Source: Escherichia phage vB_EcoM_PTE-Eco05 | DNA length: 64,000 nucleotides | Direction: 5' to 3' (one strand) | Sequence record: PQ306573.1 | Shown here: positions 1 through 64,000 of the stretch, piece after piece | How positions within the stretch are numbered: the first letter of the stretch is position 1 | Layout: every line of letters starts with the position of its first letter | The notes under the pieces: generated by a model | What the model was told of the DNA's origin: nothing | The model's input: the letters and a program-made list of their open reading frames with translations, nothing else | Databases searched by the model: none | Program-made: the position numbers and the translations under genes

Positions 1-525
1 TATGATTTGAATAGCTTCTTAAGCATTTTGAGTCTAGTGTCTGATGATGCCGAAATTTCAATGCATACTGATGGCAATATTAAAATTGCAGATACACGTT
101 CCACAGTTTATTGGCCTGCCGCTGACAAGAGCACCATTGTTTTTCCTAATAAGCCAATTCAATTCCCAGTGGCTTCTGTGATTACTGAAATTAAAGCTGA
201 AGACCTTCAACAATTGCTTCGAGTTTCACGTGGTCTTCAGATTGATACAATTGCTATTACAAATAAAGATGGTAAAATTGTTATCAATGGCTACAATAAA
301 GTTGAAGATTCTGGACTAACTCGTCCTAAGTATTCTTTGACTCTTACCGATTATGATGGTTCTAACAACTTTAACTTCGTAATCAATATGGCTAATATGA
401 AAATCCAGCCAGGTAACTATAAAGTAATGTTGTGGGGAGCTGGTGATAAAGTTGCAGCCAAGTTTGAAAGCTCTCAAGTAAGTTATGTTATTGCGATGGA
501 AGCCGATTCTACTCACGACTTCTAA
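1..525 (+). CDS. 45: Sliding clamp gp45, 5' partial (frame runs off window start)
   Basis: C-terminal clamp sequence ending ALEADSTHDF-like; directly upstream of clamp-loader genes as in T4. Confidence 0.9.
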   Translation, partial: YDLNSFLSILSLVSDDAEISMHTDGNIKIADTRSTVYWPAADKSTIVFPNKPIQFPVASVITEIKAEDLQQLLRVSRGLQIDTIAITNKDGKIVINGYNKVEDSGLTRPKYSLTLTDYDGSNNFNFVINMANMKIQPGNYKVMLWGAGDKVAAKFESSQVSYVIAMEADSTHDF

Positions 526-600
526 GTCAAAGCTTTACGTTTATTGTGATACGATTATGGAGGAGAAATCCTCCAGTTTAATGATAATGAGGAAAATTAC

Positions 601-1563
601 ATGATTACTATCAATTCCAAAGAACACATTCTAGAACAGAAATATCGTCCTTCTTCCATTGACGAATGTATTCTGCCTGCGTATGACCATGAAACATTCA
701 AGTCTTTAGTATCTAAAGGAAAACTTCCTCATATTATTTTGCACTCTCCATCTCCTGGTACTGGTAAAACAACCGTGGCAAAAGCATTATGTAACGATAT
801 CAACGCTGAAATGATGTTCGTCAACGGTTCTGATTGTAAAATTGATTTTGTACGTGGTCCGTTAACTGCATTCGCTCGTTCAGTCTCAATGGAAGGCAAG
901 CCGAAAGTTATCGTTATCGATGAATTTGACCGTAGTGGCCTCGCCGAATCACAACGTCACCTTCGTACGTTTATGGAAGAATTCTCTAGTAACTGTTCTA
1001 TTATTATTACTGCTAACAACATCGATGGAATTATCGAACCGTTACGTAGTCGTTGTCGAGTTATCGAATTCGGACGTCCAACCGAAGAAGATAAAATCTC
1101 GATGATGAAGAAAATGATTCATCGTATGGTTGAAATCTGTAAGAATGAAAATATCGAAATCGCTGATATGAAAGTTGTTGCAGCTCTGGTTAAAAAGAAC
1201 TTCCCGGACTTTCGTCGTACAATTGGACAATTAGATCAGTACTCGTCTAAAGGTGTTCTTGATGCAGGTATTCTGTCTATCGTAACTAATGACCGTGGCA
1301 CAGTCTCTGATGTTATTGAAGCAATGAAGAACAAAGATATCAAACAACTTCGTGCATTAGCTCCAAAATATGCTGCAGATTATTCATGGTTCATCGATAA
1401 ATTAGTTTCAGAATGTTATGACCAAGTTGCACCTGGTAAAAGTATTATTTCGCTTTACGAAATTGCAGGCGAAAATAATAAGTTTCATGGATTAGCTAGT
1501 AATATTGAATTACATGTTATGTATATGCTTCTTCAATTGACTTGTGAATTGACTTGGAAATAA
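601..1563 (+). CDS. 44: Clamp loader large subunit gp44 (AAA+ ATPase)
   Basis: 320 aa; Walker [15 protein letters not shown] Walker B, SRC motif; RBS-like ggagg upstream. Confidence 0.92.
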
Positions 1564-1564
1564 T

Positions 1565-2128
1565 ATGAACTTATTCGATGATGACGTCCGGCTTAACGAG
1601 CACCAAATTGCATGGAAGTCTAATGACGCTGATGCGATTCAAAAATGTGCTGATATGTTTAAAGAAAAACCTGAGAATGAATTCTTTAAAATCATTAATG
1701 CTATTAATGAAAAGAAATCTATGTCAATTGCTCAGGTCGACTACTCAAAATTTATGGTTGAGAACTCATTATCCCAGTTCCCAGAATGTATGCCAGCTGT
1801 TTACATGATGAACTTAGTCGGTTCTGAATTAAGTGATGAAGCGCACTTCAACTATATGATGGCGGCAATTCCGCGTGGTCGTCGATTCTCTAAATGGGCT
1901 AAACTAGTCGAAGACACTTCAGAGTTACTAGTTATCAAACTGTTGATGAAACGTTACACAATCAACATGAATGATGCTACCGAGTATAAGCGGCTCCTTG
2001 AAAAAAATAACAAGTTGCCAATAGTCCTTAAAGAACTGAAGGCCATGGTCACTGATGAGTTTCTCAAAGAAGTTACAAAAAATGTGAAAGAACAAAAACA
2101 ATTTAAAAAATTAGCATTGGAATGGTAA
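1565..2128 (+). CDS. 62: Clamp loader small subunit gp62
   Basis: 187 aa; start abuts gene 44 stop; synteny 44-62-regA. Confidence 0.8.
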
Positions 2129-2130
2129 AA

Positions 2131-2499
2131 ATGATTGAAATTAAATTGAAGAACCCTGAAGATTTTCTGAAAGTCAAAGAGACTTTGACCCGTATGGGCA
2201 TCGCTAATAACAAGGATAAAGTTCTTTATCAGTCCTGTCATATCCTCCAAAAGCAAGGTAAATACTACATCGTCCACTTTAAAGAAATGTTGCGTATGGA
2301 CGGACGTCAAGTTGATATCGATGGTGAAGACTATCAGCGACGTGATTCGATTGCCCAGTTGCTTGAAGACTGGGGATTGATTGTTATTGAAGACTCTGCT
2401 CGTGAAGATCTGTTTGGCCTTACTAATAACTTCCGTGTTATCTCTTTTAAACAGAAAGATGACTGGACTTTGAAAGCAAAATATACAATTGGTAATTAA
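2131..2499 (+). CDS. regA: Translational repressor RegA
   Basis: Track ORF 2122..2499; start moved to second ATG (MIEIKLK...) giving 122 aa; position between 62 and 43. Confidence 0.8.
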   Translation: MIEIKLKNPEDFLKVKETLTRMGIANNKDKVLYQSCHILQKQGKYYIVHFKEMLRMDGRQVDIDGEDYQRRDSIAQLLEDWGLIVIEDSAREDLFGLTNNFRVISFKQKDDWTLKAKYTIGN

Positions 2500-2502
2500 A
2501 GC

Positions 2503-2522
2503 AATGGGACTTCGGTCCCATT
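2503..2522 (+). terminator. UUCG-tetraloop stem-loop (aatgggac ttcg gtcccatt) between regA and gene 43; weak T-tract
   Basis: Perfect 8-bp stem with ttcg loop seen directly; only a short T run follows, so it may be a processing or regulatory hairpin. Confidence 0.4.
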
Positions 2523-2580
2523 TGGAGTATAATAAGTTCATCAACAAACAAAAGACAATAACTCGTCTAAAGGAAATTAA

Positions 2581-5292
2581 ATGAAAGAATTTTACTTAAC
2601 GGTTGAACAGATTGGTGATTCAATTTTTGAACGTTACATCGATTCTAATGGCCGTGAACGTACTCGTGAAGTAGAATATAAACCATCACTGTTTGCTCAT
2701 TGTCCAGAAAGTCAGGCTACGAAATATTTCGATATCTACGGTAAGCCGTGTACTCGTAAGTTGTTCGCTAATATGCGTGCTGCCTCCCAATGGATTAAAC
2801 GCATGGAAGATATCGGACTTGAAGCACTTGGCATGGACGATTTCAAATTGGCGTATTTGACTGACACTTATAACTATGAAATCAAATACGACCATACAAA
2901 AATTCGTGTGGCTAACTTCGACATCGAAGTAACATCTCCGGACGGGTTCCCTGAGCCGTCACAAGCAAAACATCCGATTGATGCTATCACCCATTATGAC
3001 TCAATTGACGACAGGTTCTACGTATTTGATCTATTGAATTCTCCATATGGTAATGTAGAAGAATGGTCTATTGAAATCGCTGCTAAGCTTCAAGAACAAG
3101 GCGGTGATGAAGTTCCATCCGAAATTATCGATAAAATCATTTATATGCCGTTCGATAACGAAAAAGAATTGTTGATGGAATATCTCAACTTCTGGCAACA
3201 GAAAACTCCTGTCATTTTGACTGGATGGAACGTTGAGTCATTTGATATTCCATATGTGTATAACCGAATCAAGAATATTTTTGGCGAATCTACTGCGAAA
3301 CGTTTATCACCACATCGTAAAACTCGTGTTAAAGTTATCGAAAACATGTATGGTTCTCGTGAAATCATTACATTGTTCGGTATCTCTGTTCTTGATTACA
3401 TTGACCTTTACAAAAAATTCTCTTTTACCAATCAACCGTCGTATTCTCTGGATTACATTTCAGAATTTGAATTGAACGTCGGTAAACTGAAATACGACGG
3501 CCCTATTTCTAAGCTTCGTGAAAGCAATCACCAACGATATATTTCTTATAACATTATCGACGTGTATCGTGTATTGCAAATTGATGCTAAGCGTCAGTTC
3601 ATCAACTTGAGTTTGGACATGGGTTATTATGCTAAGATACAGATTCAATCTGTGTTTAGCCCAATTAAAACATGGGATGCTATTATCTTTAATAGCCTTA
3701 AAGAGCAGAACAAGGTGATTCCACAAGGTCGTTCTCACCCGGTTCAACCTTATCCTGGCGCTTTTGTTAAGGAACCTATTCCAAATCGATACAAATATGT
3801 AATGAGTTTCGACCTTACATCTCTGTATCCAAGTATTATTCGCCAAGTGAATATTAGCCCGGAAACAATAGCAGGAACGTTTAAAGTAGCTCCACTGCAT
3901 GATTATATTAACGCAATCGCTGAACGTCCTTCAGATGTGTACAGTTGTTCTCCTAACGGCATGATGTATTATAAAGACCGTGATGGTGTAGTTCCAACTG
4001 AAATCACTAAGGTCTTTAATCAACGTAAAGAACATAAAGGTTACATGCTTGCAGCTCAACGTAATGGTGAAATAATTAAAGAGGCCTTACATAATCCTAA
4101 TCTTTCTGTTGACGAACCATTAGATGTTGATTATCGTTTCGACTTCAGTGATGAGATTAAAGAAAAGATTAAAAAGTTGTCTGCTAAATCTCTTAATGAA
4201 ATGTTGTTTAGAGCTCAACGTACTGAAGTTGCAGGTATGACTGCACAGATTAACCGTAAATTGCTCATCAACTCACTTTATGGTGCACTCGGCAACGTTT
4301 GGTTCCGTTATTACGATTTGCGTAATGCTACTGCAATCACAACATTTGGTCAAATGGCTTTACAGTGGATTGAACGTAAAGTTAATGAATATCTGAATGA
4401 AGTTTGTGGTACAGAAGGTGAAGCTTTCGTTCTTTATGGTGATACAGACTCTATTTACGTATCTGCTGATAAAATTATCGATAAGGTTGGTGAATCTAAA
4501 TTCCGTGATACCAACCATTGGGTAGACTTCTTAGATAAGTTTGCACGTGAACGTATGGAACCAGCTATTGATAGAGGTTTCCGTGAAATGTGTGAATACA
4601 TGAACAATAAACAACACTTAATGTTCATGGACCGAGAAGCTATCGCTGGGCCTCCGCTTGGTTCTAAAGGTATTGGCGGATTTTGGACTGGTAAGAAACG
4701 TTATGCATTAAACGTGTGGGATATGGAAGGTACTCGTTACGCTGAGCCTAAACTCAAAATCATGGGTCTAGAGACTCAGAAATCTTCGACTCCTAAAGCA
4801 GTACAGAAAGCTCTTAAAGAATGTATTCGTCGTATGCTTCAAGAAGGTGAAGAATCATTACAAGAATATTTTAAAGAGTTTGAAAAAGAATTCCGTCAAT
4901 TGAATTATATTAGCATCGCGTCGGTATCTTCTGCGAATAACATTGCTAAATACGACGTAGGTGGATTCCCGGGTCCTAAATGCCCGTTCCATATTCGTGG
5001 AATTCTGACGTATAACCGAGCTATCAAAGGTAATATTGATGCACCACAAGTTGTAGAAGGTGAAAAAGTATATGTTCTGCCTTTACGTGAAGGAAACCCA
5101 TTCGGTGATAAATGTATCGCATGGCCTTCTGGTACTGAAATCACAGATTTAATTAAAGACGATGTACTTCATTGGATGGACTACACTGTTCTCCTTGAGA
5201 AGACATTTATTAAACCGCTTGAAGGATTCACATCAGCAGCTAAACTCGATTACGAGAAGAAAGCATCTCTGTTCGATATGTTTGATTTTTGA
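2581..5292 (+). CDS. 43: DNA polymerase gp43 (family B, with 3'-5' exonuclease)
   Basis: 903 aa; exo motif FDIEV, polymerase motifs SLYPSII and YGDTDS. Confidence 0.95.
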   Translation: MKEFYLTVEQIGDSIFERYIDSNGRERTREVEYKPSLFAHCPESQATKYFDIYGKPCTRKLFANMRAASQWIKRMEDIGLEALGMDDFKLAYLTDTYNYEIKYDHTKIRVANFDIEVTSPDGFPEPSQAKHPIDAITHYDSIDDRFYVFDLLNSPYGNVEEWSIEIAAKLQEQGGDEVPSEIIDKIIYMPFDNEKELLMEYLNFWQQKTPVILTGWNVESFDIPYVYNRIKNIFGESTAKRLSPHRKTRVKVIENMYGSREIITLFGISVLDYIDLYKKFSFTNQPSYSLDYISEFELNVGKLKYDGPISKLRESNHQRYISYNIIDVYRVLQIDAKRQFINLSLDMGYYAKIQIQSVFSPIKTWDAIIFNSLKEQNKVIPQGRSHPVQPYPGAFVKEPIPNRYKYVMSFDLTSLYPSIIRQVNISPETIAGTFKVAPLHDYINAIAERPSDVYSCSPNGMMYYKDRDGVVPTEITKVFNQRKEHKGYMLAAQRNGEIIKEALHNPNLSVDEPLDVDYRFDFSDEIKEKIKKLSAKSLNEMLFRAQRTEVAGMTAQINRKLLINSLYGALGNVWFRYYDLRNATAITTFGQMALQWIERKVNEYLNEVCGTEGEAFVLYGDTDSIYVSADKIIDKVGESKFRDTNHWVDFLDKFARERMEPAIDRGFREMCEYMNNKQHLMFMDREAIAGPPLGSKGIGGFWTGKKRYALNVWDMEGTRYAEPKLKIMGLETQKSSTPKAVQKALKECIRRMLQEGEESLQEYFKEFEKEFRQLNYISIASVSSANNIAKYDVGGFPGPKCPFHIRGILTYNRAIKGNIDAPQVVEGEKVYVLPLREGNPFGDKCIAWPSGTEITDLIKDDVLHWMDYTVLLEKTFIKPLEGFTSAAKLDYEKKASLFDMFDF

Positions 5293-5332
5293 TATAATGC
5301 CAAGGACGGCCAACTAATTAAATGAGAGAAAT

Positions 5333-5968
5333 ATGAAAACTACACCAATCACTATCGCTATTGACGCAATCGTAAAACAAGCTTCATCTCTTGCCACTAT
5401 GGCTAAAGTAATTAGTCAAAACCCTGCTCGGTATAATGCTATTCTTGAAACTCTTCGTCGCCCTGGACTGAGTAATTATGAAAGTCGTGTAATTATTACA
5501 GGTGTTGGTAAGAACGCTAATATCGCAACTAAAGCTTCCGAGACTTTTGCTTCACTAGGTATTCCTAGCATGTATTTGAACACTGGGCATTATTCTCATG
5601 GTGACGCAGGATTTATTGCACCTAATGATGTATTAGTTCACATCAGCCGTTCTGGTAAGACTGAAGAAATGATAGGTGTTGCTAAACATCTTCGTATGAT
5701 TCGTCCTCAGGTTAAACAGATTCTGTTACATTGTAACCCTGACATTCCACAAGAATACGAAGCTCTTTTTGATTATACGTTCTGTACTGGTATCGCGGTA
5801 GAAGTTGACGAGAACTCTTTAGCTCCGACAATGTCTACTACATTGTTGTTAGCGCTTATCGATACGTTCGCTATCAACCTTTCGTCTGAACGTGGATTTA
5901 CCTCTAATGATTTCCTTAAGTTCCATCCAGGCGGTGCACTAGGTGCCATGTTACGAGGCGAACAATGA
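5333..5968 (+). CDS. SIS-domain sugar-phosphate isomerase (KpsF/GutQ arabinose-5-phosphate isomerase-like)
   Basis: 211 aa; SIS-type Rossmann pattern (VIITGVGKN, HISRSGKTEE) and C-terminal HPGGALG typical of KpsF/GutQ-type isomerases. Confidence 0.7.
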   Translation: MKTTPITIAIDAIVKQASSLATMAKVISQNPARYNAILETLRRPGLSNYESRVIITGVGKNANIATKASETFASLGIPSMYLNTGHYSHGDAGFIAPNDVLVHISRSGKTEEMIGVAKHLRMIRPQVKQILLHCNPDIPQEYEALFDYTFCTGIAVEVDENSLAPTMSTTLLLALIDTFAINLSSERGFTSNDFLKFHPGGALGAMLRGEQ

Positions 5969-6108
5969 AAGCAATATCAATAGGACTTTTACTATTGATG
6001 CTTGTCATGACTATCTACTGGAGCTTAACGGCTCCAGTAATGATTCCAACACTTGTAATTGGATGGATTATGATTGGACTACAAGCAAAGTATGAATGCT
6101 TTAACTAG
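5965..6108 (+). CDS. Small hydrophobic membrane protein (47 aa, two predicted TM segments)
   Basis: ATG overlaps upstream stop (ATGA); highly hydrophobic MKAISIGLLLLMLVMTIYW...; below the 60-aa cutoff of the ORF track. Confidence 0.35.
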   Translation: MKAISIGLLLLMLVMTIYWSLTAPVMIPTLVIGWIMIGLQAKYECFN

Positions 6109-6149
6109 AATAGTGTACAATACTCCTACTTACCAATGAGGACTTCAAC

Positions 6150-7835
6150 ATGAAAAAAGCTGTTATTCTTGGTGCTGGACTGGCAACTCGTTTGTATCCA
6201 ATAACGCATCATATTCCTAAGGTGCTTGTTAACTATAAACAAGACACTATTCTGAGCAATTTGTATACAATTTATTCTGACCTTGGCGCAGATGAAATTA
6301 TTGTAGTAGTTCATTCAAAATTTGCTGAAACTGTTCGAGCTTATTGTGAGCAAGAAGGGTTCAATGTGACTATTCGTACAGTTGATGAAGCGTATGGTTC
6401 TGCTTATGCTCTTGCTAAATTACACAAAGATTTAGACGGCCATAATGTAATTGTTAACTGGTGTGATATTATTCCCGATTTTGGTTCATGGTCTTGGAAT
6501 GTTAACGCAATCTATGTTAAGGGTGATGAATGTCGGTATAATTTCGATGGTGAAAATATCACTAATGTAGGTGAAACAGGCGGTAATGTTGTAGGAATTT
6601 ATCAGTTCAAAGACTGGGAATTCTATATGGGTTCTACCGATGAGGAAATTCATGAATACTGCAAAGGACGTGATTTCGTAGAATTCCTTTACGGCAGCAC
6701 ATTCAATAAATCAGAGCTTATGAATCTAATTGATTTAGGTGATATGCCTAAACTTGAAAAGGCCCATGAAGTTCGTGAACTGAACCGTAGTTTTAATGCA
6801 GTTGAAATTGGCGAAGAAACTGTAACTAAATTCGCATTAACCGAACAGGGTCGAGCTCTTCAGAAAGATGAGATTTCGTGGTATTTGAAAGTGAAATCAG
6901 ATTCAGTTCCTCAGTTAGTTTCTGTTAATGAAAATAACTTTGAAATGGAACGCATTAAAGGTAAGCCGGCATTTGAATATATTAAATCAAAATCAAGTCT
7001 TGCTCGTCCACAAATTATTGATGCAATTTTAGATGCACTGAAATTCAGCACAGACACTTATTTTGTAAGTCCTGAAACTGTTCGTCGTGATTTCACTAAA
7101 GAATTCTATACGAAAGTTATTGATCGTTGTGAAAGCATTCAACCATTGATTGATTCATTTGGTAAAATCACACATGTGAACTACACTAAGATTGGACGTC
7201 TGAAGCCAATGCTGAAACAAGCTTTAGAACACCTTATTCGTTATCATAACCGTTCTCAGGGACAGTACTCTGTTATTCATGGTGACCCGAACTTCAGTAA
7301 TACTATGATTACTGATAACGGCGAAGTCAAGTTTATCGACCCTCGTGGATATTTTGGCGAAACCAAGATTTACGGGCCAAAATTGTATGATGAAGCTAAA
7401 GTGCTTTACGCTGTTTCAGGTTATGATGAATTCAATGCTAATCCGACCTGGGGACAGTTTACTATTGATGAAACAACTTGTAATGTGACTATTAACATCA
7501 ATCCATTAGTTTACAAATATGGAAAGATGAGTTCGTTTAACGAGTATCATCATTTGGCAGTGGCAATTATCTGGATTGCATTAGGTGGTTATTTCAAGAA
7601 TAATCCACTTAAAGCGGTAGCCGCATATTATAAAGGTATGGAACTTCTGACTAAGCAATTACGTAATATGGGCCGTGTACTTCAAGACGGCTCTATTAGT
7701 TATGACGTAGCAGAACCTGTAACGGCTACTCTGATTACAAAAAATCCTGGTAAATGGGTACTAACTGATAAAGAAACTGGTGTTTCCTATCGTCCAATCG
7801 GTGGCGATATCACTCATCAATGGGAACGAATCTAA
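6150..7835 (+). CDS. Bifunctional sugar-1-phosphate nucleotidyltransferase (N-terminal) / APH-choline-kinase-fold sugar kinase (C-terminal)
   Basis: 561 aa; N-terminal MKKAVILGAGLATRLYPIT..PK.LV nucleotidyltransferase signature; C-terminal HGDPNFSNTMI...FIDPRGYFG kinase catalytic loop (Brenner HGD..N plus D). Confidence 0.7.
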   Translation: MKKAVILGAGLATRLYPITHHIPKVLVNYKQDTILSNLYTIYSDLGADEIIVVVHSKFAETVRAYCEQEGFNVTIRTVDEAYGSAYALAKLHKDLDGHNVIVNWCDIIPDFGSWSWNVNAIYVKGDECRYNFDGENITNVGETGGNVVGIYQFKDWEFYMGSTDEEIHEYCKGRDFVEFLYGSTFNKSELMNLIDLGDMPKLEKAHEVRELNRSFNAVEIGEETVTKFALTEQGRALQKDEISWYLKVKSDSVPQLVSVNENNFEMERIKGKPAFEYIKSKSSLARPQIIDAILDALKFSTDTYFVSPETVRRDFTKEFYTKVIDRCESIQPLIDSFGKITHVNYTKIGRLKPMLKQALEHLIRYHNRSQGQYSVIHGDPNFSNTMITDNGEVKFIDPRGYFGETKIYGPKLYDEAKVLYAVSGYDEFNANPTWGQFTIDETTCNVTININPLVYKYGKMSSFNEYHHLAVAIIWIALGGYFKNNPLKAVAAYYKGMELLTKQLRNMGRVLQDGSISYDVAEPVTATLITKNPGKWVLTDKETGVSYRPIGGDITHQWERI

Positions 7836-8221
7836 TGCACCGTGTAGAAAACATGCTTAATCTTTGTTTTGATGTCGATGATTGTATAACAGAGTGGAAT
7901 AACAATCGTGATTACGTGAACTTCAAACCAGACGTCGAAATGGTGTCTGCCATTAATGCTCTGTATGATGCAGGGCATACCATAACGCTTTACACTGCTC
8001 GCGGTATGAAGTCAGTAGGTCCTGGTCGTATAGCAATTGACATTCTCCCAAGTCTGATTCAGAACTTGGCAAACATTGGCTTGAAGTACCATAATTTGCT
8101 AACACATAAACCAGTATATGATTGGATTATCGACGACAAAGCTATGCGTCCTGACGAATTCAAAGCTCTTATGAATAAAGGCGAATTCGAAACATTTAAA
8201 TCGTATAAACCGAATCTATAA
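7820..8221 (+). CDS. HAD-superfamily phosphatase (KdsC-like small sugar-phosphate phosphatase)
   Basis: N-terminal FDVDDCIT (DxDx[TV] motif I of HAD enzymes); start may instead be the ATG at 7835 overlapping the upstream stop (TAATG). Confidence 0.6.
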   Translation: MGTNLMHRVENMLNLCFDVDDCITEWNNNRDYVNFKPDVEMVSAINALYDAGHTITLYTARGMKSVGPGRIAIDILPSLIQNLANIGLKYHNLLTHKPVYDWIIDDKAMRPDEFKALMNKGEFETFKSYKPNL

Positions 8222-8269
8222 TAATTTAAGTAAGACCTGCAAAAAAACCATCGCATCAATTAACGCGAG

Positions 8270-9439
8270 ATGCAAAAAATGAATACTTTTAAAATCGGAA
8301 CGAATTTTGATTTAGCTCTTCTTGATAAAATCGTAGAGCTCAATAAAACTTATCCTAATAGCTTGATAAATGAAGTATACGGCTCTACAAGAGAAATGGC
8401 TTTTGTAGCAGCCAGACCTGATTTTAGGCTTCCTGACGTTGACAAAAAGATGTTAGAAGATTACGTTAAACGTTGTAACGAATTAGGTATTTGCTTTAAC
8501 TATACACTCAACACGATAAATCCTGGTTCAAAAAGAGAACTAGTTGAGTGGAAGAAGAAAGCTATTCAGGATTATGTTCAGTATCTTTGGTCAATAGGCG
8601 TATGGCGTATTACTATCGCTAACCCTGTTGTTATGGAAATTGTTCGTGAAGTCAATAAAGACATTGAGATTGAAGTTTCAACAATTCTACATGTCGATGC
8701 TGTAACTCAAATCAAATACTTGCATGACCAGTATAATATCAAAAAGGTCTGCTGTGGAATTCATAAGAACCGTTCAGTTTCTTTCCTGAAGCGTGCAGCA
8801 GAGTTTTGCAATAAGAACAATATAATATTTGAAGTTCTTGTAAATGAGTTCTGTTCTAATGCTGGTAAAGGGTATACAACACATTGTAGCTATCGTGACT
8901 CTTGCTATATTTTCCATAGTACTGATGTTACAGCTGATGATGCTAAATCCTTAAACGGATATCCTATGCAGCACTGTATTAAAGCTCGTGATACAGACCC
9001 ATTTAACTGGTTGAGAACTCGTTTTGTTCGTCCTCAAGATTTGAAACTTTATAATGATATTGGTATCACTCAATTCAAAGTTTCAGGACGTACAGGTAGC
9101 ACAGACTACATTTTGAAAGTTCTTGAAGCATACGCTTCTGAAAAGTTTGAAGGTAATTTGTTAGAACTGTGGAAGCCTTTAGAGACTATTTTCACTCTTG
9201 AAAACGAAACTGAGTTTTCACATACAGTAAATATTGAAACCTCTTTGTTAGATGGCTTTTTAGAAAAAAGGTGGTTCAGACATCCAGATTTCGATTGTGC
9301 TAATGAAATCTGCGGGACGACGTGTACATATTGTGAAAGATATTATAAACGTCAATTATCTAAAAACGGGTTAGCAGAAAACTCTATATCTATTATTGAT
9401 ATAACTAACTCTGATGACGCTTTGAGGTACCCGGAATGA
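8270..9439 (+). CDS. Cys-rich protein, possibly a TIM-barrel Fe-S enzyme (U32-peptidase-family-like); function unknown
   Basis: 389 aa; alternating beta/alpha-like N-terminal pattern, conserved Cys clusters (EFCSNAGKGYTTHCSYRDSC; CANEICGTTCTYCERYY); family assignment tentative. Confidence 0.5.
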   Translation: MQKMNTFKIGTNFDLALLDKIVELNKTYPNSLINEVYGSTREMAFVAARPDFRLPDVDKKMLEDYVKRCNELGICFNYTLNTINPGSKRELVEWKKKAIQDYVQYLWSIGVWRITIANPVVMEIVREVNKDIEIEVSTILHVDAVTQIKYLHDQYNIKKVCCGIHKNRSVSFLKRAAEFCNKNNIIFEVLVNEFCSNAGKGYTTHCSYRDSCYIFHSTDVTADDAKSLNGYPMQHCIKARDTDPFNWLRTRFVRPQDLKLYNDIGITQFKVSGRTGSTDYILKVLEAYASEKFEGNLLELWKPLETIFTLENETEFSHTVNIETSLLDGFLEKRWFRHPDFDCANEICGTTCTYCERYYKRQLSKNGLAENSISIIDITNSDDALRYPE

Positions 9440-9675
9440 TTTCTAGAAAAACTTTTAACCACCAACTTAATGAAGAGATTTTGACTATGAAACTGAACAC
9501 TAACGAACAAATTCTTAAAAGGGCCCTGATGGGCCTGTTTGAAACTAAAGCGGCTAAAGTGATTAAAGAACCTGTTCAATTGGAATACTACGCTGATGCA
9601 TTTCTTCATAGTGTTCTTGGAAGTATCGGTGCTGAAGCTTTACGTTATATCAACATTGTCAAGAAATTCAAATAA
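9436..9675 (+). CDS. Hypothetical protein (79 aa)
   Basis: ATG overlaps upstream stop (ATGA); in-operon position. Confidence 0.45.
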   Translation: MISRKTFNHQLNEEILTMKLNTNEQILKRALMGLFETKAAKVIKEPVQLEYYADAFLHSVLGSIGAEALRYINIVKKFK

Positions 9676-9698
9676 GCTTTACGAATTGAGTATATAAT
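9675..9698 (+). promoter_or_regulatory. Candidate MotA-dependent middle promoter upstream of gene 42 (AGCTTTA box, about 11 bp, TATAAT)
   Basis: aagctttacgaattgagtaTATAAT seen in sequence; MotA-box match imperfect (A for T at first position). Confidence 0.35.
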
Positions 9699-9717
9699 AA
9701 ATTGTATTGAGGTAAAC

Positions 9718-10434
9718 ATGGGAAAACATAACACAATGAAATATATCAAAGCCGCAGATTTTCAAGCCGCATTTAAAGCAGTCAATCGTGAAATTTTAGA
9801 AAACCCGGAATTCGTAACTGATTCTCGTATTGGACGTTGTAATGAAATTGGGTCTATGACAGTAGTTGTTGACACTCCATCATCATTCAAAATGACCGAC
9901 CCACGTATTAACCGCATCTCTTATGAATATGCCGAAGACTTCTGGAAGTTTATGATTTCTGGTGGTACCAACGCAGAAGAAGCGTTTAAGGCATATCCTA
10001 ATGTCGCTAAATTTATTTCTAAACCAAAATCAGATGTTTTGCCGGCGAACTTCAACACTTTCTATGGTCCTCGCATTGCGGCCCAATTACCAGCTCTTCT
10101 AAAAGAACTTAAAGAGAAGCCTAACTCTCGAAGAGTTGTGTTCCAAATTCTAGAAAGTTCTGATCAGGCTTTGCTTGATTCAGACGAAACGCTTGAATAT
10201 CCATGTACTGACTCAGTGACTTATTATATCCGTGATGGTAAGCTTTATACCCACTGTCATATGCGTTCTCAGAACTGCGCTGTTGTTATGCAGTTGGATT
10301 TTTATCTCCAAGGAAAATTACTTCATTATATCGCTAACGAATGCGGTGTAGAAGTTGGTGATTATACTCATACCATGGTAAGTGCCCATGTGTTTGAACG
10401 TGATTTTGATTATGTTAAAGGATTCCTTGACTAA
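9718..10434 (+). CDS. 42: dCMP hydroxymethylase-like enzyme (thymidylate synthase superfamily), gp42 position
   Basis: 238 aa; TS-fold catalytic region YPCTDSVTYYIRDGKLYTHCHMRSQN (active-site Cys, RSxD-like); located between gene 43 block and uvsX as T4 gene 42. Confidence 0.7.
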   Translation: MGKHNTMKYIKAADFQAAFKAVNREILENPEFVTDSRIGRCNEIGSMTVVVDTPSSFKMTDPRINRISYEYAEDFWKFMISGGTNAEEAFKAYPNVAKFISKPKSDVLPANFNTFYGPRIAAQLPALLKELKEKPNSRRVVFQILESSDQALLDSDETLEYPCTDSVTYYIRDGKLYTHCHMRSQNCAVVMQLDFYLQGKLLHYIANECGVEVGDYTHTMVSAHVFERDFDYVKGFLD

Positions 10435-11333
10435 TGGCTATTTTCCGCGTACCAATCTTGAGTATGCGGTCTTATGAAACTGGACAGTATGCTATCCTTA
10501 AGGATGGCAACTTCCAACTTCATTTGCACCGTGCTAATCCGGGTGATGTGATTACATATCCACGTAATGCATCTGATATTAAAGAATGCGAACGTCTTTT
10601 TCCAGAATTTAAGTTTGTTCCATTATGGTATAAAGATAACGCGTATAACACTCGTAAATATTTCTGGTCTGAAAATGAATTTGTGGTTGATTCATTAATT
10701 GCTTATTATGATTGTGATTTTCTAATCACAGATATCACTGGATATGACGGCGCTTTTGATGTGGAATTCAATTTCAATATCACTGCAGACCCTAATAAAC
10801 CACGTTTTTATATTGACGAATTCTTAAAAACTGATATGTTGTCGGTTAATCGTTCACTTCAAACTACTGTGTTGAATGAACGTCAAAAAGAAGTGCTGGT
10901 TAACGCAGGTGCAGATGGTAATAAGATTATCGTAACGCAGAAAGTTATACGTCCTTCCATCATGCAGCGTCTTGTAGGTGATTTGGCTCCTATTTATCTA
11001 GATGGTATTTTTCATCCATTTCGAATTAGTGACCCGTGCTATCGTTTTGAACAAGTGGTTGAATGTGCAATTCAATTAGGCCAACCGCTTTATATAACCG
11101 ATCCAAATAATAGCTTCGACAGAAATAAGTATCCTGAAGAAGCGCTGATTCGAATTTTTAAACCAACTAAAACAGAGTACTATCAAATTCTTAAAGGGCG
11201 TCCTAAAATTCAATATTTCGAAAATCCTGAAGAAGTATTCCATCCAGGTCTTGGTGAGTTCATCTACTTTAATGCTTTAATTTCTTCGCCGTATAATATA
11301 CCTAAATATGAAGATGTCGTAATCGAGGAATAA
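10434..11333 (+). CDS. Hypothetical protein occupying the T4 beta-glucosyltransferase slot; candidate DNA-modification enzyme
   Basis: 299 aa; start overlaps gene 42 stop; no similarity to T4 beta-gt that I recognise. Confidence 0.55.
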   Translation: MAIFRVPILSMRSYETGQYAILKDGNFQLHLHRANPGDVITYPRNASDIKECERLFPEFKFVPLWYKDNAYNTRKYFWSENEFVVDSLIAYYDCDFLITDITGYDGAFDVEFNFNITADPNKPRFYIDEFLKTDMLSVNRSLQTTVLNERQKEVLVNAGADGNKIIVTQKVIRPSIMQRLVGDLAPIYLDGIFHPFRISDPCYRFEQVVECAIQLGQPLYITDPNNSFDRNKYPEEALIRIFKPTKTEYYQILKGRPKIQYFENPEEVFHPGLGEFIYFNALISSPYNIPKYEDVVIEE

Positions 11334-11334
11334 A

Positions 11335-11883
11335 ATGGCTAAAATTATTTTAGTAGATGGCCCAGATAATGCTGGTAAAACAACTTTCATTAATGACATA
11401 ATGGAAATTAGTGAAAGATATGTAAAGATTGATTTCCCTAAACGAACAGTTGATGGGCGTTTCGATGTTAAGTCTCGAAATGAAGTTGGCTGCTTCGAAA
11501 CGATGTTGAATTATTTAGACCCTACTAAGATTTATCTGTTAGACCGTGGATATATTAGTAACTGGGTTTATGGACGTATTCGACAAGATGCGGACTCGGT
11601 TCTTGACGTTTATGAACAGGATTATGTTCGTCTTTGCCAAAACCATGATGTGTTCACAATTATTTTAACACGTAACGAAATGACTGAAAGTTTTGAAGAC
11701 GACCTTATTACTTTGTCCTCATTCGGTTTTAATACAGTCATTTCACATTTTGAAGAGTTTGCAATTCATAACAAAATCCAAACGTATCAATTACTTAATC
11801 ATGATGGTGCTAACAAAGTTATAGGATTTAATGCAAGCGAACGTAATTATTTGATTACAGAAATTATCAAATGGGCTCGTTAA
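11335..11883 (+). CDS. P-loop kinase, thymidylate-kinase/dNMP-kinase-like
   Basis: 182 aa; Walker A GPDNAGKTT and a DRGY motif resembling the TMK DRY motif. Confidence 0.55.
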   Translation: MAKIILVDGPDNAGKTTFINDIMEISERYVKIDFPKRTVDGRFDVKSRNEVGCFETMLNYLDPTKIYLLDRGYISNWVYGRIRQDADSVLDVYEQDYVRLCQNHDVFTIILTRNEMTESFEDDLITLSSFGFNTVISHFEEFAIHNKIQTYQLLNHDGANKVIGFNASERNYLITEIIKWAR

Positions 11884-11903
11884 GAGCCATTTAAAGTTTT
11901 AAA

Positions 11904-11928
11904 TGCTGTATAACCCTTAGTATATAAT
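11904..11928 (+). promoter_or_regulatory. Candidate middle promoter upstream of uvsX (TGCTGTA box, then TATAAT)
   Basis: aaatgctgtataacccttagtaTATAAT; MotA-box-like with correct spacing to the -10. Confidence 0.3.
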
Positions 11929-11981
11929 CATCTTATCTTTTAAACATGAGTAAAATATAATGATGCCTATGGAAAAATACA

Positions 11982-13154
11982 ATGTCTGATTTAAAATCTC
12001 GTCTGATTAAAGCTTCTACTTCTAAAATGACTGCAGACTTGACTAAGTCTAAGCTGTTTAATAATCGTGATGAAGTCCCTACTCGTATTCCGATGTTGAA
12101 TATTGCACTAGGTGGTGCACTGAATGCCGGGTTGCAATCAGGCTTAACTATTTTTGCTGCTCCTTCTAAACACTTTAAAACATTGTTTGGGCTGACCATG
12201 GTTGCAGCATATATGAAGAAATATAAAGATGCAATCTGTTTGTTTTATGACTCAGAATTCGGTGCTTCAGAATCTTATTTTCGTTCAATGGGTGTTGATT
12301 TAGACCGTGTAGTTCATACTCCGATTCAATCTGTCGAACAACTTAAAGTTGATATGACTAATCAGCTTGACGCGATTGAACGCGGTGATAAAGTTATTAT
12401 CTTTATCGATTCAATCGGTAATACTGCATCTAAGAAAGAAACCGAAGATGCGTTGAACGAGAAAGTTGTAGGTGATATGTCTCGTGCTAAGGCACTTAAA
12501 TCTCTGTTCCGCATTGTGACTCCTTATCTGACTATTAAAGATATTCCATGTGTTGCAATCAACCATACAGCAATGGAAATCGGCGGATTGTATCCTAAAG
12601 AGATTATGGGCGGTGGTACCGGTATTCTTTATTCTGCCAACACGGTATTTTTTATCTCTAAACGTCAGGTTAAAGAAGGTACAGAATTGACCGGTTATGA
12701 CTTCACGTTGAAAGCAGAAAAATCTCGTACAGTTAAAGAGAAATCTACTTTCCCAATCACGGTTAATTTTGATGGCGGTATTGACCCATTCAGTGGCTTG
12801 TTAGAAATGGCAACTGAAATTGGATTTGTTGTTAAGCCTAAAGCCGGTTGGTATGCTCGCGAATTCCTTGACGAAGAAACAGGTGAAATGATTCGTGAAG
12901 AAAAATCATGGCGTGCTAAAGCTACTGATTGTGTAGAATTCTGGGGACCTTTGTTTAAACACAAACCTTTCCGAGATGCAATTGAAACTAAATATAAACT
13001 AGGTGCTATCTCTTCTATTAAAGAAGTTGATGACGCTGTTAACGACCTTATTAATTGCAAAGCAACAACTAAAGTTCCGGTTAAAACTTCTGATGCTCCG
13101 TCTGCAGCAGATATAGAAAACGACCTTGACGAAATGGAAGATTTCGATGAATAA
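11982..13154 (+). CDS. uvsX: Recombinase UvsX (RecA/Rad51 family)
   Basis: 390 aa; RecA-fold P-loop GAPSKHFKT, acidic C-terminal tail. Confidence 0.92.
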   Translation: MSDLKSRLIKASTSKMTADLTKSKLFNNRDEVPTRIPMLNIALGGALNAGLQSGLTIFAAPSKHFKTLFGLTMVAAYMKKYKDAICLFYDSEFGASESYFRSMGVDLDRVVHTPIQSVEQLKVDMTNQLDAIERGDKVIIFIDSIGNTASKKETEDALNEKVVGDMSRAKALKSLFRIVTPYLTIKDIPCVAINHTAMEIGGLYPKEIMGGGTGILYSANTVFFISKRQVKEGTELTGYDFTLKAEKSRTVKEKSTFPITVNFDGGIDPFSGLLEMATEIGFVVKPKAGWYAREFLDEETGEMIREEKSWRAKATDCVEFWGPLFKHKPFRDAIETKYKLGAISSIKEVDDAVNDLINCKATTKVPVKTSDAPSAADIENDLDEMEDFDE

Positions 13155-13488
13155 TCTCGATGATTTGAATCTAGAAATCGTTGATGAATCCCCTTCTTCG
13201 GAAGGGGAGGACATTCGCAAAGAACGAGTGTTTAATGAATCTCTTAAAATTATCCGTTCAGCAATGGAAAATGTCATTCAAGAGATTCTGATTACACTTG
13301 AAGACGGTTCCCATCATATAGTCTATATTACAAAACTAGACTGGGTCGATGGTAAAATCGTAATGGACTTTGCAGTTCTTGACCAGGACAGAAAAGCAGA
13401 ACTTGCACCACATGTTGAAAAATGTGTTACAATGCAAGTACAACAAGCTTTTAATGAACGAACCAAGAAAAAATTTAAATTCTTTTAA
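13147..13488 (+). CDS. 40: gp40-like protein (head vertex assembly factor position)
   Basis: Track ORF 13126..13488 trimmed to the ATG overlapping the uvsX end; about 113 aa; synteny uvsX-40-41. Confidence 0.55.
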   Translation: MNNLDDLNLEIVDESPSSEGEDIRKERVFNESLKIIRSAMENVIQEILITLEDGSHHIVYITKLDWVDGKIVMDFAVLDQDRKAELAPHVEKCVTMQVQQAFNERTKKKFKFF

Positions 13489-13497
13489 GGAGTTATC

Positions 13498-14940
13498 GTG
13501 GTAGAAATTATTTTGTCTCATCTAGTATACGACCAGGCTTATTTTTCTAAGGTCTGGCCTTATATGGATTCTGAGTATTTTGAGCGTGGACCGGCAAAAA
13601 ACGTCTTTAAAATTATAAAGAGCCACGTTAACGAATATAATGCAATGCCATCTATCAATGCATTAAAGGTGGCTTTAGATAACAGTTCTTTAACTGAAGC
13701 CGAATATAAAGGAACTTCAGACCTAATTGAAAAATTGGCTGATACTCCTGAAGACCACGAATGGTTGGTTAAAGAAACTGAGAAATATGTCCAGCAAAAA
13801 GCGATGTATAATGCTACGTCCAAAATCATTGAGATTCAGTCTAATGCTGAACTACCTCCAGAACAACGTAACAAGAAAATGCCTGACGTAGGAGCTATTC
13901 CTGATATTATGCGTCAAGCACTTTCAATTTCGTTTGATAGTTATGTTGGACATGACTGGATGGAAGACTACGAAGCACGCTGGCTTTCTTATCTAAATAA
14001 AGCACGTAAGGTCCCGTTCAAATTAAACATTCTGAATAAAATCACTAAAGGTGGTGCTGAAACCGGTACACTAAACGTTTTAATGGCAGGTGTTAACGTC
14101 GGTAAATCTTTAGGCCTTTGTTCACTTGCTGCAGATTATCTTCAAACAGGTCATAATGTTCTTTATATTTCCATGGAAATGGCTGAAGAAGTTTGTGCTA
14201 AGCGTATAGATGCAAACATGCTTGACGTATCACTCGATGATATCGATGATGGTAACGTATCTTATGCTGAATATAAAGCCAAGATGGAAAAATGGCGTTC
14301 AAAATCCACATTAGGACGTTTAGTAGTTAAACAGTATCCTACTGGTGGAGCTAATGCTAATACATTTCGTGCATTGCTTAATGAGTTAAAACTTAAGAAG
14401 AACTTTGTGCCATCTGTAATCATGGTTGATTACTTAGGTATTTGTGGGTCTTGTCGTATCAGAGTTTACACTGAAAATAGCTACACATTAGTTAAAGCTA
14501 TCGCAGAAGAACTTCGTGCATTAGCAGTAGAATCTGAAACAGTTCTATGGACTGCAGCTCAAGTAGGACGTGCAGCATGGGATGCTTCAGACATGAACAT
14601 GAGTGATATTGCAGAATCAGCAGGTTTACCAGCAACGGCAGATTTCATGTTGGCCGTAATTGAAACCGAAGAACTTGCACAAGCTGAACAACAACTTATC
14701 AAACAAATCAAATCACGATACGGTGATAAGAATAAGTGGAATAAATTCCTGATGGGTGTACGTAAAGGCAACCAGAAATGGATTGAGATTGAGCAAGAAG
14801 GCATGAACACACCTAACACAGTAAATGAAAACGCAGGTGCTCAGATGCGTCAGGCAGAGGTGAATCGTACGGAACGCGTAGGTAAAGCCAAAGCAACACG
14901 TGCTGACCTAGATAGCTTAGCCAATGAGTTAAAATTTTAA
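13498..14940 (+). CDS. 41: Replicative DNA helicase gp41 (DnaB-like)
   Basis: 480 aa; GTG start after aaggag RBS; Walker A GVNVGKSLGL; DnaB-family motifs. Confidence 0.92.
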   Translation: MVEIILSHLVYDQAYFSKVWPYMDSEYFERGPAKNVFKIIKSHVNEYNAMPSINALKVALDNSSLTEAEYKGTSDLIEKLADTPEDHEWLVKETEKYVQQKAMYNATSKIIEIQSNAELPPEQRNKKMPDVGAIPDIMRQALSISFDSYVGHDWMEDYEARWLSYLNKARKVPFKLNILNKITKGGAETGTLNVLMAGVNVGKSLGLCSLAADYLQTGHNVLYISMEMAEEVCAKRIDANMLDVSLDDIDDGNVSYAEYKAKMEKWRSKSTLGRLVVKQYPTGGANANTFRALLNELKLKKNFVPSVIMVDYLGICGSCRIRVYTENSYTLVKAIAEELRALAVESETVLWTAAQVGRAAWDASDMNMSDIAESAGLPATADFMLAVIETEELAQAEQQLIKQIKSRYGDKNKWNKFLMGVRKGNQKWIEIEQEGMNTPNTVNENAGAQMRQAEVNRTERVGKAKATRADLDSLANELKF

Positions 14941-14945
14941 TAAAA

Positions 14946-14968
14946 AGGAGACTTCGGTCTCCTTTCGG
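14946..14968 (+). terminator. Rho-independent terminator after gene 41 (aggagac ttcg gtctcct)
   Basis: 7-bp stem, UUCG loop, followed by ttcggggttt. Confidence 0.6.
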
Positions 14969-14969
14969 G

Positions 14970-14999
14970 GTTTACATCTTCCTCTAGGCATGATATGAT
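14970..14999 (+). promoter_or_regulatory. Early-type promoter (GTTTACA, about 17 bp, TATGAT)
   Basis: -35 GTTTACA and -10-like element upstream of ORF 15029; spacer tcttcctct is complementary to the downstream RBS agaggaa. Confidence 0.5.
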
Positions 15000-15028
15000 G
15001 TACTTACACCAACCAAGAGGAAAACATT

Positions 15029-15403
15029 ATGAATATGTCTCAAGCAATTTTTACTGCAATCACCGAAAACACAACTGTTGAAGTAGTTTCTCCGCTGGCA
15101 ACCTACGTTATTCTTGCTCCTAAAACTATTGTATCTCGTATGGAAAACATGGGCAAACGTATCGTACAAATTGTTGGAGCCGGAAATCAAAAACTTGATT
15201 ATCTGCGAACCATCAAAGCTTATGAACATTTCCAGCTCGAAAAAGGTTCTCCTATCCAGGTAGAACTCGTAAATGGTGATATCGTTCGAGCAATGTTCCA
15301 TCATTTCTATGCATTGAATGACCCATCTAAAGCGGTTCGTTTGATTGCATATGACGCAAACCAAAACGAAATCAACGCAGATATATCTAAATTACGTTTT
15401 TAA
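15029..15403 (+). CDS. Hypothetical protein (124 aa)
   Basis: ATG with agaggaaaa RBS. Confidence 0.55.
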   Translation: MNMSQAIFTAITENTTVEVVSPLATYVILAPKTIVSRMENMGKRIVQIVGAGNQKLDYLRTIKAYEHFQLEKGSPIQVELVNGDIVRAMFHHFYALNDPSKAVRLIAYDANQNEINADISKLRF

Positions 15404-15436
15404 GTTTACTTCTCCAGTAGTTGTGTTATTATAGAC
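15404..15436 (+). promoter_or_regulatory. Early-type promoter (GTTTAC, spacer, TATTATAGACC)
   Basis: Part of a recurring GTTTAC(A), about 17 bp, TAtAGaCCTATCA architecture; embedded in a 14-bp inverted repeat. Confidence 0.5.
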
Positions 15437-15458
15437 CTATCAACTACTGGAGAACAAA

Positions 15459-15776
15459 ATGAAAACCATCGATTGTAAAGCAGAATTTAAGATTTTTTAT
15501 CACGGTTCAAGTAGTTCAGCTAACATCGAAAACATGCTTTGTCCTCCTGAAGAAACAGGAGTTCTGTCTGAAACTGGACGTAAGAAAAACTTGGATCGTG
15601 TATTCTTTACTGAAGATATCGGTTTAGCAAAGATTTATGCAGGACGAGCAGCACGCTCTTATGGAGGTGAACCACGTCTCTATCGAGTAATTTCTCCGGT
15701 AGATGTAGTTCAAATGAATGATACTAAAGGTGCTACAGTTTATCACGCTGAATGGGCATTTTGCGAGGAAATATGA
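15459..15776 (+). CDS. Hypothetical protein (105 aa)
   Basis: ATG 5 nt after ggagaa RBS. Confidence 0.55.
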   Translation: MKTIDCKAEFKIFYHGSSSSANIENMLCPPEETGVLSETGRKKNLDRVFFTEDIGLAKIYAGRAARSYGGEPRLYRVISPVDVVQMNDTKGATVYHAEWAFCEEI

Positions 15777-15961
15777 GCAAATTAACTAAAGTTACTTTTA
15801 TTGGCTGGTTTAAAAGCGGTGAGATGTTCACTAAAGATATCATGTTATCAGGTGATCGTGAAGAAATCGAGTGGGTTGCGGTACAACTTGCTGAAGTGAA
15901 CAACGCATTAGTTAAAGCATTTGTTAATGACGAGAAAGTTTTCGAAGCAGATTTTCGATAA
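15773..15961 (+). CDS. Hypothetical protein (62 aa)
   Basis: Track ORF 15752..15961 trimmed to the ATG overlapping the upstream stop, with gaggaa RBS. Confidence 0.45.
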   Translation: MSKLTKVTFIGWFKSGEMFTKDIMLSGDREEIEWVAVQLAEVNNALVKAFVNDEKVFEADFR

Positions 15962-15974
15962 TTTTAAAATAACT

Positions 15975-16006
15975 GTTTACAAGCCCCACATACTGTGTTA
16001 CTATCT
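15975..16006 (+). promoter_or_regulatory. Early-type promoter (GTTTACA, spacer, TTACTAT)
   Basis: GTTTACA 52 nt upstream of ORF 16033. Confidence 0.45.
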
Positions 16007-16032
16007 TTCTATCAACTACAGAGGAAATTGAA

Positions 16033-16401
16033 ATGAAAAAATTAATCGCTTTAGCAATGGTATTTGGATTAACCGGATGTGGTGCTCATGGCTTTATCCC
16101 TAATAACGTTGGCCAACTGATTTACAATCCGAATGTTAAACAATATGAACAACCTAAAGTTGAAGTGGAAGACCCGGTTACTGTAGGTAATCGAATGATT
16201 CAAGCTGATGCTCATGCTCAACGTTATCGTGATTCTGATACTGTAGCATTGTCAAAAGAACAACGCGTTAAAGAACATTGTCTACAGGCTACTGAAATCG
16301 CATTCATTCGCTATGTTGAAACAACTGGTAAAGAGCCTACCCAGAAACAAATCGCGAATAACTACGTCCAGTGTATTGAACGTTTAAACAAATTTAATTA
16401 A
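16033..16401 (+). CDS. Predicted lipoprotein (122 aa)
   Basis: Signal peptide with lipobox LTGC (MKKLIALAMVFGLTGCG). Confidence 0.6.
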   Translation: MKKLIALAMVFGLTGCGAHGFIPNNVGQLIYNPNVKQYEQPKVEVEDPVTVGNRMIQADAHAQRYRDSDTVALSKEQRVKEHCLQATEIAFIRYVETTGKEPTQKQIANNYVQCIERLNKFN

Positions 16402-16404
16402 TTG

Positions 16405-16440
16405 GTTTACACCAAAGTTAAAATAAGATACTATAAACAT
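16405..16440 (+). promoter_or_regulatory. Early-type promoter (GTTTACA, spacer, TACTATAAA)
   Basis: GTTTACA and -10-like element upstream of ORF 16463. Confidence 0.45.
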
Positions 16441-16462
16441 AACAAATCAAGAGGAAATTAAC

Positions 16463-16711
16463 ATGGAATTATTCGTAGCTAGTTCAGTAGCAGTTTTAAT
16501 CGCAGGTATTGGTTCAATCATCATTTACATGTTGCCTTGGGTAATCGCACTTATTCGTGGCACAAAAAGCACAACAGCAATCTTCTTTGTATCTTTGCTC
16601 TTTAACTGGACGATGATTGGTTGGATTGGAACTTTAATTTGGTCTATCGTTGCCGAAAAGAAATCTGCTCAGCAGCCTCAACAAGTAATTATTATTCGCG
16701 AAAAAGAATAA
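16463..16711 (+). CDS. Small inner-membrane protein (82 aa, two predicted TM helices)
   Basis: Hydrophobic segments VAVLIAGIGSIIIYMLPWVIALI and IFFVSLLFNWTMIGWIGTLIWSIV. Confidence 0.55.
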   Translation: MELFVASSVAVLIAGIGSIIIYMLPWVIALIRGTKSTTAIFFVSLLFNWTMIGWIGTLIWSIVAEKKSAQQPQQVIIIREKE

Positions 16712-16715
16712 ACTT

Positions 16716-16750
16716 GTTTACATTATAGATGGACTATAGTATAGTAGTCC
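16716..16750 (+). promoter_or_regulatory. Early-type promoter (GTTTACA, spacer, TATAGTAGTCC) overlapping palindrome GGACTA/TAGTCC
   Basis: Seen directly; same extended -10 block recurs at about 36781, 37293 and 57015. Confidence 0.5.
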
Positions 16751-16774
16751 TATCAAATCAACTAAGGAGTTAAA

Positions 16775-17068
16775 ATGAAAAAGTTATCATTGGCAGCAAT
16801 CTTACTTGCAGTATCATGTGCACCGGCTCCAGTTACGGCAGGTTATGATAAAGACCTCTGTGAGTGGTCAATGACTGCAAATCAAGAAGATGTTGAACAA
16901 CAAATCTTCTCTGATATCATGAACATCACTAAACGAGACCGTCCTAATATGGTTAATAAAGTTGTTGAACAACTTAAGTCTGGCGGTATCATGCAGTACA
17001 ACTATGTTTTGTATTGTGACCCTAATTTCGATAACAAAGATATCGTAACCGAAATCACAGGTGAATAA
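16775..17068 (+). CDS. sp: Secreted periplasmic protein, Spackle (sp)-like superinfection exclusion factor
   Basis: 97 aa with cleavable signal peptide (MKKLSLAAILLAVSCAPAPVTA); size and position between 41 and 61 match T4 sp; identity from memory, not verified. Confidence 0.55.
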   Translation: MKKLSLAAILLAVSCAPAPVTAGYDKDLCEWSMTANQEDVEQQIFSDIMNITKRDRPNMVNKVVEQLKSGGIMQYNYVLYCDPNFDNKDIVTEITGE

Positions 17069-17069
17069 T

Positions 17070-17720
17070 ATGATTTATTACATGCACAAAAACGCACCAT
17101 TTAAATATGGTAAATTTCCTAATGCACAATGTTATAATATAACGCCGAATGAAAATAATAACGGATACCATATTGGTGTAATTTTTGTAATTGTTAAAGA
17201 TAACGAAATTGTTGCCTGGGCAGATTTTAAAGGTACAACATATGATGTTAATCCTGTGCCTTTCACATATTACAATATAATGGATTTGGCATATGATTAT
17301 AATTGGTTTAATCATGACACGTTGGCTCATATTGAAGGTGTAGGATTTGACATCTCTTATTCTAGCTATTCATTATGTCCTATGAGCCGAGCTCACGGTA
17401 AAGATGTATCATATCTTTCAATTCGGAAACGTGTAAACTTCAAACGCAGTACAGAGTATGTTGGTGGACTCTTTGTTAAAGATAATAAAATAACCCGTAT
17501 TAGTTATCCTTTAAGTGTAGGTCAAAAAGATGTTGATGTTGATTTAGACTTAACTGAAAGTAACATTAATCGTATTGCTTCTGTATATTTTGATATCGAT
17601 GAAAAAATTGTAGTGTGTGGATACGAATTACCACCTGAAGAAAAGGCTGAAACAATTGAAGTCGAATTAGAAATTTCTGTTGATGACCAAATATTTAATG
17701 CATTTATGAATCGAGGTTAA
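17070..17720 (+). CDS. Hypothetical protein (216 aa)
   Basis: Track ORF starts at a GTG at 17061; ATG at 17070 follows aggtga RBS. Confidence 0.5.
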   Translation: MIYYMHKNAPFKYGKFPNAQCYNITPNENNNGYHIGVIFVIVKDNEIVAWADFKGTTYDVNPVPFTYYNIMDLAYDYNWFNHDTLAHIEGVGFDISYSSYSLCPMSRAHGKDVSYLSIRKRVNFKRSTEYVGGLFVKDNKITRISYPLSVGQKDVDVDLDLTESNINRIASVYFDIDEKIVVCGYELPPEEKAETIEVELEISVDDQIFNAFMNRG

Positions 17721-17721
17721 A

Positions 17722-17919
17722 ATGACTACTGCAATTTGCACTGGTTCTAAAATTAGTGTTTTTACAAGTTTTGAAGATTATGAAGTTGTTTCAAAACACC
17801 AATGCCATATTAGCGTAAAAGCTAATGATGGTGTAATTTGGAATATTCCACATTATGAAGACACTACATATGAAGTCACAGATGCGAACGGTGATAAAGC
17901 GATCTTTGTGATTGATTAA
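17722..17919 (+). CDS. Hypothetical small protein (65 aa)
   Basis: ATG immediately after upstream stop. Confidence 0.45.
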   Translation: MTTAICTGSKISVFTSFEDYEVVSKHQCHISVKANDGVIWNIPHYEDTTYEVTDANGDKAIFVID

Positions 17920-17938
17920 ATATACTCAGGAGGTACCT

Positions 17939-18406
17939 ATGGGTATTATTAACACTGCAATAGATTCAGTTTATGCATATAAGTTTATTCGACTAATGCA
18001 AAAACCTTTTACAGAATGGAAAGCGTACGAAGCCAAAATAATCGACGAACGTGGAAGTGTTCTTAAACGTCCTTCTACTCCTGAAGAGAAAGCGGCTTAT
18101 ACACCTTTTCATGCTTCAGTTCGTTCAATGAAGCGAATGATGAGCACTGTTCCGGGTCTTAATGGAATGGCCTCAATGATGTCTGCTTGGAGTGCTGTAG
18201 CTTCACGCTATAACATTACTGAAGAACAACAGAAAGAAATATTTAAAGAACTCCCTTTATTTGAGGATATGGTTGCTGGTGATTCAGGCGGCAGTCCTCA
18301 AGTTATTGCATCAGGAACAACTACAGGTGCAGTCGTAAATAAAGGTCCAGAACAAATTCCTTCCAAGAAAAGAAAGCGAATTAAAGTAAATATTAATAAG
18401 TTGTGA
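17939..18406 (+). CDS. Hypothetical protein (155 aa)
   Basis: Track ORF 17912..18406 trimmed to the ATG preceded by strong RBS caggaggtacct. Confidence 0.5.
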   Translation: MGIINTAIDSVYAYKFIRLMQKPFTEWKAYEAKIIDERGSVLKRPSTPEEKAAYTPFHASVRSMKRMMSTVPGLNGMASMMSAWSAVASRYNITEEQQKEIFKELPLFEDMVAGDSGGSPQVIASGTTTGAVVNKGPEQIPSKKRKRIKVNINKL

Positions 18407-18445
18407 TAAGATGGCCTTATTAATTTAAGGCCTCTGGAGAATACT

Positions 18446-19468
18446 ATGGCTGAATGGATAGATAATGAATTTGCTTATCGTGCGTTTTCTCACCTACCTC
18501 GTTTTAGACAAATCAATAATTCAAGCACATTTAAATTAACATTTCGTTGTCCAGTTTGTGGCGACTCCCAGACAGATGCAATGAAAGCTCGCGGTTGGTA
18601 TTATGGCGGTACTCCTGGTAATGTACATTGCTATAACTGTCAATACCACAATACAATTTCCGGATACTTAAAGGAGTATGATGAAGAGCTTTATCGCGAA
18701 TATCTAATGGAAGTTCGTAAAGAAAAAGCTAGAATGGAACCAAAGATTGAAAAGGTTCCTGAACATAAACCAGAACCGGAGAAAAAGACTATAAATTCTT
18801 TGCCGTCTTGTTCTCGTCTGGACAAGTTGCCTGAAGAGCATCCTATTGTGAAATATGTTAAGTCTCGGTGTATTCCTAAAGAATCATGGAACAGATTATG
18901 GTTCACATTAGAATGGCCTAAATTGGTCAACAAGATTCAACCTGGTACGTATAAGAAAGAGATTCCCGAACCACGTTTAGTGATTCCTATTTTTAATAAA
19001 GATGGGAAGGCCGAGTCATTCCAAGGACGTGCACTTCGTAAAGATGCTCCTCAGAAATATATCACTATTAAAGCGTTTGAGTCTGCAACAAAAATTTATG
19101 GTGTTGAACGTGTTAAGGAAGGGGACGTCTGGGTAATGGAAGGCCCTATTGATAGTTTATTCATACCAAATGCAATCGCTATTACAGGCGGCTCGATAGA
19201 TTTAGATGTGGTACCATTTAAAGAACGTCGGGTATGGGTAATGGATAACGAACCTAGGCATCCGGATACTATAGCTCGCATGAAGCGATTAGTTGATGCA
19301 GGCGAACGTGTCATGTTCTGGGACCGAGCTCCATGGAGATCAAAGGATGTGAACGATATGGTAATGAAAGAAAATGCAACACCACAAGAAATTTTAGAAT
19401 ATATGAAACAGAATATTTCAAGTGGGTTGCATGCTAAAATGAGATTATCTCGTTATTCGAAGATTTAA
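18446..19468 (+). CDS. 61: DNA primase gp61
   Basis: 340 aa; N-terminal zinc ribbon CPVCGD...CYNCQYH; Toprim-like core; position after gene 41 region. Confidence 0.88.
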   Translation: MAEWIDNEFAYRAFSHLPRFRQINNSSTFKLTFRCPVCGDSQTDAMKARGWYYGGTPGNVHCYNCQYHNTISGYLKEYDEELYREYLMEVRKEKARMEPKIEKVPEHKPEPEKKTINSLPSCSRLDKLPEEHPIVKYVKSRCIPKESWNRLWFTLEWPKLVNKIQPGTYKKEIPEPRLVIPIFNKDGKAESFQGRALRKDAPQKYITIKAFESATKIYGVERVKEGDVWVMEGPIDSLFIPNAIAITGGSIDLDVVPFKERRVWVMDNEPRHPDTIARMKRLVDAGERVMFWDRAPWRSKDVNDMVMKENATPQEILEYMKQNISSGLHAKMRLSRYSKI

Positions 19469-19662
19469 ACAAGCCCTATAATAGCAAAGGCTAAATCAAC
19501 TACAGTATCCAATGGAACAGAAGGAACTATAATACCATGGGCAACTAACAATGGTGCAATCCCGAAGTTCCATGAAATAATGCCACCTACAACTATTGCA
19601 GCGATAGCAGTTTTCTTTTTATTGCCTTTAATAGCGTTGATTAACGATGGAAGTTTAAACAT
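19465..19662 (-). CDS. Small hydrophobic membrane protein (65 aa) on the opposite strand
   Basis: Strong RBS aaggagat 6 nt upstream on the minus strand; hydrophobic sequence. Confidence 0.45.
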   Translation of the reverse strand: MFKLPSLINAIKGNKKKTAIAAIVVGGIISWNFGIAPLLVAHGIIVPSVPLDTVVDLAFAIIGLV

Positions 19663-19751
19663 AATATCTCCTTAGTTACCTATTATTTATTACGCTTTAT
19701 AAAATTAATGTTAGAATTAAACTCTCTTATACTGAATTGAAAGGAAAAATA

Positions 19752-20273
19752 ATGGCGCACTTTAACGAATGTTCACAACTTATTTCTGGTGTTGATAAAG
19801 CAGAAGAAGCTTATTTTAATGCTCTGATTCACGAAGATAAAGACCCACTGCAGGTAATGCTTGATATGCAGAAATCTTTACAGGTTCGTCTGGCAAATGA
19901 CAAGCCTGAACATAACAAACATCCTGATGAATTAGCTACCGCCGGTGATGTTGTTGATTGGCTGCGTAATCAGAAAGATTATATTGATGATGAATTCCGT
20001 GAACTGCTGACTTCACTTGGCGGTATGAGCAATGGTGAAAAAGCTGCCAGCAGTGTATGGAAGCCATGGAAAGCACAACATGCTGAATATCGTAATCGTC
20101 GTATCGATGAACTGTCTCCTGAAGACCAGCTCGAAATTAAATTCGAAATGATTGATATTCTGCACTTCGTTCTGAACATGTTCCAAGGTCTGGGTCTTTC
20201 TGCTGAAGAAATCTTTAAACTGTATTACCTGAAAAACCAACACAACTTTGAACGCCAGGATAATGGTTACTGA
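19752..20273 (+). CDS. 56: dCTP pyrophosphatase gp56 (MazG-like)
   Basis: Track ORF 19737..20273 trimmed to ATG after aaggaaaaata; 173 aa; helical MazG-like sequence; T4-syntenic position. Confidence 0.75.
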   Translation: MAHFNECSQLISGVDKAEEAYFNALIHEDKDPLQVMLDMQKSLQVRLANDKPEHNKHPDELATAGDVVDWLRNQKDYIDDEFRELLTSLGGMSNGEKAASSVWKPWKAQHAEYRNRRIDELSPEDQLEIKFEMIDILHFVLNMFQGLGLSAEEIFKLYYLKNQHNFERQDNGY

Positions 20274-20279
20274 TTAAGT

Positions 20280-20287
20280 TATAAATA
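20280..20287 (+). promoter_or_regulatory. Late promoter TATAAATA upstream of soc
   Basis: Exact TATAAATA 32 nt upstream of the soc start codon. Confidence 0.5.
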
Positions 20288-20318
20288 CACCTGTAATTAA
20301 ACAACAAAGGAGTTAATT

Positions 20319-20555
20319 ATGGGTGGTTATGTAAACATCAAAACCTTTACGCGTCCTGCTGGTGAAGGTAAAGAAGTTAAAGGTATGGAAGTTTCTGTGC
20401 CGTTTGAGATTTATTCAAACGAACATCGGATTGCAGATTCTCATTACCAAATCTTTCCGTCAGAAAAGGCAGCTTATTCTGATGTCGTTTCTGATGCAGC
20501 AACTTGGAAAACTAAGAACGCTGCAATGTTTACCCCTACGCCAGTAAGTGGTTAA
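20319..20555 (+). CDS. soc: Small outer capsid protein Soc
   Basis: 78 aa; ...GYVNIKTF... resembles T4 Soc N-terminus as I recall it; late promoter upstream and strong terminator downstream. Confidence 0.6.
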   Translation: MGGYVNIKTFTRPAGEGKEVKGMEVSVPFEIYSNEHRIADSHYQIFPSEKAAYSDVVSDAATWKTKNAAMFTPTPVSG

Positions 20556-20562
20556 ATAATTT

Positions 20563-20591
20563 AAGGAATCCTTCGGGATTCCTTTTTTTTT
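20563..20591 (+). terminator. Rho-independent terminator (aaggaatcc ttcg ggattcctt followed by T8)
   Basis: 9-bp stem, UUCG loop and an 8-9 nt T tract seen directly. Confidence 0.85.
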
Positions 20592-20600
20592 GTTTCCACA

Positions 20601-20636
20601 GTTTACAACCACTAAAAACTGTGTTAAGATATTTTT
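20601..20636 (+). promoter_or_regulatory. Early-type promoter (GTTTACA, spacer, TAAGATAT)
   Basis: GTTTACA immediately after the terminator. Confidence 0.4.
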
Positions 20637-20658
20637 ACTTACTCAAGAGGAGAACAAT

Positions 20659-20886
20659 ATGTTAAATCGTTGGATTAAACCTAATAACACATTAGGTGCT
20701 TTGATTGCTCAAGAAGTTTCATTAAAGTACGGTCTTGGATACTATGATGATGTAGTCGTACACTCATTCATGATGGATGGTGAAGACGTCAAATTTAATG
20801 CCGAAATCCGTTGGGATGATGGTGGTGTTCGTTTTGTTCGAGGAACAATTAATGCTTACGATGCTGAAGAAATTGTTTGCTGTTAA
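20659..20886 (+). CDS. Hypothetical protein (75 aa)
   Basis: Track ORF 20590..20886 trimmed to ATG after agaggag RBS. Confidence 0.5.
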   Translation: MLNRWIKPNNTLGALIAQEVSLKYGLGYYDDVVVHSFMMDGEDVKFNAEIRWDDGGVRFVRGTINAYDAEEIVCC

Positions 20887-20901
20887 ACCAGGCGAAGGTA
20901 T

Positions 20902-21100
20902 GATGCCTATTCCTGATACACACGAAAAAAGTTGGGAATATATCGGTGACGGAATGATGGAAGAAGTTATTCGTCCAAAAACAAAACAGGTTAACGCTTC
21001 AAGCTCTTCAAGTTATAATCATTCATACGTATCGTCTTGGCCTGGTGATTCTGGGTCAAGTTATTCTGATTGTGGTTCAAGCTCAGGGAGCTGCGAATGA
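20902..21100 (+). CDS. Hypothetical Ser-rich small protein; start uncertain (alternative ATG at 20863)
   Basis: Open frame with Ser-rich C-terminus (NASSSSSYNHSYVSS...GSSSGSCE). Confidence 0.3.
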
Positions 21101-21276
21101 ACAAGATAGTTAAATGGTTTAAAAGCTGGAATGATGGAGTCGGACCAGAAGATTGGTTAGATGTTCTTGAAGAGAATATGGCTAAAGAATTCCAGAAACA
21201 TGAAGAAAAACTCGTCGAAGATGAAGGCGAACGTATTGTAAAACTTTATATGGGTGAACCATCGAGGAAATTATAA
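21097..21276 (+). CDS. Hypothetical small protein (59 aa)
   Basis: ATG overlapping upstream stop (ATGA). Confidence 0.35.
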   Translation: MNKIVKWFKSWNDGVGPEDWLDVLEENMAKEFQKHEEKLVEDEGERIVKLYMGEPSRKL

Positions 21277-21740
21277 TGGATGCTATGTTATTTAAAATGT
21301 ATTTGCTTGAAGCCAAGTCGTTTAAACATATACCAGTAGAAGATAAGACTCCACTAGAAATAGCTATTCTCATTAACAAAAGTCTAAATAATCCGCAATA
21401 TATCGTAGAAGAATTCTGCAAATTGCAGATTCCTAAAGGTTACAAAATTCGTGTAGAGCGAGTTGGAGCTATTACTCGTTCTAAAAATTCTCCGTTTAGT
21501 CTTGAAGAAGGCATAAAGGACTTAGGTTATGAATCTACGGAAAATGCCGTTTATGTGAATCCTGAAAAGCGTTTAGACTTGTTTGAAAAGCGAGACCACA
21601 AGTATTTTGCCAAAAAATACTTTATTACATCATTAGCAGATTTAATCCATTTGCAACGAGCTATTTGGAAATTTTTTAAGACAAAAGGTGTAGCGATAGA
21701 AACATTCTCCGAGCAGCCTAGTTTTTATTTAGGTGAATAA
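21276..21740 (+). CDS. Hypothetical protein (154 aa)
   Basis: ATG overlapping upstream stop (TAATG). Confidence 0.5.
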   Translation: MDAMLFKMYLLEAKSFKHIPVEDKTPLEIAILINKSLNNPQYIVEEFCKLQIPKGYKIRVERVGAITRSKNSPFSLEEGIKDLGYESTENAVYVNPEKRLDLFEKRDHKYFAKKYFITSLADLIHLQRAIWKFFKTKGVAIETFSEQPSFYLGE

Positions 21741-21741
21741 T

Positions 21742-21921
21742 ATGGACCTTATGAGTATGTTTGACGAGCCTGAAGTTGAGGCTCCTAAAGTTCATCGTAG
21801 TGAACTTGTTGATGAACTAGATAGTATTATACAACGACACGGCTTTAGTTTACCTGTTGAAGCCCTGAAAGACCTTGCCTCTTATTATGACGACCCTCCA
21901 CCATGGAGTCCTTGGAAATGA
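21742..21921 (+). CDS. Hypothetical small protein (59 aa)
   Basis: ATG after aggtgaataat RBS. Confidence 0.4.
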   Translation: MDLMSMFDEPEVEAPKVHRSELVDELDSIIQRHGFSLPVEALKDLASYYDDPPPWSPWK

Positions 21922-22082
21922 AAGAGAAATTTAAAGAGAAATTCTTACTAGAAATCAAGGAAAAAGACTTTGAGACATGGTATCGAATGGTGAAAGGGTT
22001 GACATTGCTTTTTAAAGCATCGTTATTCATGTTAGAACAACCTGGCCCTGATGGTCCTTTAGTAGGAAAGCTTAAAAAGTAG
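21918..22082 (+). CDS. Hypothetical small protein (54 aa), below ORF-track cutoff
   Basis: ATG overlapping upstream stop; uninterrupted frame up to the next promoter. Confidence 0.3.
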   Translation: MKEKFKEKFLLEIKEKDFETWYRMVKGLTLLFKASLFMLEQPGPDGPLVGKLKK

Positions 22083-22113
22083 TTTACATTCCCTCCTCTC
22101 GTGTTATGATAGG
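22082..22113 (+). promoter_or_regulatory. Early-type promoter (GTTTACA, spacer, TTATGATAGG)
   Basis: GTTTACA 55 nt upstream of ORF 22138. Confidence 0.45.
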
Positions 22114-22137
22114 CTTATCTTTAAATGGAGGTCTATC

Positions 22138-22719
22138 ATGATATGTCAATCTGAACTTCAAGAACGCGAATATCTCGCAGCACTAATTGATGATAAATTC
22201 ACTAAACAAGAACAAAACATTCTCTGGGCTTGCACCGATTCTAAGGAAGACCCGGATTTCCACTATGAATTAGACCATCTTGTTCGTAAGCATATGACTT
22301 CTACAGTACCAGTAGAACTCTACCGCGGTGTAACTCCAGAAGAAGTAGAACGTCTTTCACTTCTTTCTGTTGGATGCCATTGGTCTCCTGGACGAGTAAC
22401 ATCGTTCACAACTGATTTCAGTACAGCTCGTCAATTCTCTGGGAGTTGGGAATATCAGACGTATACTATTCTTAGTCTCAGGAATGCTCCATTCATTTTT
22501 GATTACTACCAAAACATGGTTAACATTGTACTCGCCGGAAAGAACCCTAAGCATGTTATAGAAGAAAAGCGTGTTGACGTCCTAGATATGATTGAATCTG
22601 AACAAGAGTACATGGTCTCAGGTATCTCTAGATTTGAGATTGTGGAAATTGAAGACTTAGAATATGACCCTTTATCTCGATTATACAAAATCATTCATTT
22701 GAAAATGTTGAATTTTTAG
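22138..22719 (+). CDS. Mono-ADP-ribosyltransferase (ModA/ModB-like), copy 1
   Basis: 193 aa; R-S-ExE architecture: YRG, S-T-A-R, and EQEYMVSG. Confidence 0.55.
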   Translation: MICQSELQEREYLAALIDDKFTKQEQNILWACTDSKEDPDFHYELDHLVRKHMTSTVPVELYRGVTPEEVERLSLLSVGCHWSPGRVTSFTTDFSTARQFSGSWEYQTYTILSLRNAPFIFDYYQNMVNIVLAGKNPKHVIEEKRVDVLDMIESEQEYMVSGISRFEIVEIEDLEYDPLSRLYKIIHLKMLNF

Positions 22720-22752
22720 TGTACAAACTCTTCCGATGATGATACTATAGAC
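22719..22752 (+). promoter_or_regulatory. Early-type promoter (GTGTACA, spacer, TACTATAGACC)
   Basis: Variant -35 with the conserved TATAGACCTATCA block. Confidence 0.4.
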
Positions 22753-22776
22753 CTATCAACCAGAGGAGAAACCAAA

Positions 22777-23385
22777 ATGTTTATGCCGTATAACGAGTGT
22801 GAAATTGAAGAAATGGTTCGTCGTGCTCAAAACCCCGAATATCAAGATGTATTGCAGTACGAAATTGATAGTCAATTCAACGATAATGAACAAAGCATCC
22901 TTTGGCAGTGTATGGAAAACAAGCCAGACTGTATTCAACAGGAGTTAAGTTCAATCGTTCGTAGAAATTGGACGTCTTCTGTTCCTGAGACAATGTATCG
23001 TGGAATCTCTAAGAAAACTATGGCCACACTCGATGATAAAGGCATTGGTAGTATTATTAAATTTGACAGAGTAATGAGCTTCAGCCCAGTGTTCGGTGTA
23101 GCACGTAACTTTGCTTCATATAATTTTTACGGAACATTTAATATGTTCTGCATCAAAGATGCGCCATTTGCTTTCAACTTCCGTGAACATATGCTTAACA
23201 TGATTCTGGCTGCGCCATCTTGTGAGTTCAATGGAGCTTTCCCTGAAGCGACAAGACGGTCTAATGCTAGACTTATATCTGACGAATGTGAATTTATGCT
23301 CCCTATAGGGACTACACTGCGTGTAGATTCTATTATTCAAGATGGACGTTATACAATCTGGAATCTGTCTATTGTCAGTTACTGA
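22777..23385 (+). CDS. Mono-ADP-ribosyltransferase (ModA/ModB-like), copy 2
   Basis: 202 aa; YRG ... FSPVFGVAR ... DECEFML pattern paralogous to the upstream ORF. Confidence 0.55.
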   Translation: MFMPYNECEIEEMVRRAQNPEYQDVLQYEIDSQFNDNEQSILWQCMENKPDCIQQELSSIVRRNWTSSVPETMYRGISKKTMATLDDKGIGSIIKFDRVMSFSPVFGVARNFASYNFYGTFNMFCIKDAPFAFNFREHMLNMILAAPSCEFNGAFPEATRRSNARLISDECEFMLPIGTTLRVDSIIQDGRYTIWNLSIVSY

Positions 23386-23459
23386 CTGAATTGGAATAAC
23401 CGGATGGAACTCAGAACCATTATAACACATAAAAAATTAAAGCATTTTACGAAAAAAGA

Positions 23460-23492
23460 GTGTACACTACCTGAGGGCATGATATTATAAGC
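23460..23492 (+). promoter_or_regulatory. Early-type promoter (TGTACAC, spacer, TATTATAAG)
   Basis: -35-like and -10 elements upstream of ORF 23538. Confidence 0.35.
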
Positions 23493-23537
23493 TTATCAAC
23501 TAAATGACCTAACGTCCGTAAGACAGAGGAAAATATT

Positions 23538-24284
23538 ATGTTATCAAATAATAAAATTAACAAAATCAATCGTCGTCTTGACCACACCAGAGCTTCTGCG
23601 AAGAGACGCTCTAAGGATTTTAACTTAGACTTTAATTACCTTAAAAACATTCTTGATCAAAAGGTCTGCGCTTACTCAGGTGAATCTTTTAATAACTCTG
23701 TTGAAGGTGAGAAATTATCCTTAGAACGTTTTAATAATGATATAGGCTACATTAAAGGTAATGTTATCCCGGTTAAGAAAAAATATAACACGGCTCGTTC
23801 TGATTTAACATTAGAAGAACTTATTGAGAAACGTGATGCCATTGCAAGACGTATCGCTAATCCTTCTGCCCGTAAAGTAGAGAAACTTAATCTCGATGAG
23901 AAGAAATGGGCCCAAATTAAAAAGGTTTATGGTACTATTTTAAAAATCCGAGCAAAACGTGAAAATCGTGTTAAGCATATGGCGAACATGATGAAAAATC
24001 AACCTTTATCTAACGAATCTAAACTTAGAATTGTTGCTTTGAAAGCACGCATTAATGGCTCGCATCAAGCAGAAGGCCATGAACTTACTAAACTCAACGT
24101 TCTTCTTAAAGGTTCTGACTGGAAAACTAAAACTAAATTAACTGACGCTGAATCGCTTTTCGATACATATGATAAAGTTATCCAAGGTCTGCAACGTTTT
24201 GAAAAGATTGGTTTCATTGGTAAATTAAAATTGAAACGCGGCTTACCACTTAGCGCATCATTATTCCAACTGATTAAAGGTTAA
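23538..24284 (+). CDS. Basic protein (248 aa), Srd-like by position and size
   Basis: Position between ADP-ribosyltransferases and dda matches T4 srd; identity not verified. Confidence 0.4.
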   Translation: MLSNNKINKINRRLDHTRASAKRRSKDFNLDFNYLKNILDQKVCAYSGESFNNSVEGEKLSLERFNNDIGYIKGNVIPVKKKYNTARSDLTLEELIEKRDAIARRIANPSARKVEKLNLDEKKWAQIKKVYGTILKIRAKRENRVKHMANMMKNQPLSNESKLRIVALKARINGSHQAEGHELTKLNVLLKGSDWKTKTKLTDAESLFDTYDKVIQGLQRFEKIGFIGKLKLKRGLPLSASLFQLIKG

Positions 24285-24286
24285 TT

Positions 24287-24598
24287 ATGGTTTATGTATA
24301 TGCAATAGTTTATCGAGATATGGAAGGATTTACTGTCCCGGTTCCACTTGATGAGCATCGTCCTGCAGTATTTTTTAGAAAGGATATTGCAGATAAAGTT
24401 TTCGATACTTTGAAAACACAGTATAAAACAGATTTAAAAATGGGAGTTCTAAGAATGGTCGAAACTCCGCGTAAGTTCTGGTTTAATAAGCTTGAAATGA
24501 AACACGTTAAACTAGATGCGGAGACGCAAAGATTGTATCAACGAATCCTGGACACAGGCCGTATTGTTAGTATTCCAATTGCAGGGACTTTACGATGA
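24287..24598 (+). CDS. Hypothetical protein (103 aa)
   Basis: ATG 3 nt after upstream stop; end overlaps dda start. Confidence 0.5.
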   Translation: MVYVYAIVYRDMEGFTVPVPLDEHRPAVFFRKDIADKVFDTLKTQYKTDLKMGVLRMVETPRKFWFNKLEMKHVKLDAETQRLYQRILDTGRIVSIPIAGTLR

Positions 24599-25908
24599 CA
24601 TTTGATGATTTGACTGAAGGCCAGAAAAACGCCTTCAACGTTGTTATGAACGCTATTAAAGAAAAGAAACATCATGTAACTATTAACGGGCCCGCTGGTA
24701 CAGGTAAAACAACCCTTACTAGATTCATCGTTGAAGCCCTTATTTCTTCTGGAGAATCAGGTATTATTTTAGCAGCCCCTACACATGCTGCTAAAAAGGT
24801 TCTAAGCAAACTTGCAGGTCAAGAAGCATCGACTATTCATAGCATTCTTAAAATCAACCCAACTACATACGAAGAAAACGTATTGTTTGAACAGAAAAAG
24901 GTTCCCGACTTAGCCTTGTGTCGTGTACTGTTATTTGATGAAGCGTCAATGTGCGACCGTCCTCTGTTTAAAATAATGTTAGCTAGTATCCCTAAATGGT
25001 GCACAGTAATTGGAATTGGTGACCGATGCCAGATTCGACCGGTAGACCCAGGCGAATCAACTGCGTATCTAAGTCCTTTCTTCACTCACAAAGACTTCGT
25101 GCAATGCAACCTTACAGATGTTAAACGTAGCAATGCACCAATTATTGATGTTGCGACTGATATTCGTAATGGCAAATGGATTTACGATAAAGTAGTTGAC
25201 GGCCACGGTGTTCATGGATATACAGACCTTAAATCGTATATGACGAACTATTTTAATGTCGTTAAAACTCCTGAAGACCTTTTCGAAAATCGAATGATGG
25301 CATTCACAAATAAGTCAGTGGACAAGTTAAATTCAATTATTCGCCGAAAACTTCTTGAAACAGAAAAACCATTTATTAAAGACGAAGTCATTGTTCTACA
25401 AGAGCCATTTACTAAGACATATAAGCTAGACGGTAAAAATATGACCGAAATGCTTTTCAATAATGGGCAATTCGTTCGTATTAGAGATGCTGTAGAAACG
25501 TCTACATTCGTTAAAGCACGTGGTGTTTCAGGCGAATATATGATACGATACTGGAATCTTACAGTAGAAACATATGGGGATGATGAAGAATACATCCGCG
25601 AAGATATAAAGGTTATTTCTTCTGAAGAAGAGCTTTATAAATTCAATTTGTTTTTGGCTAAGACCGCAGAAACATACAAATTCTGGAATAAAGGTGGTAA
25701 AGCTCCATGGAGCGAATTCTGGGATGCTAAACGTATGTTCACTAAGGTGAAGGCACTACCAGTATCAACCTTCCATAAGGCCCAGGGTATGTCTGTTGAC
25801 ACGGCCTTTGTTTATACACCGTGTATCCATTATGCCGATTCAGAACTAGCTAAACAGCTATTGTATGTCGGCACAACTCGTGGTCGTTTTGACGTCCATT
25901 TTATTTGA
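24595..25908 (+). CDS. dda: DNA helicase Dda (SF1B)
   Basis: 437 aa; Walker A GPAGTGKTT, DEASM Walker B. Confidence 0.85.
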   Translation: MTFDDLTEGQKNAFNVVMNAIKEKKHHVTINGPAGTGKTTLTRFIVEALISSGESGIILAAPTHAAKKVLSKLAGQEASTIHSILKINPTTYEENVLFEQKKVPDLALCRVLLFDEASMCDRPLFKIMLASIPKWCTVIGIGDRCQIRPVDPGESTAYLSPFFTHKDFVQCNLTDVKRSNAPIIDVATDIRNGKWIYDKVVDGHGVHGYTDLKSYMTNYFNVVKTPEDLFENRMMAFTNKSVDKLNSIIRRKLLETEKPFIKDEVIVLQEPFTKTYKLDGKNMTEMLFNNGQFVRIRDAVETSTFVKARGVSGEYMIRYWNLTVETYGDDEEYIREDIKVISSEEELYKFNLFLAKTAETYKFWNKGGKAPWSEFWDAKRMFTKVKALPVSTFHKAQGMSVDTAFVYTPCIHYADSELAKQLLYVGTTRGRFDVHFI

Positions 25909-25917
25909 GAGAAAATT

Positions 25918-26595
25918 ATGAGCACTGATGTTATTATAGATTTTGAAACATTCGGCAATACATCAAAAGCGGCTGTTATTGACCTTGCGGTTATTGCATA
26001 TAATTCCGACCCTGAAGTTGTTGAATCATTTGAAGAACTTGTTCAACGAGGTAAGCGAATTAAATTTAATTTAGCTTCTCAAAAAGGGAAGCGAGTTTTC
26101 GCTAAATCCACTATGAAATGGTGGAAAGAACAATCGGCTGAAGCGCGTAAAAACTTGGCTCCGTCTGAAGACGATGTCACTACGCTTGAAGGCATTAAAA
26201 TCTTTTTAGATTATTGTCGAGCTAATAAAGTTGACCAATGGAAATCACAGATGTGGTGCCGTGGTATGAGCTTTGACTTCCCAATCTTGGTCGATTTGAT
26301 TCGTGACCTCTATCGTGATGAAGGTGTTCTTGAACCAGAGATTGATACTGATAAATTAGAACCGGTTAAATTCTGGGCTCAACGCGATATTCGTACGGCA
26401 ATCGAAGCTTACTCGTTGACACGAGGATTAAGTATGTGTCCATTACCAATGGGTACGCTAAAAGGATTCGTTGCCCATGATAGTATTCACGATTGTGCTA
26501 AAGATATTTTGATGTTAAAATATGCTCAGCGTTATGCGCTTGGCCTTGAAGATGTCCCTGAGAATCCTGACCCGTTAAGTGTAAAACAGCGATAA
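25918..26595 (+). CDS. dexA: Exonuclease A (DexA), DEDD 3'-5' exonuclease
   Basis: 225 aa; N-terminal IIDFETFG exo motif I; position after dda. Confidence 0.8.
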   Translation: MSTDVIIDFETFGNTSKAAVIDLAVIAYNSDPEVVESFEELVQRGKRIKFNLASQKGKRVFAKSTMKWWKEQSAEARKNLAPSEDDVTTLEGIKIFLDYCRANKVDQWKSQMWCRGMSFDFPILVDLIRDLYRDEGVLEPEIDTDKLEPVKFWAQRDIRTAIEAYSLTRGLSMCPLPMGTLKGFVAHDSIHDCAKDILMLKYAQRYALGLEDVPENPDPLSVKQR

Positions 26596-26600
26596 AATCA

Positions 26601-26630
26601 GTTTACAACCAAGGATGGTTGGAGTATAAT
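26601..26630 (+). promoter_or_regulatory. Early-type promoter (GTTTACA, 17 bp, TATAAT)
   Basis: Near-consensus GTTTACA and TATAAT seen directly. Confidence 0.55.
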
Positions 26631-26660
26631 GAATTCAACTTAAACAAAGAGAGAAAAAAT

Positions 26661-27125
26661 ATGATTAATATTGGTGAAATTAAACGTGTATCGACAGCGT
26701 CTCGTTCTAAAGCTGCAGGAAAGCTGGTTGAAGTAGTAGGACTTCGTACTAATGGCATGGGCCGTATTAAAGAAGTTAAAGTTCGAATCATTCCTAGTTC
26801 TGGAAAAACTGAAACTCAGTTCGCCTATGTAAGTCCTAAATTCTTTGAAACTCGTGTAAGTGCCCACTTTGCTTCAAGCGATATCGTTGAGCCTACTACA
26901 CAGTTCAAATGGGCCCTTTGCAAAGGCGTTGAATTTATAACCGATAAAGAATTTGATTACATCGACGAATACGGCTATCCAAGCACAACTGATACCATGT
27001 GTGGCTTCATTAGTGACCAATGGGTTGAAGATGGTGAAAAGTTATACAATATCGTATTCTTAGGTGACTTCCGAGTTGTTAAAGAATCTGAAATCACTCG
27101 CTATGTGTCTCCTCGTAAAGCTTAA
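26661..27125 (+). CDS. Hypothetical protein, paralog A of a tandem pair
   Basis: Track ORF 26619..27125 trimmed to ATG after gagaaaaaat; shares SRSKxAGKLVEV and GFISDQWVEDGxKLYNIVF blocks with the next ORF. Confidence 0.55.
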   Translation: MINIGEIKRVSTASRSKAAGKLVEVVGLRTNGMGRIKEVKVRIIPSSGKTETQFAYVSPKFFETRVSAHFASSDIVEPTTQFKWALCKGVEFITDKEFDYIDEYGYPSTTDTMCGFISDQWVEDGEKLYNIVFLGDFRVVKESEITRYVSPRKA

Positions 27126-27134
27126 GGAATTATT

Positions 27135-27554
27135 ATGAATATTGTAAATCTCTCTACAGGTAATTACGTATATGTATCTGTTGCTTCTCGCTCTAAAGTT
27201 GCCGGGAAGTTGGTTGAAGTTCTTTCTGTGAGTGATCCGGTTTTTGGACGTAACGAAGTTAAAGTTCGTGATGCTAATGGTAATATTGGCTACGTCTCAA
27301 GCCAGTTCATTGAGCCAGAAGAACGTGCGTTCAAATGGAAACTGTGCAGGTCTGTTTTAGTTGTAAAAGACCATGAATTTACTATTGCTGCTGCAACTGA
27401 CGGGTCTCCATGGACAACGAATCAAGTTGCTGGTTTTATTTCGGACCAATGGGTAGAAGATGGTGTTAAGCTTTATAACATCGTTTTCGCTGGACAGTTC
27501 ATGGTAGTTCCTGAGTTCCAAATCAAAAAATATTGTCCAGCATCTTTTGCATAA
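27135..27554 (+). CDS. Hypothetical protein, paralog B of a tandem pair
   Basis: 139 aa; same conserved blocks as the upstream ORF. Confidence 0.55.
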   Translation: MNIVNLSTGNYVYVSVASRSKVAGKLVEVLSVSDPVFGRNEVKVRDANGNIGYVSSQFIEPEERAFKWKLCRSVLVVKDHEFTIAAATDGSPWTTNQVAGFISDQWVEDGVKLYNIVFAGQFMVVPEFQIKKYCPASFA

Positions 27555-27558
27555 AGTT

Positions 27559-27590
27559 GTTTACTTCTCCTCCGGTTTTGATATTATAAC
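27559..27590 (+). promoter_or_regulatory. Early-type promoter (GTTTAC, spacer, TATTATAAC); spacer ttctcctc complementary to downstream RBS gaggagaa
   Basis: Seen directly; 8-bp perfect complement between 27565..27572 and 27602..27609. Confidence 0.5.
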
Positions 27591-27613
27591 CATATCAACC
27601 AGAGGAGAATAAT

Positions 27614-28081
27614 ATGTTAGTTTACCGCGTAGAACGTAGTTTTTGTACTCAACGTGAATCATTACCAGGAATTGCTATCGAAGATGGTAAAGCCGTCAGA
27701 ATTTGGGAAACCTCTTGGAATAAAGAACCTCGTTCGCCATACGGTTGGTCGGGCACCGACAACTCTGAAGAAACATGGGAGTTCCTTGATAAGCATGGAA
27801 TACTCTCAGGTAACTTCTACCATCACGGCGACAACTATAATGTCCCTAATCGTCCTACAGTAAATGAAGACAAACTCCTTGAACAAAATATCTTAAGATA
27901 CTATAGAATTGAGCACACATTTGAATTGAGTGAAGATTGGGCTCAAGGGTTCTATTTTGGATTTGAAAGTGTTGACGCGGTTTATGCATGGTTTGATGAC
28001 CAGGTGGATGTTGAACTCTTGAAAGCTAAAGGATACTACATCGCGGTCTATGAAGCACCTGATTTCATCCTCGGAAGTTGA
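27614..28081 (+). CDS. Hypothetical protein (155 aa)
   Basis: ATG after gaggagaataat RBS. Confidence 0.55.
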   Translation: MLVYRVERSFCTQRESLPGIAIEDGKAVRIWETSWNKEPRSPYGWSGTDNSEETWEFLDKHGILSGNFYHHGDNYNVPNRPTVNEDKLLEQNILRYYRIEHTFELSEDWAQGFYFGFESVDAVYAWFDDQVDVELLKAKGYYIAVYEAPDFILGS

Positions 28082-28138
28082 CAATTAATGTTTAGACGTT
28101 CATTGGCAGAACAAGTTGATTTTATTTTGCTAAAATGA

Positions 28139-28172
28139 TGTACAACAACTATGGTCTATGATACTATAGACC
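28139..28172 (+). promoter_or_regulatory. Early-type promoter (TGTACAA, spacer, TACTATAGACC)
   Basis: Conserved TATAGACCTATCA block; partial palindrome ggtctat/atagacc. Confidence 0.4.
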
Positions 28173-28195
28173 TATCAAAACAAGAGGAGAATATT

Positions 28196-28423
28196 ATGAA
28201 ACGTCAAATCATTAAAAACGTAACTACTGATTCAAACATCGATGAGTTTGAAGATGTTCTGTTTAATCCTGATTTAGTTGTTGTACAGAAAAACTGGACT
28301 GAATTTTTATGCTACACTGAAGTGGTTTACGTTTACGAAAAACTCGGCGATGAAATGCCTATCTATGGTATCTTCCGTGAAATCACTGAAAACGGTACAA
28401 CTTATTGGAAGGAAACTTACTAA
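28196..28423 (+). CDS. Hypothetical small protein (75 aa)
   Basis: Track ORF 28151..28423 trimmed to ATG after aagaggagaatatt. Confidence 0.45.
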
Positions 28424-28833
28424 TGGCTAATAAATTCCGCGTTAACTCATGGTACCAATTTAAAGATAAACGTGCCCAAGAAGAGTTTATTAAAGACCAC
28501 ACTGATAATGGGATTTATGCACGACGTCTTGGCATGGAACCATTTAAAGTATTAGATGTTGACCATCTTGGTCGTCCTACTAAAATTGTGACATCTACTG
28601 GCATGGTTGGATACGCAACAGGCGGTGATATCCTTGATGAAAACTTTATCTGGCTCTCCACGAATGAAGCAGAGTTCTTTGACGAAGTTGGAAATCCATA
28701 TCAAGAGTCTGAAGAGCAAGATTCTAGTGAACTTGACGAATTGTCTGAATTTCCGGTGATGACGATTACTATCGAAAATAACGTCCAGGCATGGTCTTTG
28801 TATCAAATGTTGAAAGCACATTTTAAGGAATAA
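28423..28833 (+). CDS. Hypothetical protein (136 aa)
   Basis: ATG overlaps upstream stop (TAATG). Confidence 0.5.
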
Positions 28834-28835
28834 TA

Positions 28836-29015
28836 ATGCCGTTATACGACTATAAATGTCAATCTGAAGATTGTGGCCATGAATATGAAAAAATTAAAAG
28901 GATTTCTGAACGAGAAAACGATGTTTGCCCTGAATGTCATCGTCTGTCTACTCGTCGGGTTTCTGCTCCTAAACATGTGAACGGTGGTTTTTACGACTTA
29001 CTTAAGAAGGGTTAA
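28836..29015 (+). CDS. Zinc-ribbon small protein (59 aa, CxxC...CxxC)
   Basis: MPLYDYKCQSEDCGHE...CPECH; two CxxC pairs; below ORF-track cutoff. Confidence 0.4.
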   Translation: MPLYDYKCQSEDCGHEYEKIKRISERENDVCPECHRLSTRRVSAPKHVNGGFYDLLKKG

Positions 29016-29017
29016 TT

Positions 29018-29443
29018 ATGGCTTTTAAAGGTTTTGAAGTTGGTAAGAAATATCGTATTATCAAAGGTCAAGAAGATAATTTCTTGAGAATTCTTAATAC
29101 GACTGGTAAACGTCTTAATACTAATCTGCATACTACTTTATTGTCCAAAGATTTTATTGTGGAAGAGATGATTGGTTACGGTGTTTCGGTTATTGCTGTA
29201 GAAGCCGTAGGCGATTATGGCCGAACTATTCATAGTATGCAAGGTGATATTCTGCTTTATGGTGCAGAATTTAAATTCTTTGAAGAAGTTCAGGAACCAG
29301 ATACAGCTGTCGATTTCAAAAAAGGCTCTATAGAATTTGTTGATGGTTCGGTGATCGTATCAGGCGATGTGGTCATTACAGTTAAAAGTGAACAAGGGCG
29401 TTTGGCTGCAATTGATGCACTTCAGAAAATTAAATTTAAATAA
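29018..29443 (+). CDS. Hypothetical protein (141 aa)
   Basis: ATG 2 nt after upstream stop; followed by terminator. Confidence 0.55.
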   Translation: MAFKGFEVGKKYRIIKGQEDNFLRILNTTGKRLNTNLHTTLLSKDFIVEEMIGYGVSVIAVEAVGDYGRTIHSMQGDILLYGAEFKFFEEVQEPDTAVDFKKGSIEFVDGSVIVSGDVVITVKSEQGRLAAIDALQKIKFK

Positions 29444-29460
29444 GGGCTTCGGCCCTTTTT
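29444..29460 (+). terminator. Rho-independent terminator (gggc ttcg gccc followed by T5)
   Basis: GC stem, UUCG loop and T tract seen directly. Confidence 0.65.
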
Positions 29461-29484
29461 GCTTTAGATTTCGGATGATAGAAT
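29460..29484 (+). promoter_or_regulatory. MotA-dependent middle promoter candidate upstream of gene 39 (TTGCTTTA box, 11 bp, TAGAAT)
   Basis: tttTGCTTTAgatttcggatgaTAGAAT matches the (a/t)(a/t)TGCTT(t/c)A MotA box with correct spacing to TAnnnT. Confidence 0.5.
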
Positions 29485-29506
29485 ACCTTCATAACGAGGA
29501 GACAAC

Positions 29507-31324
29507 ATGATTAAAAATGAAATTAAGGTATTGTCAGATGTAGAACATATTAAGAAACGTAGTGGTATGTATATTGGTTCTTCTGCTAAAGAAGCACATG
29601 AGCGTTTTTTGTTTGGTAAATATCAACAAGTTGAATATGTTCCTGGTCTGGTTAAATTAATCGATGAGATTATTGACAACTCGGTTGATGAAGCTATTCG
29701 TACATCATTTAAGTTTGCAAATAAAATTGATGTGCAAATTAAAAATAATCAAGTTTCGGTGGAAGATAACGGACGTGGTATTCCTCAAGGTTTAGTTACC
29801 GACCAAACAGGTGAACAAATTCCTGGGCCTGTAGCAGCCTGGACTATTCCAAAGGCTGGTGGTAACTTTGGTGATGATTCTGAACGCAAGACTGGTGGTA
29901 TGAACGGCGTCGGGAGTAGTTTAACTAATATCTTCTCTACGTTGTTTACAGGCATCACGTCAGATGGCGAAAATGAAATCACTGTTAACTGTTCAAACGG
30001 AATGGAAAACAAATCATGGTCTTCTAAGAAATCTAAAGGTAAAGGCACTAAAGTAATCTTCACTCCTGATTTCACTTCATTTGAAGAGCATAATTTATCT
30101 CAAATTTATTTAGATATTACTTTAGACCGACTTCAAACATTGGCAGTCGTTTATCCTGATATCAAGTTCACATTTAATGGTAAAAAGGTTGATGGTAATT
30201 TTAAACGATTTGCTAAACAATTTGGTGAAGATAACATCATTCAAGAAAATGATAAAGTCTCTATAGCATTCACAACATCACCCGATGGCTTCCGTCATTT
30301 AACTTATGTGAATAACATCCATACTAAAAATGGTGGTCATCATGTTGAATGTGTAATGGATGATATCTGCGAACATCTTTTACCGGGTATTAAAAAGAAA
30401 TATAAGGGTATTGAAGTCACTAAAGCTCGTGTTAAAGAATGCCTCACAATGTTGATGTTTATTAGAGACATGAGCAACATGCGTTTTGATTCTCAGACTA
30501 AAGAACGTTTAACGTCAACGTATGGTGATATTCGTAATCATATCCAATTAGATGCTAAAAAAATTGCTCAGGCACTTCTTAAAAACGAAGCCTTGATTAT
30601 GCCTATTGTTGAAGCAGCATTAGCTCGTAAATTGGCAGCAGAAAAGGCTGCAGAAACTAAAGCAGCTAAAAAGGCAACTAAAGCTAAGGTTCATAAGCAT
30701 ATTAAAGCTAACCAATGTGGTAAAGATGCAGATACGACATTGTTCTTAACAGAAGGTGATTCTGCAATTGGTTATCTCATTGATGTTCGTGACCGTGAAC
30801 TACACGGTGGATTCCCATTACGTGGTAAGGTGATGAATAGCTGGGGTATGTCATATGCTGATATGATGAAGAACAAAGAGCTCTTCGATATCTGTGCTAT
30901 CACAGGTCTTATTCTTGGTGAAAAGGCAGAGAATACGAACTATCGTAATATTGCAATTATGACCGATGCCGATCACGACGGTCTTGGAAGTATTTATCCT
31001 GCTTTGCTTGCTTTCTTTAGTAATTGGCCCGAATTGTTTGAACAAGGACGTATTCGCTTTGTTAAAACACCTGTAATTATTGCACAAATTGGCAAAACTC
31101 AAAAATGGTTTTATACTGTAGCTGAGTATGAAGAAGTTAAAGATACACTGCCTAAGCATAGTATTCGATACATCAAGGGATTAGGCTCCCTTGAAAAGTC
31201 AGAGTATCGTGAAATGATTCAGAACCCTGTGTACGACGTAGTTAAACTTCCTGAAAATTGGAAAGAACTCTTTGAAATGTTGTTGGGTGATGATTCAGAA
31301 CTTCGTAAAGAATGGATGTCCTAA
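29507..31324 (+). CDS. 39: DNA topoisomerase II large subunit, unsplit gp39 (GyrB-like ATPase plus Toprim plus C-terminal segment)
   Basis: 605 aa; GHKL ATPase N-terminus, Toprim LFLTEGDSA and MTDADHDG, C-terminal YIKGLGSL...ELFEMLLGD (GyrB tail) all in one ORF. Confidence 0.9.
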   Translation: MIKNEIKVLSDVEHIKKRSGMYIGSSAKEAHERFLFGKYQQVEYVPGLVKLIDEIIDNSVDEAIRTSFKFANKIDVQIKNNQVSVEDNGRGIPQGLVTDQTGEQIPGPVAAWTIPKAGGNFGDDSERKTGGMNGVGSSLTNIFSTLFTGITSDGENEITVNCSNGMENKSWSSKKSKGKGTKVIFTPDFTSFEEHNLSQIYLDITLDRLQTLAVVYPDIKFTFNGKKVDGNFKRFAKQFGEDNIIQENDKVSIAFTTSPDGFRHLTYVNNIHTKNGGHHVECVMDDICEHLLPGIKKKYKGIEVTKARVKECLTMLMFIRDMSNMRFDSQTKERLTSTYGDIRNHIQLDAKKIAQALLKNEALIMPIVEAALARKLAAEKAAETKAAKKATKAKVHKHIKANQCGKDADTTLFLTEGDSAIGYLIDVRDRELHGGFPLRGKVMNSWGMSYADMMKNKELFDICAITGLILGEKAENTNYRNIAIMTDADHDGLGSIYPALLAFFSNWPELFEQGRIRFVKTPVIIAQIGKTQKWFYTVAEYEEVKDTLPKHSIRYIKGLGSLEKSEYREMIQNPVYDVVKLPENWKELFEMLLGDDSELRKEWMS

Positions 31325-31340
31325 GCTCCTTCGGGAGCTT
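31324..31340 (+). terminator. Stem-loop (agctcc ttcg ggagct) after gene 39, weak T tract
   Basis: 6-bp stem with UUCG loop, followed by cattttaatttt. Confidence 0.45.
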
Positions 31341-31366
31341 CATTTTAATTTTAATAAGGCTTAATT

Positions 31367-32467
31367 ATGAAAGTTATGTTTATCCCATCTCGCGCAGTCC
31401 CATTTAACCCAGAACGTGTACAAGGTGGTCTTGAAGCAGTACATTTAAATGTGTTGAAATATTTAGTTTCTATCGGTGCCGATATTGATTATATTGGTTT
31501 TGATAATGACACGTTTGGTGACTGGAAAGTTAATCATCATCCTGTTGGTCATCTGACTAAATTCAGTCTAGGTATGAGTTATACTATGGCTCGTAAGATT
31601 GTTGAACTAGCCGGCATTAATGAGTACGATTTCGTTGTTACAATGGAACCGACCAAACTAACCGTTCAGGCAATTAAAGACGCAGGTCTCTCTAAAGTTC
31701 ATAAGAATTTTATGGCAACACCATTTGAACCAGTATCTCGTGGCATTGTTCAAATTTGGGACCAGACTATTCAAATTCGTAAGAACGGTGGTAAGAGTTA
31801 TGCTCCTACTAAAGCCTTCCGTGAATTTGAACGCAAATATTGTTATATGACTTCAGGTCTGACTGACAAAATTGATTATGATTATTGGCGAGCAAATCCG
31901 TTGTTTGAAACCGAAGATTATCCGGTTATTTGTTTGAATGAGAAACCTGAAGTTCTTCCGGCGACTGATCTGATTATTAGTGCACAACGTTATGACACTA
32001 AAATGCGTCGTACTGATGTTGCTCTTGAAGCGATTAAAGCACTAGGCGAAAATGGTGTAGGATACTGTCCTAGTAAATGGGCACCACCGGCTAAGTATCC
32101 TGTTATTATTGATGCTCCACACAGTGAAATCATGGAACGTCTTAAAACAGCTAAAGCACTTATCAATACGTGTCCTGACACGGGTACGGTAGAGAATAGT
32201 TCTATTGAAGCCATCTCTAAAGGTGTCCCTGTGATTCAGTTAGTTTTTAAGGATTATCCGCACGCGACATTCGAATACGACCCAGATACTGTGCGTGTAG
32301 AAATTGATTCCTCTACTCCTAAGAAAGAAGTAGTTGCGCTTTACACAAAAGCTGTATTAGAATTCACTGACACATACGAAGCTCGAGTTAAACGTGCTGA
32401 AGCCGTATGGAAGAAGTATAACCGAGATGCAGTTGTTGCGATGTGGGATAAAATCTTCACAGCGTAA
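31367..32467 (+). CDS. GT-B fold glycosyltransferase (GT4/GT5-like); candidate DNA sugar transferase
   Basis: 366 aa; N-terminus MKVMFIPSRAVPFNPERVQGGLEAV resembles the xGGL donor-binding start of GT4/GT5 enzymes; C-terminal TGTVENSSIEAISKGVPVI resembles the E-x7-E/PVI motif. Confidence 0.6.
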   Translation: MKVMFIPSRAVPFNPERVQGGLEAVHLNVLKYLVSIGADIDYIGFDNDTFGDWKVNHHPVGHLTKFSLGMSYTMARKIVELAGINEYDFVVTMEPTKLTVQAIKDAGLSKVHKNFMATPFEPVSRGIVQIWDQTIQIRKNGGKSYAPTKAFREFERKYCYMTSGLTDKIDYDYWRANPLFETEDYPVICLNEKPEVLPATDLIISAQRYDTKMRRTDVALEAIKALGENGVGYCPSKWAPPAKYPVIIDAPHSEIMERLKTAKALINTCPDTGTVENSSIEAISKGVPVIQLVFKDYPHATFEYDPDTVRVEIDSSTPKKEVVALYTKAVLEFTDTYEARVKRAEAVWKKYNRDAVVAMWDKIFTA

Positions 32468-32483
32468 ATCCTGAATCGCCTGA

Positions 32484-32534
32484 GGCACTATTACACATAA
32501 GATGATAGATTATATGGTCTTTAGTAATAGTGCC
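32484..32534 (+). repeat. 11-bp perfect inverted repeat (ggcactattac ... gtaatagtgcc) with 29-nt loop
   Basis: Seen directly between the glycosyltransferase gene and the next ORF. Confidence 0.6.
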
Positions 32535-32559
32535 CTAGGAATCTACTGAAGAGAATATT

Positions 32560-32760
32560 ATGAGAACATATAACGTGGACTTGGAACTTTTTGATAAAGC
32601 AGTGCTCCGGGAATTCCGGCTTATCCAAAGATTTTTTGATATCGAATCAGCAGAGTCCTTTAAAGAACGCTTTAAAGAAATTCGATATAAAATACAAACC
32701 GATACAGCTACTAAAGAAGAACTTCTTGAAGTAGCAGAAATTTTTAAACGTAACTTGTGA
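32560..32760 (+). CDS. Hypothetical small protein (66 aa)
   Basis: ATG after gaagagaatatt; upstream of rIIA. Confidence 0.45.
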   Translation: MRTYNVDLELFDKAVLREFRLIQRFFDIESAESFKERFKEIRYKIQTDTATKEELLEVAEIFKRNL

Positions 32761-32772
32761 TGAGAGAAAAAT

Positions 32773-34986
32773 ATGATTATTGAAACGGCTAAAGAAACGA
32801 TTATTGGTTCAGGCGGTAAGAGCACAGCATTCACTATTCAAGGCAATAGCAAAGTTTATAAGATTTTGTCTAATGACCTTTATACAAACAAAGAATTGGC
32901 TTGTGTACGTGAATTAATCACAAACTGTATTGATGGACAAATTCTTAATGGTTGCACTGATAAGTTTATTGTTCAGGCTCCAGGTCGTTTAGACCCACGT
33001 TTTGTAGTTCGAGACTTTGGTCCTGGTATGAGCGATTTCACCATTCGAGGTAATGACGAAGAGCCAGGAATCTATAACTCATATTTTGCTTCAACTAAAA
33101 CATCGAGTAACGATTTCATTGGTGGATTCGGACTCGGCTCTAAAGCTCCACTAGCATATACTGATACGTTTAACCTTACGTCTTATCACAACGGTGAAGT
33201 TCGTGGTTACGTAATCTACCAAGATGACACGGGTCCCCAGATTAAGCCGACCTTCGTAGATAAGATGGGTCCTGATGACCGGACCGGCGTTGAAGTAGTT
33301 GTGCCTGTTAACCCAGAAGATTTTGAAAAGTTCGCATCCGAAATTGCTTATGTTATGCGTCCTCTCGGCGATATTGCAGAAGTTCGTGGTGTTAAAGATA
33401 TCAAATACTTCCCGGAATTCGATGATGTTTATTTAGCCAAGGAAGCTCCATGGGGTGAACGTGGTAATATCATGGCTGTTTATGGTGGTATTGTATATCC
33501 AATCGGAAGTGTTATTAAAGAACAAACATGGATGATGACGCGATGCACTACAGCTTATATTAAATTCCCTATGGGTGAACTAGATGTAGCCCCGTCTCGT
33601 GAAGCATTGTCATTTGATAAACGTACAGTAGCAAATATCCATAAACGTGTTGCAGAAATCGATGCAAAATTATTTGCTGAAGATTCTAAGAAATGGATTG
33701 ATTGTAAATACCCACGCCATGTGTTCCGTGAAATTGATTCTCTTGGTTATACCGCTCGTAAATACATGGAAAAGGCTGGGTCTAATATTGAATCACTGAA
33801 ATACTCTAAAGAACAGCTAACTTATTCCGAGTTGTACAAACGTTTTAAAATGGGACCTGAGTGGTGTAATCTTGGCATCGTATACGATATCGTTGAATCC
33901 CCTCGTCTTCGTCGTATTCGTGAAAGTGGTAGCTCATCATCAACCATTTCAATTAACAGCCTGATTGGCATTAACATTAAAAACGTTGAAATTGTTATTG
34001 ACGACGTTAAGGGACGCGTTCCATTAATGCGAGCTCTTAATTCAATTGAAATGTCTAAAGACGAGGTTAAATTAACCGGTAAAGTTCCACGCGGTTTTGG
34101 TAAAAGCGTACTATTCGTTGACCCTACAGACGAAGATGCAATGAAACTTCTGGAACGCCTTAAAGTTATCTTTGATGGCGATAACATTAACATGTACAAG
34201 ACTTCAGAGCTTTTACAAATCGTTAAGCCATGGATTGAAGTCAGGAAACGAACTAATGAGCCTCGTCCTAAATCCCCAAGTGCTCATCGGTTCTTTAAGA
34301 ATGAAAACGATGTTTGGGTATCGGAAGATCTCTTTATTCCAGCGAGTGAAGCTGATGAAATCCAAGGTTATGCTATAGTTCGTAATCGTTCTAATGCTGA
34401 ATGTCTTGACGCAGATAAAGGTTGGTTGAACTACGACTCTAATTTCTTGACCCGTATTGCCGATTTGTCAGGTATTAAAGAGTTCACTGTAGTCCGTCCA
34501 CAGATTGCTAAGAAAGTTCGTAAACTTGGTGAAGTAGAATGTTTGTTTGAAAAATCAATTAATGACTATATTATGCTAATCGATAAAGTAGATTATGATG
34601 AGTATGTATCACCAAGTCGTAGAGCACAGCCTTATTTGAATCATATTACTCGTAATGAAGAGCTTAACTTCCTTAGTAAGTATTTTAGCTCTAAGAACAA
34701 AGAAATCAGTAAAGACTTTGCAAAACTCTCAACAGTAAATAATCGTTGGGGATGGAATCGATTCGCAGGTGCTACTAATACAGACCTGAATAAGAAGTTA
34801 GAATTGTGTGCTAAAATTTTCGATAAGCTTAAAGATAATGCTTATGATAATGATAATAAAATGGTTATTGAATTCGAAACCAATTATCATATTGTGTCAG
34901 AATACATGGGACGACGTGGTACTCTTTCAAAAGAACAGGTCGCTCAAATCGTTAAATTCATGAAGGCCGTGGAAGCGGCCAAATAA
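32773..34986 (+). CDS. rIIA: rIIA protein (membrane-associated lysis-inhibition / exclusion-escape factor)
   Basis: 737 aa; N-terminal GHKL-like ATPase fold (ELITNCIDG, GGFGLGSK); paired with rIIB. Confidence 0.8.
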   Translation: MIIETAKETIIGSGGKSTAFTIQGNSKVYKILSNDLYTNKELACVRELITNCIDGQILNGCTDKFIVQAPGRLDPRFVVRDFGPGMSDFTIRGNDEEPGIYNSYFASTKTSSNDFIGGFGLGSKAPLAYTDTFNLTSYHNGEVRGYVIYQDDTGPQIKPTFVDKMGPDDRTGVEVVVPVNPEDFEKFASEIAYVMRPLGDIAEVRGVKDIKYFPEFDDVYLAKEAPWGERGNIMAVYGGIVYPIGSVIKEQTWMMTRCTTAYIKFPMGELDVAPSREALSFDKRTVANIHKRVAEIDAKLFAEDSKKWIDCKYPRHVFREIDSLGYTARKYMEKAGSNIESLKYSKEQLTYSELYKRFKMGPEWCNLGIVYDIVESPRLRRIRESGSSSSTISINSLIGINIKNVEIVIDDVKGRVPLMRALNSIEMSKDEVKLTGKVPRGFGKSVLFVDPTDEDAMKLLERLKVIFDGDNINMYKTSELLQIVKPWIEVRKRTNEPRPKSPSAHRFFKNENDVWVSEDLFIPASEADEIQGYAIVRNRSNAECLDADKGWLNYDSNFLTRIADLSGIKEFTVVRPQIAKKVRKLGEVECLFEKSINDYIMLIDKVDYDEYVSPSRRAQPYLNHITRNEELNFLSKYFSSKNKEISKDFAKLSTVNNRWGWNRFAGATNTDLNKKLELCAKIFDKLKDNAYDNDNKMVIEFETNYHIVSEYMGRRGTLSKEQVAQIVKFMKAVEAAK

Positions 34987-34995
34987 GGAAACATT

Positions 34996-35922
34996 ATGTA
35001 CAATATCAAATGCTTGTCCAAAGAAGAACAGTTAGAAGCTTACAGACTGGTTGAATCAGATCAATGGACCCGTCGGGAAATTGCTGATTACTTCGACATT
35101 TCAACAGATACTCTTCGTAAGATTGTTAAGAATTTTAAAGCCGAAGATGAGACTTCGAAAGTTGAAGAAGTTCCAGAAAATGATGAACCTATTATCGGCG
35201 GCCATCGTCCTGAAATCGTATGGAATGCGTCATCTAAATTTATTTCAATTATTGAAGGACGCGTAGCATACAATGCGACTCCATCAAGTCATGCAAATTT
35301 TGAAGAAATTAAAGCTAATCTGGTCGCAGGAAACCTTAGTAAAGCTGTCGAACTTATTAACATCAAGAAAGCTATTAGTAAGTTTGTTGACGGTAATGTT
35401 GTTATTGAAGGTGGTAGTTTATTTTATCAAGGTATAGAAATTCGTTCAGGACTGGTTAATCGTATTATTGATTCTATGGAAAAAGGCGAAGACTTTAAAT
35501 TCTATCTGCCGTTCCTTGAAAACCTGTTAGAAAACCCAAGCGAAAAAGCTGTACAACGTTTATTCGACTTCTTGGTTGCAAACGATATTGAAATCACTGA
35601 AGATGGGCATTTCTATGCGTGGAAAGTAGTTCGTAAGGACTATTTAGACTGCTATAGTGGTACATTTGATAACTCCCCAGGTAAAGTTGTTTCAATGCCT
35701 CGTACTCGAGTTAACGACGATGATACTCAAACCTGTTCTCGCGGTCTCCATGTTTGTGCTAAATCTTATATTCGCCACTTTGGTTCAAGCTCAGATAAAG
35801 TTGTGAAAGTTAAAGTTCATCCACGTGATGTTGTATCCATCCCGGTTGACTATGGTGATGCTAAGATGCGTACATGTCGTTATGAAGTAATTTCAGACGT
35901 TACTGAATTGTTTGCAGAATAA
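34996..35922 (+). CDS. rIIB: rIIB protein
   Basis: 308 aa immediately downstream of rIIA; size and synteny. Confidence 0.75.
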   Translation: MYNIKCLSKEEQLEAYRLVESDQWTRREIADYFDISTDTLRKIVKNFKAEDETSKVEEVPENDEPIIGGHRPEIVWNASSKFISIIEGRVAYNATPSSHANFEEIKANLVAGNLSKAVELINIKKAISKFVDGNVVIEGGSLFYQGIEIRSGLVNRIIDSMEKGEDFKFYLPFLENLLENPSEKAVQRLFDFLVANDIEITEDGHFYAWKVVRKDYLDCYSGTFDNSPGKVVSMPRTRVNDDDTQTCSRGLHVCAKSYIRHFGSSSDKVVKVKVHPRDVVSIPVDYGDAKMRTCRYEVISDVTELFAE

Positions 35923-35927
35923 TAATT

Positions 35928-35950
35928 GGGGACTTCGGTCCCCTTTTTTC
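35928..35950 (+). terminator. Rho-independent terminator (ggggac ttcg gtcccc followed by T6)
   Basis: Seen directly after rIIB. Confidence 0.8.
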
Positions 35951-35963
35951 TTTAGGGGTAATT

Positions 35964-36251
35964 ATGATTCATCCATTTGACGTATCAGAATCCAAAATTG
36001 CTAATCTTCGTGGTCATCATAAGTGTAAATCAGTTTATTGTGCTAAATTGGTAAAACATCCTGGCGATGCACACTACGGCTGGTTAGAATGCGACGAAGT
36101 TGTTATTGAAATTCCGCCTGTAGATGCAGAATATCTTGAAGAAGGTGACCGCATTTATTTTGGCGAACTACACATCAGAGGTATCTATGGTAAAGACGAA
36201 CTTGGGGCTGTTGAGGCTGAAGAGTCTTCCGACATTTATCCTGTCGAATGA
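35964..36251 (+). CDS. Hypothetical protein (95 aa)
   Basis: ATG after aggggtaatt RBS just downstream of the terminator. Confidence 0.5.
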   Translation: MIHPFDVSESKIANLRGHHKCKSVYCAKLVKHPGDAHYGWLECDEVVIEIPPVDAEYLEEGDRIYFGELHIRGIYGKDELGAVEAEESSDIYPVE

Positions 36252-36267
36252 GTTTTTGACTAGCGAA

Positions 36268-36744
36268 ATGAAGGTTAAGATCGCTGATACTGCTCGGTAC
36301 TCGTTGAAACAAGATCCAGGTCAAATAAAAGAAGACGTTGTTCGACGTTGTAAGGTTGCAGTCTTTGCAGAGTATGTAGTAGCAAATTGGCTAGACGGAT
36401 ATGTTAATAAAGGTAATGAAGACGTAGAAGACCCGTACACGTATGCATGGGACGTTTTAGCTCATCCTAAGTACTGTGGTCTACGCGTAGAAGTAAAGAC
36501 CCATCAGATGGATTCGAAATGGATTTCGGTTACCACAGGATACAGTGGTGATTATCCGGGTGGTAATGGAATCAATATAGGGCCCTTCTTGAACCATCGA
36601 GTCGCAGATTGCATTATTATATTAGATGTCAAAGAAACCTCACCTGACGTCTTCTCTTATTCTATAAAGTTCGTGGGAGACCATGAAGACCTAAAGAAAA
36701 TCGTCCGCAAGAGCAACTACAACGGGTGGTATCTTCATCTTTAA
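36268..36744 (+). CDS. Hypothetical protein (about 158 aa); start uncertain
   Basis: Track ORF 36124..36744 overlaps the upstream gene; first ATG downstream of the upstream stop is 36268. Confidence 0.4.
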   Translation: MKVKIADTARYSLKQDPGQIKEDVVRRCKVAVFAEYVVANWLDGYVNKGNEDVEDPYTYAWDVLAHPKYCGLRVEVKTHQMDSKWISVTTGYSGDYPGGNGINIGPFLNHRVADCIIILDVKETSPDVFSYSIKFVGDHEDLKKIVRKSNYNGWYLHL

Positions 36745-36756
36745 TTTCATAAAAGT

Positions 36757-36790
36757 GTTTACAACTAAGTAGGACTATGATATAGTAGTC
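36757..36790 (+). promoter_or_regulatory. Early-type promoter (GTTTACA, spacer, TATAGTAGTCC) with palindrome AGGACTA/TAGTCCT
   Basis: Seen directly. Confidence 0.5.
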
Positions 36791-36812
36791 CTATCTAAAA
36801 GAAGATAACATC

Positions 36813-37076
36813 ATGAAATTTAAATTTTTCTACGCAAAACATAAAGTAACAGGCGAATTTGTTTCAATGTGCAACACTGCAGATGACGAAGGGATGATTT
36901 ATACCCATTTGGGTCTATCTCATTGGGACTCGGACGTGCCTTATATGTCATCTGAAGCCGAAATAACTCGTTTAGTTAACGGACATATGAACGACCATTT
37001 TGGTATTATTCTTTCTAAAGACCTTAAAGAGGTTATCAACAAAGGATATATGGAACTCGCGGAAGTTGAGATATGA
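36813..37076 (+). CDS. Hypothetical protein (87 aa)
   Basis: ATG after aagaagataacatc. Confidence 0.5.
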   Translation: MKFKFFYAKHKVTGEFVSMCNTADDEGMIYTHLGLSHWDSDVPYMSSEAEITRLVNGHMNDHFGIILSKDLKEVINKGYMELAEVEI

Positions 37077-37268
37077 GCTCTAAAATGTGGATAGGAATAT
37101 GGTTGCTTAGTATCCCAATGATTTGTATAATATTTTCAATTGTGTTGAGGTACTTATGAAAAATGCACTTCTTATTGTACTAAGAACAATTTGTGATGCG
37201 TGGTTTTACATCGCATGTTCGTTCACTGGAACATGGTTGGCTTTAACATATTTTAATGTAATTTAATT

Positions 37269-37302
37269 GTTTACAACAAGGTAGGATTATGGTATAGTAG
37301 TC
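37269..37302 (+). promoter_or_regulatory. Early-type promoter (GTTTACA, spacer, TATAGTAGTCC) with palindrome GTAGGA/TCCTAC
   Basis: Seen directly. Confidence 0.5.
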
Positions 37303-37326
37303 CTACTGAAACATGAGGAACACAAA

Positions 37327-37527
37327 ATGGCTAAGCTTTTTAAAGATGTTGAAATTGGTGAAAAATTTGTTCTGAATAACGGTCAGCAGCTTATTCGTGT
37401 AGCTTCTATCGCCGGACAAACTCATAACTGTATCGCCCCAACGTGTTGGACTCGATTCTTTATTGAAGATGACACTGAATGTTTAACTGTTGAAGAGCTT
37501 TTTGAACGTTCTGATATAGCCGAATAA
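37327..37527 (+). CDS. Hypothetical small protein (66 aa)
   Basis: ATG after catgaggaacacaaa RBS. Confidence 0.5.
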   Translation: MAKLFKDVEIGEKFVLNNGQQLIRVASIAGQTHNCIAPTCWTRFFIEDDTECLTVEELFERSDIAE

Positions 37528-37529
37528 AA

Positions 37530-37560
37530 TTGTACAAACTCTTGAGAGCAGAGTATAATG
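37530..37560 (+). promoter_or_regulatory. Early-type promoter (TTGTACA, 18 bp, TATAAT) inside palindrome gagagc/gctctc
   Basis: Seen directly upstream of ORF 37606. Confidence 0.45.
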
Positions 37561-37605
37561 CTCTCATGGATTACAAAAAAACATTAATCAATTGAGGAAA
37601 TTAGC

Positions 37606-38052
37606 ATGTCCAAATATTTAACTCGTAAAGACCTTCTGGCAGTTGGCGGTGAAGTTGTTGCAGTAGTTCGTAATGGCGAATACGGTTCTGAAGTTTCTAA
37701 AGAGTTTCGTTCTCGTGAAGGTTTTTACTTCTTCGTTAAAGGTTCATCTGATTGGCGACAAGTAGCAGCACGATTCTTTGTAGGACGTCAACGTTCTAAA
37801 CAAGGGTTGGATGCAATTCTTTCTCACATTCGTCAAGGCCGTTCGCAACTAGCCCGTACCATGGGCACTAACAATATTGAATATGATGTAATCTTTGTTG
37901 CAGCTAAGAACATGAAACCACTGACCACTGGTTATGGTAAAGGTCAATTGGCTCTGGCATTCACTCGCAACCATACATCAGAATATCAAACACTCACTGA
38001 AATGAACCGTCTTCTGGCTGATAATTTCAAATTCATTCTGCAGAGTTACTAA
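37606..38052 (+). CDS. Ndd-like nucleoid disruption protein (tentative)
   Basis: 148 aa, basic; position between rIIB and gene 52 and size match T4 ndd; identity not verified. Confidence 0.45.
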
Positions 38053-38104
38053 TTTATACAGGCCTATTAAGTTAGGCCTTTAATTTATTTTTGAGGTAAT
38101 TAAA

Positions 38105-38251
38105 ATGGTATCATGGATTATTGCATTGTTGTGTTGGTCGTTTTTATTCGTTAACACTTTAGTTACAGGCGAAACAACGGTATTTCAACAGGCCGTATCA
38201 CAAGGCACCTTAGCGGTCTTAGCTCTTCTTAACGTGTTAAAAGGCGAGTAA
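38105..38251 (+). CDS. Small hydrophobic peptide (48 aa)
   Basis: MVSWIIALLCWSFLFVNTLV...; below ORF-track cutoff. Confidence 0.3.
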   Translation: MVSWIIALLCWSFLFVNTLVTGETTVFQQAVSQGTLAVLALLNVLKGE

Positions 38252-38391
38252 TGATTAAGAAAATCTTAGCAGGAGCCTTCGGGCTCTTGTTGTTGCTTAC
38301 GGTTCTGTACTACGGTGTGATGTTTGGACTAATCCAAGTAGTGCTTTTCATTTCAGATGTTATAATGGTTATTCGTTCATTAATATGGTGA
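38251..38391 (+). CDS. Small hydrophobic peptide (46 aa)
   Basis: MIKKILAGAFGLLLLLTVLYYGVMFGLIQVV...; start overlaps previous stop. Confidence 0.3.
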   Translation: MIKKILAGAFGLLLLLTVLYYGVMFGLIQVVLFISDVIMVIRSLIW

Positions 38392-38395
38392 AAAT

Positions 38396-39721
38396 ATGCA
38401 ATTGAATTCTCGTAATCTAAAAAGTATTATTGATAACGAAGCCTTAGCATATGCGATGTACACCGTTGAAAACCGTGCAATCCCAAACATGATTGATGGA
38501 TTTAAGCCGGTTCAACGTTTTGTGGTTCATCGTGCGTTAGATTTGGCTCGTGGTAATAAAGAAAAATTTCATAAACTTGCGTCAATTGCAGGAGGTGTTG
38601 CAGATTTAGGTTATCACCATGGTGAATCTTCTGCACAAGATGCAGGTGCATTGATGGCTAACACATGGAACAACAACTATCCACTGTTAGATGGCCAAGG
38701 CAACTTTGGTTCTAGAACAGTCCAAAAAGCTGCAGCATCTCGTTATATTTTTGCTCGTGTAAGTAAAAATTTCTATAACGTATATAAAGACACTGAATAT
38801 GCTCCAGCTCATGAAGATAAAGAACATATTCCACCAAAATTCTATCTTCCTATTATTCCGACAGTTCTTTTGAATGGTGTCTCTGGTATTGCAACCGGTT
38901 ACGCAACAAATATTCTGCCTCATAGTTTTAAATCAGTCAAAAAGGCTGTATTACAAGCTCTTCAAGGTAAAAATGTCACTAAGCCAAAAGTTGAATTCCC
39001 GGAATTCCGTGGTGAAGTACATGAAGTTGATGGGCGTTATGAGATTCACGGAACATATAAGTTCACGTCTCGCACTCAAATGCAGATAACTGAAATCCCA
39101 TATAAATTCGACCGTGAAACGTATGTGAGTAAGGTTCTTGACCCGTTGGAAGACAAAGGTCTAATCTCATGGGAAGATGATTGTGGTGAACACGGCTTTG
39201 GGTTTAAGGTGAAGTTCCGTAAAGAGTACTCGCTTCCTGATGATGAAGAGCTACGTCATGAAAAAATCATGAAAGATTTTAGTCTCATCGAACGTCGTTC
39301 ACAAAACATCACAGTGATTAATGAAAAGGGTAAATTAGCGGTCTACGATAACGTAGTGGACTTAATCAAAGATTTTGTTGAAGTCCGTAAGACTTACGTT
39401 CAGAAACGTATTGACAACAAAATCCTTGAATCTGAAAAAGCATTTAAACTGGCTTTTGCTAAGGCGCACTTCATCAAAAAAGTTATCAACGGTGAAATTG
39501 TGATTCAAGGCAAGACTCGTAAAGCTTTGACTGAAGAGCTAGCACAAATCGAAATGTATAAAGAACATGTCGATAAACTGGTAGGTCTTAACATCTTCCA
39601 TATCACTTCCGATGAAGCACGTAAATTAGCAGAAGAAGCTAAAGCTAAGAAAGAAGAAAATGAGTATTGGAAGTCTACTGATGTTGTGACAGAGTACACT
39701 AAAGACTTGGAGGCACTTTGA
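38396..39721 (+). CDS. 52: DNA topoisomerase II medium subunit gp52 (GyrA-like N-terminal domain)
   Basis: 441 aa; GyrA-type N-terminus (AYAMYTVENRAIPN..DGFKPVQR) and active-site region. Confidence 0.9.
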   Translation: MQLNSRNLKSIIDNEALAYAMYTVENRAIPNMIDGFKPVQRFVVHRALDLARGNKEKFHKLASIAGGVADLGYHHGESSAQDAGALMANTWNNNYPLLDGQGNFGSRTVQKAAASRYIFARVSKNFYNVYKDTEYAPAHEDKEHIPPKFYLPIIPTVLLNGVSGIATGYATNILPHSFKSVKKAVLQALQGKNVTKPKVEFPEFRGEVHEVDGRYEIHGTYKFTSRTQMQITEIPYKFDRETYVSKVLDPLEDKGLISWEDDCGEHGFGFKVKFRKEYSLPDDEELRHEKIMKDFSLIERRSQNITVINEKGKLAVYDNVVDLIKDFVEVRKTYVQKRIDNKILESEKAFKLAFAKAHFIKKVINGEIVIQGKTRKALTEELAQIEMYKEHVDKLVGLNIFHITSDEARKLAEEAKAKKEENEYWKSTDVVTEYTKDLEAL

Positions 39722-39797
39722 GTGCCCTAGCCTTAGGATTTCTCGGTGCAATAGCTGCACTAGTGATTTGGCTGTATTGGTTGGACAAACATGATTA

Positions 39798-39817
39798 GGG
39801 AGCTTCGGCTCCCTTTT
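39798..39817 (+). terminator. Rho-independent terminator (gggagc ttcg gctccc followed by ttttg)
   Basis: Seen directly after gene 52. Confidence 0.7.
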
Positions 39818-39841
39818 GTGCATTTTTTTCCTCACAAAACA

Positions 39842-39874
39842 GTTTACATGTGCTTCAAACATGATATTATAGAC
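39842..39874 (+). promoter_or_regulatory. Early-type promoter (GTTTACA, spacer, TATTATAGACC); contains a TGCTTCA MotA-box-like heptamer
   Basis: Seen directly upstream of motA. Confidence 0.5.
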
Positions 39875-39909
39875 CTATCAAAACAAAACAACCAAATTGG
39901 AGAAATAAA

Positions 39910-40542
39910 ATGTCTAAAGTTACTTACATCATCAAAGCTTCTGAAAACGCTCTGAATGAAAAAACTGCTGCAATAATGGTTTATATCATTAAGAACAACT
40001 TCACCACTGCTGCCAATGTCCGTGAAGCTCTGGAAGCGGAATACAACGCATCGGTTGTTAACTCTAACATTGGTGTATTGATTAAGAAAGGTTTAGTCGA
40101 AAAATCCGGTGATGGACTTGTAGCAACAGGCGAAGCAATGGATATTATCCAAAAAGCTGCAGACCTCTTTGCCCAAGAAAATGCTCCAGAACTTCTTCAG
40201 AAACGTAACACTAGAAAAGCACGTGGAGTTACTCCTGAAATGCATGAATTAGCAAACTTTGTTTTTGAAAATATTAAAGATAAAGTTGAAGTTAAAGAAA
40301 TTGGTGAAAACCGTAGTAACTTGGAAGTTCGATTTGCAAAACGAGTTCTAGGTATTCGTCAGATCGAAATTCGTCGAGATGGTTCTCTTAGAATCTTTGC
40401 ATACAACATGTCAGAAACTGAATCAAAGCTGTTTACTTCTCTTGAAAATGATGTTAAGATTAAGATCGGTGGTAAATATACTTACATTGACTTCCCTAAT
40501 GTGTCCAAAGAAATCATTACCCTTGTAACTAATGTACTGTGA
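39910..40542 (+). CDS. motA: Middle-transcription activator MotA
   Basis: 210 aa; size and position next to gene 52 and asiA. Confidence 0.75.
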   Translation: MSKVTYIIKASENALNEKTAAIMVYIIKNNFTTAANVREALEAEYNASVVNSNIGVLIKKGLVEKSGDGLVATGEAMDIIQKAADLFAQENAPELLQKRNTRKARGVTPEMHELANFVFENIKDKVEVKEIGENRSNLEVRFAKRVLGIRQIEIRRDGSLRIFAYNMSETESKLFTSLENDVKIKIGGKYTYIDFPNVSKEIITLVTNVL

Positions 40543-40552
40543 GGAATACATA

Positions 40553-40882
40553 ATGAATAAGCTGAATATTATTAACGAACTTCGTAAATGTGCAGAACCT
40601 ACTCAGGAAGGATGGGATATTTGGTACCACGGGGCTTATTTAGGGACAATTGTAAAGATTAAAGCAGGCCAATATACGGTTATTCGTGAAAATAATGACG
40701 CACCATTTGGCCTTCGTAAAAACTACATGGCAGCGATCAGTTCATTTGTTGATGCAGCTTACGAAATCTATAAAGAAGATTATAAAGAATATCAGCAGTC
40801 ACAACCGGTTATTCGTTCGATTGGTGTAAATAAACAAGCACAAAAATCTATTTGGCAACGTATTAAAGGATGGTTTAAATGA
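40553..40882 (+). CDS. Hypothetical protein (109 aa)
   Basis: Track ORF 40532..40882 trimmed to ATG after gaggaatacata. Confidence 0.5.
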
Positions 40883-41340
40883 AAACTTTTAAAGAACGTT
40901 TAGCTCTGTTAGATAAAGCTTTGTCGCGTGAGACTCCGGAAAGTCTGGCTGCTAAATTAGCTTCTTACGGCGGCGAATATACAGAACAAAATGTTTTAGA
41001 TGAAGTTCCTGAAATCTGTTGGCAGACTCTGTATTGGGATGAAAACCAAAAGTATCAACGTCGAATTGTCTGTGCAGCCAACCGTTTTAAATTAAAAGAT
41101 GGACGAACTCTTATTATTCCAGGTGCTCGTCATTATTCTAAAGATATGGCAGAAGTTTTAGATGTAGTTAAACCTCAATTAGTTACTCAACAAGTTTGTG
41201 GTGACGACCAAGGCTTTATCGACCAATATAGTAATTATTGGACACGTGAAGAAGCAATGATTATTGCAACTTACGCTGGACAAGTACGTATTGAACGTGG
41301 TGGTAATGAAAAAGAACTTTACTCTGAGGACCTTTACTAA
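40879..41340 (+). CDS. Hypothetical protein (153 aa)
   Basis: ATGA overlap with upstream gene. Confidence 0.5.
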
Positions 41341-41621
41341 TGAATCTTAAACAACTCCAGATTGATGCTATTGAAGCCCACATTAATCATATCAAACGCC
41401 TGAATGCTATGATGGAAGAAAATTATGGTATGTATGCTAATCAGCCTGGTTGGGATGCTTTAGACCATCCTTATTTGGTTAATTTATGTAAAGGTGATAC
41501 GTTAGCAATTATTCGTGATGGGTTAAAACCTTTCTTGCGCGACATGTATATTAAAATGAACGAAGAAATTATTAGCTCGTTGCAATATCAATTAAGGAAA
41601 TTAGATGATGAGAATAATTGA
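41340..41621 (+). CDS. Hypothetical protein (93 aa)
   Basis: TAATG overlap with upstream gene. Confidence 0.5.
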   Translation: MNLKQLQIDAIEAHINHIKRLNAMMEENYGMYANQPGWDALDHPYLVNLCKGDTLAIIRDGLKPFLRDMYIKMNEEIISSLQYQLRKLDDENN

Positions 41622-41823
41622 TTCTAAAGCAGATTATTTTAATTCTGTTAATGATAAGAATAAAGCTTTAATTCGCCACTTTATTACTGAGATGGGATAT
41701 ACCGACTCTAAAGATTTGAAAGAGCACATTATCGAATGTTCTGTGGCTAAAAAGTTTTCTTTCACAGACAAATGTTTAAACGAGGTTATAAATCATTATG
41801 AACAATCTTGTAGCAAAACATGA
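41605..41823 (+). CDS. Hypothetical small protein (72 aa)
   Basis: Overlapping start within the upstream gene end. Confidence 0.4.
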   Translation: MMRIIDSKADYFNSVNDKNKALIRHFITEMGYTDSKDLKEHIIECSVAKKFSFTDKCLNEVINHYEQSCSKT

Positions 41824-41906
41824 TTTCAATAAGGCTTCTGTTCATAAGGACAAGAAGAAATCGGAACTTCAATCTAAACGCAAACAAAAACATAAGGGTA
41901 AAGACT

Positions 41907-42194
41907 ATGCTTACTAAAATCAAAGAAAATCCTGCCACTGAACTTGTTATTCGATGTGAAGAACTTGCAGAGCTTTATCAGGTTAACCGAGAAGTGTATC
42001 GTAGTGTTGTTGTAGATATGGCAGACGAAGTATGTTCTCGTATTCCTTTTAGTGTCGATTTCAATCACATGAAGCCTGGTGAAATCACTATCGTCTTTGG
42101 TTCTGACTATACTGAAGAACGGGCTCTTAATGTCCTAGAATATGAAATGTCATTCTTTGACATACAGGACTACATTGATAGTTATAAGGAATGA
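41907..42194 (+). CDS. Hypothetical protein (about 95 aa); start uncertain
   Basis: Track ORF 41820..42194 has an odd basic N-terminal extension; ATG at 41907 follows aagggtaaagact. Confidence 0.4.
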   Translation: MLTKIKENPATELVIRCEELAELYQVNREVYRSVVVDMADEVCSRIPFSVDFNHMKPGEITIVFGSDYTEERALNVLEYEMSFFDIQDYIDSYKE

Positions 42195-42195
42195 T

Positions 42196-42357
42196 ATGAG
42201 CCATAATCTTCAGAACGTAGTAGAGGCAGAACGTGAGCGTGAGGCTTTAGTCTATAATGAACTATTAGCCACGTTCTTGGCCTTACACTCGTATGAACAG
42301 GAAGACTACACTGATTACGTTAAAAGTGTAGAAAAAGCTGTTTACAATCAACACTGA
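42196..42357 (+). CDS. Hypothetical small protein (53 aa)
   Basis: Track ORF 42142..42357 trimmed to ATG after ataagga. Confidence 0.35.
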   Translation: MSHNLQNVVEAEREREALVYNELLATFLALHSYEQEDYTDYVKSVEKAVYNQH

Positions 42358-42372
42358 TAATGGTACTATACT
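42340..42372 (+). promoter_or_regulatory. Early-type promoter (GTTTACA, spacer, TACTATAC) upstream of asiA
   Basis: Seen directly. Confidence 0.5.
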
Positions 42373-42403
42373 CATATCAACTAAATGGAATGAATAAAAC
42401 GTT

Positions 42404-42676
42404 ATGAATAAAGATATTGAAATTGTACGTGAAATTATTACGGTTGCTTCTATTTTGATTAAATTCTCGAGGGAAGATATTGTTGAAGACCGAGCAAATT
42501 TCATCGGATTCTTGAATGAGATTGGAATTAAAAAAGATGGTCGGCAGCTAAATCAGAATTCGTTCAGAAAACTAATTACAAATTTAACCGCCGAAGAAAA
42601 GAAAACACTGATTAGTGAATTCAATGAAGGTTTTGAAAATATTTATCGCCATTTGACGATGTATTCTAACAACTAA
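42404..42676 (+). CDS. asiA: Anti-sigma-70 factor AsiA
   Basis: 90 aa; size and sequence resemble T4 AsiA as I recall it; adjacent to holin t in opposite orientation as in T4. Confidence 0.8.
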   Translation: MNKDIEIVREIITVASILIKFSREDIVEDRANFIGFLNEIGIKKDGRQLNQNSFRKLITNLTAEEKKTLISEFNEGFENIYRHLTMYSNN

Positions 42677-43336
42677 TTATTTAGCCCGCCCTAATATCCT
42701 TGCTGCTTGGTTGCATATTGCAGCCAAGCGTTCTTCATTTAACACATCCGACCCCTTATACCAATACATAGAAACAGTTCCAGCATATATGTTATCCAAA
42801 TTGAAGTAAGGACAACTATACATATACGCCAGTTCCGGAGTTTTTGATTTGGTAGGTAAGAAAGCAAAATCTGTTTTAGAAGTAAAGTGAAGTCCACTTA
42901 AATGGACCGAATATTCTGCTGTCGTTTTATCAACAGGAAATCCTCCCATAGATTTTTCAGTTACTGTGCTAGGTAACTTACCTTCATACGCAATAAGGTC
43001 GACGAAATAATTTAGATTTTTAGGTCTGAAAGAATACACCGAACTAAAATCCGCCCTTGATGTGACGTGGACTATTTGTAGTTGTTCTAAAGCCGCAGAT
43101 TCAAATCGTGTATTTCTTTCTTTTTGAATTACTTCTGTGTAAGTATCATATTTCGACCTCACGTAATAATCCATAAAAATATTCCCTTTGTACCATATTA
43201 GTGCCATTAGGAACAAAAGAACTACAACAGCAACTCTTGAAATAAGAATATTTCCGGAGGCGTTATCTTTGAAAATGCGGTCTAGCAACCCAAATAAAAT
43301 ATCACTAGGCGAAAATGATACTTTTGGTGCTGCCAT
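42677..43336 (-). CDS. t: Holin T (class III holin, lysis-inhibition sensor)
   Basis: Track ORF 42677..43348; second ATG (MAAPKVSFSP...) chosen because the first ATG lies inside the gggagg RBS; single N-terminal TM helix. Confidence 0.85.
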   Translation of the reverse strand: MAAPKVSFSPSDILFGLLDRIFKDNASGNILISRVAVVVLLFLMALIWYKGNIFMDYYVRSKYDTYTEVIQKERNTRFESAALEQLQIVHVTSRADFSSVYSFRPKNLNYFVDLIAYEGKLPSTVTEKSMGGFPVDKTTAEYSVHLSGLHFTSKTDFAFLPTKSKTPELAYMYSCPYFNLDNIYAGTVSMYWYKGSDVLNEERLAAICNQAARILGRAK

Positions 43337-43355
43337 ATTACCTCCCATTTATCAA

Positions 43356-43363
43356 TATTTATA
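43356..43363 (-). promoter_or_regulatory. Late promoter TATAAATA for holin t (minus strand)
   Basis: Plus-strand tatttata is the reverse complement of TATAAATA, about 20 nt upstream of the t start. Confidence 0.5.
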
Positions 43364-43381
43364 ATTGAGAGGTATTATCGT

Positions 43382-44155
43382 TTAAATCCAGGAGCCGTAG
43401 ATTGTGCCTGTAGCACCCCATGACGGTGAACTTCCGAATACTGCTCTGCCAGGAGAACCACCGCCGGATCTAGATAAGTGTTTACCCCATCCATCTCCGC
43501 CCCGACCTCCAGCATCACCGCCATTGCCTCCGCCGTATTGGGAAGTGTAACCGGCACTGCCCGGGGCGTCATAACTAGCATTACCGCCAGGCCAATTAAC
43601 GCCACCGCCGCCGAGGCCAAATGGTCTGCCGCCACCGCCACCTGCTGTAGCATTTGGCGCCCAGCTATTCTGTAATGACACTGCACCACCACCACCACCA
43701 CCTGATGCAATAACGCCATAGTTCCAAATACGAAGTCTTCCGCCGATATCATTTTGGATTACATCGCCACCATTTGTGCCTGGGTTTCCGTTTACAGTAC
43801 CGTTACCACCTCGTCCCCACATATGAACTCCACCATGAATATTCAAAGTAACATATTCATTTGGCGTATCGCCATACATAAAGAATAATGGAACATCTTT
43901 ACTATATGATACTAAATTTCCAGTGATATTAAACACTATAGGTGCACTACCTGCCTCAAAACATCTATCTCGGAACCATTGACCATTGAAGTTATGGTCT
44001 GCTCCAAGTGTGTGAATTACTTCAACAGATCGACCTATCATATTACTCATCCAAAACGGAATTCCCATTCTCAATCTCTGTGCGGCACCACCCATCCAAT
44101 TTTGTCCTGTATTAACTACTGCAGACGATCCTACCCACGGTCCTGTTACTGCCAT
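43382..44155 (-). CDS. 38: Tail-fibre adhesin gp38, T2-type (glycine-rich, tip-bound receptor-recognition protein)
   Basis: 257 aa from ATG after ggagg RBS (track ORF begins at a TTG at 44167); conserved N-terminus plus poly-Gly blocks (GGGGGG, GGGGG) separating short variable segments. Confidence 0.8.
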
Positions 44156-44185
44156 ATAAACCTCCAAGGGCCGAAGCCCCTCTTA

Positions 44186-47100
44186 TTATTTTAACAATGA
44201 TTTAACTAATGCTTTAAGTTCTTCAATTTCTGATTTAAGTTCCGCAATTTCTGTAGTATGTTCATTTATTGCAGCTGTATTTAAACCAATTACACCGTTA
44301 TAGTTCAAACGAAGTAAAGCTTCGCCATCGGGGTCACCTTCAACTAATTCTGGTAAAATAGCTTGAACTTCTTGGGCTATCAAACCGGCGTTAGGTTCCC
44401 ATTTCTGATTGCCTTCTTCGTCCGTTCCACGTTTCTGCATATAAGTGTAACCGTTAATTTTAGAAAGCTTCTCAGAAGCATTTTCAAATTTAACAAGGTC
44501 TTTTTTAACACGAATATCAGAACGGACATAAACATCACGGACAAACGTTGAATAACTATCATTTGCCTGAACGAGATGCCCATGAGAAACGATAGCTCTT
44601 CCAACTTCTGTCCAAAAAGCACCGGTTGAATCCCAAAGCCCAGGATGAGATTGATAGCCTGCTCCCCAGTTTGCAATATGTATACCATTGGCAACCATAT
44701 TGATTCGGCCGTCACCACCATGAACTAATCCGGTGTCATTATCACCAATAACAACACATGCGCCTGTCCATGCAGGGTCACCTCCACCAGCTGATATTCT
44801 TACTCCAGCTTTAACCATGTCAGGAACGTACATGTTTCCATTATGGTGGAATTCGAAGATAGCTTGTGGGTCGGAACCGTTTTCCTGATTACCTACACGA
44901 ATAATACCTTGTGCCCAGTTATTAGGAATGCGTCGCATACCAAAATCAACACCAGATACGTATCCATCATTCGTAATAACAGATTTTCCTTTGATAATTG
45001 GATAATAACTATCATTACCGACGTAGCCAAAATCCACAAATACGGGAGCTTCCTGGCGCCATTGATTTCCCCAATCGCCGGCCTGGTGTGCGGTCCAGAC
45101 CGACCCATTTATATAAATTCGGTCCCTATTAAAATTAAAAGTGGCAGTCCCTTCCGGGTTTAAAGCAATATCACCACCATTATTAACATATATGCCTGAT
45201 CTATTTTGGAAACTATAAAACGATATGGCATTATCAGCACCACCATTACCTACATACCAGTTATCAACGCCTGCTTTTTGTCCTTTCAAATAGCCAGATT
45301 CGGTTGCCGTGCTATTAATAACGATGGCATCAGAGTTTGCATTAAGAGTTAAGCGACCTGTCATCGTGTCGCCTTCTTTAGAAACACGGGTAGCTATTGC
45401 ATCGCGAATATTTGTAGTGTCTCCTGCTGAAGTAAACGATTTCCAAATATCCGAGAAAATATTACCATTACGAGCAATAGTAGCTTCACCGCCGCCGACC
45501 TGAACGTTATCTGGGAAGTTAACAGTACCGTCTTGATTAAAACGAGACGTATGGCCTTGTGAACCATCTTCTTTCAGATGATGAATAACGAATGTACCCG
45601 AACTAATTTCAGTACCTAAAGACCAAACAGCTTTACCATTTAAAAACTTCTGTTTAACAATAGGATAATATTTGCTTACAGCATCATCATCAATTTCCTG
45701 GAAAATAGGAGCCGCTTGAGCATATTGAATATCATAACCACCAGCGCCTGCGCCATGACCAGTAAATTTAATATAGCCGTTTGCTGCGAACGTATTGTAA
45801 CTTGATTGTAAATCTGGAATAGTAACTTTACCAGTATCTAAAGCCATACTAAACGGGCGAAGTGGACCGATATCACCATTTTTGCCTTCACCATAAGCAG
45901 TCGGAATAATATGAAGACTACCTTCTGAACGTCTAAAAATGGCTCCATAATCTGCGTTCCAAATACGAAGCGCATTCACTGCTCCAGATGAAATTTCGCC
46001 TGTTGTGTGAACTCCTCTATTTCCAGCAGTAACACCAGATGATTCAAATGAACCGTTAACGTTCATTTCTACTTCACCTGTTGTAAGTCTTTGAATATAG
46101 CTCATCCAACTAGTTGCATCAGAAATTTCCATGACGTTTTTACGATTACCTACACTAGGATTAGTAAACGTATTGCCCCACACAGAAATTGTCATATTAT
46201 CAACTGAACTAGCTCCGGTCGTGTTACCTCTAAACATCAGTGTAGAAGCATTATTTCTACCATCGATATTAACAGAACCACCAATAACGTCAATATTACC
46301 AGGAGTAACTAACAAACCGCCGTGAGTATTAATGTTTGTGGTACCCTTGCCGCGGAAATAATGATGATAGTTACCGCCTTGATAATATCCTAAAAGAGTC
46401 TGACCATCTCCAAACGCGTTATTATCGTGATATGTCACGACAGTAGCGAGAGCATAGTTTTCAGTTGGAGGAGTAGTTAAATCGGTTCCGTTAGTAGAAT
46501 ATCCAGCTACAAATTTTCTTAGGCTAGTTGTTTCGCTGGGACTAAATAAAAATGTTTTCGTTCCATTATTAACGCTAAAATAATATCCATCTTGATGCCA
46601 TTTAAATCCAGTATCATTATCGCCAAGAGAAATTGAAGCAGTCCCTAATTCAGAGTATCCTTTATTGCCACCAGGAGTACCAACAGAAATAGAATGGCCT
46701 GCTTTCAATCCACCTGACCAGGTAAACGACCAAAGATAAGTGTCTAAGCCATCTCCAGTATACCAAGTTATTCCATCATTATCTTTAACTTCATGGAATA
46801 CACCAGCGCCTACAGCATTGCGCATAACACGGAGATGATTAATAGCAGTAGTGCTTTCAGACAATGGAACGTTGTCTGCCATAGAATAAATGTCATAATC
46901 GCTCGTAGATTTATTATTAGTAATAACTCTATTTGTCAAAATCTGAGGAGTTGACATAGATTTCCATGCTGATACTTCAGGTGAAGTAAATAGTCCACTG
47001 CCCGAAAATGCATAGGTGCTTTCATCACCAGCGGCGTAGTCTTTAACGCGGATATTAACTACTTGCGTAGTTAATCCATCATTAGCCGGTGCATAAATAA

Positions 47101-47497
47101 TGCCACGTTCACGATCAGCCGAATCATGAAAACGAACATGTGCTGTACCTGAACTTTTTGTAATAAGTTCACCGCCTTCGGTCATAATCTGCCCAGCGGC
47201 AATAATATCACGAGTTACTCGAGCAATACCGGTTAAATTAAAATTACCTGTCTGAGTGAAGGTGCCATTTAAAGTATAATCGCCAGTTTGGTTATAATTG
47301 CCAGTATGAATAACATTCCCGTCAATACTACCACCTTTAGCAAAACCCAGATCAATAATATTTCCTTGGTCATCTTTAGTAAAAAGTACACGGTCTTTTA
47401 AGTTTATAGCCAATTCACCTTCGGCTAATACTGAAGCGGCAGGACGTGCTCCTGCAGTTTTGCTTCTTTTAAATTGTATTTGTTTTAAAGTAGCCAT
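44186..47497 (-). CDS. 37: Long tail fibre distal subunit gp37 with C-terminal intramolecular-chaperone-like domain
   Basis: 1103 aa; N-terminus MATLKQIQFKRSK...; C-terminal roughly 110 aa ...DIRVKKDLVKF...NYNGVIGLNTAAINEH...EELKALV resembles autoproteolytic chaperone domains. Confidence 0.88.
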   Translation of the reverse strand: MATLKQIQFKRSKTAGARPAASVLAEGELAINLKDRVLFTKDDQGNIIDLGFAKGGSIDGNVIHTGNYNQTGDYTLNGTFTQTGNFNLTGIARVTRDIIAAGQIMTEGGELITKSSGTAHVRFHDSADRERGIIYAPANDGLTTQVVNIRVKDYAAGDESTYAFSGSGLFTSPEVSAWKSMSTPQILTNRVITNNKSTSDYDIYSMADNVPLSESTTAINHLRVMRNAVGAGVFHEVKDNDGITWYTGDGLDTYLWSFTWSGGLKAGHSISVGTPGGNKGYSELGTASISLGDNDTGFKWHQDGYYFSVNNGTKTFLFSPSETTSLRKFVAGYSTNGTDLTTPPTENYALATVVTYHDNNAFGDGQTLLGYYQGGNYHHYFRGKGTTNINTHGGLLVTPGNIDVIGGSVNIDGRNNASTLMFRGNTTGASSVDNMTISVWGNTFTNPSVGNRKNVMEISDATSWMSYIQRLTTGEVEMNVNGSFESSGVTAGNRGVHTTGEISSGAVNALRIWNADYGAIFRRSEGSLHIIPTAYGEGKNGDIGPLRPFSMALDTGKVTIPDLQSSYNTFAANGYIKFTGHGAGAGGYDIQYAQAAPIFQEIDDDAVSKYYPIVKQKFLNGKAVWSLGTEISSGTFVIHHLKEDGSQGHTSRFNQDGTVNFPDNVQVGGGEATIARNGNIFSDIWKSFTSAGDTTNIRDAIATRVSKEGDTMTGRLTLNANSDAIVINSTATESGYLKGQKAGVDNWYVGNGGADNAISFYSFQNRSGIYVNNGGDIALNPEGTATFNFNRDRIYINGSVWTAHQAGDWGNQWRQEAPVFVDFGYVGNDSYYPIIKGKSVITNDGYVSGVDFGMRRIPNNWAQGIIRVGNQENGSDPQAIFEFHHNGNMYVPDMVKAGVRISAGGGDPAWTGACVVIGDNDTGLVHGGDGRINMVANGIHIANWGAGYQSHPGLWDSTGAFWTEVGRAIVSHGHLVQANDSYSTFVRDVYVRSDIRVKKDLVKFENASEKLSKINGYTYMQKRGTDEEGNQKWEPNAGLIAQEVQAILPELVEGDPDGEALLRLNYNGVIGLNTAAINEHTTEIAELKSEIEELKALVKSLLK

Positions 47498-47505
47498 AAG
47501 TCCTC

Positions 47506-48162
47506 TTAATAATAGCCGAAATCTTGAACAGAATCCTTAATAACAATTTGGTCAAATCGTGGAACATGTGAGGGTTGAGATGCAGGATTCTGTGAGAAAA
47601 AGTTTGGGGCAGTTAGCGCGCCGGTCATCGTATCTCCTGAACGGAGTACACGACTGTTTGCATTAGCATTAACTGTATTTATTTGACTATCAACATAATC
47701 TTTGCGAGTAAGGTCGTAATTATTTAAAGGTGCTAACGTTGTGGCTCTGAATTGAGATGCTTCAATAACGCCTTTAGAACTTATATTACCGGTGCGAGTA
47801 TCAATTACAACAGTTCTTTCACCTGTACCTTGAGATGATTTAAACCCAATACCATACCACGAAACAATATCCATGTTTGTTTGGTCGAATGTCGCGGCGT
47901 CAGCACCACCAGAAAAAATACCATTCGTTTGGTCATCTGCTGTTTTGACTGCAACACCTTCGTTAAAGATTACCTTTTTGAGATATGTCCCACCATTTGC
48001 TTTAGATACGAAATCGTTATCAGCCGCTTTTGGCTTGTTATATTCGGTGTATAATTTAAATGTTTTATATAGGATGTCATCGCCAGCTGGCATTAAAGGA
48101 AAATTGCCTTGATGCCATATGACGGAACCACCAACTGTACTTCCGGCTTTTAAATCGGCCAT
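47506..48162 (-). CDS. 36: Long tail fibre hinge connector gp36
   Basis: Track ORF 47506..48213 trimmed to ATG (MADLKAGS...) after aaggaga RBS; late promoter upstream. Confidence 0.8.
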   Translation of the reverse strand: MADLKAGSTVGGSVIWHQGNFPLMPAGDDILYKTFKLYTEYNKPKAADNDFVSKANGGTYLKKVIFNEGVAVKTADDQTNGIFSGGADAATFDQTNMDIVSWYGIGFKSSQGTGERTVVIDTRTGNISSKGVIEASQFRATTLAPLNNYDLTRKDYVDSQINTVNANANSRVLRSGDTMTGALTAPNFFSQNPASQPSHVPRFDQIVIKDSVQDFGYY

Positions 48163-48188
48163 TTCGTGTCTCCTTATTAATATTAAAG

Positions 48189-48196
48189 TATTTATA
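48189..48196 (-). promoter_or_regulatory. Late promoter TATAAATA for gene 36 (minus strand)
   Basis: Reverse complement of plus-strand tatttata lies between the gene 35 stop and the gene 36 RBS. Confidence 0.5.
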
Positions 48197-48221
48197 CGCG
48201 AAAAGGAGACCAAAGTCTCCT

Positions 48222-49346
48222 TTATTCTGTGTACTCTTTAAATTCCTGCCCAAATACCTTACCTGTGTCGTTAGATAACTGAGTAGGCAAGTCCATTATA
48301 TCATTACCGGTTAATGATTCATCAATGTAATTAACACGAATACCGTTTATACCAAACTCGGCGGGTTTTGCTATACTTCCGTTACATGATACTTCAGTGA
48401 AAATAACATTTCTTAGTCCACCTTGACCGACTGAGGCCGTACGGTAACAATATACTGTAAAGCCATCAGCTTCAGCTGGTATTTCAACGTATTCTTCATA
48501 TAGCTTCCACTCCCGGGCAGTTCCATCAAAGTTTATATCTTTAGATGATATAGGAGAGCTAGATGGAGACTTAAAGAAACGAATTGAAAGTCTTGTGGTT
48601 CCTTCCTCTAATAATTCTTCATCAGCCATTAATTGAAATTTCAAATAAAGAAAATCTGTAGGCTTTAATCCATAGTTTGCGATAGGAGTAACAAGGGATG
48701 ATGTAGGCATCCTTTTTATTTCATTGTTAGTTCCTCCAACAGGAGATAAAAACGTTTCTAGAGCTTCATATGTACGTCTAGGATAGCCGGTAGCACCTAT
48801 ATCAGCAATAGAGTCATATACAATATCTAATGGAGTTGCGTAATCAGAAATTGTTTTCTTATTACTGTATTTTATGTGTTCTAATGCAATAGTATTTTTA
48901 CCTGAAACATAAAACGCTGAATATGAAATATCAACAAGACTAGCAACTTCAATCGACGGTATAACTGAACTCCCAGCAGCTTTAAACCATTCAATTATTT
49001 CTGGCGGCAAATTAAATTTGTTATTAGAAATAAATGCGAAAATGAAATTATCTGCGTATGTGTTAACAAACGAAATAAATGCAGCTGAAGTTGCATTATT
49101 TGTAGGCGCAAAATTGTATAATTTACTATCAACTATAGTTCCATTTTCCGGATTTATCACCCTAACATTTAGTCCAATACCAAAAGACTGCAACCCTAAA
49201 GGCTCATTTTGGAATAAAATATACGGATTAGTTGTTGAAAGCGGGCATGAACCCGCTATACTTAGCTTAAATCTAACTGAATTGCTTTCCGATAAAAACG
49301 GCGTTTGGACGTATCCCTGTCCAAACCTTGCCATAAATTTTTCCAT
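48222..49346 (-). CDS. 35: Long tail fibre hinge connector gp35
   Basis: 374 aa; MEKFMARFGQGYVQTPFLSES... start; synteny 34-35-36-37. Confidence 0.85.
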   Translation of the reverse strand: MEKFMARFGQGYVQTPFLSESNSVRFKLSIAGSCPLSTTNPYILFQNEPLGLQSFGIGLNVRVINPENGTIVDSKLYNFAPTNNATSAAFISFVNTYADNFIFAFISNNKFNLPPEIIEWFKAAGSSVIPSIEVASLVDISYSAFYVSGKNTIALEHIKYSNKKTISDYATPLDIVYDSIADIGATGYPRRTYEALETFLSPVGGTNNEIKRMPTSSLVTPIANYGLKPTDFLYLKFQLMADEELLEEGTTRLSIRFFKSPSSSPISSKDINFDGTAREWKLYEEYVEIPAEADGFTVYCYRTASVGQGGLRNVIFTEVSCNGSIAKPAEFGINGIRVNYIDESLTGNDIMDLPTQLSNDTGKVFGQEFKEYTE

Positions 49347-49354
49347 ATAACCTC

Positions 49355-52300
49355 TTATTCAACCCATATAAATTTAACTGTTTTGTTAACCGGGTCTGGA
49401 ACAATTCTCACATTTCCTAATTGTAAGAAGTCTCGAACAGTAAGGTTTCCAATAACAGCATTATCAGATGGGATAGCACCGACATCGCTAGGTGAAGGTG
49501 GGTTGCCACTATCAAATACCATTGCAAATGAAGTCCAAGCATCTTTATTTTTCTGCCAGGTACGAGTATAACGAATACTACCACCATTTGCACCTGTAGG
49601 ATAACAAATCCAATCCTGATAAAGCGAATCTAAGCTATTGCCGAATTGAGTCAAAGTACCAGGATATTTAATTTCTTGGTCACGGTTACCTTTGTTATCA
49701 CGCGTCCAGTATCCAGGGAATTGGCTATATACAGCAGAATCGTTAATGTCAATAGACCAAAAACCTACAGTAGAAGCTGTTGGTTTATCGGTATAAACAG
49801 TGGCAGTTTGAACGCCGTTAGAAATAATTCTGTTATTTACAGTTAACCCACCGGTAGTTATTGTTGCACCACTTGTGATTTGAACACCATTGTCAAGACG
49901 AACTAAGCCTGTGGCGTTGTTAATCGTGATCGGGCGTAAGTTATTAAACGTCCCGGTCTGGTCACCTGAGTTAGTTAATGCAATATAAGAACTGTTACCA
50001 GCGTTATAAAGCATAACACCATAGTTACCGTTAATAGCTCTGAATGCAATAGGAGAACTAGAAACAATTTCGCCTGTAGCACTAATAGGCCCGGTAAAAG
50101 TAGAAACACCTGTAACATTTAATCCATTTGTAGAAACAATACCTGTTGAATAAAGTGTTCCATTAATATTAAATGATACTTTATTATCAGCAGCGCGCTG
50201 AGAATAGAAATGGTATCCGGTTTCGTCACCCGCTTCAAATACTGTATCACGGGCACCATCTGTAGCGCTATTGCCCCATGCTCTAACAACGAAATTCTCT
50301 TTATTACTAAGAGATTGGGTTCCTTTAGTGAAAACTATTTCGGAACCGCTAGAGTCATTAAGAGTTAATCTACGAGTAACAGATGCTTCGGAACCAAAAG
50401 AAGCAGTGCTTGTAGATACTAAAGGAGCACTCAGGTTGGTCTGTTTAGTAAGACTTAAAGAACCATTAACCGTCTGGTCGATGTCTCTACGGATGAACTG
50501 AAGAGAATCTAGACCATCTAACAAATTACTATCAGCTGCTTTAGCTTTCAACGGTAAGTAGTTAGCAAGTACACGGTTTAATTCATATGGAGAAATAGCA
50601 TAACTATTTTTCTCATAAAGATTCAAATCCTGGGTATTACCTTGAGTATCGTCACCGACAAATGTAATAGAACCAGATGAAGTTTTAACGAATCCACGAA
50701 TTGCCGTAGTAGCAGTCCATGATGGTTCTGATTGAACAATCCATTTTAAATTCTTAGGTGATACAGCAGTATTAGCAGAAGTTCCCGTTACAGTTTCATC
50801 TTGAGTAGCAACCTTAATCACGCCTTCAGACGTTTCAGTGGACTTAGTCCCTAAAAGCTTTTTAGGAGTAATAAGAACATCATCTAAAGTTCCTGCATTA
50901 GATTCTGCCTGGGTCGCTACGCGAAGTGTACCGCGTTGTGTTTCATTTGCTTTAGAAATATCAAGAGTATAATGGTTCCACAAGGTTCCTTCTTCAATAA
51001 GTCCGGAATCAGAATTAACACTGGTACGGTCAGAAGAATCAAAATGAGTTTTAATTTTCAGTGGAGACGAGATACGAGTATCGTCAGTTCCAGTATCAAA
51101 TTCAACTTGCGTAGCAATTTCGGCTATGCCAGATAATCCTTCCGTAGCTTTCCTATCATTTAACGTCTTAGGCGTTACTGCTCTAGTATAATCAGTTCCA
51201 GTGTTAGTTTCTGCTTGCGTAGCAATTTCAATTAAACCAATACGACCATCAGTAGAAGTTTTCTTATGCAGAGTTTCAGGGGTCACTACAGCATTAGCCC
51301 AACCGGCTTGTGATTCGCCAGCGATAACTTCACTTTCAATAGCAAGAATTACTGCACCCTGCTGAGTAGGGGTAGCTTTATACTGGTCAAGAGCCTTTGG
51401 AGAAATAGTTAAATTATCTACGGCTTTGTTATAAACGTTAGTCCCAGCATTACCGCGAATAGTAGCAGCTGTAGTACCAGTCGTAGATGTGTATTTTACA
51501 ATACCAGATAAAACTTCAGAACCTTGACGGGCATCCAATTTCTTAGGAGTAATAATAGTGGTATCATCTGTGCCAGCATTAGTTTCAGCCTGAGTTGCAA
51601 CTTCAGCAACACCTCTACGGGTTTCAGTTGCTGTACGTTCATTCAATTTCTTAGGAGAAATAATCAAATCATCCTGGAATGCAAAATCGGTATTCTGGTT
51701 AACTTGTGCAGTTGTTGCAATACGAGCAATACCACGACGAGTTTCAGTTGCTGTACGATTTGCTAATGTTTCTGGAGTAATAGCCAGTTCTTTACCAGGA
51801 GCATTTTCTAAATCAACATTTGCTTGCGCTTGAGAAGCAAGAGCAATAACACCTAAACGAGCTCGAGTTGTATTGCTCGATGCATCGACTCGTTCGACGG
51901 TTACAGTGTTTTGTTGAACTACCCAATATTTTGTTTCAGATGAATAATCTTCTATATAAGCTAACTCAAGTACAGGTACATACGAAGTATCACCATTAAA
52001 TTCCAGCTCACTAACAGAAACCCATTGTGCATCAGGTGGATACTCCGAACGTTTTGGGAACTGTAATAAAGAAATACTGCTAGCAATTGTATCGCCTTCA
52101 GCAGCTTTAATTTTTACAGTTTGCCCTTTACGCATGTAATTCAACGATATTTTAACAGTATCGCCAGACAAAATATCTGTAGGCAAAGTAAGATTTACCG
52201 TCGAGATTGTATTATTATCAGTTCCAAAAACAAGAACTTCTTCATTAGGGTGTAAATCAGTATCATTACGAACTATACGTAAACGAGATTTCTGGTCACC

Positions 52301-53188
52301 TTCCCAAACTCTCCACAAACTAGATGCTGCATCAAAAATAAAAAGAGCATCAGCAAAATTACGTCCTTCTGCTACATGAACACCGGCTTCTCGTATAGAA
52401 GTTGTATCATCGTAAGTTTTGACAATTGTGTGATATAATGGGTTTAATTTGTCTAAATCCACTAAATTAATAATATCGCCATTATTAGCATTACGAGGCA
52501 ATGTAATATTAATAGGAGCGGCTGATGTAAAACGTCGAATGATAAAATCATTAGGTTGCGCTTGATATGGCGTAGCAGGAGTTACTGTGACTGCATTACG
52601 TTCGTAATCAGAAACATACATTTGCCATAGGCGGTTGCTAAAAATGAAGACCATTTTAGATTTTGGGTGCGTCATTAAAACTGAACGAACCTGTTGTCCT
52701 CTAAAGTTTACAATACTTTGAGCCGCTGCAGTAATTTGAACTTTTACATAGCCTACTCTACCGCCAATATCAGACAAAATAACTGTATCGCCATCTAAAG
52801 GATTTTGAGGCAAAGTGAAATTAATATCAGTGCCAGCTGAAGTATCAACCGCAATAGAGTTACCTACTGATAATTGGAAATCTCCGCCTTGAACTGTAAT
52901 CCATTCTGCATCAGCACGAGTTGCCTTCCATTTAGCCAAAGAGAAAGGGCCTGCCGGAGCTGGAATATCGCTTAAAGCTTGATAAAAACGATTATTATAA
53001 AGAACAATAAAATCTTTTGTATACGCGCGCGTCTCGTCATAATTCTGTACGGTGTTTTCTTGCACCAAAAAGTCAACGTTCACGCCATCGGTGCCAACTG
53101 TGCGGTCGGCAAGCGCAACGTTAACTATCTTATCACCGCCTGCGTCAAGACCATCTTCGGCCCTGAACTTACGTTTGATGTCAACCAT
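49355..53188 (-). CDS. 34: Long tail fibre proximal subunit gp34
   Basis: 1277 aa; repeated ...TPKKL...ATETRRG... motifs; late promoter upstream. Confidence 0.9.
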   Translation of the reverse strand: MVDIKRKFRAEDGLDAGGDKIVNVALADRTVGTDGVNVDFLVQENTVQNYDETRAYTKDFIVLYNNRFYQALSDIPAPAGPFSLAKWKATRADAEWITVQGGDFQLSVGNSIAVDTSAGTDINFTLPQNPLDGDTVILSDIGGRVGYVKVQITAAAQSIVNFRGQQVRSVLMTHPKSKMVFIFSNRLWQMYVSDYERNAVTVTPATPYQAQPNDFIIRRFTSAAPINITLPRNANNGDIINLVDLDKLNPLYHTIVKTYDDTTSIREAGVHVAEGRNFADALFIFDAASSLWRVWEGDQKSRLRIVRNDTDLHPNEEVLVFGTDNNTISTVNLTLPTDILSGDTVKISLNYMRKGQTVKIKAAEGDTIASSISLLQFPKRSEYPPDAQWVSVSELEFNGDTSYVPVLELAYIEDYSSETKYWVVQQNTVTVERVDASSNTTRARLGVIALASQAQANVDLENAPGKELAITPETLANRTATETRRGIARIATTAQVNQNTDFAFQDDLIISPKKLNERTATETRRGVAEVATQAETNAGTDDTTIITPKKLDARQGSEVLSGIVKYTSTTGTTAATIRGNAGTNVYNKAVDNLTISPKALDQYKATPTQQGAVILAIESEVIAGESQAGWANAVVTPETLHKKTSTDGRIGLIEIATQAETNTGTDYTRAVTPKTLNDRKATEGLSGIAEIATQVEFDTGTDDTRISSPLKIKTHFDSSDRTSVNSDSGLIEEGTLWNHYTLDISKANETQRGTLRVATQAESNAGTLDDVLITPKKLLGTKSTETSEGVIKVATQDETVTGTSANTAVSPKNLKWIVQSEPSWTATTAIRGFVKTSSGSITFVGDDTQGNTQDLNLYEKNSYAISPYELNRVLANYLPLKAKAADSNLLDGLDSLQFIRRDIDQTVNGSLSLTKQTNLSAPLVSTSTASFGSEASVTRRLTLNDSSGSEIVFTKGTQSLSNKENFVVRAWGNSATDGARDTVFEAGDETGYHFYSQRAADNKVSFNINGTLYSTGIVSTNGLNVTGVSTFTGPISATGEIVSSSPIAFRAINGNYGVMLYNAGNSSYIALTNSGDQTGTFNNLRPITINNATGLVRLDNGVQITSGATITTGGLTVNNRIISNGVQTATVYTDKPTASTVGFWSIDINDSAVYSQFPGYWTRDNKGNRDQEIKYPGTLTQFGNSLDSLYQDWICYPTGANGGSIRYTRTWQKNKDAWTSFAMVFDSGNPPSPSDVGAIPSDNAVIGNLTVRDFLQLGNVRIVPDPVNKTVKFIWVE

Positions 53189-53221
53189 GGTAGTCCTCTT
53201 ATCATTATGTGTTCTATTTTA

Positions 53222-53229
53222 CTATTTAT
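53222..53229 (-). promoter_or_regulatory. Late promoter TATAAATA for gene 34 (minus strand)
   Basis: Reverse complement of plus-strand tatttata, about 35 nt upstream of the gene 34 start. Confidence 0.55.
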
Positions 53230-53308
53230 AAATGAGTAAAAGACTATTTACGCTTTCGAACTAGTATGTTACTATGGTCTAAGTTGACTAACTGAACAAG
53301 AGGTTCAT

Positions 53309-54226
53309 ATGGATTTAGAAATGATGTTGGATGAAGATTACAAAGAAGGTATTGCGCTTGCAGACTTTAGTAACATTGCATTGGCAGCTGCATTAAACAA
53401 CTTTGAAGACGGCGATAAAATTACTGTTCCGATGGTTCGCCATGTAATCTTGAATTCAATTCGTAAAAACGTAGTGATGTTCCGTAAGCAAGGCTATACA
53501 AAATTTGTATTGTGTATGGATAATGCTACTTCAGGTTATTGGCGTCGTGACTTTGCTTACTATTACAAGAAAAATCGTAAAACCGATCGTGAAGCTTCAA
53601 AGTGGGATTGGGAAGGATATTTTACTGCACTCCATCAAGTTGTTGATGAGATTAAGAAATACATGCCATACGTTGTAATGGATATTGACAAGTATGAAGC
53701 GGATGACCATATCGGTGTATTAACTAAATATTTGTCATTAGCCGGTCATAAGGTATGTATTGTTGCATCAGACGGTGACTTTACACAATTACACAAATAT
53801 CCTAACGTTAAACAGTGGTCGCCACCACAGAAAAAATGGGTTAAAATTAAGAATGGTTCTGCTGAAATTGATTGCATGACTAAAATTCTTAAAGGTGACC
53901 GTAAAGACGGCGTTGCATCTGTTCGAGTTCGTGGCGACTTCTGGTTTACCAGAGTTGATGGTGAACGAACTCCGAGCATGAAAACAACGATTATTGAAGC
54001 AATTGCCAATGACCGTTCTCAATCTGAAGTATTATTAAGTGCAGAAGAATATAAACGGTATCAAGAAAATTTGGTTCTCATTGATTTTGATTATATCCCT
54101 GATAATATTGCTTCAACCATTATAGAGTATTATAACTCATATAAACCACAACCTAAAGGCAAGATTTATTCATACTTTGTAAAATCCGGTCTTTCTAAAT
54201 TAACAAGTGTAATTAATGAATTCTGA
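53309..54226 (+). CDS. rnh: RNase H (5'-3' exonuclease / flap endonuclease)
   Basis: 305 aa; FEN-family acidic clusters (DNATSGYWRR, YEADDHIG, ASDGDFTQL); position before dsbA-33-59-32. Confidence 0.85.
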   Translation: MDLEMMLDEDYKEGIALADFSNIALAAALNNFEDGDKITVPMVRHVILNSIRKNVVMFRKQGYTKFVLCMDNATSGYWRRDFAYYYKKNRKTDREASKWDWEGYFTALHQVVDEIKKYMPYVVMDIDKYEADDHIGVLTKYLSLAGHKVCIVASDGDFTQLHKYPNVKQWSPPQKKWVKIKNGSAEIDCMTKILKGDRKDGVASVRVRGDFWFTRVDGERTPSMKTTIIEAIANDRSQSEVLLSAEEYKRYQENLVLIDFDYIPDNIASTIIEYYNSYKPQPKGKIYSYFVKSGLSKLTSVINEF

Positions 54227-54233
54227 GGTAAAC

Positions 54234-54503
54234 ATGGCTAAGAAAGAAGCAGTTGAATTTAATCAAGATGTGCATGGTGAAGAACTGGCTAAACTAGTCA
54301 AGGAAGCTTCCGATAACAAACTTAAAATTTCTGGTTATAATGAACTGATTAAAGACATTCGTACTCGTGCTAAAGAAGAGCTTGGTGTCGATGGAAAAAT
54401 GTTTAATCGTTTGTTAGCTCTTTATCATAAAGACGCTCGTGACCAATTTGAAGCTGAAAACGAAGAGGTAGTCGAGCTTTATGACACAGTTTTCACTAAG
54501 TGA
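54234..54503 (+). CDS. dsbA: dsDNA-binding protein DsbA
   Basis: Track ORF 54216..54503 trimmed to ATG after gaggtaaac; 89 aa; synteny. Confidence 0.65.
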   Translation: MAKKEAVEFNQDVHGEELAKLVKEASDNKLKISGYNELIKDIRTRAKEELGVDGKMFNRLLALYHKDARDQFEAENEEVVELYDTVFTK

Positions 54504-54819
54504 TATTAAACCGGTTGATGAGGCCGGTTTATCTGAACAAGAATTAGCAGTAAAACACGATAAAGATGATATCGCTAAATTGCTTGATCGGCAAGAAAAC
54601 GGATTTATTATCGAATCCATGGTTGAACAATTTGGTATGTCTTATTTAGAAGCAACAACTGCTTTCTTGGAAGAAAATTCTATTCCAGAAACACAATTTG
54701 CTAAATTTATTCCTACAGGAATTGTTGAAAAAATTACAAGCGAAGCAATTGACGAAAACATGCTTCGCCCATCAGTTGCTCGTGGTGAAAAAACTAATAC
54801 GTTAGATTTCTTATTATGA
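54481..54819 (+). CDS. 33: Late-transcription co-activator gp33
   Basis: 112 aa; position between dsbA and 59. Confidence 0.75.
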   Translation: MTQFSLSDIKPVDEAGLSEQELAVKHDKDDIAKLLDRQENGFIIESMVEQFGMSYLEATTAFLEENSIPETQFAKFIPTGIVEKITSEAIDENMLRPSVARGEKTNTLDFLL

Positions 54820-55469
54820 TTAAAATACGCATGCCTCCTGATGGAGAACGTTATATTAACGGAAAATCGGTATACAAACTATACTTGATGTGCAAACAAC
54901 ATTTTAATGGTCGGTATGACGTAATCAAATATAACTGGTGCATGCGTGTTTCGGATAATGCGTACCAAAAACGCCGAGATAAATATTTCTTTGAAAAACT
55001 AGCAGAGAAATATAAATTGAAGGAACTCACCTTGATATTCATAAGCAACTTAGTTGCTAACCAAGACGCATGGATTGGTGAGATATCAGACGCTGATGCA
55101 TTAGTTTTCTATAGGGAATATATTGGACGTCTCAAACAAGCCAAGGAGACGTTTGCTGAAGATGTACGTAACATCTACTATTTCAGTAAGAAAGTTGAAG
55201 TTAGTGCGCTTCAAGAGATATTTGATTATAATAACAACGTTCAGTCGAGCTACATATTCAAATTGCTACAAAGCAATATAATTTCATTTGAGACTTTCTT
55301 ATTGTTGGACTCATTTTTGAATATTATAGATAAGCACGACGAACTCACCGATAACTTAGTCTGGCAAAATTATTCTACCAAATTAAAGGCATATCGAAAA
55401 ATACTTCAAATCGATGGAAATGCTGCTAAGAAATTGTTCATAGAAACAATCAAATCATGTAAGTATTAA
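54816..55469 (+). CDS. 59: Helicase loader gp59
   Basis: 217 aa; MIKIRMP...KYNWCMRVSDNAYQKRRDKYFF; position before gene 32. Confidence 0.85.
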   Translation: MIKIRMPPDGERYINGKSVYKLYLMCKQHFNGRYDVIKYNWCMRVSDNAYQKRRDKYFFEKLAEKYKLKELTLIFISNLVANQDAWIGEISDADALVFYREYIGRLKQAKETFAEDVRNIYYFSKKVEVSALQEIFDYNNNVQSSYIFKLLQSNIISFETFLLLDSFLNIIDKHDELTDNLVWQNYSTKLKAYRKILQIDGNAAKKLFIETIKSCKY

Positions 55470-55498
55470 GCTTTATTTCTTGTGTGTTAAAATTACTT

Positions 55499-55506
55499 TA
55501 TAAATA
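55499..55506 (+). promoter_or_regulatory. Late promoter TATAAATA upstream of gene 32
   Basis: Exact TATAAATA 80 nt upstream of the gene 32 ATG. Confidence 0.45.
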
Positions 55507-55516
55507 AATCATACCA

Positions 55517-55586
55517 GCTACGAGGTATAAGTGTCGTAGCAACCAACTGTAAAATTTAATTAATAATCTAAATAAAGGCAAATAAA
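55517..55586 (+). promoter_or_regulatory. Gene 32 mRNA leader: hairpin (gctacga/tcgtagc) followed by unstructured A/U-rich tract; candidate autoregulatory translational operator
   Basis: Stem arms 55517..55523 and 55534..55540 seen directly, then about 40 nt A/U-rich sequence up to the ATG; matches the known architecture of the T4 gene 32 operator. Confidence 0.45.
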
Positions 55587-56486
55587 ATGTTTAAACGTAA
55601 AAGTACCGCAGACCTCGCAGCTCAGATGGCTAAACTGAATGGTAACAAAGGTTTCTCTTCAGAAGATAAAGGTGAATGGAAGCTGAAACTCGACGCATCC
55701 GGTAATGGCCAAGCGGTAATTCGTTTCCTGCCGGCAAAAACAGATGACGCACTTCCGTTTGCAATTCTTGTTAACCACGGGTTCAAGAAAAATGGCAAAT
55801 GGTATATTGAAACCTGTTCATCTACACACGGCGATTATGACTCTTGTCCTGTATGTCAGTACATTAGTAAAAATGACCTGTACAATACCAACAAAACTGA
55901 ATATTCTCAACTGAAACGTAAAACTTCTTATTGGGCTAATATCCTGGTTGTTAAAGACCCTCAAGCTCCAGATAATGAAGGTAAAGTATTCAAATATCGT
56001 TTCGGTAAAAAGATTTGGGACAAAATCAATGCAATGATTGCAGTCGATACTGAAATGGGTGAAACTCCTGTTGATGTAACTTGCCCGTGGGAAGGTGCTA
56101 ACTTTGTGCTGAAAGTTAAACAGGTTTCTGGTTTCAGTAACTACGACGAATCTAAATTCCTGAATCAATCTGCGATTCCAAACATTGATGATGAATCTTT
56201 CCAGAAAGAATTGTTCGAACAAATGGTTGACCTTTCTGAAATGACTTCTAAAGATAAGTTCAAATCGTTTGAAGAATTGAATACTAAATTTAATCAAGTT
56301 CTTGGTACTGCCGCTCTGGGCGGTGCAGCAGCTGCCGCAGCTTCTGTTGCAGATAAAGTTGCTTCTGACCTTGACGATTTTGATAAAGACATGGAAGCCT
56401 TTAGTTCTGCAAAAACTGAAGATGACTTCATGAGTTCCTCGTCTTCTGACGATGGCGACCTCGATGACCTGTTAGCTGGTCTATAA
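55587..56486 (+). CDS. 32: Single-stranded DNA-binding protein gp32
   Basis: 299 aa; zinc-binding H..C..CPVC region; acidic Ser/Asp-rich C-terminal tail. Confidence 0.9.
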
Positions 56487-56492
56487 TAAATT

Positions 56493-56515
56493 GGGAGACT
56501 TCGGTCTCCCTTTTG
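56493..56515 (+). terminator. Rho-independent terminator (gggagac ttcg gtctccc followed by tttt)
   Basis: Seen directly after gene 32. Confidence 0.8.
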
Positions 56516-56541
56516 AGTATCTGTAAATTGCCGAAAAAGTT

Positions 56542-56575
56542 GTTTACTTCTTCCCTGGATGTGTTAGTATAGACC
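56542..56575 (+). promoter_or_regulatory. Early-type promoter (GTTTAC, spacer, TAGTATAGACC)
   Basis: Seen directly upstream of ORF 56600. Confidence 0.5.
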
Positions 56576-56599
56576 TATCAACAACATGAGGAAATCAAA

Positions 56600-56992
56600 A
56601 TGGAAATCGGAAAATCTTATATCATTAACCCTTTATTTAAAGATGACTTTGTTCAAGAAGCACCACACAATAACGCTAAGATGTTAAAATTGATTGAACT
56701 CCACGGGCCTAGTTTTGTTGTAAACGGAATGAAACCTGATTATGATAGCGATACGTCAAACGTAGTAAGTGTAACTATGGAAGATGGTACTGTATGTTCT
56801 GCCGGTGGTGAAATTGAAACTTATTTTGAGATTTATTATGATGAGTTCAAATACTTTACTGAGGTAGATTTAGTAAAGCCTCAACCTACTAACGAAGGTA
56901 TAACTTTAGGTATAACAAAAATCCATTGTATCGTAGATGAAACTAACGTCGACGAAATCATCAAACTTTTGCAAAAAACTTTTAAAAAGTAG
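56600..56992 (+). CDS. Hypothetical protein (130 aa)
   Basis: ATG after catgaggaaatcaaa. Confidence 0.55.
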   Translation: MEIGKSYIINPLFKDDFVQEAPHNNAKMLKLIELHGPSFVVNGMKPDYDSDTSNVVSVTMEDGTVCSAGGEIETYFEIYYDEFKYFTEVDLVKPQPTNEGITLGITKIHCIVDETNVDEIIKLLQKTFKK

Positions 56993-57025
56993 TTTATAAC
57001 AAGATAGGGCTATGTTATAGTAGTC
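56992..57025 (+). promoter_or_regulatory. Early-type promoter (GTTTATA, spacer, TATAGTAGTCC)
   Basis: Seen directly. Confidence 0.45.
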
Positions 57026-57054
57026 CTATCAAATCAAAAGTGAAGGAGAATAAA

Positions 57055-57303
57055 ATGAGATTGCAACGCCAGAGCATCAAAGATTCTGAAGTTAGAGGTA
57101 AATGGTACTTCAACATCGTTGGTAAAGATTCTGAACTTGTTGAAAAAGCTGAACATCTTTTACGCGATATGGGATGGGAAGATGAATGCGATGGATGTCC
57201 TCTTTATGAAGACGGAGAAAGCGCAGGATTCTGGATTTACCATTCTGACGTCGAGCAGTTTAAAGCTGATTGGAAAGTTGTTAAGAAAAATCTGAGGAAA
57301 TAA
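57055..57303 (+). CDS. Hypothetical protein (82 aa)
   Basis: Track ORF begins at a GTG at 57040; ATG 57055 follows aaggagaataaa. Confidence 0.5.
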   Translation: MRLQRQSIKDSEVRGKWYFNIVGKDSELVEKAEHLLRDMGWEDECDGCPLYEDGESAGFWIYHSDVEQFKADWKVVKKNLRK

Positions 57304-57305
57304 AA

Positions 57306-57893
57306 ATGCTTAAATTAGTATTCGCATGTGCTCCGACTAAAACAGTTGATGATAAACTGGAATATGCTTTTGGATTAGGTGATGGACTTCCATGGAAGCA
57401 TATCAAACAAGATATGAGTAACTTTGTTGCTCGCACTAAAAACACTGTAATGGTTATGGGTGCTAAGACATTTGCATCATTACCTCGTCTACTCCCAGAT
57501 CGTACTCATGTGGTTGTCACTGATATGGCCAGAGAACTGCCTAGGACCAAAACCAACGAACTTGCGCGTTTCTATATCACCCAATCTGAATTTATTACCT
57601 TGGTAATGGGTGGTGAAATTAACCTGTTTAGCACTGCAACTGACGTACCATTTAAACTTTCTACTGAACATGTTGATGTATCTGTTATTGGTGGCCCTGC
57701 TTTATTGAAACAAGCATTGCCTTATGCTGATGAAATCGTGATGACTAAAATCATTAAGAAATGTCGTGTTAATTCCGATGTTCAACTTGATAAAGATTTC
57801 GTCCAAGATATTATGCTTCAACGTTCTATGGTAGAATCTCATTACTACAGAATCGATGAACTCACCGAAATTACTGAGAGCGTTTATAAATGA
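57306..57893 (+). CDS. frd: Dihydrofolate reductase
   Basis: 195 aa; DHFR-like N-terminus (FACAPTKTVDDKLEYAFGLGDGLPWKHIKQDM) and position directly upstream of td. Confidence 0.8.
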   Translation: MLKLVFACAPTKTVDDKLEYAFGLGDGLPWKHIKQDMSNFVARTKNTVMVMGAKTFASLPRLLPDRTHVVVTDMARELPRTKTNELARFYITQSEFITLVMGGEINLFSTATDVPFKLSTEHVDVSVIGGPALLKQALPYADEIVMTKIIKKCRVNSDVQLDKDFVQDIMLQRSMVESHYYRIDELTEITESVYK

Positions 57894-58438
57894 AACAATA
57901 CCAATACCTGATTAAAGATATCTTAGAAAATGGCTACGAAACAGACGACCGTACAGGTACAGGCACTATTGCCCTGTTCGGAACTAAATTGCGATGGGAT
58001 CTGACTAAAGGATTCCCTGCGGTAACAACTAAGAAATTAGCATGGAAAGCTTGTATTGCCGAGTTACTGTGGTTCATGTCTGGCTCTACCAATGTTAATG
58101 ATTTGCGTATTCGTACTCATGGTAGTCTTATTCAAGGTAAAACTATTTGGGACGACAACTATGAAAATCAGGCAAAAGACCTTGGATATCATAGCGGCGA
58201 ACTTGGTCCTATTTATGGTAAGCAATGGCGTGATTTTGGTGGTGTAGACCAATTGGTCAAAACTATCGACCGTATTAAAGCTCTTCCTAATGATCGTCGT
58301 CAAATAGTTTCTGCATGGAACCCGGCTGAAATTGACCAAATGGCTCTTCCTCCTTGTCATATGTTCTATCAATTTAATGTGCGTAATGGACATCTTGATT
58401 TACAATGGTACCAACGCAGTGTTGATGTTTTCTTAGGT
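57890..58438 (+). CDS. td: Thymidylate synthase, exon 1
   Basis: TS motifs (RTGTGT, PPCH); coding sense ends at ...QRSVDVFLG and is followed by the canonical td intron 5' sequence taatt.aggcct. Confidence 0.9.
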
Positions 58439-59454
58439 TAATTTAGGCCTAGGTATAAGGTGACTTATACTTGTAATCTATCTAAACGGGGGACCTCTCT
58501 AGTAGACAATCCCGTGCTAAATTGTAGGACTACCCTTTAATAAATACTTCTATATAAAAAGAGGTGTTTATGAAAAGCGGAATTTATCAGATTAAAAACA
58601 CTTTAAACGGTAAAGTGTATGTTGGAAGTGCTAAAGATTTTGAGAAAAGATGGAAGAGGCGTTTTAAAGACCTTGAAAACGGTGTTCACTCTTCTATAAA
58701 ATTTCAAAGGTCTTTTAATAAACATGGTAATGTTTTTGAATGCTCTGTACTGGAAGAAATTCCATATGAGAAAGATTTGATTATTGAACGAGAAAATTTT
58801 TTGATTAAAGAGCTAAATTCTAAAATTAATGGATATAATATTGCTGATGCGTCTTTTGGCGATGTGCTTTCAAATCATCCATTAAAAGAAGAAATTGCTA
58901 AGAAACGAGCTGAAACTGTTAAAGCTAAGATGCTTAAGCTTGGTCCTGACGGTCGGAAAGCTCTTTATGGTAAACACGGAAGTAAAAATGGCCGATGGAA
59001 TCCAGAAAACCACAAGTTTTGTAAATGCGGTGTTCGCATACCATCTTCGGCCGATACTTGTGGAAAGTGCCGAAAACGTTCAGGTGAAAATAACCCGTTC
59101 TTTAATCACAAACATTCAGAAAAAACTAAAACTAAACTATCTGAAAAGATGAAAGGCAAAAAGCCAGCTAACATCAAAAAGATTTCATGCGATGGGATTA
59201 TTTTTGAATGTGCAGCCGATGCGGCTAGACATTTTGAAATTTCATCAGGATTAGTTACTTACCGTGTAAAATCTGATAAGTGGAATTGGTTCTACATAAA
59301 TGCCTAACGACTATCCCTTTAGGGAGTAGGGTCAAGTGACTCGAAACGATAGACAACTTGCTTTAACAAGTTGGAGATATAGTCTGCTCTGCATGGTGAC
59401 ATGCAGCTGGATATAATTCCGGGATAAGATTAACGACCTTATCTGAACATAATG
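58439..59454 (+). mobile_element. Group I self-splicing intron in td (1016 nt) carrying a homing endonuclease ORF
   Basis: Exon 1 ends in U (..cttaggt); intron ends ..ataatg; 5' and 3' core segments (gtgacttatacttg..., ...gggataagattaacgaccttatctgaacataatg) flank the ORF; spliced product restores ...FLG-LPFNIASY. Confidence 0.85.
58570..59307 (+). CDS. GIY-YIG homing endonuclease, I-TevI-like (intron-encoded)
   Basis: 245 aa from ATG after agaggtgttt; N-terminal GIYQIKN...GKVYVGSA GIY-YIG module; Cys4 zinc finger and C-terminal DNA-binding domain. Confidence 0.88.
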   Translation: MKSGIYQIKNTLNGKVYVGSAKDFEKRWKRRFKDLENGVHSSIKFQRSFNKHGNVFECSVLEEIPYEKDLIIERENFLIKELNSKINGYNIADASFGDVLSNHPLKEEIAKKRAETVKAKMLKLGPDGRKALYGKHGSKNGRWNPENHKFCKCGVRIPSSADTCGKCRKRSGENNPFFNHKHSEKTKTKLSEKMKGKKPANIKKISCDGIIFECAADAARHFEISSGLVTYRVKSDKWNWFYINA

Positions 59455-59766
59455 CTACCGTTCAACATTGCCTCGTACGCTGCCTTGACGCATATTGTAG
59501 CGAAGATGTGTAACCTTATCCCAGGTGATTTAGTGTTCTCAGGCGGCAACACGCATATCTACAGCAATCATGTAGAACAATGCAAAGAAGTTCTTCGTCG
59601 TGAACCTAAAGAGTTGTGTTCTCTTGAAATTAATTGGCCTAGTAATTTTGAGAATTGGCCTACAAAAATCCAAATGGACTGGGTTACTGGAACGATGACA
59701 CATTCTGATTTCGTTCTTAAAAATTACGAATCTCATCCAACTATCAAAGCTAAAATGGCGGTATAA
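59455..59766 (+). CDS. td: Thymidylate synthase, exon 2
   Basis: Begins LPFNIASYAALTHIV... (TS C-terminal core); joined exons give about 286 aa. Confidence 0.88.
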   Translation, partial: LPFNIASYAALTHIVAKMCNLIPGDLVFSGGNTHIYSNHVEQCKEVLRREPKELCSLEINWPSNFENWPTKIQMDWVTGTMTHSDFVLKNYESHPTIKAKMAV

Positions 59767-60021
59767 ATGATTTTACGTTTTATTAATTCATATGGCACCA
59801 CAATTTTTGAAATGAAAAATCCAAGTGAACTGGATATCCCTTCACCGAATAGTGAAATCACAGTTAAAGGTGAACGATTCATTTGTTATTCACATGAACG
59901 AATTTATGAATATCGTGAATTTTGTGGTGGTTACGGTATGGAAAAAGAACCATTGGTTTATTTCGATATCACGGTCTTGACACCTAAAGAATACGAAGAA
60001 ATTATTGCTGAGGATAATTAA
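59767..60021 (+). CDS. Hypothetical protein (84 aa)
   Basis: ATG directly after td stop. Confidence 0.45.
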   Translation: MILRFINSYGTTIFEMKNPSELDIPSPNSEITVKGERFICYSHERIYEYREFCGGYGMEKEPLVYFDITVLTPKEYEEIIAEDN

Positions 60022-60108
60022 CGCTTCAGTTTAAAAGTGTATAATAAATTAACGGGATAAATACTATCCCGTTTGGAGTAATGTCTATCAACCTATACTG
60101 AGGAATAT

Positions 60109-61533
60109 ATGCAAGTAACTAAGAGCAGTGGTGTATCCCAAAATTTTGATGCACAGAAAATTATTCAAGTCTTAACTTGGCAATGTGAAGGAACACAAAT
60201 TGACCCATATGAATTGTACGAAGAAATTAAGACCCATCTTGTCGACGGGATGAGCACCAAAGATATCCAGAAGATTTGTATTAAAGTTGCAGCTAACTCG
60301 ATTTCTGTCGAAGAACCTGATTATCAGTATGTCGCCGCCAAAGGGCTAATGTTTGCACTTCGTAAAGATGTATATGGGCAGTTTGAACCGCCTGCTTTTA
60401 TCGACCATATTTCTTATTGTGTTAATGAAGGCAAATATGACCCTGAGCTGTTGTCTAGATATTCTGCAGAAGAAATCATTTATCTTGATTCTCGGATTAA
60501 ACATGAGCGAGATTTTGACCTGACTTATGCTGGTGCTATGCAGCTTAAAGAAAAATACCTGGTTAAAGATAAAACAACTGGGAAGATTTATGAAACTCCA
60601 CAGTTTGCTATCATGGCTATCGGTATGGCCTTACACCAAGACGAAACTCATGACCGTTTGAAACATATTATTCGTTTTTATGATGCCGTTTCTACTCATC
60701 AAGTTTCATTGCCAACCCCAATTATGGCAGGTGCTCGTACTCCAACTCGCCAGTTCTCTAGTTGTGTAGTTATTGAAGCCGGTGATTCGTTAAAATCTAT
60801 TAACAAAACTTCAGCATCAATTATTGAATATATTTCTAAACGAGCTGGTATTGGTATCAACGTTGGTATGCTTCGTGCAGAAGGTTCTAAGATTGGTATG
60901 GGTGAAGTTCGACATACAGGTGTTATTCCATTTTGGAAACATTTCCAAACTGCAGTAAAATCTTGTTCTCAAGGTGGTATTCGTGGTGGTGCTGCTACAG
61001 CGTATTATCCGATGTGGCACTTAGAAGTAGAGAACCTATTAGTTCTGAAAAATAACAAAGGCGTGGATGAAAACCGTATTCGACATATGGACTACGGAAT
61101 TCAGATTAATGACCTCATGATGGAACGCCTTGGTAAAAATGATTATATTACTTTATTTAGCCCTCACGAAATGTCAGGCGAACTATACTACTCGTTCTTT
61201 GAAGATCAAGATAAATTCCGTGAGCTTTATGAGAAAGCTGAAAAAGACCCAACAATCAGAAAGAAAAGAATCAAAGCACTAGAACTCTTTGAATTGTTCA
61301 TGACTGAACGTTCTGGTACTGCTCGAATTTATCCACAGTTTGTTGATAACACGAATAACTACACTCCGTTTATTCGTGAAAAAGCTCCAATTCGTCAGAG
61401 TAACTTATGTTGTGAAATCGCTATTCCAACTAATGATGTGAATAGCCAACAAACCCGTTTAATCAAAATTAAGAAGTCGGATGTAGCTAAGTTTTATGAA
61501 GCTAATCCTGGCGGTATAATTCAAAGCAAATAA
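60109..61533 (+). CDS. nrdA: Ribonucleotide reductase large subunit, N-terminal fragment (NrdA-a)
   Basis: 474 aa; class Ia NrdA through active-site SNLCCEIAIPT..NDVN, then about 30 non-homologous residues and a stop. Confidence 0.85.
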   Translation: MQVTKSSGVSQNFDAQKIIQVLTWQCEGTQIDPYELYEEIKTHLVDGMSTKDIQKICIKVAANSISVEEPDYQYVAAKGLMFALRKDVYGQFEPPAFIDHISYCVNEGKYDPELLSRYSAEEIIYLDSRIKHERDFDLTYAGAMQLKEKYLVKDKTTGKIYETPQFAIMAIGMALHQDETHDRLKHIIRFYDAVSTHQVSLPTPIMAGARTPTRQFSSCVVIEAGDSLKSINKTSASIIEYISKRAGIGINVGMLRAEGSKIGMGEVRHTGVIPFWKHFQTAVKSCSQGGIRGGAATAYYPMWHLEVENLLVLKNNKGVDENRIRHMDYGIQINDLMMERLGKNDYITLFSPHEMSGELYYSFFEDQDKFRELYEKAEKDPTIRKKRIKALELFELFMTERSGTARIYPQFVDNTNNYTPFIREKAPIRQSNLCCEIAIPTNDVNSQQTRLIKIKKSDVAKFYEANPGGIIQSK

Positions 61534-61578
61534 AGTACACAGACCGTTAATAAATAATCCATAACAAGAGGAAAAGTT

Positions 61579-62289
61579 ATGGATTATTCTAAAATTTACA
61601 ATAACCTTATTTCTAAAGCTAAGAATAGAAAATTAGATTGCTATACCGAATCACACCATATTATACCTCTGTGTATTGGTGGTTCTGATACAAAGGAAAA
61701 CCTGGTAGATTTGACACCAGAAGAGCATTACATAGCTCATCAATTATTAGTAAAGATATATCCAGATAATCATAAATTGATATTTGCCGCTAATATGATG
61801 TGTGTTTATTCTAAAGATAATATTGAACGAAAGAACACCAATAAACGCCATGGGTGGCTTAGAAGAAAATTGGCTATTTCTGTATCTGAAAATAATAAAG
61901 GCAAACCAGCTTGGAACAAAGGTATTCCTATGTCTCCAGAAGTTAAATCTCGACTTCAAACATCTTGGGTGTTTACATTTCCGGATGGTCATGAGGAAAT
62001 TCATCGAGGTCTTAACGAATTTTGTAAAGAGCATAATTTAAATCCATCTGCAATGTCAGCCGTTTGTAAAGGTAAACGGGCGCATCACAAAGGATTTAAG
62101 TGTAAGAAATTGGATAAGATTTCAGAGCTTGATAATTTAGTTTTCGTCAGTAAACCTCATCCAAAGGGATTAAAACCCCATAACTTAATTGCTGTAAAAA
62201 TAAACGGTATAGAATATCAATCAATACATCGAGCATCTAAAGCTTTAGGAATTACTAGAAAAAAGGTAGAAGAATTAAATGAATATTGA
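61579..62289 (+). CDS. HNH homing endonuclease inserted within nrdA
   Basis: 236 aa; HNH motif ESHHIIPLCIGGSDTKENLVDLTPEEHYIAH; C-terminal putative DNA-binding modules; own RBS aagagga. Confidence 0.8.
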   Translation: MDYSKIYNNLISKAKNRKLDCYTESHHIIPLCIGGSDTKENLVDLTPEEHYIAHQLLVKIYPDNHKLIFAANMMCVYSKDNIERKNTNKRHGWLRRKLAISVSENNKGKPAWNKGIPMSPEVKSRLQTSWVFTFPDGHEEIHRGLNEFCKEHNLNPSAMSAVCKGKRAHHKGFKCKKLDKISELDNLVFVSKPHPKGLKPHNLIAVKINGIEYQSIHRASKALGITRKKVEELNEY

Positions 62290-63268
62290 TTATGAATTTG
62301 TAGATGAATTTTACGAAGATGATGAGTATACTACAATAAAAGTTATTGAAAACAAGGGAGAAGTGGGGCTTTGTACTCTCTCTGCATTCGTATTAGATAA
62401 ATTTGATTGGCAAGACCAAGATAAAATTAATGAACTTGCTGAAGTACAAGTACGTGCACTTGATAACCTGTTAGACTATCAAGATTATCCGGTTCCAGAA
62501 GCTTTAAAAGCTAAAAAGCGTCGTAATCTTGGTGTTGGTGTTACGAACTATGCTGCATGGTTAGCTTCTAACTTTGCTTCATATGAAGACGCTAACGATT
62601 TGACTCATGAATTGTTTGAGAGATTGCAATATGGCCTTATCAAAGCATCAATCAAACTCGCCAAAGAAAAAGGATGTTGCGAGTATTATTCAGACACTAA
62701 ATGGTCTAGAGGCGAATTACCTATCGACTGGTACAATAAAAAGATTGACCAAATCGCAGCCCCGAACTACGTCTGTGACTGGGAAGAACTTCGAGCTGAA
62801 CTCAAAGAACATGGAATTCGTAACTCAACGTTGTCTGCACTCATGCCTTGTGAGTCAAGCAGTCAAGTATCGAACTCTACAAACGGGATTGAGCCCCCAC
62901 GTGGTCCAGTAAGTATTAAAGAATCTAAAGAAGGCAACTTCCGACAGGTTGTTCCTAATATCGAACATAACATGAGTCTTTACGACTACGCGTGGAAACT
63001 TGCTAAGAAAGGTAATAAACCTTATTTGACCCAAGTTGCTATCATGTTGAAATGGGTGTGCCAATCTGCTTCTGCTAATACTTACTACGACCCTGCAGTA
63101 TTTGAGAAAGGTAAAGTGCCAATGTCAGTAATGCTTGACGATCTGCTTTACTTCTGGTACTTTGGCGGAAAAAACCTCTACTATCATAACACCCGTGATG
63201 GGTCAGGTACAGATGACTATGAATTAGAAACACCTAAAGCTGAAGATTGCTCTGCTTGTAAGCTTTAA
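62279..63268 (+). CDS. nrdA: Ribonucleotide reductase large subunit, C-terminal fragment (NrdA-b)
   Basis: 329 aa; resumes at ...GEVGLCTLSAF and contains SALMPCESSSQ and C-terminal CSACKL; start overlaps endonuclease gene end. Confidence 0.85.
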   Translation: MNIDYEFVDEFYEDDEYTTIKVIENKGEVGLCTLSAFVLDKFDWQDQDKINELAEVQVRALDNLLDYQDYPVPEALKAKKRRNLGVGVTNYAAWLASNFASYEDANDLTHELFERLQYGLIKASIKLAKEKGCCEYYSDTKWSRGELPIDWYNKKIDQIAAPNYVCDWEELRAELKEHGIRNSTLSALMPCESSSQVSNSTNGIEPPRGPVSIKESKEGNFRQVVPNIEHNMSLYDYAWKLAKKGNKPYLTQVAIMLKWVCQSASANTYYDPAVFEKGKVPMSVMLDDLLYFWYFGGKNLYYHNTRDGSGTDDYELETPKAEDCSACKL

Positions 63269-63313
63269 GACTTTTGATTATAATTTACTCATGGATGAGT
63301 TAATAACTAAGTG

Positions 63314-64000
63314 AGAAAATATAATGAGTACAGTTTTTAATACACAACAAGTCGATGTTTTGAACGAACCGATGTTCTTTGGTTCTGGTCTTGGTCTTGC
63401 ACGGTATGATATTCAGCGTCATAAAGTTTTTGAAGAACTTATAGAAAAATCCTTGTCATTTTTCTGGCGCCCCGAAGAGGTAAACTTAATGTTGGACTCT
63501 GCACAGTTCAATAAGCTTCCTCAGTTCCAACAGGACATCTTTACAAACAATCTTAAGTATCAATCATTATTGGATTCTATCCAAGGCAGGGCCCCATCTG
63601 CGGTACTTATGGCACTGCTTTCCGACCCTTCATTAGATACGTGGGTTGCAACATGGACATTCAGTGAAACTATTCACTCTCGTTCATATACTCATATTAT
63701 GCGAAATCTTTATACCGATCCATCCAAAGTATTTGATGAGATTGTATTAGACGAAGCAATCATGAAACGAGCTGAATCAATAGGTAAATATTACGATGAT
63801 GTTCTAGTCAAGACTCGTAATTGGGAAAATGCTAAAGAATTTGTAGAACTAGCTAAAGAATCTCCTGATGCCGACTTTCGTTTAAACCGAGCTATTAAAC
63901 AAGAAGCCGAAGCTAAACGTGCTTTAATGAAATCTCTTTACCTCTGTTTGCACGTTATTAATGCCTTAGAAGCTATTCGTTTTTATGTATCTTTTGCGTA
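63314..64000 (+). CDS. nrdB: Ribonucleotide reductase small subunit NrdB, 3' partial (runs off window)
   Basis: MSTVFNTQQVDVLNEPMFFG... with ferritin-like diiron motifs; no stop before window end. Confidence 0.85.

Follow-up and report, generated by a model that had tools for sequence, protein, structure and literature searches.

The large subunit of the T4 type II topoisomerase is split between the products of genes 39 and 60, which together form the ortholog of the protein described here; the T4 locus contains a MobA cassette, and a 50-nt translational bypass is needed to read gene 60. The three-subunit enzyme of T4 arose when this homing-endonuclease cassette was inserted into the Toprim-coding region, bringing with it the CTE, mobA, the 50-nt bypass, and an NTE that includes the homR copy. 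At least ten independent MobA insertions were mapped against "parental" unsplit genes in a 2022 preprint (bioRxiv 10.1101/2022.08.31.505936), and the unsplit state was also treated in earlier literature (Edgell et al.; PMC2988022). The three-subunit T4 enzyme was contrasted with the two-subunit enzymes of T2 and T6 in a 2024 structural paper, in which the T6 gp39 and gp52 heterotetramer was solved by cryo-EM and displayed ATP-dependent, m-AMSA-sensitive relaxation, while the T4 insertion was seen to hang from the Toprim domain as a pendant that hardly affects activity (PMC11461880). In sequence databases, the gene is named "60plus39" in RB14, RB43, and Aeromonas phages 31 and 65, and the RB69 RefSeq entry carries a note that an insertion in T4 splits the large Topo II subunit into gp60 and gp39.

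The locus analyzed here lies in a stretch of 64 kb (the window) from a genome of roughly 169 kb, and carries gene 39 as a single open reading frame. This unsplit reading is supported by the data presented below; it is also already known and long documented. As a discovery it carries little weight. The unsplit gene is the reference state against which the gene 60 bypass of T4 is defined. Its practical use is that the annotation is confirmed and that one more naive MobA target sequence becomes available for comparative or homing experiments. The features of the locus and of the other relevant parts of the window are collected in Table 1.

Table 1. Positions of gene 39, its domains, and other features within the 64-kb window
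Feature	Position	Strand	Basis or remark
Shine-Dalgarno sequence GAGGAG	29496..29501	+	5 nt 5′ of the gene 39 ATG; sequence read directly
Gene 39 ("60plus39" type), unsplit large (GyrB/ParE-like) topoisomerase II subunit, 605 aa	29507..31324	+	ORF list
GHKL ATPase domain, aa 47-190	29645..30076	+	Pfam HATPase_c, E = 3e-11, 44.2 bits (cut-off 26.4)
Transducer domain, aa 249-385	30251..30661	+	Pfam DNA_gyraseB, E = 2.8e-14, 53.4 bits (cut-off 27)
Toprim and C-terminal associated domain, aa 411-605	30737..31321	+	Pfam, motifs, alignment
Uninterrupted segment, homologous to the target of MobA insertion	30926..30992	+	BLAST, codon comparison, alignment
Contiguous codons G492 (GGT) and L493 (CTT), equivalent to the T4 bypass position	30980..30985	+	Codon-by-codon comparison
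366-aa ORF adjoining gene 39	31367..32467		RB69 ORF003c-type putative hmC arabinosyltransferase (PMC6024577)
Gene 52, GyrA/ParC-like DNA breakage-reunion subunit, 441 aa	38396..39721	+	Pfam DNA_topoisoIV
I-TevI-like GIY-YIG ORF interrupting td	58564..59307		
td 3′ exon	59452..59766		Follows the GIY-YIG ORF
nrdA piece 1	60109..61533		ATP-cone, all-alpha domain, barrel profile positions 1-221
HNH endonuclease ORF, 236 aa	61579..62289		Between the nrdA pieces; HNH domain 50% identical to that of MobA
nrdA piece 2	62279..63268		Barrel profile positions 219-523

Gene 39, its relatives, and the predicted enzyme

The ORF starts with ATG, ends with TAA, and contains no internal stop codon. While the ATPase and transducer domains scored well above their Pfam cut-offs, the Toprim profile gave only a weak match to aa 411-519 (17.5 bits, under the curated cut-off of 23.1), and TOPRIM_C matched aa 520-604 with 28.2 bits, slightly under its cut-off of 29. 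These low scores are made up for by the catalytic motifs and the structural homolog from T6, and the Toprim region is covered by full-length alignments to solved T6, T4, ParE, and Topo II structures. Each diagnostic motif occurred exactly once in the protein. The ATPase part contained the N-box EIIDNSVDE (aa 54-62, with E54 and N58), DNGRGIP (aa 87-93), and the ATP-lid GGMNGVGSS (aa 130-138), the transducer contained the QTK loop (aa 330-332), and the Toprim part contained TEGDSA (aa 415-420), which holds the catalytic Glu, and DADHDG (aa 487-492), whose DADHD (aa 487-491) represents the DxDxD motif. Together with the gp52 partner, the GHKL motifs, the QTK-containing transducer, and the Toprim Glu and DxD residues make this a B-type subunit as judged from its sequence. 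The preliminary description had placed a GHKL ATPase, Toprim motifs, and a GyrB-type C-terminal segment in one 605-aa ORF, with which the ORF, the Pfam matches, and the motifs all agree; the strings YIKGLGSL (aa 555-562) and ELFEMLLGD (aa 587-595) were both found exactly as it quoted them, once each.

A 6-kb segment around gene 39 shared 97.5-98.2% identity with numerous Mosigvirus phages of Escherichia and Shigella, including pEB20, mogra, ChristianSchoenbein, Shf125875, APCEc01, and mar005P1, and on this similarity the source phage is assigned to Mosigvirus as an RB69-like T-even phage. An identical protein (100%) was found in phage vB_EQ1, where it is annotated as "DNA topoisomerase II large subunit". 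The gene order of the window, namely cef, goF, a small zinc-ribbon ORF, an ORF005c-like gene, 39, the 366-aa ORF003c-like gene, rIIA.1, rIIA, and rIIB, shares with RB69 the series cef, goF, 39.2-like, ORF005c-like, 39, ORF003c-like, rIIA.1, and rIIA. The interval between gene 39 and rIIA.1 is occupied by the 366-aa ORF in Mosigvirus, whereas there is only a short spacer in RB14. The RB69 gp39 (NP_861694) is unsplit, colinear, and 96% identical, differing by 24 substitutions and a one-residue gap, nearly all of which fall within aa 7-47. Since this part of the RB69 sequence from 2003 departs from every other homolog, its divergence probably stems from a sequencing error in that reference entry.

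Outside the genus, the T2 and T6 gp39 proteins and the RB14 "60plus39" protein have 604-605 aa, the same domain order, and a two-subunit architecture with gp52, at about 18% amino-acid divergence from the protein studied here. The T6 protein (PDB 8ylu_C, 604 aa) matched over aa 1-605 with 1160 bits; structures of this unsplit protein are available as PDB 8YLU, 8YO1, 8YO5, 8YOD, and others. The RB14 protein, from an unsplit Tequatrovirus, was 82% identical with a gap-free junction (...GLILGEKAENTNYRNIAIMTDADHDGLGSIYP...), and the only gap relative to it was a single residue at column 301 of the four-way alignment. Significant matches were also obtained with human Topo II alpha and beta, yeast Topo II, ParE, and GyrB (E values from 1e-61 to 1e-37), in line with the GHKL-transducer-Toprim fold order common to bacterial GyrB/ParE and the N-terminal half of eukaryotic Topo II. 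In contrast to GyrB/ParE, the phage protein has neither the GyrB-specific insert nor the C-terminal DNA-wrapping partner domain, and the phage topoisomerase is known to relax DNA and not to supercoil it (PMC11461880).

The partner gene 52 matched the Pfam DNA_topoisoIV profile over positions 1-417 of 432 (E = 4e-78, 263.6 bits), and is syntenic with the "type II topoisomerase medium subunit" gene of phage ChristianSchoenbein. Gene 39 would be translated conventionally from the ATG behind the GAGGAG Shine-Dalgarno sequence, and its product would assemble with gp52, encoded 7 kb downstream, into a two-subunit A2B2 heterotetramer resembling the T2 and T6 enzymes. This complex is predicted to be an ATP-dependent type IIA topoisomerase that relaxes supercoils and supports phage DNA replication. 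The enzymatic activity and the subunit stoichiometry are deduced from the 82% identity to RB14 and the full-length match to T6 gp39.

T4 topoisomerase mutants have only a DNA-delay phenotype, and the gene is thus conditionally dispensable. This dispensability is the only point in favor of an intact but decaying or non-functional gene 39, with the host or some other gene providing topoisomerase function. Such decay is extremely improbable, because no catalytic motif is missing, gene 52 for the partner subunit is intact, and about 146 Mosigvirus records encode the protein with 96-100% identity. Furthermore, the insertion-site segment differed from that of RB14 by about 20 nt in 201 nt, almost all of them synonymous, with near-identical proteins, which indicates purifying selection. 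We found no evidence against an ordinary unsplit gene 39. The ORF is almost certainly the normal, never-interrupted gene 39 of a Mosigvirus, encoding a complete and conventionally translated GyrB/ParE-type subunit that pairs with gp52 and never received the cassette. ORF continuity, the domains and motifs, the colinearity with unsplit homologs, the absence of the cassette, and the presence of gene 52 were all observed directly.

Comparison with the split gene of T4

For the comparison, the T4 locus was taken in the order rIIA, rIIA.1, 60, 60.1, mobA, 39, and the T4 gp60 query was rebuilt from the coding pieces on either side of the annotated 50-nt gap. In BLAST, aa 1-473 of T4 gp39 corresponded to aa 1-474 of the gene 39 protein (79% identity, E = 0), and aa 27-159 of T4 gp60 corresponded to aa 473-605 (86% identity, E = 1e-87), E values that indicate homology and not chance. 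In this alignment, which the preliminary description had proposed as a check, the two T4 segments map end to end onto one frame. The description had also placed the gene 60 part at the C-terminus and named the last 160 codons for a bypass search; a gp60-homologous segment is present there, but it comprises 133 aa instead of about 160. No counterpart in the ORF was found for the C-terminal 43 aa of T4 gp39 or for the N-terminal 26-30 aa or so of T4 gp60. In the published account these unmatched ends are supplied by the element, as the CTE and as the NTE with the homR copy of 64 deleted nucleotides (bioRxiv 10.1101/2022.08.31.505936). The features specific to T4 thus comprise the 43-aa element-derived C-terminal extension of gp39, the mobA (pseudo)gene, 60.1, the N-terminal extension of gp60 of about 30 aa, the homR copy, and the 50-nt untranslated gap.

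The position of the split is within the Toprim-coding domain, and the Toprim DxDxD-G motif directly precedes the T4 gap. Homology to T4 gp39 stopped at codon 474 (GEKA, nt 30917-30928), and codons 475-486 (ENTNYRNIAIMT) correspond to the region that is deleted upon MobA insertion and replaced with the homR copy of the element. A few codons further on, T4 gene 60 has the take-off codon GGA, a UAG stop, the 50-nt gap, and resumption at UUA. Codons 489-494 here (nt 30971-30988) read GAT CAC GAC GGT CTT GGA, compared with GAT CAC GAT GGA [50 nt] TTA GGT in T4, so that the residues across the gap position are D-G-L-G, encoded by GAC GGT CTT GGA with nothing inserted.

A single ORF may also result from "hit-and-run" re-fusion, in which a gene once split by the MobA cassette is re-joined after loss of the endonuclease and the bypass, and re-fused single ORFs of this kind are reported in Aeromonas phages ("clade 7"; bioRxiv 10.1101/2022.08.31.505936). 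However, re-fused ORFs keep CTE- and NTE-homologous insertions at the site, while this gene 39 contains no extra sequence: its 605 aa compare with 604-606 aa in RB14, T6, and RB69, and the junction is gap-free. Moreover, the T4 CTE and NTE peptides had no significant match in the ORF or in the whole window (best E values 0.2-1.2, tblastn). Since there is neither an insertion relative to RB14, T6, and RB69 nor any CTE/NTE similarity, the gene represents the naive "parental" state, and re-fusion is very improbable and effectively refuted. A MAFFT alignment placed the 43-aa CTE of T4 scattered over the C-terminal region, which is an artifact, as BLAST found no significant similarity there.

Search for a cassette, a bypass, or a second gene 60

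A six-frame tblastn search of the 64-kb window with T4 gp39 and gp60 found no second gp60- or gp39-like sequence, the next-best E value being above 6. For the genome beyond the window, the absence of a gene 60 rests on near-identical complete genomes: in those of vB_EQ1, F2, mogra, and ST0, whose proteins are 99-100% identical, the gene 39 homolog was found at one place per record. No tblastn match to MobA was obtained at the gene 39 locus; the sole MobA-like match in the window was an HNH domain (E = 1e-16) located 30 kb away within nrdA. The 50-nt gap sequence of T4 had no significant blastn-short match in the window. Twelve nucleotides of the T4 take-off hairpin, AGCCTTCGGGCT, recur exactly at 38274-38285, on the upstream side of gene 52 (E = 0.12). 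This match was rejected as a bypass element; we regard it as a CUUCGG-type hairpin, a type that is common between genes and is also present on the flanks of gene 39.

A T4-type bypass combines a GGA take-off codon, a stop codon with a hairpin, a gap of about 50 nt, and a landing codon, whereas the codons at 30980-30988 are a contiguous GGT CTT GGA. RNA folding around the homologous site (30940-31010) was unremarkable, at only −2.4 to −9.6 kcal/mol. The possibility that a cryptic hop or frameshift signal in the 3′ third yields an alternative product beside the full-length protein had in its favor one strong local hairpin at 31167-31206, the strongest in this third, with −13.5 kcal/mol in 40-nt windows (ORF mean −4.55, SD 2.6). 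This hairpin was rejected as a recoding signal because it overlies the conserved YIKGLGSLEK codons and loses stability through synonymous substitutions in RB14 and T4, where the structure is not conserved. A scan of the last 200 codons in three frames for a codon, a stop, and a matching codon at 30- to 80-nt spacing returned 37 triples, all of which were in the two non-coding frames, since frame 0 has no stop, and they were uninformative as recoding sites. With no frame-0 stop to stall ribosomes, cryptic recoding has hardly any probability.

These searches bear out the three statements of the preliminary description on the state of the locus. It had excluded a gene 60 split and named a separate gene 60 as a finding that would overturn this, and none was present in the window or in the near-identical complete genomes. 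Its exclusion of a translational bypass agrees with the open frame 0, the contiguous codons, and the failure of the gap sequence to match. Finally, its reading as the uninterrupted state of the locus was right, with all cassette parts absent and the ORF colinear with unsplit homologs.

Frequency of the unsplit state and other homing elements

The unsplit state was found to be common. In tblastn, 2004 of the 2202 records with a homolog had at least 80% of the protein in one place, and among the 60 of these 2202 records that were listed, only T4 (three pieces) and Shigella phage CT01 (two pieces) were fragmented. The DNA found only in the T4 element, from the CTE through the landing site, was fully covered in 41 of 480 matching T4-type records (about 8.5%). 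The other 439 records matched only from 9 nt past the landing codon and are accordingly unsplit; in "clade 1", to which T4 itself belongs, the element is reported to reach 9 nt beyond the cassette (bioRxiv 10.1101/2022.08.31.505936). A 161-nt probe spanning the site of insertion and bypass matched 162 records, every one of them with the segment intact; in 154, the identity was at least 95%, corresponding to the Mosigvirus level. The split gene of T4 with its ribosome hop is a rare exception among T4 relatives, while the unsplit state is the rule and, in sequenced Mosigviruses, apparently without exception.

As none of the 162 site-segment records carried the cassette, compared with about 8.5% of the T4-type (Tequatrovirus) records, gene 39 of Mosigvirus might be refractory to MobA homing, although we consider this rather unlikely. 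If it is, the reason could lie in some 10 synonymous differences within the 45 nt surrounding the nick site; alternatively, its arabinosyl-hmC DNA might prevent nicking, or recombination with phages that carry glucosyl-hmC. Members of both genera share a near-identical HNH element in nrdA, which shows that other homing elements cross the Mosigvirus/Tequatrovirus boundary and would point to target-site specificity and not to a general barrier to exchange.

In the window itself, nrdA is divided into two pieces (Table 1), and td is interrupted as well. The intact gene 39 thus reflects the absence of one specific cassette and not a generally "clean" genome. The td intron was not called, as a scan of the whole window at the Rfam gathering thresholds gave no matches at all. 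The nrdA insert was found in only 34 phage records, and the copy in this Mosigvirus was about 99% identical to those in Tequatroviruses such as Yersinia phage fPS-2 and vB_EcoM_112, which suggests recent homing across the two genera.

Two-part nrdA and its HNH element

The ribonucleotide reductase (RNR) large subunit gene nrdA is present as two ORFs on the plus strand between 60109 and 63268, separated by a homing-endonuclease ORF of the HNH type, and the break falls at position ~220 of the Pfam barrel profile. Like T4 39/mobA/60 and Aeh1 nrdA/mobE, the arrangement is a case of "genes-in-pieces". In the close relative ChristianSchoenbein, nrdA is unsplit. When the HNH element and its nrdA junctions (61450-62400) were searched against the phage collection, just 34 phage records matched. 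The element in this Mosigvirus was ~99% identical to those of the Tequatroviruses fPS-2 and fPS-90 (Yersinia phages) and vB_EcoM_112, whereas the topoisomerase protein was only 82% identical to that of Tequatrovirus RB14. This sequence comparison suggests recent homing of the element across the boundary between the two genera.

Apparent interruption of td

Since an I-TevI-like ORF is followed by the C-terminal exon of thymidylate synthase at 58564-59766 (+), td appears to carry a group I intron. An Rfam scan at the gathering threshold gave no match for such an intron.

Surroundings and reference sequence of gene 39

The RB69 RefSeq gp39 differed from our protein almost exclusively at aa 7-47, for example VEPLLRNRMVCILVLS in RB69 versus VEHIKKRSGMYIGSS here. 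In this segment, T4 and RB14 side with our protein and not with RB69, a pattern suggesting that the RB69 reference sequence of 2003 contains compensating frameshift or sequencing errors.

The interval from gene 39 to rIIA.1 holds a 366-aa ORF homologous to RB69 ORF003c, a proposed hmC arabinosyltransferase (PMC6024577). The ChristianSchoenbein homologue carries this annotation, and Pfam returned no match for the 366-aa ORF. By contrast, RB14 has only a short spacer here, and in T4 the interval is occupied by the mobA/60.1/gene 60 segment.

Hairpins with CUUCGG tetraloops lie on both sides of gene 39 and upstream of gene 52. The T4 take-off hairpin has 12 nt identical to the one before gene 52. 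The hairpins at both genes are probably ordinary T-even intergenic terminators or stabilisers.

Coordinates of the features discussed
Feature	Position	Strand	Details
Paralogous ORF 1	26619-27125	+	168 aa
Paralogous ORF 2	27135-27554	+	139 aa
Hairpin	29444-29460		GGGCTTCGGCCC + T-run; directly after stop of ORF upstream of gene 39
Divergent gp39 stretch	29525-29650		RB69 NC_004928, ~5340-5465
Hairpin	31325-31338		GCTCCTTCGGGAGC; directly after gene 39 stop
ORF003c homologue	31367-32467	+	directly 3' of gene 39
Hairpin	38274-38285		AGCCTTCGGGCT
I-TevI-like GIY-YIG endonuclease	58564..59307	+	Pfam GIY-YIG, I-TevI_ZnF, I-TevI_DNA-bd
Thymidylate synthase C-terminal exon	59452..59766	+	profile positions 176-266
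nrdA, first ORF	60109..61533	+	474 aa
HNH ORF	61579..62289	+	236 aa
nrdA, second ORF	62279..63268	+	329 aa

Paralogous ORFs and base composition

Two neighbouring ORFs upstream of gene 39 are clear paralogues sharing ASRSK.AGKLVEV and GFISDQWVEDG.KLYNIVF.G.F.VV; in relatives, both are annotated simply as "hypothetical protein". The GC skew turns negative at ~42000-52000, where synteny with ChristianSchoenbein would place the late tail-fibre block (genes 34-38, holin) on the opposite strand; this is an ordinary strand-composition effect.

Follow-up and report, generated by a model that had tools for sequence, protein, structure and literature searches.

A T2/S16-type gp37-gp38 module as the probable distal tail-fibre tip of an RB69-like Escherichia phage

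Among T-even phages, the receptor of T2 is OmpF/FadL. The T2-type tip architecture is said to have been described by Riede in 1987, Trojet in 2011 and Dunne in 2018, and T2 gp38 is reportedly the prototype adhesin, going back to Riede et al. in 1987. For phage S16, PMC7917993, citing Dunne 2018, describes the last 113 residues of gp37 as an intramolecular chaperone (IMC) that is autocleaved, with gp38 docking on the newly exposed end. Three tryptophans of gp38 dock the S16 adhesin into gp37 (PMC6851490), and the glycine runs form polyglycine-II helices in both the S16 and the PP01 adhesin structures (PMC6851490, PMC12892980). In PP01, the substitutions Y209A/S/L abolish infectivity, as do A228D or deletion of Ala228 at the tip of loop E.

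We analysed a window of 64,000 nucleotides of Escherichia phage vB_EcoM_PTE-Eco05 (PQ306573.1), in which an ORF scan confirmed gp37 and gp38 on the minus strand at 43382-47497, exactly where an earlier reading of the letters (the sequence-only reading) had placed both open reading frames. Very probably, this module belongs to an RB69-like T-even phage and is the distal tip of its long tail fibre, in the T2/S16 configuration. Nothing among the evidence gathered contradicts that architecture, which is textbook and already known; the tip is ordinary but for a few private changes in the gp38 loops. The tail-fibre genes stand in the canonical order 34-35-36-37-38-t, as in RB69-like (Mosigvirus) phage, with gene 38 following gene 37 directly and preceding holin t (holin T is among the Pfam matches to the neighbours of gene 38 in the window). 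The 37-38-t layout is common to RB69, RB51, FL31, T2, STP4-a, KRT47 and COW86c, and homology puts gene 36 at the same coordinates in RB69, RB51 and FL31. PHROGs assignments agree with the Pfam calls: gp37 corresponds to phrog_1699 over its full length (E 0) and gp38 to phrog_2056, annotated 'host specificity'. The Pfam, glycine-content and entropy values for the two proteins are far beyond chance. Coordinates of all features are collected in Table 1.

Table 1 Features of the gene 36-37-38 region, in window coordinates
Feature	Position	Strand	Remarks
T4-type late promoter motif TATAAATA, upstream of gene 36	48189..48196	-	position
Gene 36, connector between gp37 and gp35	47506..48162	-	218 aa; Pfam Phage_T4_gp36, 3.4e-29
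Gene 37, long tail fibre distal subunit	44186..47497	-	1103 aa and stop, then a second TAA
Predicted mature gp37, residues 1-992, shaft and distal beta-helical tip	44522..47497	-	6F45_A alignment
gp37 IMC (Peptidase_S74), residues 993-1103, 111 aa	44189..44521	-	Pfam PF13884, 6F45_A alignment, profile matches
S993-D-I-R-V-K998, candidate Ser-Lys catalytic dyad and cleavage site	44504..44521	-	invariance of S, D and K
GC-rich stem-loop with UUCG tetraloop	44166..44181	-	fold; between gp37 stop codons and gp38 ribosome-binding site
gp38 ribosome-binding site GGAGG	44161-44165	-	downstream of the stem-loop
Gene 38, monomeric receptor-recognising adhesin (by homology)	43382..44155	-	257 aa and stop; Pfam, phrog and PDB matches
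gp38 N-terminal attachment domain, residues 1-40, with Trp7, Trp20 and Trp35	44036..44155	-	Gp38_N match
gp38 Gly-rich region, residues 114-236, about ten Gly-rich runs	43448..43816	-	Gly runs, entropy map, PP01 loop mapping
Loop D, Y203-T-S-Q206-Y207	43535..43549	-	holds Q206 and private F207Y
Loop E, W223-G-K225-H-L-S-R229	43469..43489	-	holds private N225K

Translation of gp38 starts at ATG 44155 (MAVTGPW...), a position consistent with the homologues and preceded by the GGAGG ribosome-binding site, and not at TTG 44167 as in the mechanical ORF list. The intergenic stem-loop is conserved as a structure in 24 loci, with compensatory changes in its arms; it might act in mRNA stability, in processing or in attenuating gp38 expression. 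The three minus-strand copies of the T4-type late promoter motif each sit a short distance ahead of a gene (34, 36 and t), and none was found between genes 36, 37 and 38, so that 36-37-38 likely form one late transcription unit with gene 36 first. This argument draws on the position of the copies and not on the motif count, which across the whole window is not above chance.

In gp38, Pfam places Gp38_N (PF21721) at residues 1-40 (1.8e-21, 76.3 bits) and GP38 (PF05268) at residues 45-257 (6.3e-84, 281.6 bits), against a cut-off of 25 bits for both. W7, W20 and W35 align with the 'prong' tryptophans of S16 and are kept in most of 21 aligned sequences. Coverage by tblastn is graded, from full length through residues 1-142 to residues 1-44, and it is only the attachment domain that stays conserved as far out as Klebsiella, Cronobacter and SSU5 phages. 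Between and around this domain and the Gly-rich sandwich, a conserved beta-helix domain is predicted (about residues 46-113, 132-150 and 237-257), whose strand 132-150 interrupts the sandwich segments 114-131 and 151-236. The sequence-only reading had recognised the N-terminal attachment domain and the glycine blocks that separate variable segments, and both stand; as a small refinement, the beta-helix brings the number of domains to three and not two. Column entropy in the 21-sequence gp38 alignment is highest at residues 120-127, 158-171, 181-190, 200-207 and 221-230. PMC12892980 defines the loops of PP01; from an alignment to these, which has indels and gives residue equivalence good only to about one position, we placed five loops at about 120-125 (A), 161-170 (B), 184-188 (C), 203-207 (D) and 223-229 (E).

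The porin that these loops would bind is most likely OmpF, judging from the nearest relatives. RB69 and RB51 need OmpF (PMC3157838), and Trojet et al. reported that FhuA and the LPS core are required by both as well. Of the relatives tested, FL31 is the closest; it shows weak OmpF/TolC dependence, with a drop of only one log on an ompF deletion mutant (PMC12032242). RB51 uses OmpF with Q206 as switch residue, and a change of Q206 to L in RB51/RB68-type gp38 converts OmpF to OmpW use (bioRxiv 10.64898/2026.04.02.716166). The window gp38 retains Q206 and is identical to RB51 in loops A, B and C. The receptor call is nevertheless uncertain because of four private substitutions in or near loops D and E, one of which adjoins residue 206. 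RB69, RB51 and FL31 lack all four of these non-synonymous changes (G200S, F207Y, N225K and A234S), as do 13 other members of the 90% cluster.

A possible, if less probable, reading is that gp38 has the same architecture and that the four changes have retargeted it, to a receptor other than K-12 OmpF or to another OmpF loop variant. Their absence from the cluster favours it, as do the OmpF-to-OmpW switch caused by a single change at the adjoining residue 206 and the alignment of Y207 and K225 with PP01 Tyr209 and Ala228, both critical for adsorption, although the indels in that alignment limit the equivalence. Non-synonymous to synonymous changes number 4:1-2 in codons 199-235 against 2:24-26 elsewhere when compared with RB51 and FL31 (Fisher p about 0.005, the region having been chosen post hoc), but the same test against RB69 gives only p = 0.054. 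Retention of Q206 and of the RB51 loops A-C also speaks against retargeting, and the F-to-Y and A-to-S changes are conservative. OmpF remains our preferred assignment, and the four changes, two of them aligned with PP01-critical positions, are the one mildly new point of the locus.

The C-terminal end of gp37 bears out the expectation of a roughly 110-aa chaperone-like segment. Peptidase_S74 (PF13884) matches residues 993-1052 over profile positions 1-57 of 58 (E 9.6e-13; 48.7 bits, cut-off 22), and the domain occupies the extreme C-terminus up to the stop codon, 111 aa from Ser993. The junction DVYVR^SDIRVKK, with Ser993 and Lys998, aligns with the S16 site DLNVS^SDRRIKK. A (V/I)(R/T)^SDxRxK junction is found in all sampled gp37 upstream of a T2-type gp38, and its S, D and K do not vary among 8 divergent T-even IMC types, while the IMC bodies behind this common junction fall into several divergent types. 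A profile of these divergent IMCs matches the MYRF ICA 7DC3 (7.6e-11), the tail fibre 8JOV (1.4e-9), in which SDERLK aligns with the S993 motif, and the released GA-1 IMC 3GUD; the MYRF motif aligns as well, and residue 1 of the 3GUD chain is the Ser aligned to S993 (SDERHK). Against 6F45_A, gp37 residues 911-1103 align with E 1.1e-43, residues 911-992 falling on the trimeric beta-helix of the S16 gp37 tip. By homology, gp37 is predicted to cleave itself between R992 and S993, and from S16 we infer that the mature tip ending in the strand DVYVR would be the gp38 docking surface (PMC6851490, PMC7917993).

That the C-terminal domain instead stays uncleaved and contributes to receptor binding, with gp38 acting only transiently, is very unlikely. 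Some S74-family domains are indeed known from sequence only, but here both the dyad (Ser and Lys) and the junction as a whole are conserved, the chain of the released IMC 3GUD begins at the aligned Ser, and the homologous 113-residue IMC of S16 is reported to be autocleaved, with gp38 docking on the exposed end. A retained domain would moreover occupy the surface on which gp38 docks.

The contrast with T4 that the sequence-only reading had drawn was borne out. Gene order in T4 is 36-37-38-t-asiA, the same as in the window, whereas T4 gp37 ends in a Collar and Phage_fiber (His-x-His) needle that itself binds the receptor (residues about 785-1026), and T4 gp38, an assembly factor of 183 aa, is unrelated to that of the window. 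The window gp38 shows no similarity to T4 gp38 (BLASTP E 0.86), and gp37 aligns to T4 gp37 over residues 1-640 only (34% identity). Pfam finds in the window gp37 none of the Collar/Phage_fiber domains seen in T4 gp37 and in T4 gp37 no S74 domain, and at E <= 0.01 no PDB match links the window gp37 to the T4 gp37 tip. A T4-type tip, in which gp37 binds the receptor and gp38 is a chaperone absent from virions, is thus refuted at the sequence level. It is an extremely improbable reading, even though legacy product names for gp38 on RB69, ECP52, UPEC01 and JS10, such as 'distal long tail fiber assembly catalyst', would suit an assembly chaperone; the strong matches are to families of adhesins and to the solved adhesins of S16 and PP01, and the note in the RB69 record itself calls the T2-subfamily 'gp38' the adhesin.

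Residues 116-257 of gp38 are 34.5% glycine, whereas residues 1-115 contain 13%; the runs include GGGGGG (152-157), GGGGG (172-176) and GGGG (182-185). Entropy is low at GRGGNG, GGGGGG and GGGGGRPFG, the Gly blocks being the most conserved columns of the 21-sequence alignment. gp38 aligns over its full length to the S16 adhesin 6F45_D (2.6e-50), and its residues 37-256 align to the PP01 adhesin 9V85 (2.3e-75); alignment to these crystal structures predicts a beta-helix and a three-layer polyglycine-II sandwich. We give virtually no credence to a low-complexity, disordered or collagen-like linker without a defined fold, which the glycine content and the alternative-frame ORFs open across the stretch might suggest, as the Gly runs match two crystal structures position by position, where they are polyglycine-II, and it is the spacers that vary and not the Gly blocks.

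The T2/S16-type reading suggests the following course. Late in infection, genes 36, 37 and 38 are probably co-transcribed. gp37 would trimerise, with residues 993-1103 nucleating the folding of the trimeric beta-helix as an intramolecular chaperone, which then cuts itself off by means of Ser993 and Lys998, and cleavage would expose a flat trimeric tip. One copy of gp38 may cap this tip, its N-terminal helical bundle inserting Trp7, Trp20 and Trp35 into three equivalent gp37 pockets, and the rest of the protein would project as a small beta-helix and the three-layer sandwich. The conserved Gly-rich runs would serve as scaffold, and the five short variable loops at the far end would bind the outer-membrane porin. 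Host range could evolve through point mutations in the loops as well as through recombination within conserved sequence. Cleavage, 3:1 stoichiometry, location in the virion and receptor identity are here predicted by homology; a single gp38 copy at the virion fibre tip that binds an outer-membrane protein is what S16, PP01, RB51 and FL31 would lead one to expect.

Exchange by recombination, which had also been proposed, is well reflected in the ancestry of the module. Over its whole 4116 bp it is 93.7% identical in nucleotides to RB69 genes 37/38, and gp37 tip codons about 939-1006 are 100% FL31-like and only 73-82% RB69-like. Tracts resembling RB69, RB51 and FL31 form a patchwork within flanks that are about 99% RB69-like, which on sequence comparison is a recombination mosaic.

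Compared with known systems, RB69 (AY303349 / NC_004928; Mosigvirus) has identical gene order and lengths (1103 and 257 aa), lengths also found in RB51 and FL31, and its flanks (gp34-36, t, asiA) are about 99% identical to those of the window. Its gp37 differs by 51 aa, concentrated in residues 600-992, and its gp38 by 11, six in the attachment domain (residues 4-19) and the others being L181I, G200S, F207Y, N225K and A234S in the window. The gp38 proteins of RB51/RB68 (Tequatrovirus) and FL31 (Mosigvirus) are of equal length and 97.7% identical, share loops A-C and Q206, and have G, F, N and A where the window has S200, Y207, K225 and S234; outside the module, identity to the RB51 genome backbone is only 50-85%. 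T2 gp38 carries both Pfam domains of the window protein and likewise sits between gene 37 and t, and T2 gp37 also ends in an SDIRLK-type IMC, although with a body of a different sequence type. At only 47.7% amino acid identity, however, T2 gp38 is more distant: by sequence the nearest gp38 relatives are RB51, RB68, FL31 and RB69, not T2.

The S16 gp37-gp38 complex (6F45; Dunne et al. 2018) has the three-domain gp38 that is predicted here, with three Trp prongs and Gly-rich motifs and the same gp37 tip and IMC with an SDxRxKK cleavage motif. It differs in its variable loops and in its receptor, Salmonella OmpC; the window tip carries an 11-residue insertion (about 942-952) relative to S16, and the junction residue is Arg992 where S16 has Ser. 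The PP01 gp38 receptor-binding domain (9V85; Terasaki et al. 2026) has a beta-helix and a polyglycine-II sandwich to which those predicted for the window gp38 are very similar, with nearly collinear numbering, but binds O157 OmpC and differs in loops A, B, D and E from about residue 119 onward. More distant are other Peptidase_S74 IMCs (endosialidase CTD, GA-1 3GUD, MYRF 7DC3), found by profile or weakly by single sequence, which like that of the window gp37 lie C-terminal to a trimeric beta-helix, with a Ser...Lys motif at the start of the domain and a helical segment at its end; their passengers are a tailspike and a transcription factor, whereas that of the window is a T-even tail fibre.

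The sequence-only reading had placed a tail-fibre tip module, gp37 and gp38, at 43382-47497; both genes lie on the minus strand, and these limits are exact, since the Mosigvirus relatives RB69 and FL31 and the Tequatrovirus relative RB51 share identical gene lengths and spacing across the module. The sole correction concerns the start of gp38, which is ATG 44155 (MAVTGPW..., with GGAGG 6 bases upstream) and not the TTG 44167 of the mechanical ORF list. Both genes stand in a late block of canonical T-even order, gp34-gp35-gp36-gp37-gp38-holin t, and their PHROGs assignments are concordant with Pfam. At the start of holin t (43336-43348), the mechanical ATG 43348 (MGGNMAAP...) overlaps the Shine-Dalgarno GGAGG, and the homologue-consistent start is ATG 43336 (MAAPKVSF..., 219 aa); the longer form is found in the RB69 record, the shorter one in RB51 and FL31. 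Residues 58-131 of the tail-fibre hinge protein gp35 match Pfam ILEI (interleukin-like EMT inducer / FAM3 fold; 30.2 bits, cut-off 27), an unexpected domain label for such a protein. The Gly-rich stretch of gp38 forms a GC bump (0.486 vs ~0.38) with strongly negative GC skew, and the alternative-frame ORFs across it (125 aa, 43375-43752, minus; 65 aa, 43478-43675, plus) are artefacts of stop-free GGN codon runs. No RNA was found in the whole window with Rfam at the gathering threshold or with ARAGORN.

Features of the tail-fibre block, with window coordinates
Feature	Position	Strand	Details
T4-type late-promoter motif TATAAATA	53223-53230	minus	just upstream of gene 34
gp34	49355-53188		T-even late block
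gp35	48222-49346		T-even late block
T4-type late-promoter motif TATAAATA	48189-48196	minus	just upstream of gene 36
gp36	47506-48162		Pfam Phage_T4_gp36
gp37	44186-47497	minus	1103 aa; Peptidase_S74 at 993-1052; PHROGs 'long tail fiber protein distal subunit'
gp37 codons ~706-806	45082-45381		identity: RB69 88-94%, RB51 53-67%, FL31 54-60%
gp37 codons ~939-1006	44482-44681		identity: RB69 73-82%, RB51 65-87%, FL31 100%
GC-rich stem with C(UUCG)G tetraloop	44166-44181	minus	between gp37 double stop TAATAA and gp38 Shine-Dalgarno
gp38	43382-44155	minus	257 aa; Pfam GP38 + Gp38_N; PHROGs 'tail fiber protein; host specificity'
T4-type late-promoter motif TATAAATA	43356-43363	minus	just upstream of gene t
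holin t			beyond gp38 in block; Pfam Phage_holin_T

The last ~110 aa of gp37 had been read as chaperone-like, which is borne out: every sequence hallmark of an S74 autoproteolytic chaperone is present, as seen from the Peptidase_S74 match, a conserved junction, the invariant residues S993, D994 and K998, and profile matches to related domains. Residues 911-1103 align to the S16 gp37 tip construct (PDB 6F45, E 1.1e-43). A passage in PMC7917993, citing Dunne 2018, gives the last 113 residues of S16 gp37 as an intramolecular chaperone (IMC) autocleaved at DLNVS^SDRRIKK. The window sequence DVYVR^SDIRVKK aligns with this site, and the predicted cut falls between R992 and S993, releasing a 111-aa domain. 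We sampled 24 loci with T2-type gp38, including RB69, RB51, FL31, T2, STP4-a, KRT47, kvi, COW86c, Miro and 13 IMG/VR contigs; in all of them except one frame-broken contig, the gp37 encoded upstream of gp38 ends in (V/I)(R/T)^SDxRxK followed by an IMC. In sequence, the IMC bodies are of several divergent types, and the junction is kept nonetheless. An alignment of eight such types leaves S993, D994 and K998 invariant, S993 and K998 being a candidate Ser-Lys dyad. The corresponding profile matches PDB entries 7DC3 (MYRF ICA domain, 7.6e-11), 8JOV (another phage tail fibre, 1.4e-9) and 3GUD (released GA-1 neck appendage IMC, 1.4e-4); the chain in 3GUD begins with a Ser aligned with S993. This profile was needed, as the window IMC alone gave only marginal matches in the PDB, to 7DC3 and 8JOV (E ~0.02). 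Judged from these similarities, gp37 of the window phage would be expected to cleave itself. In the exceptional 155-kb contig (IMGVR_UViG_2974741249_000001), gp37 loses its frame shortly before the IMC, and only 128 codons are open in the frame that reaches the usual ...KSLLK end; either the contig is misassembled here or the gene carries a frameshift. Further upstream in the window protein, a domain is internally duplicated (44783-45100 and 45428-45775, residues ~800-905 and 575-690; 27% identity, E 1e-6), and residues 418-561 have a homologue in the gp34 C-terminal domain (4UXE, E 1.3e-12; Pfam Gp34_trimer).

For gp38, the fold is assigned through homology to two crystal structures, with full-length alignment at E <= 1e-50: S16 gp38 (6F45_D) aligns over the full length (2.6e-50) and the PP01 receptor-binding domain (9V85) over residues 37-256 (2.3e-75). 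Three tryptophans anchor S16 gp38 in its gp37 trimer (PMC6851490), and W7, W20 and W35 stand at the same places in the window protein; by homology we also infer the gp37:gp38 stoichiometry of the window phage. Glycine makes up 34.5% of residues 116-257 vs 13% of residues 1-115, and the Gly-rich runs that can be counted, about ten, equal in number the polyglycine-II helices of S16 gp38 (PMC6851490). When 21 sequences are aligned, the columns of the Gly blocks (GRGGNG 114-119, GGGGGG 152-157, GGGGGRPFG 172-180, GGxGG 208-213) rank among the best conserved, and entropy is highest between them (120-127, 158-171, 181-190, 200-207, 221-230). A tblastn survey of coverage across 893 phage records matched the full-length protein in close relatives, residues 1-142 only in a large group (70-87% identity), and only the attachment domain, residues 1-44, in Klebsiella phages, Cronobacter phages and SSU5; such graded coverage indicates that gp38 is modular. 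The reading of gp38 as a conserved attachment domain followed by Gly blocks with variable segments thus stands, with one refinement, namely the addition of a conserved beta-helix domain. This domain (~46-113, 132-150, 237-257) is assigned as the support from which the Gly-rich sandwich departs in two long excursions, the arrangement known from S16. In one IMG/VR contig (IMGVR_UViG_2974787500_000001), a Gly run and variable loop at alignment columns ~160-195 are tandemly duplicated (GGGGYYSPFSQMRLTF twice), an example of loop expansion through slippage or recombination at Gly-rich motifs.

The backbone at 20000-43300 shows 97% identity to AV110, APCEc01, ChristianSchoenbein and FL31, which marks the genomic background as RB69-like Mosigvirus. 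The module is 93.7% identical to RB69 across all 4116 bp; outside it the window is ~99% identical to RB69, and inside it the best match alternates among relatives. Over the stretch that covers the gp38 attachment domain and the 37/38 intergenic region (44082-44181), identity is 100% to RB51 and only 84% to RB69. The module is accordingly a mosaic of RB69-, RB51- and FL31-like tracts, in agreement with the easy exchange through recombination that had been proposed, and we read it as the recombinational shuffling long described at T-even adhesin loci (Trojet 2011, PMC3157838). Covariation of the gp37 tip with the gp38 attachment domain, as partners in docking, was considered and rejected because RB51 shares the gp38 N-terminus of the window yet has a divergent gp37 tip. 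A second mosaic junction lies outside the module at 40882-41281 (arn.3 region), where RB51 is 96-97% identical and RB69 and FL31 only 71-83%; identity returns to RB69-like from ~41480 on. In a collection of ~15 billion sequences, the exact gp37 protein was not found and the exact gp38 protein occurred in two Logan contigs only (SRR12795745, SRR12795782), which come from two independent sequencing runs and are 100% identical to the window in DNA.

OmpF is required by RB69, RB51 and SV76, along with FhuA and a complete LPS core (PMC3157838), and FL31 depends weakly on OmpF/TolC (PMC12032242). RB51 is retargeted from OmpF to OmpW by a single Q206L in HVS3 (bioRxiv 10.64898/2026.04.02.716166); Q206 (codon CAA) is kept in the window gp38, so that OmpF is the default predicted receptor. 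The same preprint reports that its stock of RB68, another Tequatrovirus relative, carries Q206L and attributes to this change a switch of receptor from OmpF to OmpW. We looked for this change in the GenBank record of RB68 (KM607004.1) and did not find it, since the deposited gp38 (301-1074) is identical to that of RB51 and has Q206; the record thus does not match the stock that was phenotyped. Four substitutions, G200S, F207Y, N225K and A234S, are private to the window when compared with RB69, RB51, FL31 and 13 more members of the 90%-identity cluster: at positions 200/206/207/225/234 the window reads S-Q-Y-K-S and all those sampled relatives G-Q-F-N-A. Loops A-E (PMC12892980) were mapped via a nearly collinear alignment with PP01, and the four changes fall in or beside contact loops D (~203-207) and E (~223-229), flanking residue 206. 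Codons 199-235 carry non-synonymous and synonymous differences at 4:1-2 vs 2:24-26 elsewhere in the gene (against RB51 and FL31), with Fisher p ~0.005 vs RB51 and FL31 and 0.054 vs RB69 for a region picked post hoc. Y207 aligns with PP01 Tyr209, and K225 with PP01 Ala228 at the loop E tip, both equivalences being good to about one residue because the alignment has loop indels. In PP01, Y209A/S/L abolish infectivity, as does A228D or deletion. The pattern in loops D and E suggests a host-range variant. With private changes in and near these loops, two at positions critical in PP01, and flanking the OmpF-to-OmpW switch residue, we tentatively entertain, as the less probable outcome, that the window gp38 is a natural variant of the OmpF-class adhesin of RB51/RB69 with altered receptor specificity, and that it may bind another porin or an OmpF with divergent loops.

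No TATAAATA motif lies between genes 36, 37 and 38, which therefore probably form one late transcription unit. The motif is not enriched in the whole window (5 found vs 7.25 expected), and its positions alone are informative; a scan of 43200-48400 for promoters and terminators found about as many promoter-like and terminator-like elements as shuffled sequence would give. All 24 loci retain the hairpin in the gp37-gp38 gap as a structure, changes in one arm being compensated in the other (GGGGC/GCCCC, GGGCC/GGCCC, GGGGGC/GCCCCC, GAGGGC/GCCCTC). Relative to RB69, RB51 and FL31, the window has a 1-nt deletion in the 3' arm. The 51-nt intergenic fold is no more stable than shuffles (z = -0.66), and the case for the hairpin is one of conservation and compensatory change. 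In the Miro record, the gap is annotated with a terminator, and the element could stabilise the mRNA, hinder its processing or act as an attenuator setting the gp38:gp37 ratio. A perfect 9-bp palindromic hairpin (AAAGGAGAC-CAAA-GTCTCCTTT) also occurs at 48202-48223, between the gp35 stop and the gene 36 late promoter.

The gp37-gp38 module determines which bacteria the phage can adsorb to and is therefore the part to read or engineer when host range is to be predicted or changed. The analysis corrects the legacy 'assembly catalyst' label still found on RB69-type gp38 records and provides a residue-level map of the window allele (cleavage site, docking tryptophans, loops A-E). The cluster of private loop substitutions is a possible natural test case for receptor-prediction models built from gp38 hypervariable segments.

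As had been proposed, the tip differs from that of T4 and resembles that of T2. T4 gp38 (183 aa) and the window gp38 are not similar in sequence (E 0.86), and T4 gp37, which has Collar and Phage_fiber domains without S74, is homologous over residues 1-640 only (34% identity); its tip entry was not returned by a full-length gp37 search of the PDB. T2 gp38, in contrast, carries both Pfam domains of the window protein, and the module is a standard T2/S16-type tail-fibre tip. The T2-type architecture was reportedly described genetically by Riede in 1987 and Tetart in 1998. It was also described genetically by Trojet 2011 (PMC3157838), and the S16 authors consider this tip commoner among T-even phages than the T4 arrangement (PMC6851490). 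Already known genetically and structurally (S16 6F45, PP01 9V85) and annotated routinely, the architecture itself teaches nothing new; new in the window are a mosaic gp37 and a rare gp38 allele of this known architecture.

Follow-up and report, generated by a model that had tools for sequence, protein, structure and literature searches.

A td group I intron with an I-TevI orthologue in an RB69-like T-even phage

Introduction

In the 64,000-nucleotide stretch of Escherichia phage vB_EcoM_PTE-Eco05 that was analysed (sequence record PQ306573.1, hereafter the window) the thymidylate synthase gene td is interrupted by an insert with an open reading frame (ORF) of its own, and the locus raises the question of whether td is a single gene restored by splicing or a gene in pieces. 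A sequence-only reading had proposed a td group I intron with an I-TevI-like ORF at 57890-59766, and the boundaries, locus identities, helices and protein domains described below agree with that proposal. We are highly confident that the source of the window is a T-even phage of the RB69-like (Mosigvirus) type and that its td carries a mobile td group I intron of subgroup IA2, in which an intact I-TevI orthologue is looped out of P6a. The element, intron and endonuclease together, is one that is already known. What the locus yields directly is its anatomy, sequence identities, pairing, covariation, domains, selection signal and empty site.

Results

Boundaries of the insert and its known relatives

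The td gene is divided as follows.

57890..58438, + strand: td exon 1, 549 nt, 183 codons, ending VDVFLG, last base T58438
58439..59454, + strand: td group I intron, subgroup IA2, exactly 1016 nt, terminal G59454
59455..59766, + strand: td exon 2, LPFNIASY...MAV, then stop

The end of exon 1 at VDVFLG with a terminal T, the 1016-nt insert and the resumption of the frame at LPFNIASY had all been read from the letters beforehand, and each is found in the sequence. The insert starts with TAATTTAGGCC and finishes with ACATAATG, its terminal G59454 lying immediately 5' of CUACC; in the unspliced reading frame of exon 1 an in-frame TAA follows directly after T58438. The joined exons encode a thymidylate synthase of 286 aa (Pfam Thymidylat_synt, 1.9e-97), and the exons are under purifying selection (dN/dS 0.055). 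Because RB69 has the same td without the intron, colinear with the spliced exons and 97.2% identical to them (97% in exon 1), the insertion can be placed precisely to the base. Both states are on record, with 269 phage records showing an uninterrupted td junction and about 198 showing the intron.

Resemblance to known td copies is far beyond chance, since identity reaches 99.3% over 1517 nt with td of phage TuIa (AY262157.1), 99.0% over 1877 nt with Mosigvirus AV110 and 89.9% with the T4 td intron (NC_000866). The TuIa record, which reportedly stems from a 2004 survey of T-even introns, is a partial gene, and the first 360 nt of td lie outside the comparison; within it the same 1016-nt intron occupies the same site between RB69-like exons, and there are 11 point differences in total. 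Three of these fall in the intron, all of them in the ORF (58661, 58802, 58950), so that the ribozyme segments are identical, and at exon position -16 the window has T where TuIa has C. A text search of the literature for I-TuIaI or TuIa returned nothing relevant except a 2010 review. Over the whole td locus AV110, NRG-P0074 and 348Ecol098PP are 98.7-99.0% identical to the window, and AV110 differs in that +3, -16 and -28 carry the RB69 base and nrdA is uninterrupted.

The T4 intron shares the host gene, the insertion between Gly183 and Leu184, the helices and the position of the ORF in P6a, with the stop codon likewise 1 nt before P7 and the same arrangement of late-promoter box, hairpin and operator. 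Conservation is uneven, however: the exons are only ~78% identical to those of T4, whereas the ribozyme is 93-99% identical (5' part 93.2%, 3' part 98.6%), and dS between T4 and the window is 0.51 for the ORF as against 1.83 for td. Close to the junction, at -1, +3 and +15, the window has the T4 base and not the RB69 base. This is a co-conversion footprint of ~15 bp, and from it comes the U that the 5' splice site requires.

The ribozyme

The elements of the ribozyme are placed as listed below.

58433..58452, + strand: P1, exon -6..-1 with intron 9..14, plus U1.G8; internal guide sequence GGCCUAG
58453..58470, + strand: P2 hairpin, 7 bp, GUGA loop
58477..58482, + strand: P3 5' strand UCUAUC, partner 59348..59353
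58486..58515, + strand: P4-P5 domain; P4 ACGGGG/UCCCGU, P5 UCU/AGA, J4/5 GACC
58516..58532, + strand: P6/P6a 5' strands, partner 59287..59303 inside the last ORF codons
59287..59303, + strand: P6a/P6 3' strands, within codons WFYINA, intron positions 849..865
59309..59313, + strand: P7 5' strand GACUA, from intron position 871 on, 1 nt past the stop codon, partner 59380..59384
59314..59342, + strand: P7.1 (59314..59325) and P7.2 (59329..59342), IA2-specific hairpins
59348..59353, + strand: P3 3' strand GAUAGA, pairing with 58477..58482
59354..59373, + strand: P8 hairpin, from covariance model and covariation
59380..59384, + strand: P7 3' strand UAGUC, with J8/7 GAGAUA just before
59389..59443, + strand: P9 (59389..59406), P9.1 (59407..59422) and P9.2 (59423..59443), from covariance model and covariation

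Every core helix is present, and P1-P7 consist of standard and G.U pairs throughout. When the ORF is removed the minimum-energy fold recovers P1, P2, P3, P4, P5, P6a, P7.1, P7.2, P8, P9, P9.1 and P9.2. At the 5' splice site U58438 (exon -1) stands opposite intron G9 as a U.G wobble within a P1 of 6 to 7 pairs, and together with the terminal G, the P3-P4-P5-P6 and P7-P3'-P8-P7' core with J8/7, and P7.1/P7.2 between P7 and P3' (all 9 of whose pairs vary on both sides across the family) this places the insert among group I introns of subgroup IA2.

In an alignment of 68 distinct related phage intron 3' halves 95.9% of cells pair, as against 33-42% in a control in which partners were slid by 1-3 columns, and 34 of the 38 pairs have changes on both sides, which backs P7, P8 and P9. 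Among the six td introns compared the 5' half hardly varies: it offers little covariation beyond P1, and the P2-P5 helices, being the same in 6/6 sequences, provide no variation from which covariation could be read. A search of IMG/VR for 5'-half diversity with a 33-nt P2-P4 pattern found four contigs only, three of them already in the set and one a deletion derivative (L085). The T4 nrdB intron and many introns on IMG/VR contigs have the P7/J8-7/P9 core in nearly the same bases, together with the P7.1/P7.2 architecture, but lie in other host genes, carry other or no endonuclease ORFs and have divergent peripheral helices. A covariance model built from the 3' halves of td introns gives 175 bits on the window intron and 102 bits on the T4 nrdB intron.

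In an Rfam scan for group I introns, the check that the sequence-only reading had put forward, nothing in the whole window reaches the gathering score, while RF00028 matches the intron below threshold (36.2 bits, E 2.8e-7, against a gathering score of 50) in an alignment that sets P7, P3', P8, J8/7 and P9 correctly. The T4 td intron, self-splicing according to the literature, served as a control and likewise gives no hit at gathering score (40.3 bits). The threshold is non-discriminating here because the model cannot span an ORF loop of ~750 nt, and since T4 falls short as well we have dropped the absence of an Rfam hit as a test and reject the sub-threshold score as a refutation of a group I intron.

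Is td a gene in pieces?

It might be argued that there is no intron at all and that a free-standing GIY-YIG endonuclease cassette has split td into halves made as separate polypeptides. Several GenBank records annotate the locus in that way, with two 'thymidylate synthase' CDS and a homing endonuclease (those of AV110, NRG-P0074 and 348Ecol098PP list thymidylate synthase in two parts with the endonuclease), and in this very window nrdA is truly split so, 2 kb downstream of td, by the second and different homing endonuclease that the first reading had noticed there. The td insert, however, contains a complete td ribozyme that is backed by covariation, the junction relative to RB69 is exact to the base, and the T4 homologue is self-splicing, as reported in the literature. 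Moreover, at the junction exon 2 lacks a start codon and an RBS of its own, ATG 59452 being formed by the last bases of the intron. We regard a td in pieces as having next to no chance of being correct, and retain the reading of td as one gene with a group I intron. The nrdA insert was considered in turn as a second td-like intron and rejected, as the covariance model matches only the td intron in the window.

The endonuclease

The embedded ORF and the cleavage motif of its predicted target are located as follows.

58570..59307, + strand: I-TevI orthologue, GIY-YIG homing endonuclease, 245 aa, ATG 58570, stop 59305..59307
58412..58416, + strand: CAACG, CNNNG cleavage motif of the predicted I-TevI homing site, -27..-23 from the insertion site

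The ORF begins MKSGIYQIKNTLNGKVYVGS, spans intron positions 132..869 and sits in the P6a loop, extending at its 3' end into P6a and P6. Its product is full length and 87.8% identical to T4 I-TevI. A GIY-YIG module had been recognized in it from the letters, and both Pfam (PF01541, GIY-YIG, 1.1e-13; PF22635, 1.8e-17; PF07460, 2.3e-5; PF20987, 3.4e-31) and the I-TevI crystal-structure sequences in the PDB (1mk0 and 1ln0, ~2e-54; 1i3j, 5.2e-66) confirm this; at the level of sequence these matches settle its identity as I-TevI. The four I-TevI domains are all there, namely GIY-YIG, zinc finger, NUMOD3 and a C-terminal helix-turn-helix DNA-binding domain, as are the catalytic residues Y6, Y17, R27, E75 and N90 and the zinc cysteines C151, C153, C164 and C167. 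The CAACG motif is found at -27..-23 in exon 1 of the window and in RB69 td alike; the CNNNG motif and its distance from the insertion site are taken from the T4 literature (PMC2988022).

A further reading takes the intron for a decaying fossil, kept by descent alone, in which the ribozyme splices poorly or the endonuclease is inactive, as is I-TevIII in T4. One might cite in its favor an A54G change in the core (J4/5; at intron position 54 T4 has A and the window has G, at 58492), the 30 positions at which the protein departs from T4 I-TevI, 5 of them in the zinc-finger segment, and deletion derivatives elsewhere such as L085. Against this, all helices are intact with the U.G pair and terminal G present, the ORF is full length with every catalytic and zinc-binding residue and a dN/dS of 0.13 relative to T4 I-TevI, the td exons are themselves under purifying selection, and three independent isolates (window, TuIa and AV110) have ribozyme parts of identical sequence. 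Decay is, in our judgement, very improbable, and an intact mobile intron is the reading that we carry forward.

Predicted control of endonuclease expression

Three elements upstream of, or overlapping, the start of the ORF are relevant to its expression.

58539..58546, + strand: late-promoter-like box AATAAATA, 7/8 matches to TATAAATA, ATG 31 nt downstream
58540..58571, + strand: 12-bp hairpin covering the Shine-Dalgarno GAGG (58561..58564) and the A and U of AUG
58522..58544, + strand: putative operator-like sequence resembling the homing site; homologue of the T4 operator

By homology with T4 the late control elements of that phage are all present, with the box in an arm of the hairpin, an occluded RBS and an operator, an arrangement whose function is known from the literature for T4 only. 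Earlier, a stretch upstream of the ORF had been quoted as resembling, though not matching, a late promoter; that sequence, cttctatataaaaagaggtg, does exist (58547..58566) but was misplaced as a promoter, the T4-homologous box being AATAAATA within the 5' arm of the hairpin. In phage Lutter (MT682714.1) an octamer homologous to AATAAATA carries a promoter annotation. The octamer TATAAAAA (58553..58560) was rejected as a candidate, as it sits in the hairpin loop and its transcript would begin after the Shine-Dalgarno; at this position T4 reads TATATTTA, with 3 mismatches from the late consensus. A scan of 56500..60200 for sigma-70 promoters and terminators gave no excess over shuffled sequence.

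The suggestion that the RBS may be occluded as in T4 gains support from the folding of the candidate hairpin, at -11.6 kcal/mol (z -5.97), an energy equalled by 0/200 shuffles. Five other td introns keep the hairpin, and of these L005 alone has compensatory changes. The putative operator matches the window's own exon junction at 14/20 positions and the T4 homing site at 15/20, and has no CNNNG at the cleavage distance; 4/500 shuffles reach 14, so that the match is modestly above chance on its own. In T4 an operator resembling the homing site has been described (PMC2988022). The window contains two endonuclease genes of different families, both with the late-promoter-plus-hairpin design.

Discussion

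By analogy with T4 we would expect self-splicing, cleavage, promoter use, translational control and autorepression at this locus to proceed along the following lines. Early and middle transcripts would run through frd and td, and the intron RNA would fold and excise itself by two guanosine-initiated transesterifications, joining GGU to CUA to give the 286-aa enzyme. The 12-bp hairpin would, in such long transcripts, lock the RBS and AUG of the endonuclease and so keep ribosomes out of the intron, with the result that P6, P6a and P7, which have their 3' strands in or beside the end of the ORF, would not be unfolded. Late in infection transcription from AATAAATA would begin inside or past the 5' arm of the hairpin and, because the hairpin could not form in such a transcript, I-TevI would be translated. 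The enzyme would bind intronless td, for example that of RB69, round the insertion site and cut 23 and 25 nt upstream at CAACG, and double-strand-break repair would then copy the intron and a short flanking exon stretch into the cut allele. Probably I-TevI would also bind the operator-like target copy overlapping its own promoter and so repress itself.

The 11 differences from T4 in ribozyme and leader all lie in loops or preserve pairing. They comprise intron positions 6, 13 and 14 with exon -4 in P1, A54G in J4/5, one T fewer on the loop side of P6a, two hairpin-loop bases, an A-U to G.U change in the hairpin, a change in the P7.1 loop and a G.U to A-U change in P9.2. Within P1 the pairs -4/intron 12 and -5/intron 13 are G.U and U.G in T4 and are A-U and U-A here. 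The J4/5 change, also found in TuIa and AV110, is one substitution in a joining segment of the catalytic core. RB69-type td in turn differs from T4 at +9, +12 and +18, to which the intronless allele adds differences at -1, +3 and +15.

In principle the element of the TuIa and window type, instead of being a neutral copy, could represent natural variation in function. Of the 30 amino-acid changes 23 fall in the linker, zinc finger and DNA-binding domain, where they could bias the choice of target or operator towards RB69-type td, and the stronger P1 together with A54G could alter splicing efficiency. Taken as a whole we think this combined claim unlikely. Against it, phage G8 (L003) has a T4-type I-TevI beside an RB69-like exon 2, a combination which shows that the type of endonuclease is not closely tied to that of the exon.

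For annotation the consequence is that td is to be described as one spliced gene plus I-TevI, and not as two thymidylate synthase fragments as in several GenBank records. The locus is also a natural example of homing, in which a T4-like ribozyme (93-99%) resides in an RB69-type phage whose exons are only about 78% identical to those of T4.

Organization and Relatives of the td Locus

The thymidylate synthase gene (td) begins at position 57890, where it overlaps the stop codon of the dihydrofolate reductase gene directly upstream, and is interrupted as follows.

57890..58438, plus strand: td exon 1, 183 codons to ...VDVFLG, last base T58438, then TAA
58439..59454, plus strand: td intron, 1016 nt, 5' end TAATTTAGGCC, 3' end ACATAATG
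58570 (ATG) to 59305..59307 (stop), plus strand: intron ORF, 245 aa, starting MKSGIYQIKNTLNGKVYVGS...
59455 to 59764..59766 (stop), plus strand: td exon 2, frame resuming with LPFNIASY

The joined exons encode 286 aa that match Pfam Thymidylat_synt end to end (E 1.9e-97), and the sequence-only description of 57890..59766 is borne out in its exon ends, 1016-nt insert, LPFNIASY restart and embedded ORF. A megablast search with the entire td segment matched 547 phage records, 198 with at least 80% query coverage, the top full-length matches being Mosigvirus isolates such as AV110 (99.0% identity), which is annotated with a two-part thymidylate synthase and a homing endonuclease. The td gene of phage TuIa (GenBank AY262157.1) is 99.3% identical to that of the window across 1517 nt, and the two introns differ at three positions only, each in the ORF. 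The window element is a known td intron, catalogued almost base for base, and in its sequence we found nothing departing from the T4 model. Intron length is 1016 nt in the window, TuIa and phage G8 and 1017 nt in the T4 reference (NC_000866.4), which has one extra T (GGACTTGCCC; window site 58529..58531).

Ribozyme Structure

An Rfam scan of the whole window at the gathering score gave no group I match, an outcome that the sequence-only reading had named beforehand as counting against the intron. The miss is real, but it is not a refutation, as the T4 td intron, reported to self-splice (PMC2988022), likewise goes unmatched at that score; it is uninformative because the model cannot span the ∼750-nt ORF loop in P6a. 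When an E-value cut-off is applied instead, RF00028 does match, at 59176..59406 (36.2 bits, E 2.8e-7), placing P7, P3', P8, J8/7, P7' and P9 correctly, and below the gathering score the T4 td region reaches 40.3 bits.

Minimum-energy folding of the intron minus its ORF yields P1, P2, P3, P4, P5, P6a, P7.1, P7.2, P8, P9, P9.1 and P9.2. We compared helices among six td introns (the window, T4, G8, two further loci and Salmonella phage Melville); in the window all pairs from P1 to P7 are standard or G.U. Changes relative to T4 lie in loops (that of P7.1 is UUUG in T4, UUUA in the window) or preserve pairing: in P1, a G.U pair becomes A-U through a synonymous G to A at exon position -4 (counted from the insertion site), U.G becomes U-A through intron G13A, and U-A becomes U.G through A14G; in P9.2, a G.U pair becomes A-U through the change of G59424 to A. 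Separate from these is A54G (58492) in the core joining segment J4/5, common to the window, TuIa and AV110.

For the 3' half, a covariance model based on four td introns was aligned to 69 matches from IMG/VR contigs sharing a P7'-P9 31-mer. Over 68 distinct sequences, pairing holds in 95.9% of cells, and both sides vary in 34 of the 38 pairs; 0 of 500 shuffles scored as high and sliding partners by 1-3 columns lowered pairing to 33-42%, a very large margin even though fitting the alignment to the model favours the structure. Because the 5' half (P2-P5) is invariant across the six td sequences, support for these helices comes from homology only. Exact copies of the 31-nt module itself (59376..59406) are present in 70 IMG/VR contigs that vary widely in size and G+C. 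These contigs represent a large phage IA2 intron family, in which the P7/J8-7/P9 core is almost invariant and the peripheral helices covary freely.

The I-TevI Orthologue and Its Predicted Control

The ORF matches the Pfam families GIY-YIG, I-TevI_ZnF, NUMOD3 and I-TevI_DNA-bd, as well as the I-TevI crystal-structure sequences 1mk0 and 1ln0 (residues 1-97) and 1i3j and 1t2t (residues 130-245). Together with the near-identical records and the ribozyme helices, these matches support the proposed td group I intron with an I-TevI-like endonuclease. The product is 87.8% identical to T4 I-TevI (30 substitutions), with Y6, Y17, G19, R27, E75, N90 and the four zinc cysteines conserved; overall dN/dS comes to 0.13, and every domain has a dN well under its dS. 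It looks like a working gene. The target motif CAACG lies at -27..-23 in window exon 1 and in RB69 td, the same distance from the insertion site as reported for T4 I-TevI (PMC2988022).

Upstream of the ORF lie the following elements.

58522..58544, plus strand: operator-like copy of the homing site, overlapping the box; 14/20 matches to the window junction, 15/20 to that of T4
58539..58546, plus strand: late-promoter-like box AATAAATA, T4-homologous, one mismatch from TATAAATA, 31 nt upstream of the ATG
58540..58551 with 58560..58571, plus strand: 12-bp hairpin, its 5' arm containing the box; its stem includes GAGG and the AU of AUG
58553..58560, plus strand: octamer TATAAAAA, within the 58547..58566 string, one mismatch from TATAAATA

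The sequence-only reading had noted a resemblance to a late promoter in the 58547..58566 string, which contains TATAAAAA and not the T4-homologous box. We rejected TATAAAAA as a promoter, given its position in the hairpin loop and a transcript that would begin downstream of the Shine-Dalgarno sequence; in phage Lutter the AATAAATA octamer at equal distance is annotated as a promoter. The hairpin (-11.6 kcal/mol, z -5.97, equalled by 0 of 200 shuffles) is present in all six td introns, with compensatory changes in one of them (L005), and an RNA beginning 5-9 nt downstream of the box folds with merely -0.5 kcal/mol. The earlier suggestion of an occluded ribosome binding site thus gains support. 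In T4 this site is hidden in long early/middle transcripts and freed in late ones, premature translation impairing splicing (PMC2988022), and the predicted box and hairpin are the T4 control arrangement. The 14 matches of the operator-like copy were reached by 4 of 500 shuffles; a CNNNG at cleavage distance from it was looked for and is absent, in agreement with the published I-TevI autorepressor design (PMC2988022).

Empty Sites and Probable Signs of Homing

A 249-nt spliced-junction query finds an uninterrupted match in 269 records, including RB69, whose td (861 nt) is colinear with the joined exons of the window (97.2% identity, 24 differences). The entire window resembles RB69, which covers 90% of 44000..64000 at 96.3% identity. 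Relative to T4, identity is 93.2% in the intron sequence upstream of the ORF, 87.5% in the ORF and 98.6% in the 3' ribozyme part, and only ∼78% in the td exons. The differences from RB69 cluster at the insertion site, with 6 of 24 within -28..+15.

58411, 58423, 58435, 58438, 59457 and 59469, plus strand: differences from RB69 at -28, -16, -4, -1, +3 and +15

Three of the six agree with T4 and not with RB69, namely -1 (C to T), +3 (G to A) and +15 (C to T); the window bases at -28 and -16 are unlike those of RB69, T4 and AV110, and that at -4 unlike RB69 and T4. We read the T4 bases as what looks like a short co-conversion tract from homing, one that includes the U required by the 5' splice site. 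AV110 has the same intron but agrees with RB69 at +3, -16 and -28, and exon flanks therefore vary between isolates. Synonymous divergence from T4 is lower in the endonuclease gene (dS 0.51) than in td (dS 1.83), which also fits lateral intron movement.

In the T4-like phage G8 (169,650 nt; L073 is its IMG/VR copy), the intron and I-TevI are of T4 type and exon 1 resembles that of T4, but exon 2 resembles that of RB69, so that in some phages the td locus is mosaic around the intron. A 6.2-kb IMG/VR contig (L085, ∼2860..3080) has td exon 1 followed by the beginning of a T4-type intron, up to and including the first 6 I-TevI codons, and then, with nothing between, the distal portion of an exon 2 of RB69 type; this deletion has removed the ribozyme 3' core and broken td.

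The Split nrdA Gene

The second, different homing endonuclease proposed for nrdA is present as an HNH-type ORF. The nrdA gene lies in pieces 2 kb downstream of td (60109..63268).

60109..61533, plus strand: nrdA N-terminal part; 60109..61443 matches RB69 nrdA 1..1335
61549..61556, plus strand: second AATAAATA box, preceding the endonuclease gene; the only other plus-strand copy in 64 kb
61553..61565 with 61576..61588, plus strand: 13-bp hairpin, its 5' arm overlapped by the box; pairs the AUG at 61579
61579..62289, plus strand: HNH-type endonuclease ORF, 236 aa
62279..63268, plus strand: nrdA C-terminal part; 62381..63268 matches RB69 nrdA 1369..2256

An insert of 937 nt (61444..62380) replaces 33 nt of RB69 nrdA. 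It gives the N-terminal piece a new tail and stop codon and the C-terminal piece a new start at 62279, and it brings in the HNH-type ORF. Over the window the td covariance model finds nothing besides the td intron, and a td-like intron in nrdA was rejected since the model gave no match there, yet detected the nrdB intron of T4 (102 bits). The arrangement is common to 34 phage records and resembles that of Aeromonas phage Aeh1, where mobE splits nrdA. The 13-bp hairpin (-13.8 kcal/mol, z -4.67) was equalled by 0 of 200 shuffles, and with its box and hairpin the nrdA endonuclease gene has the same predicted control design as I-TevI.
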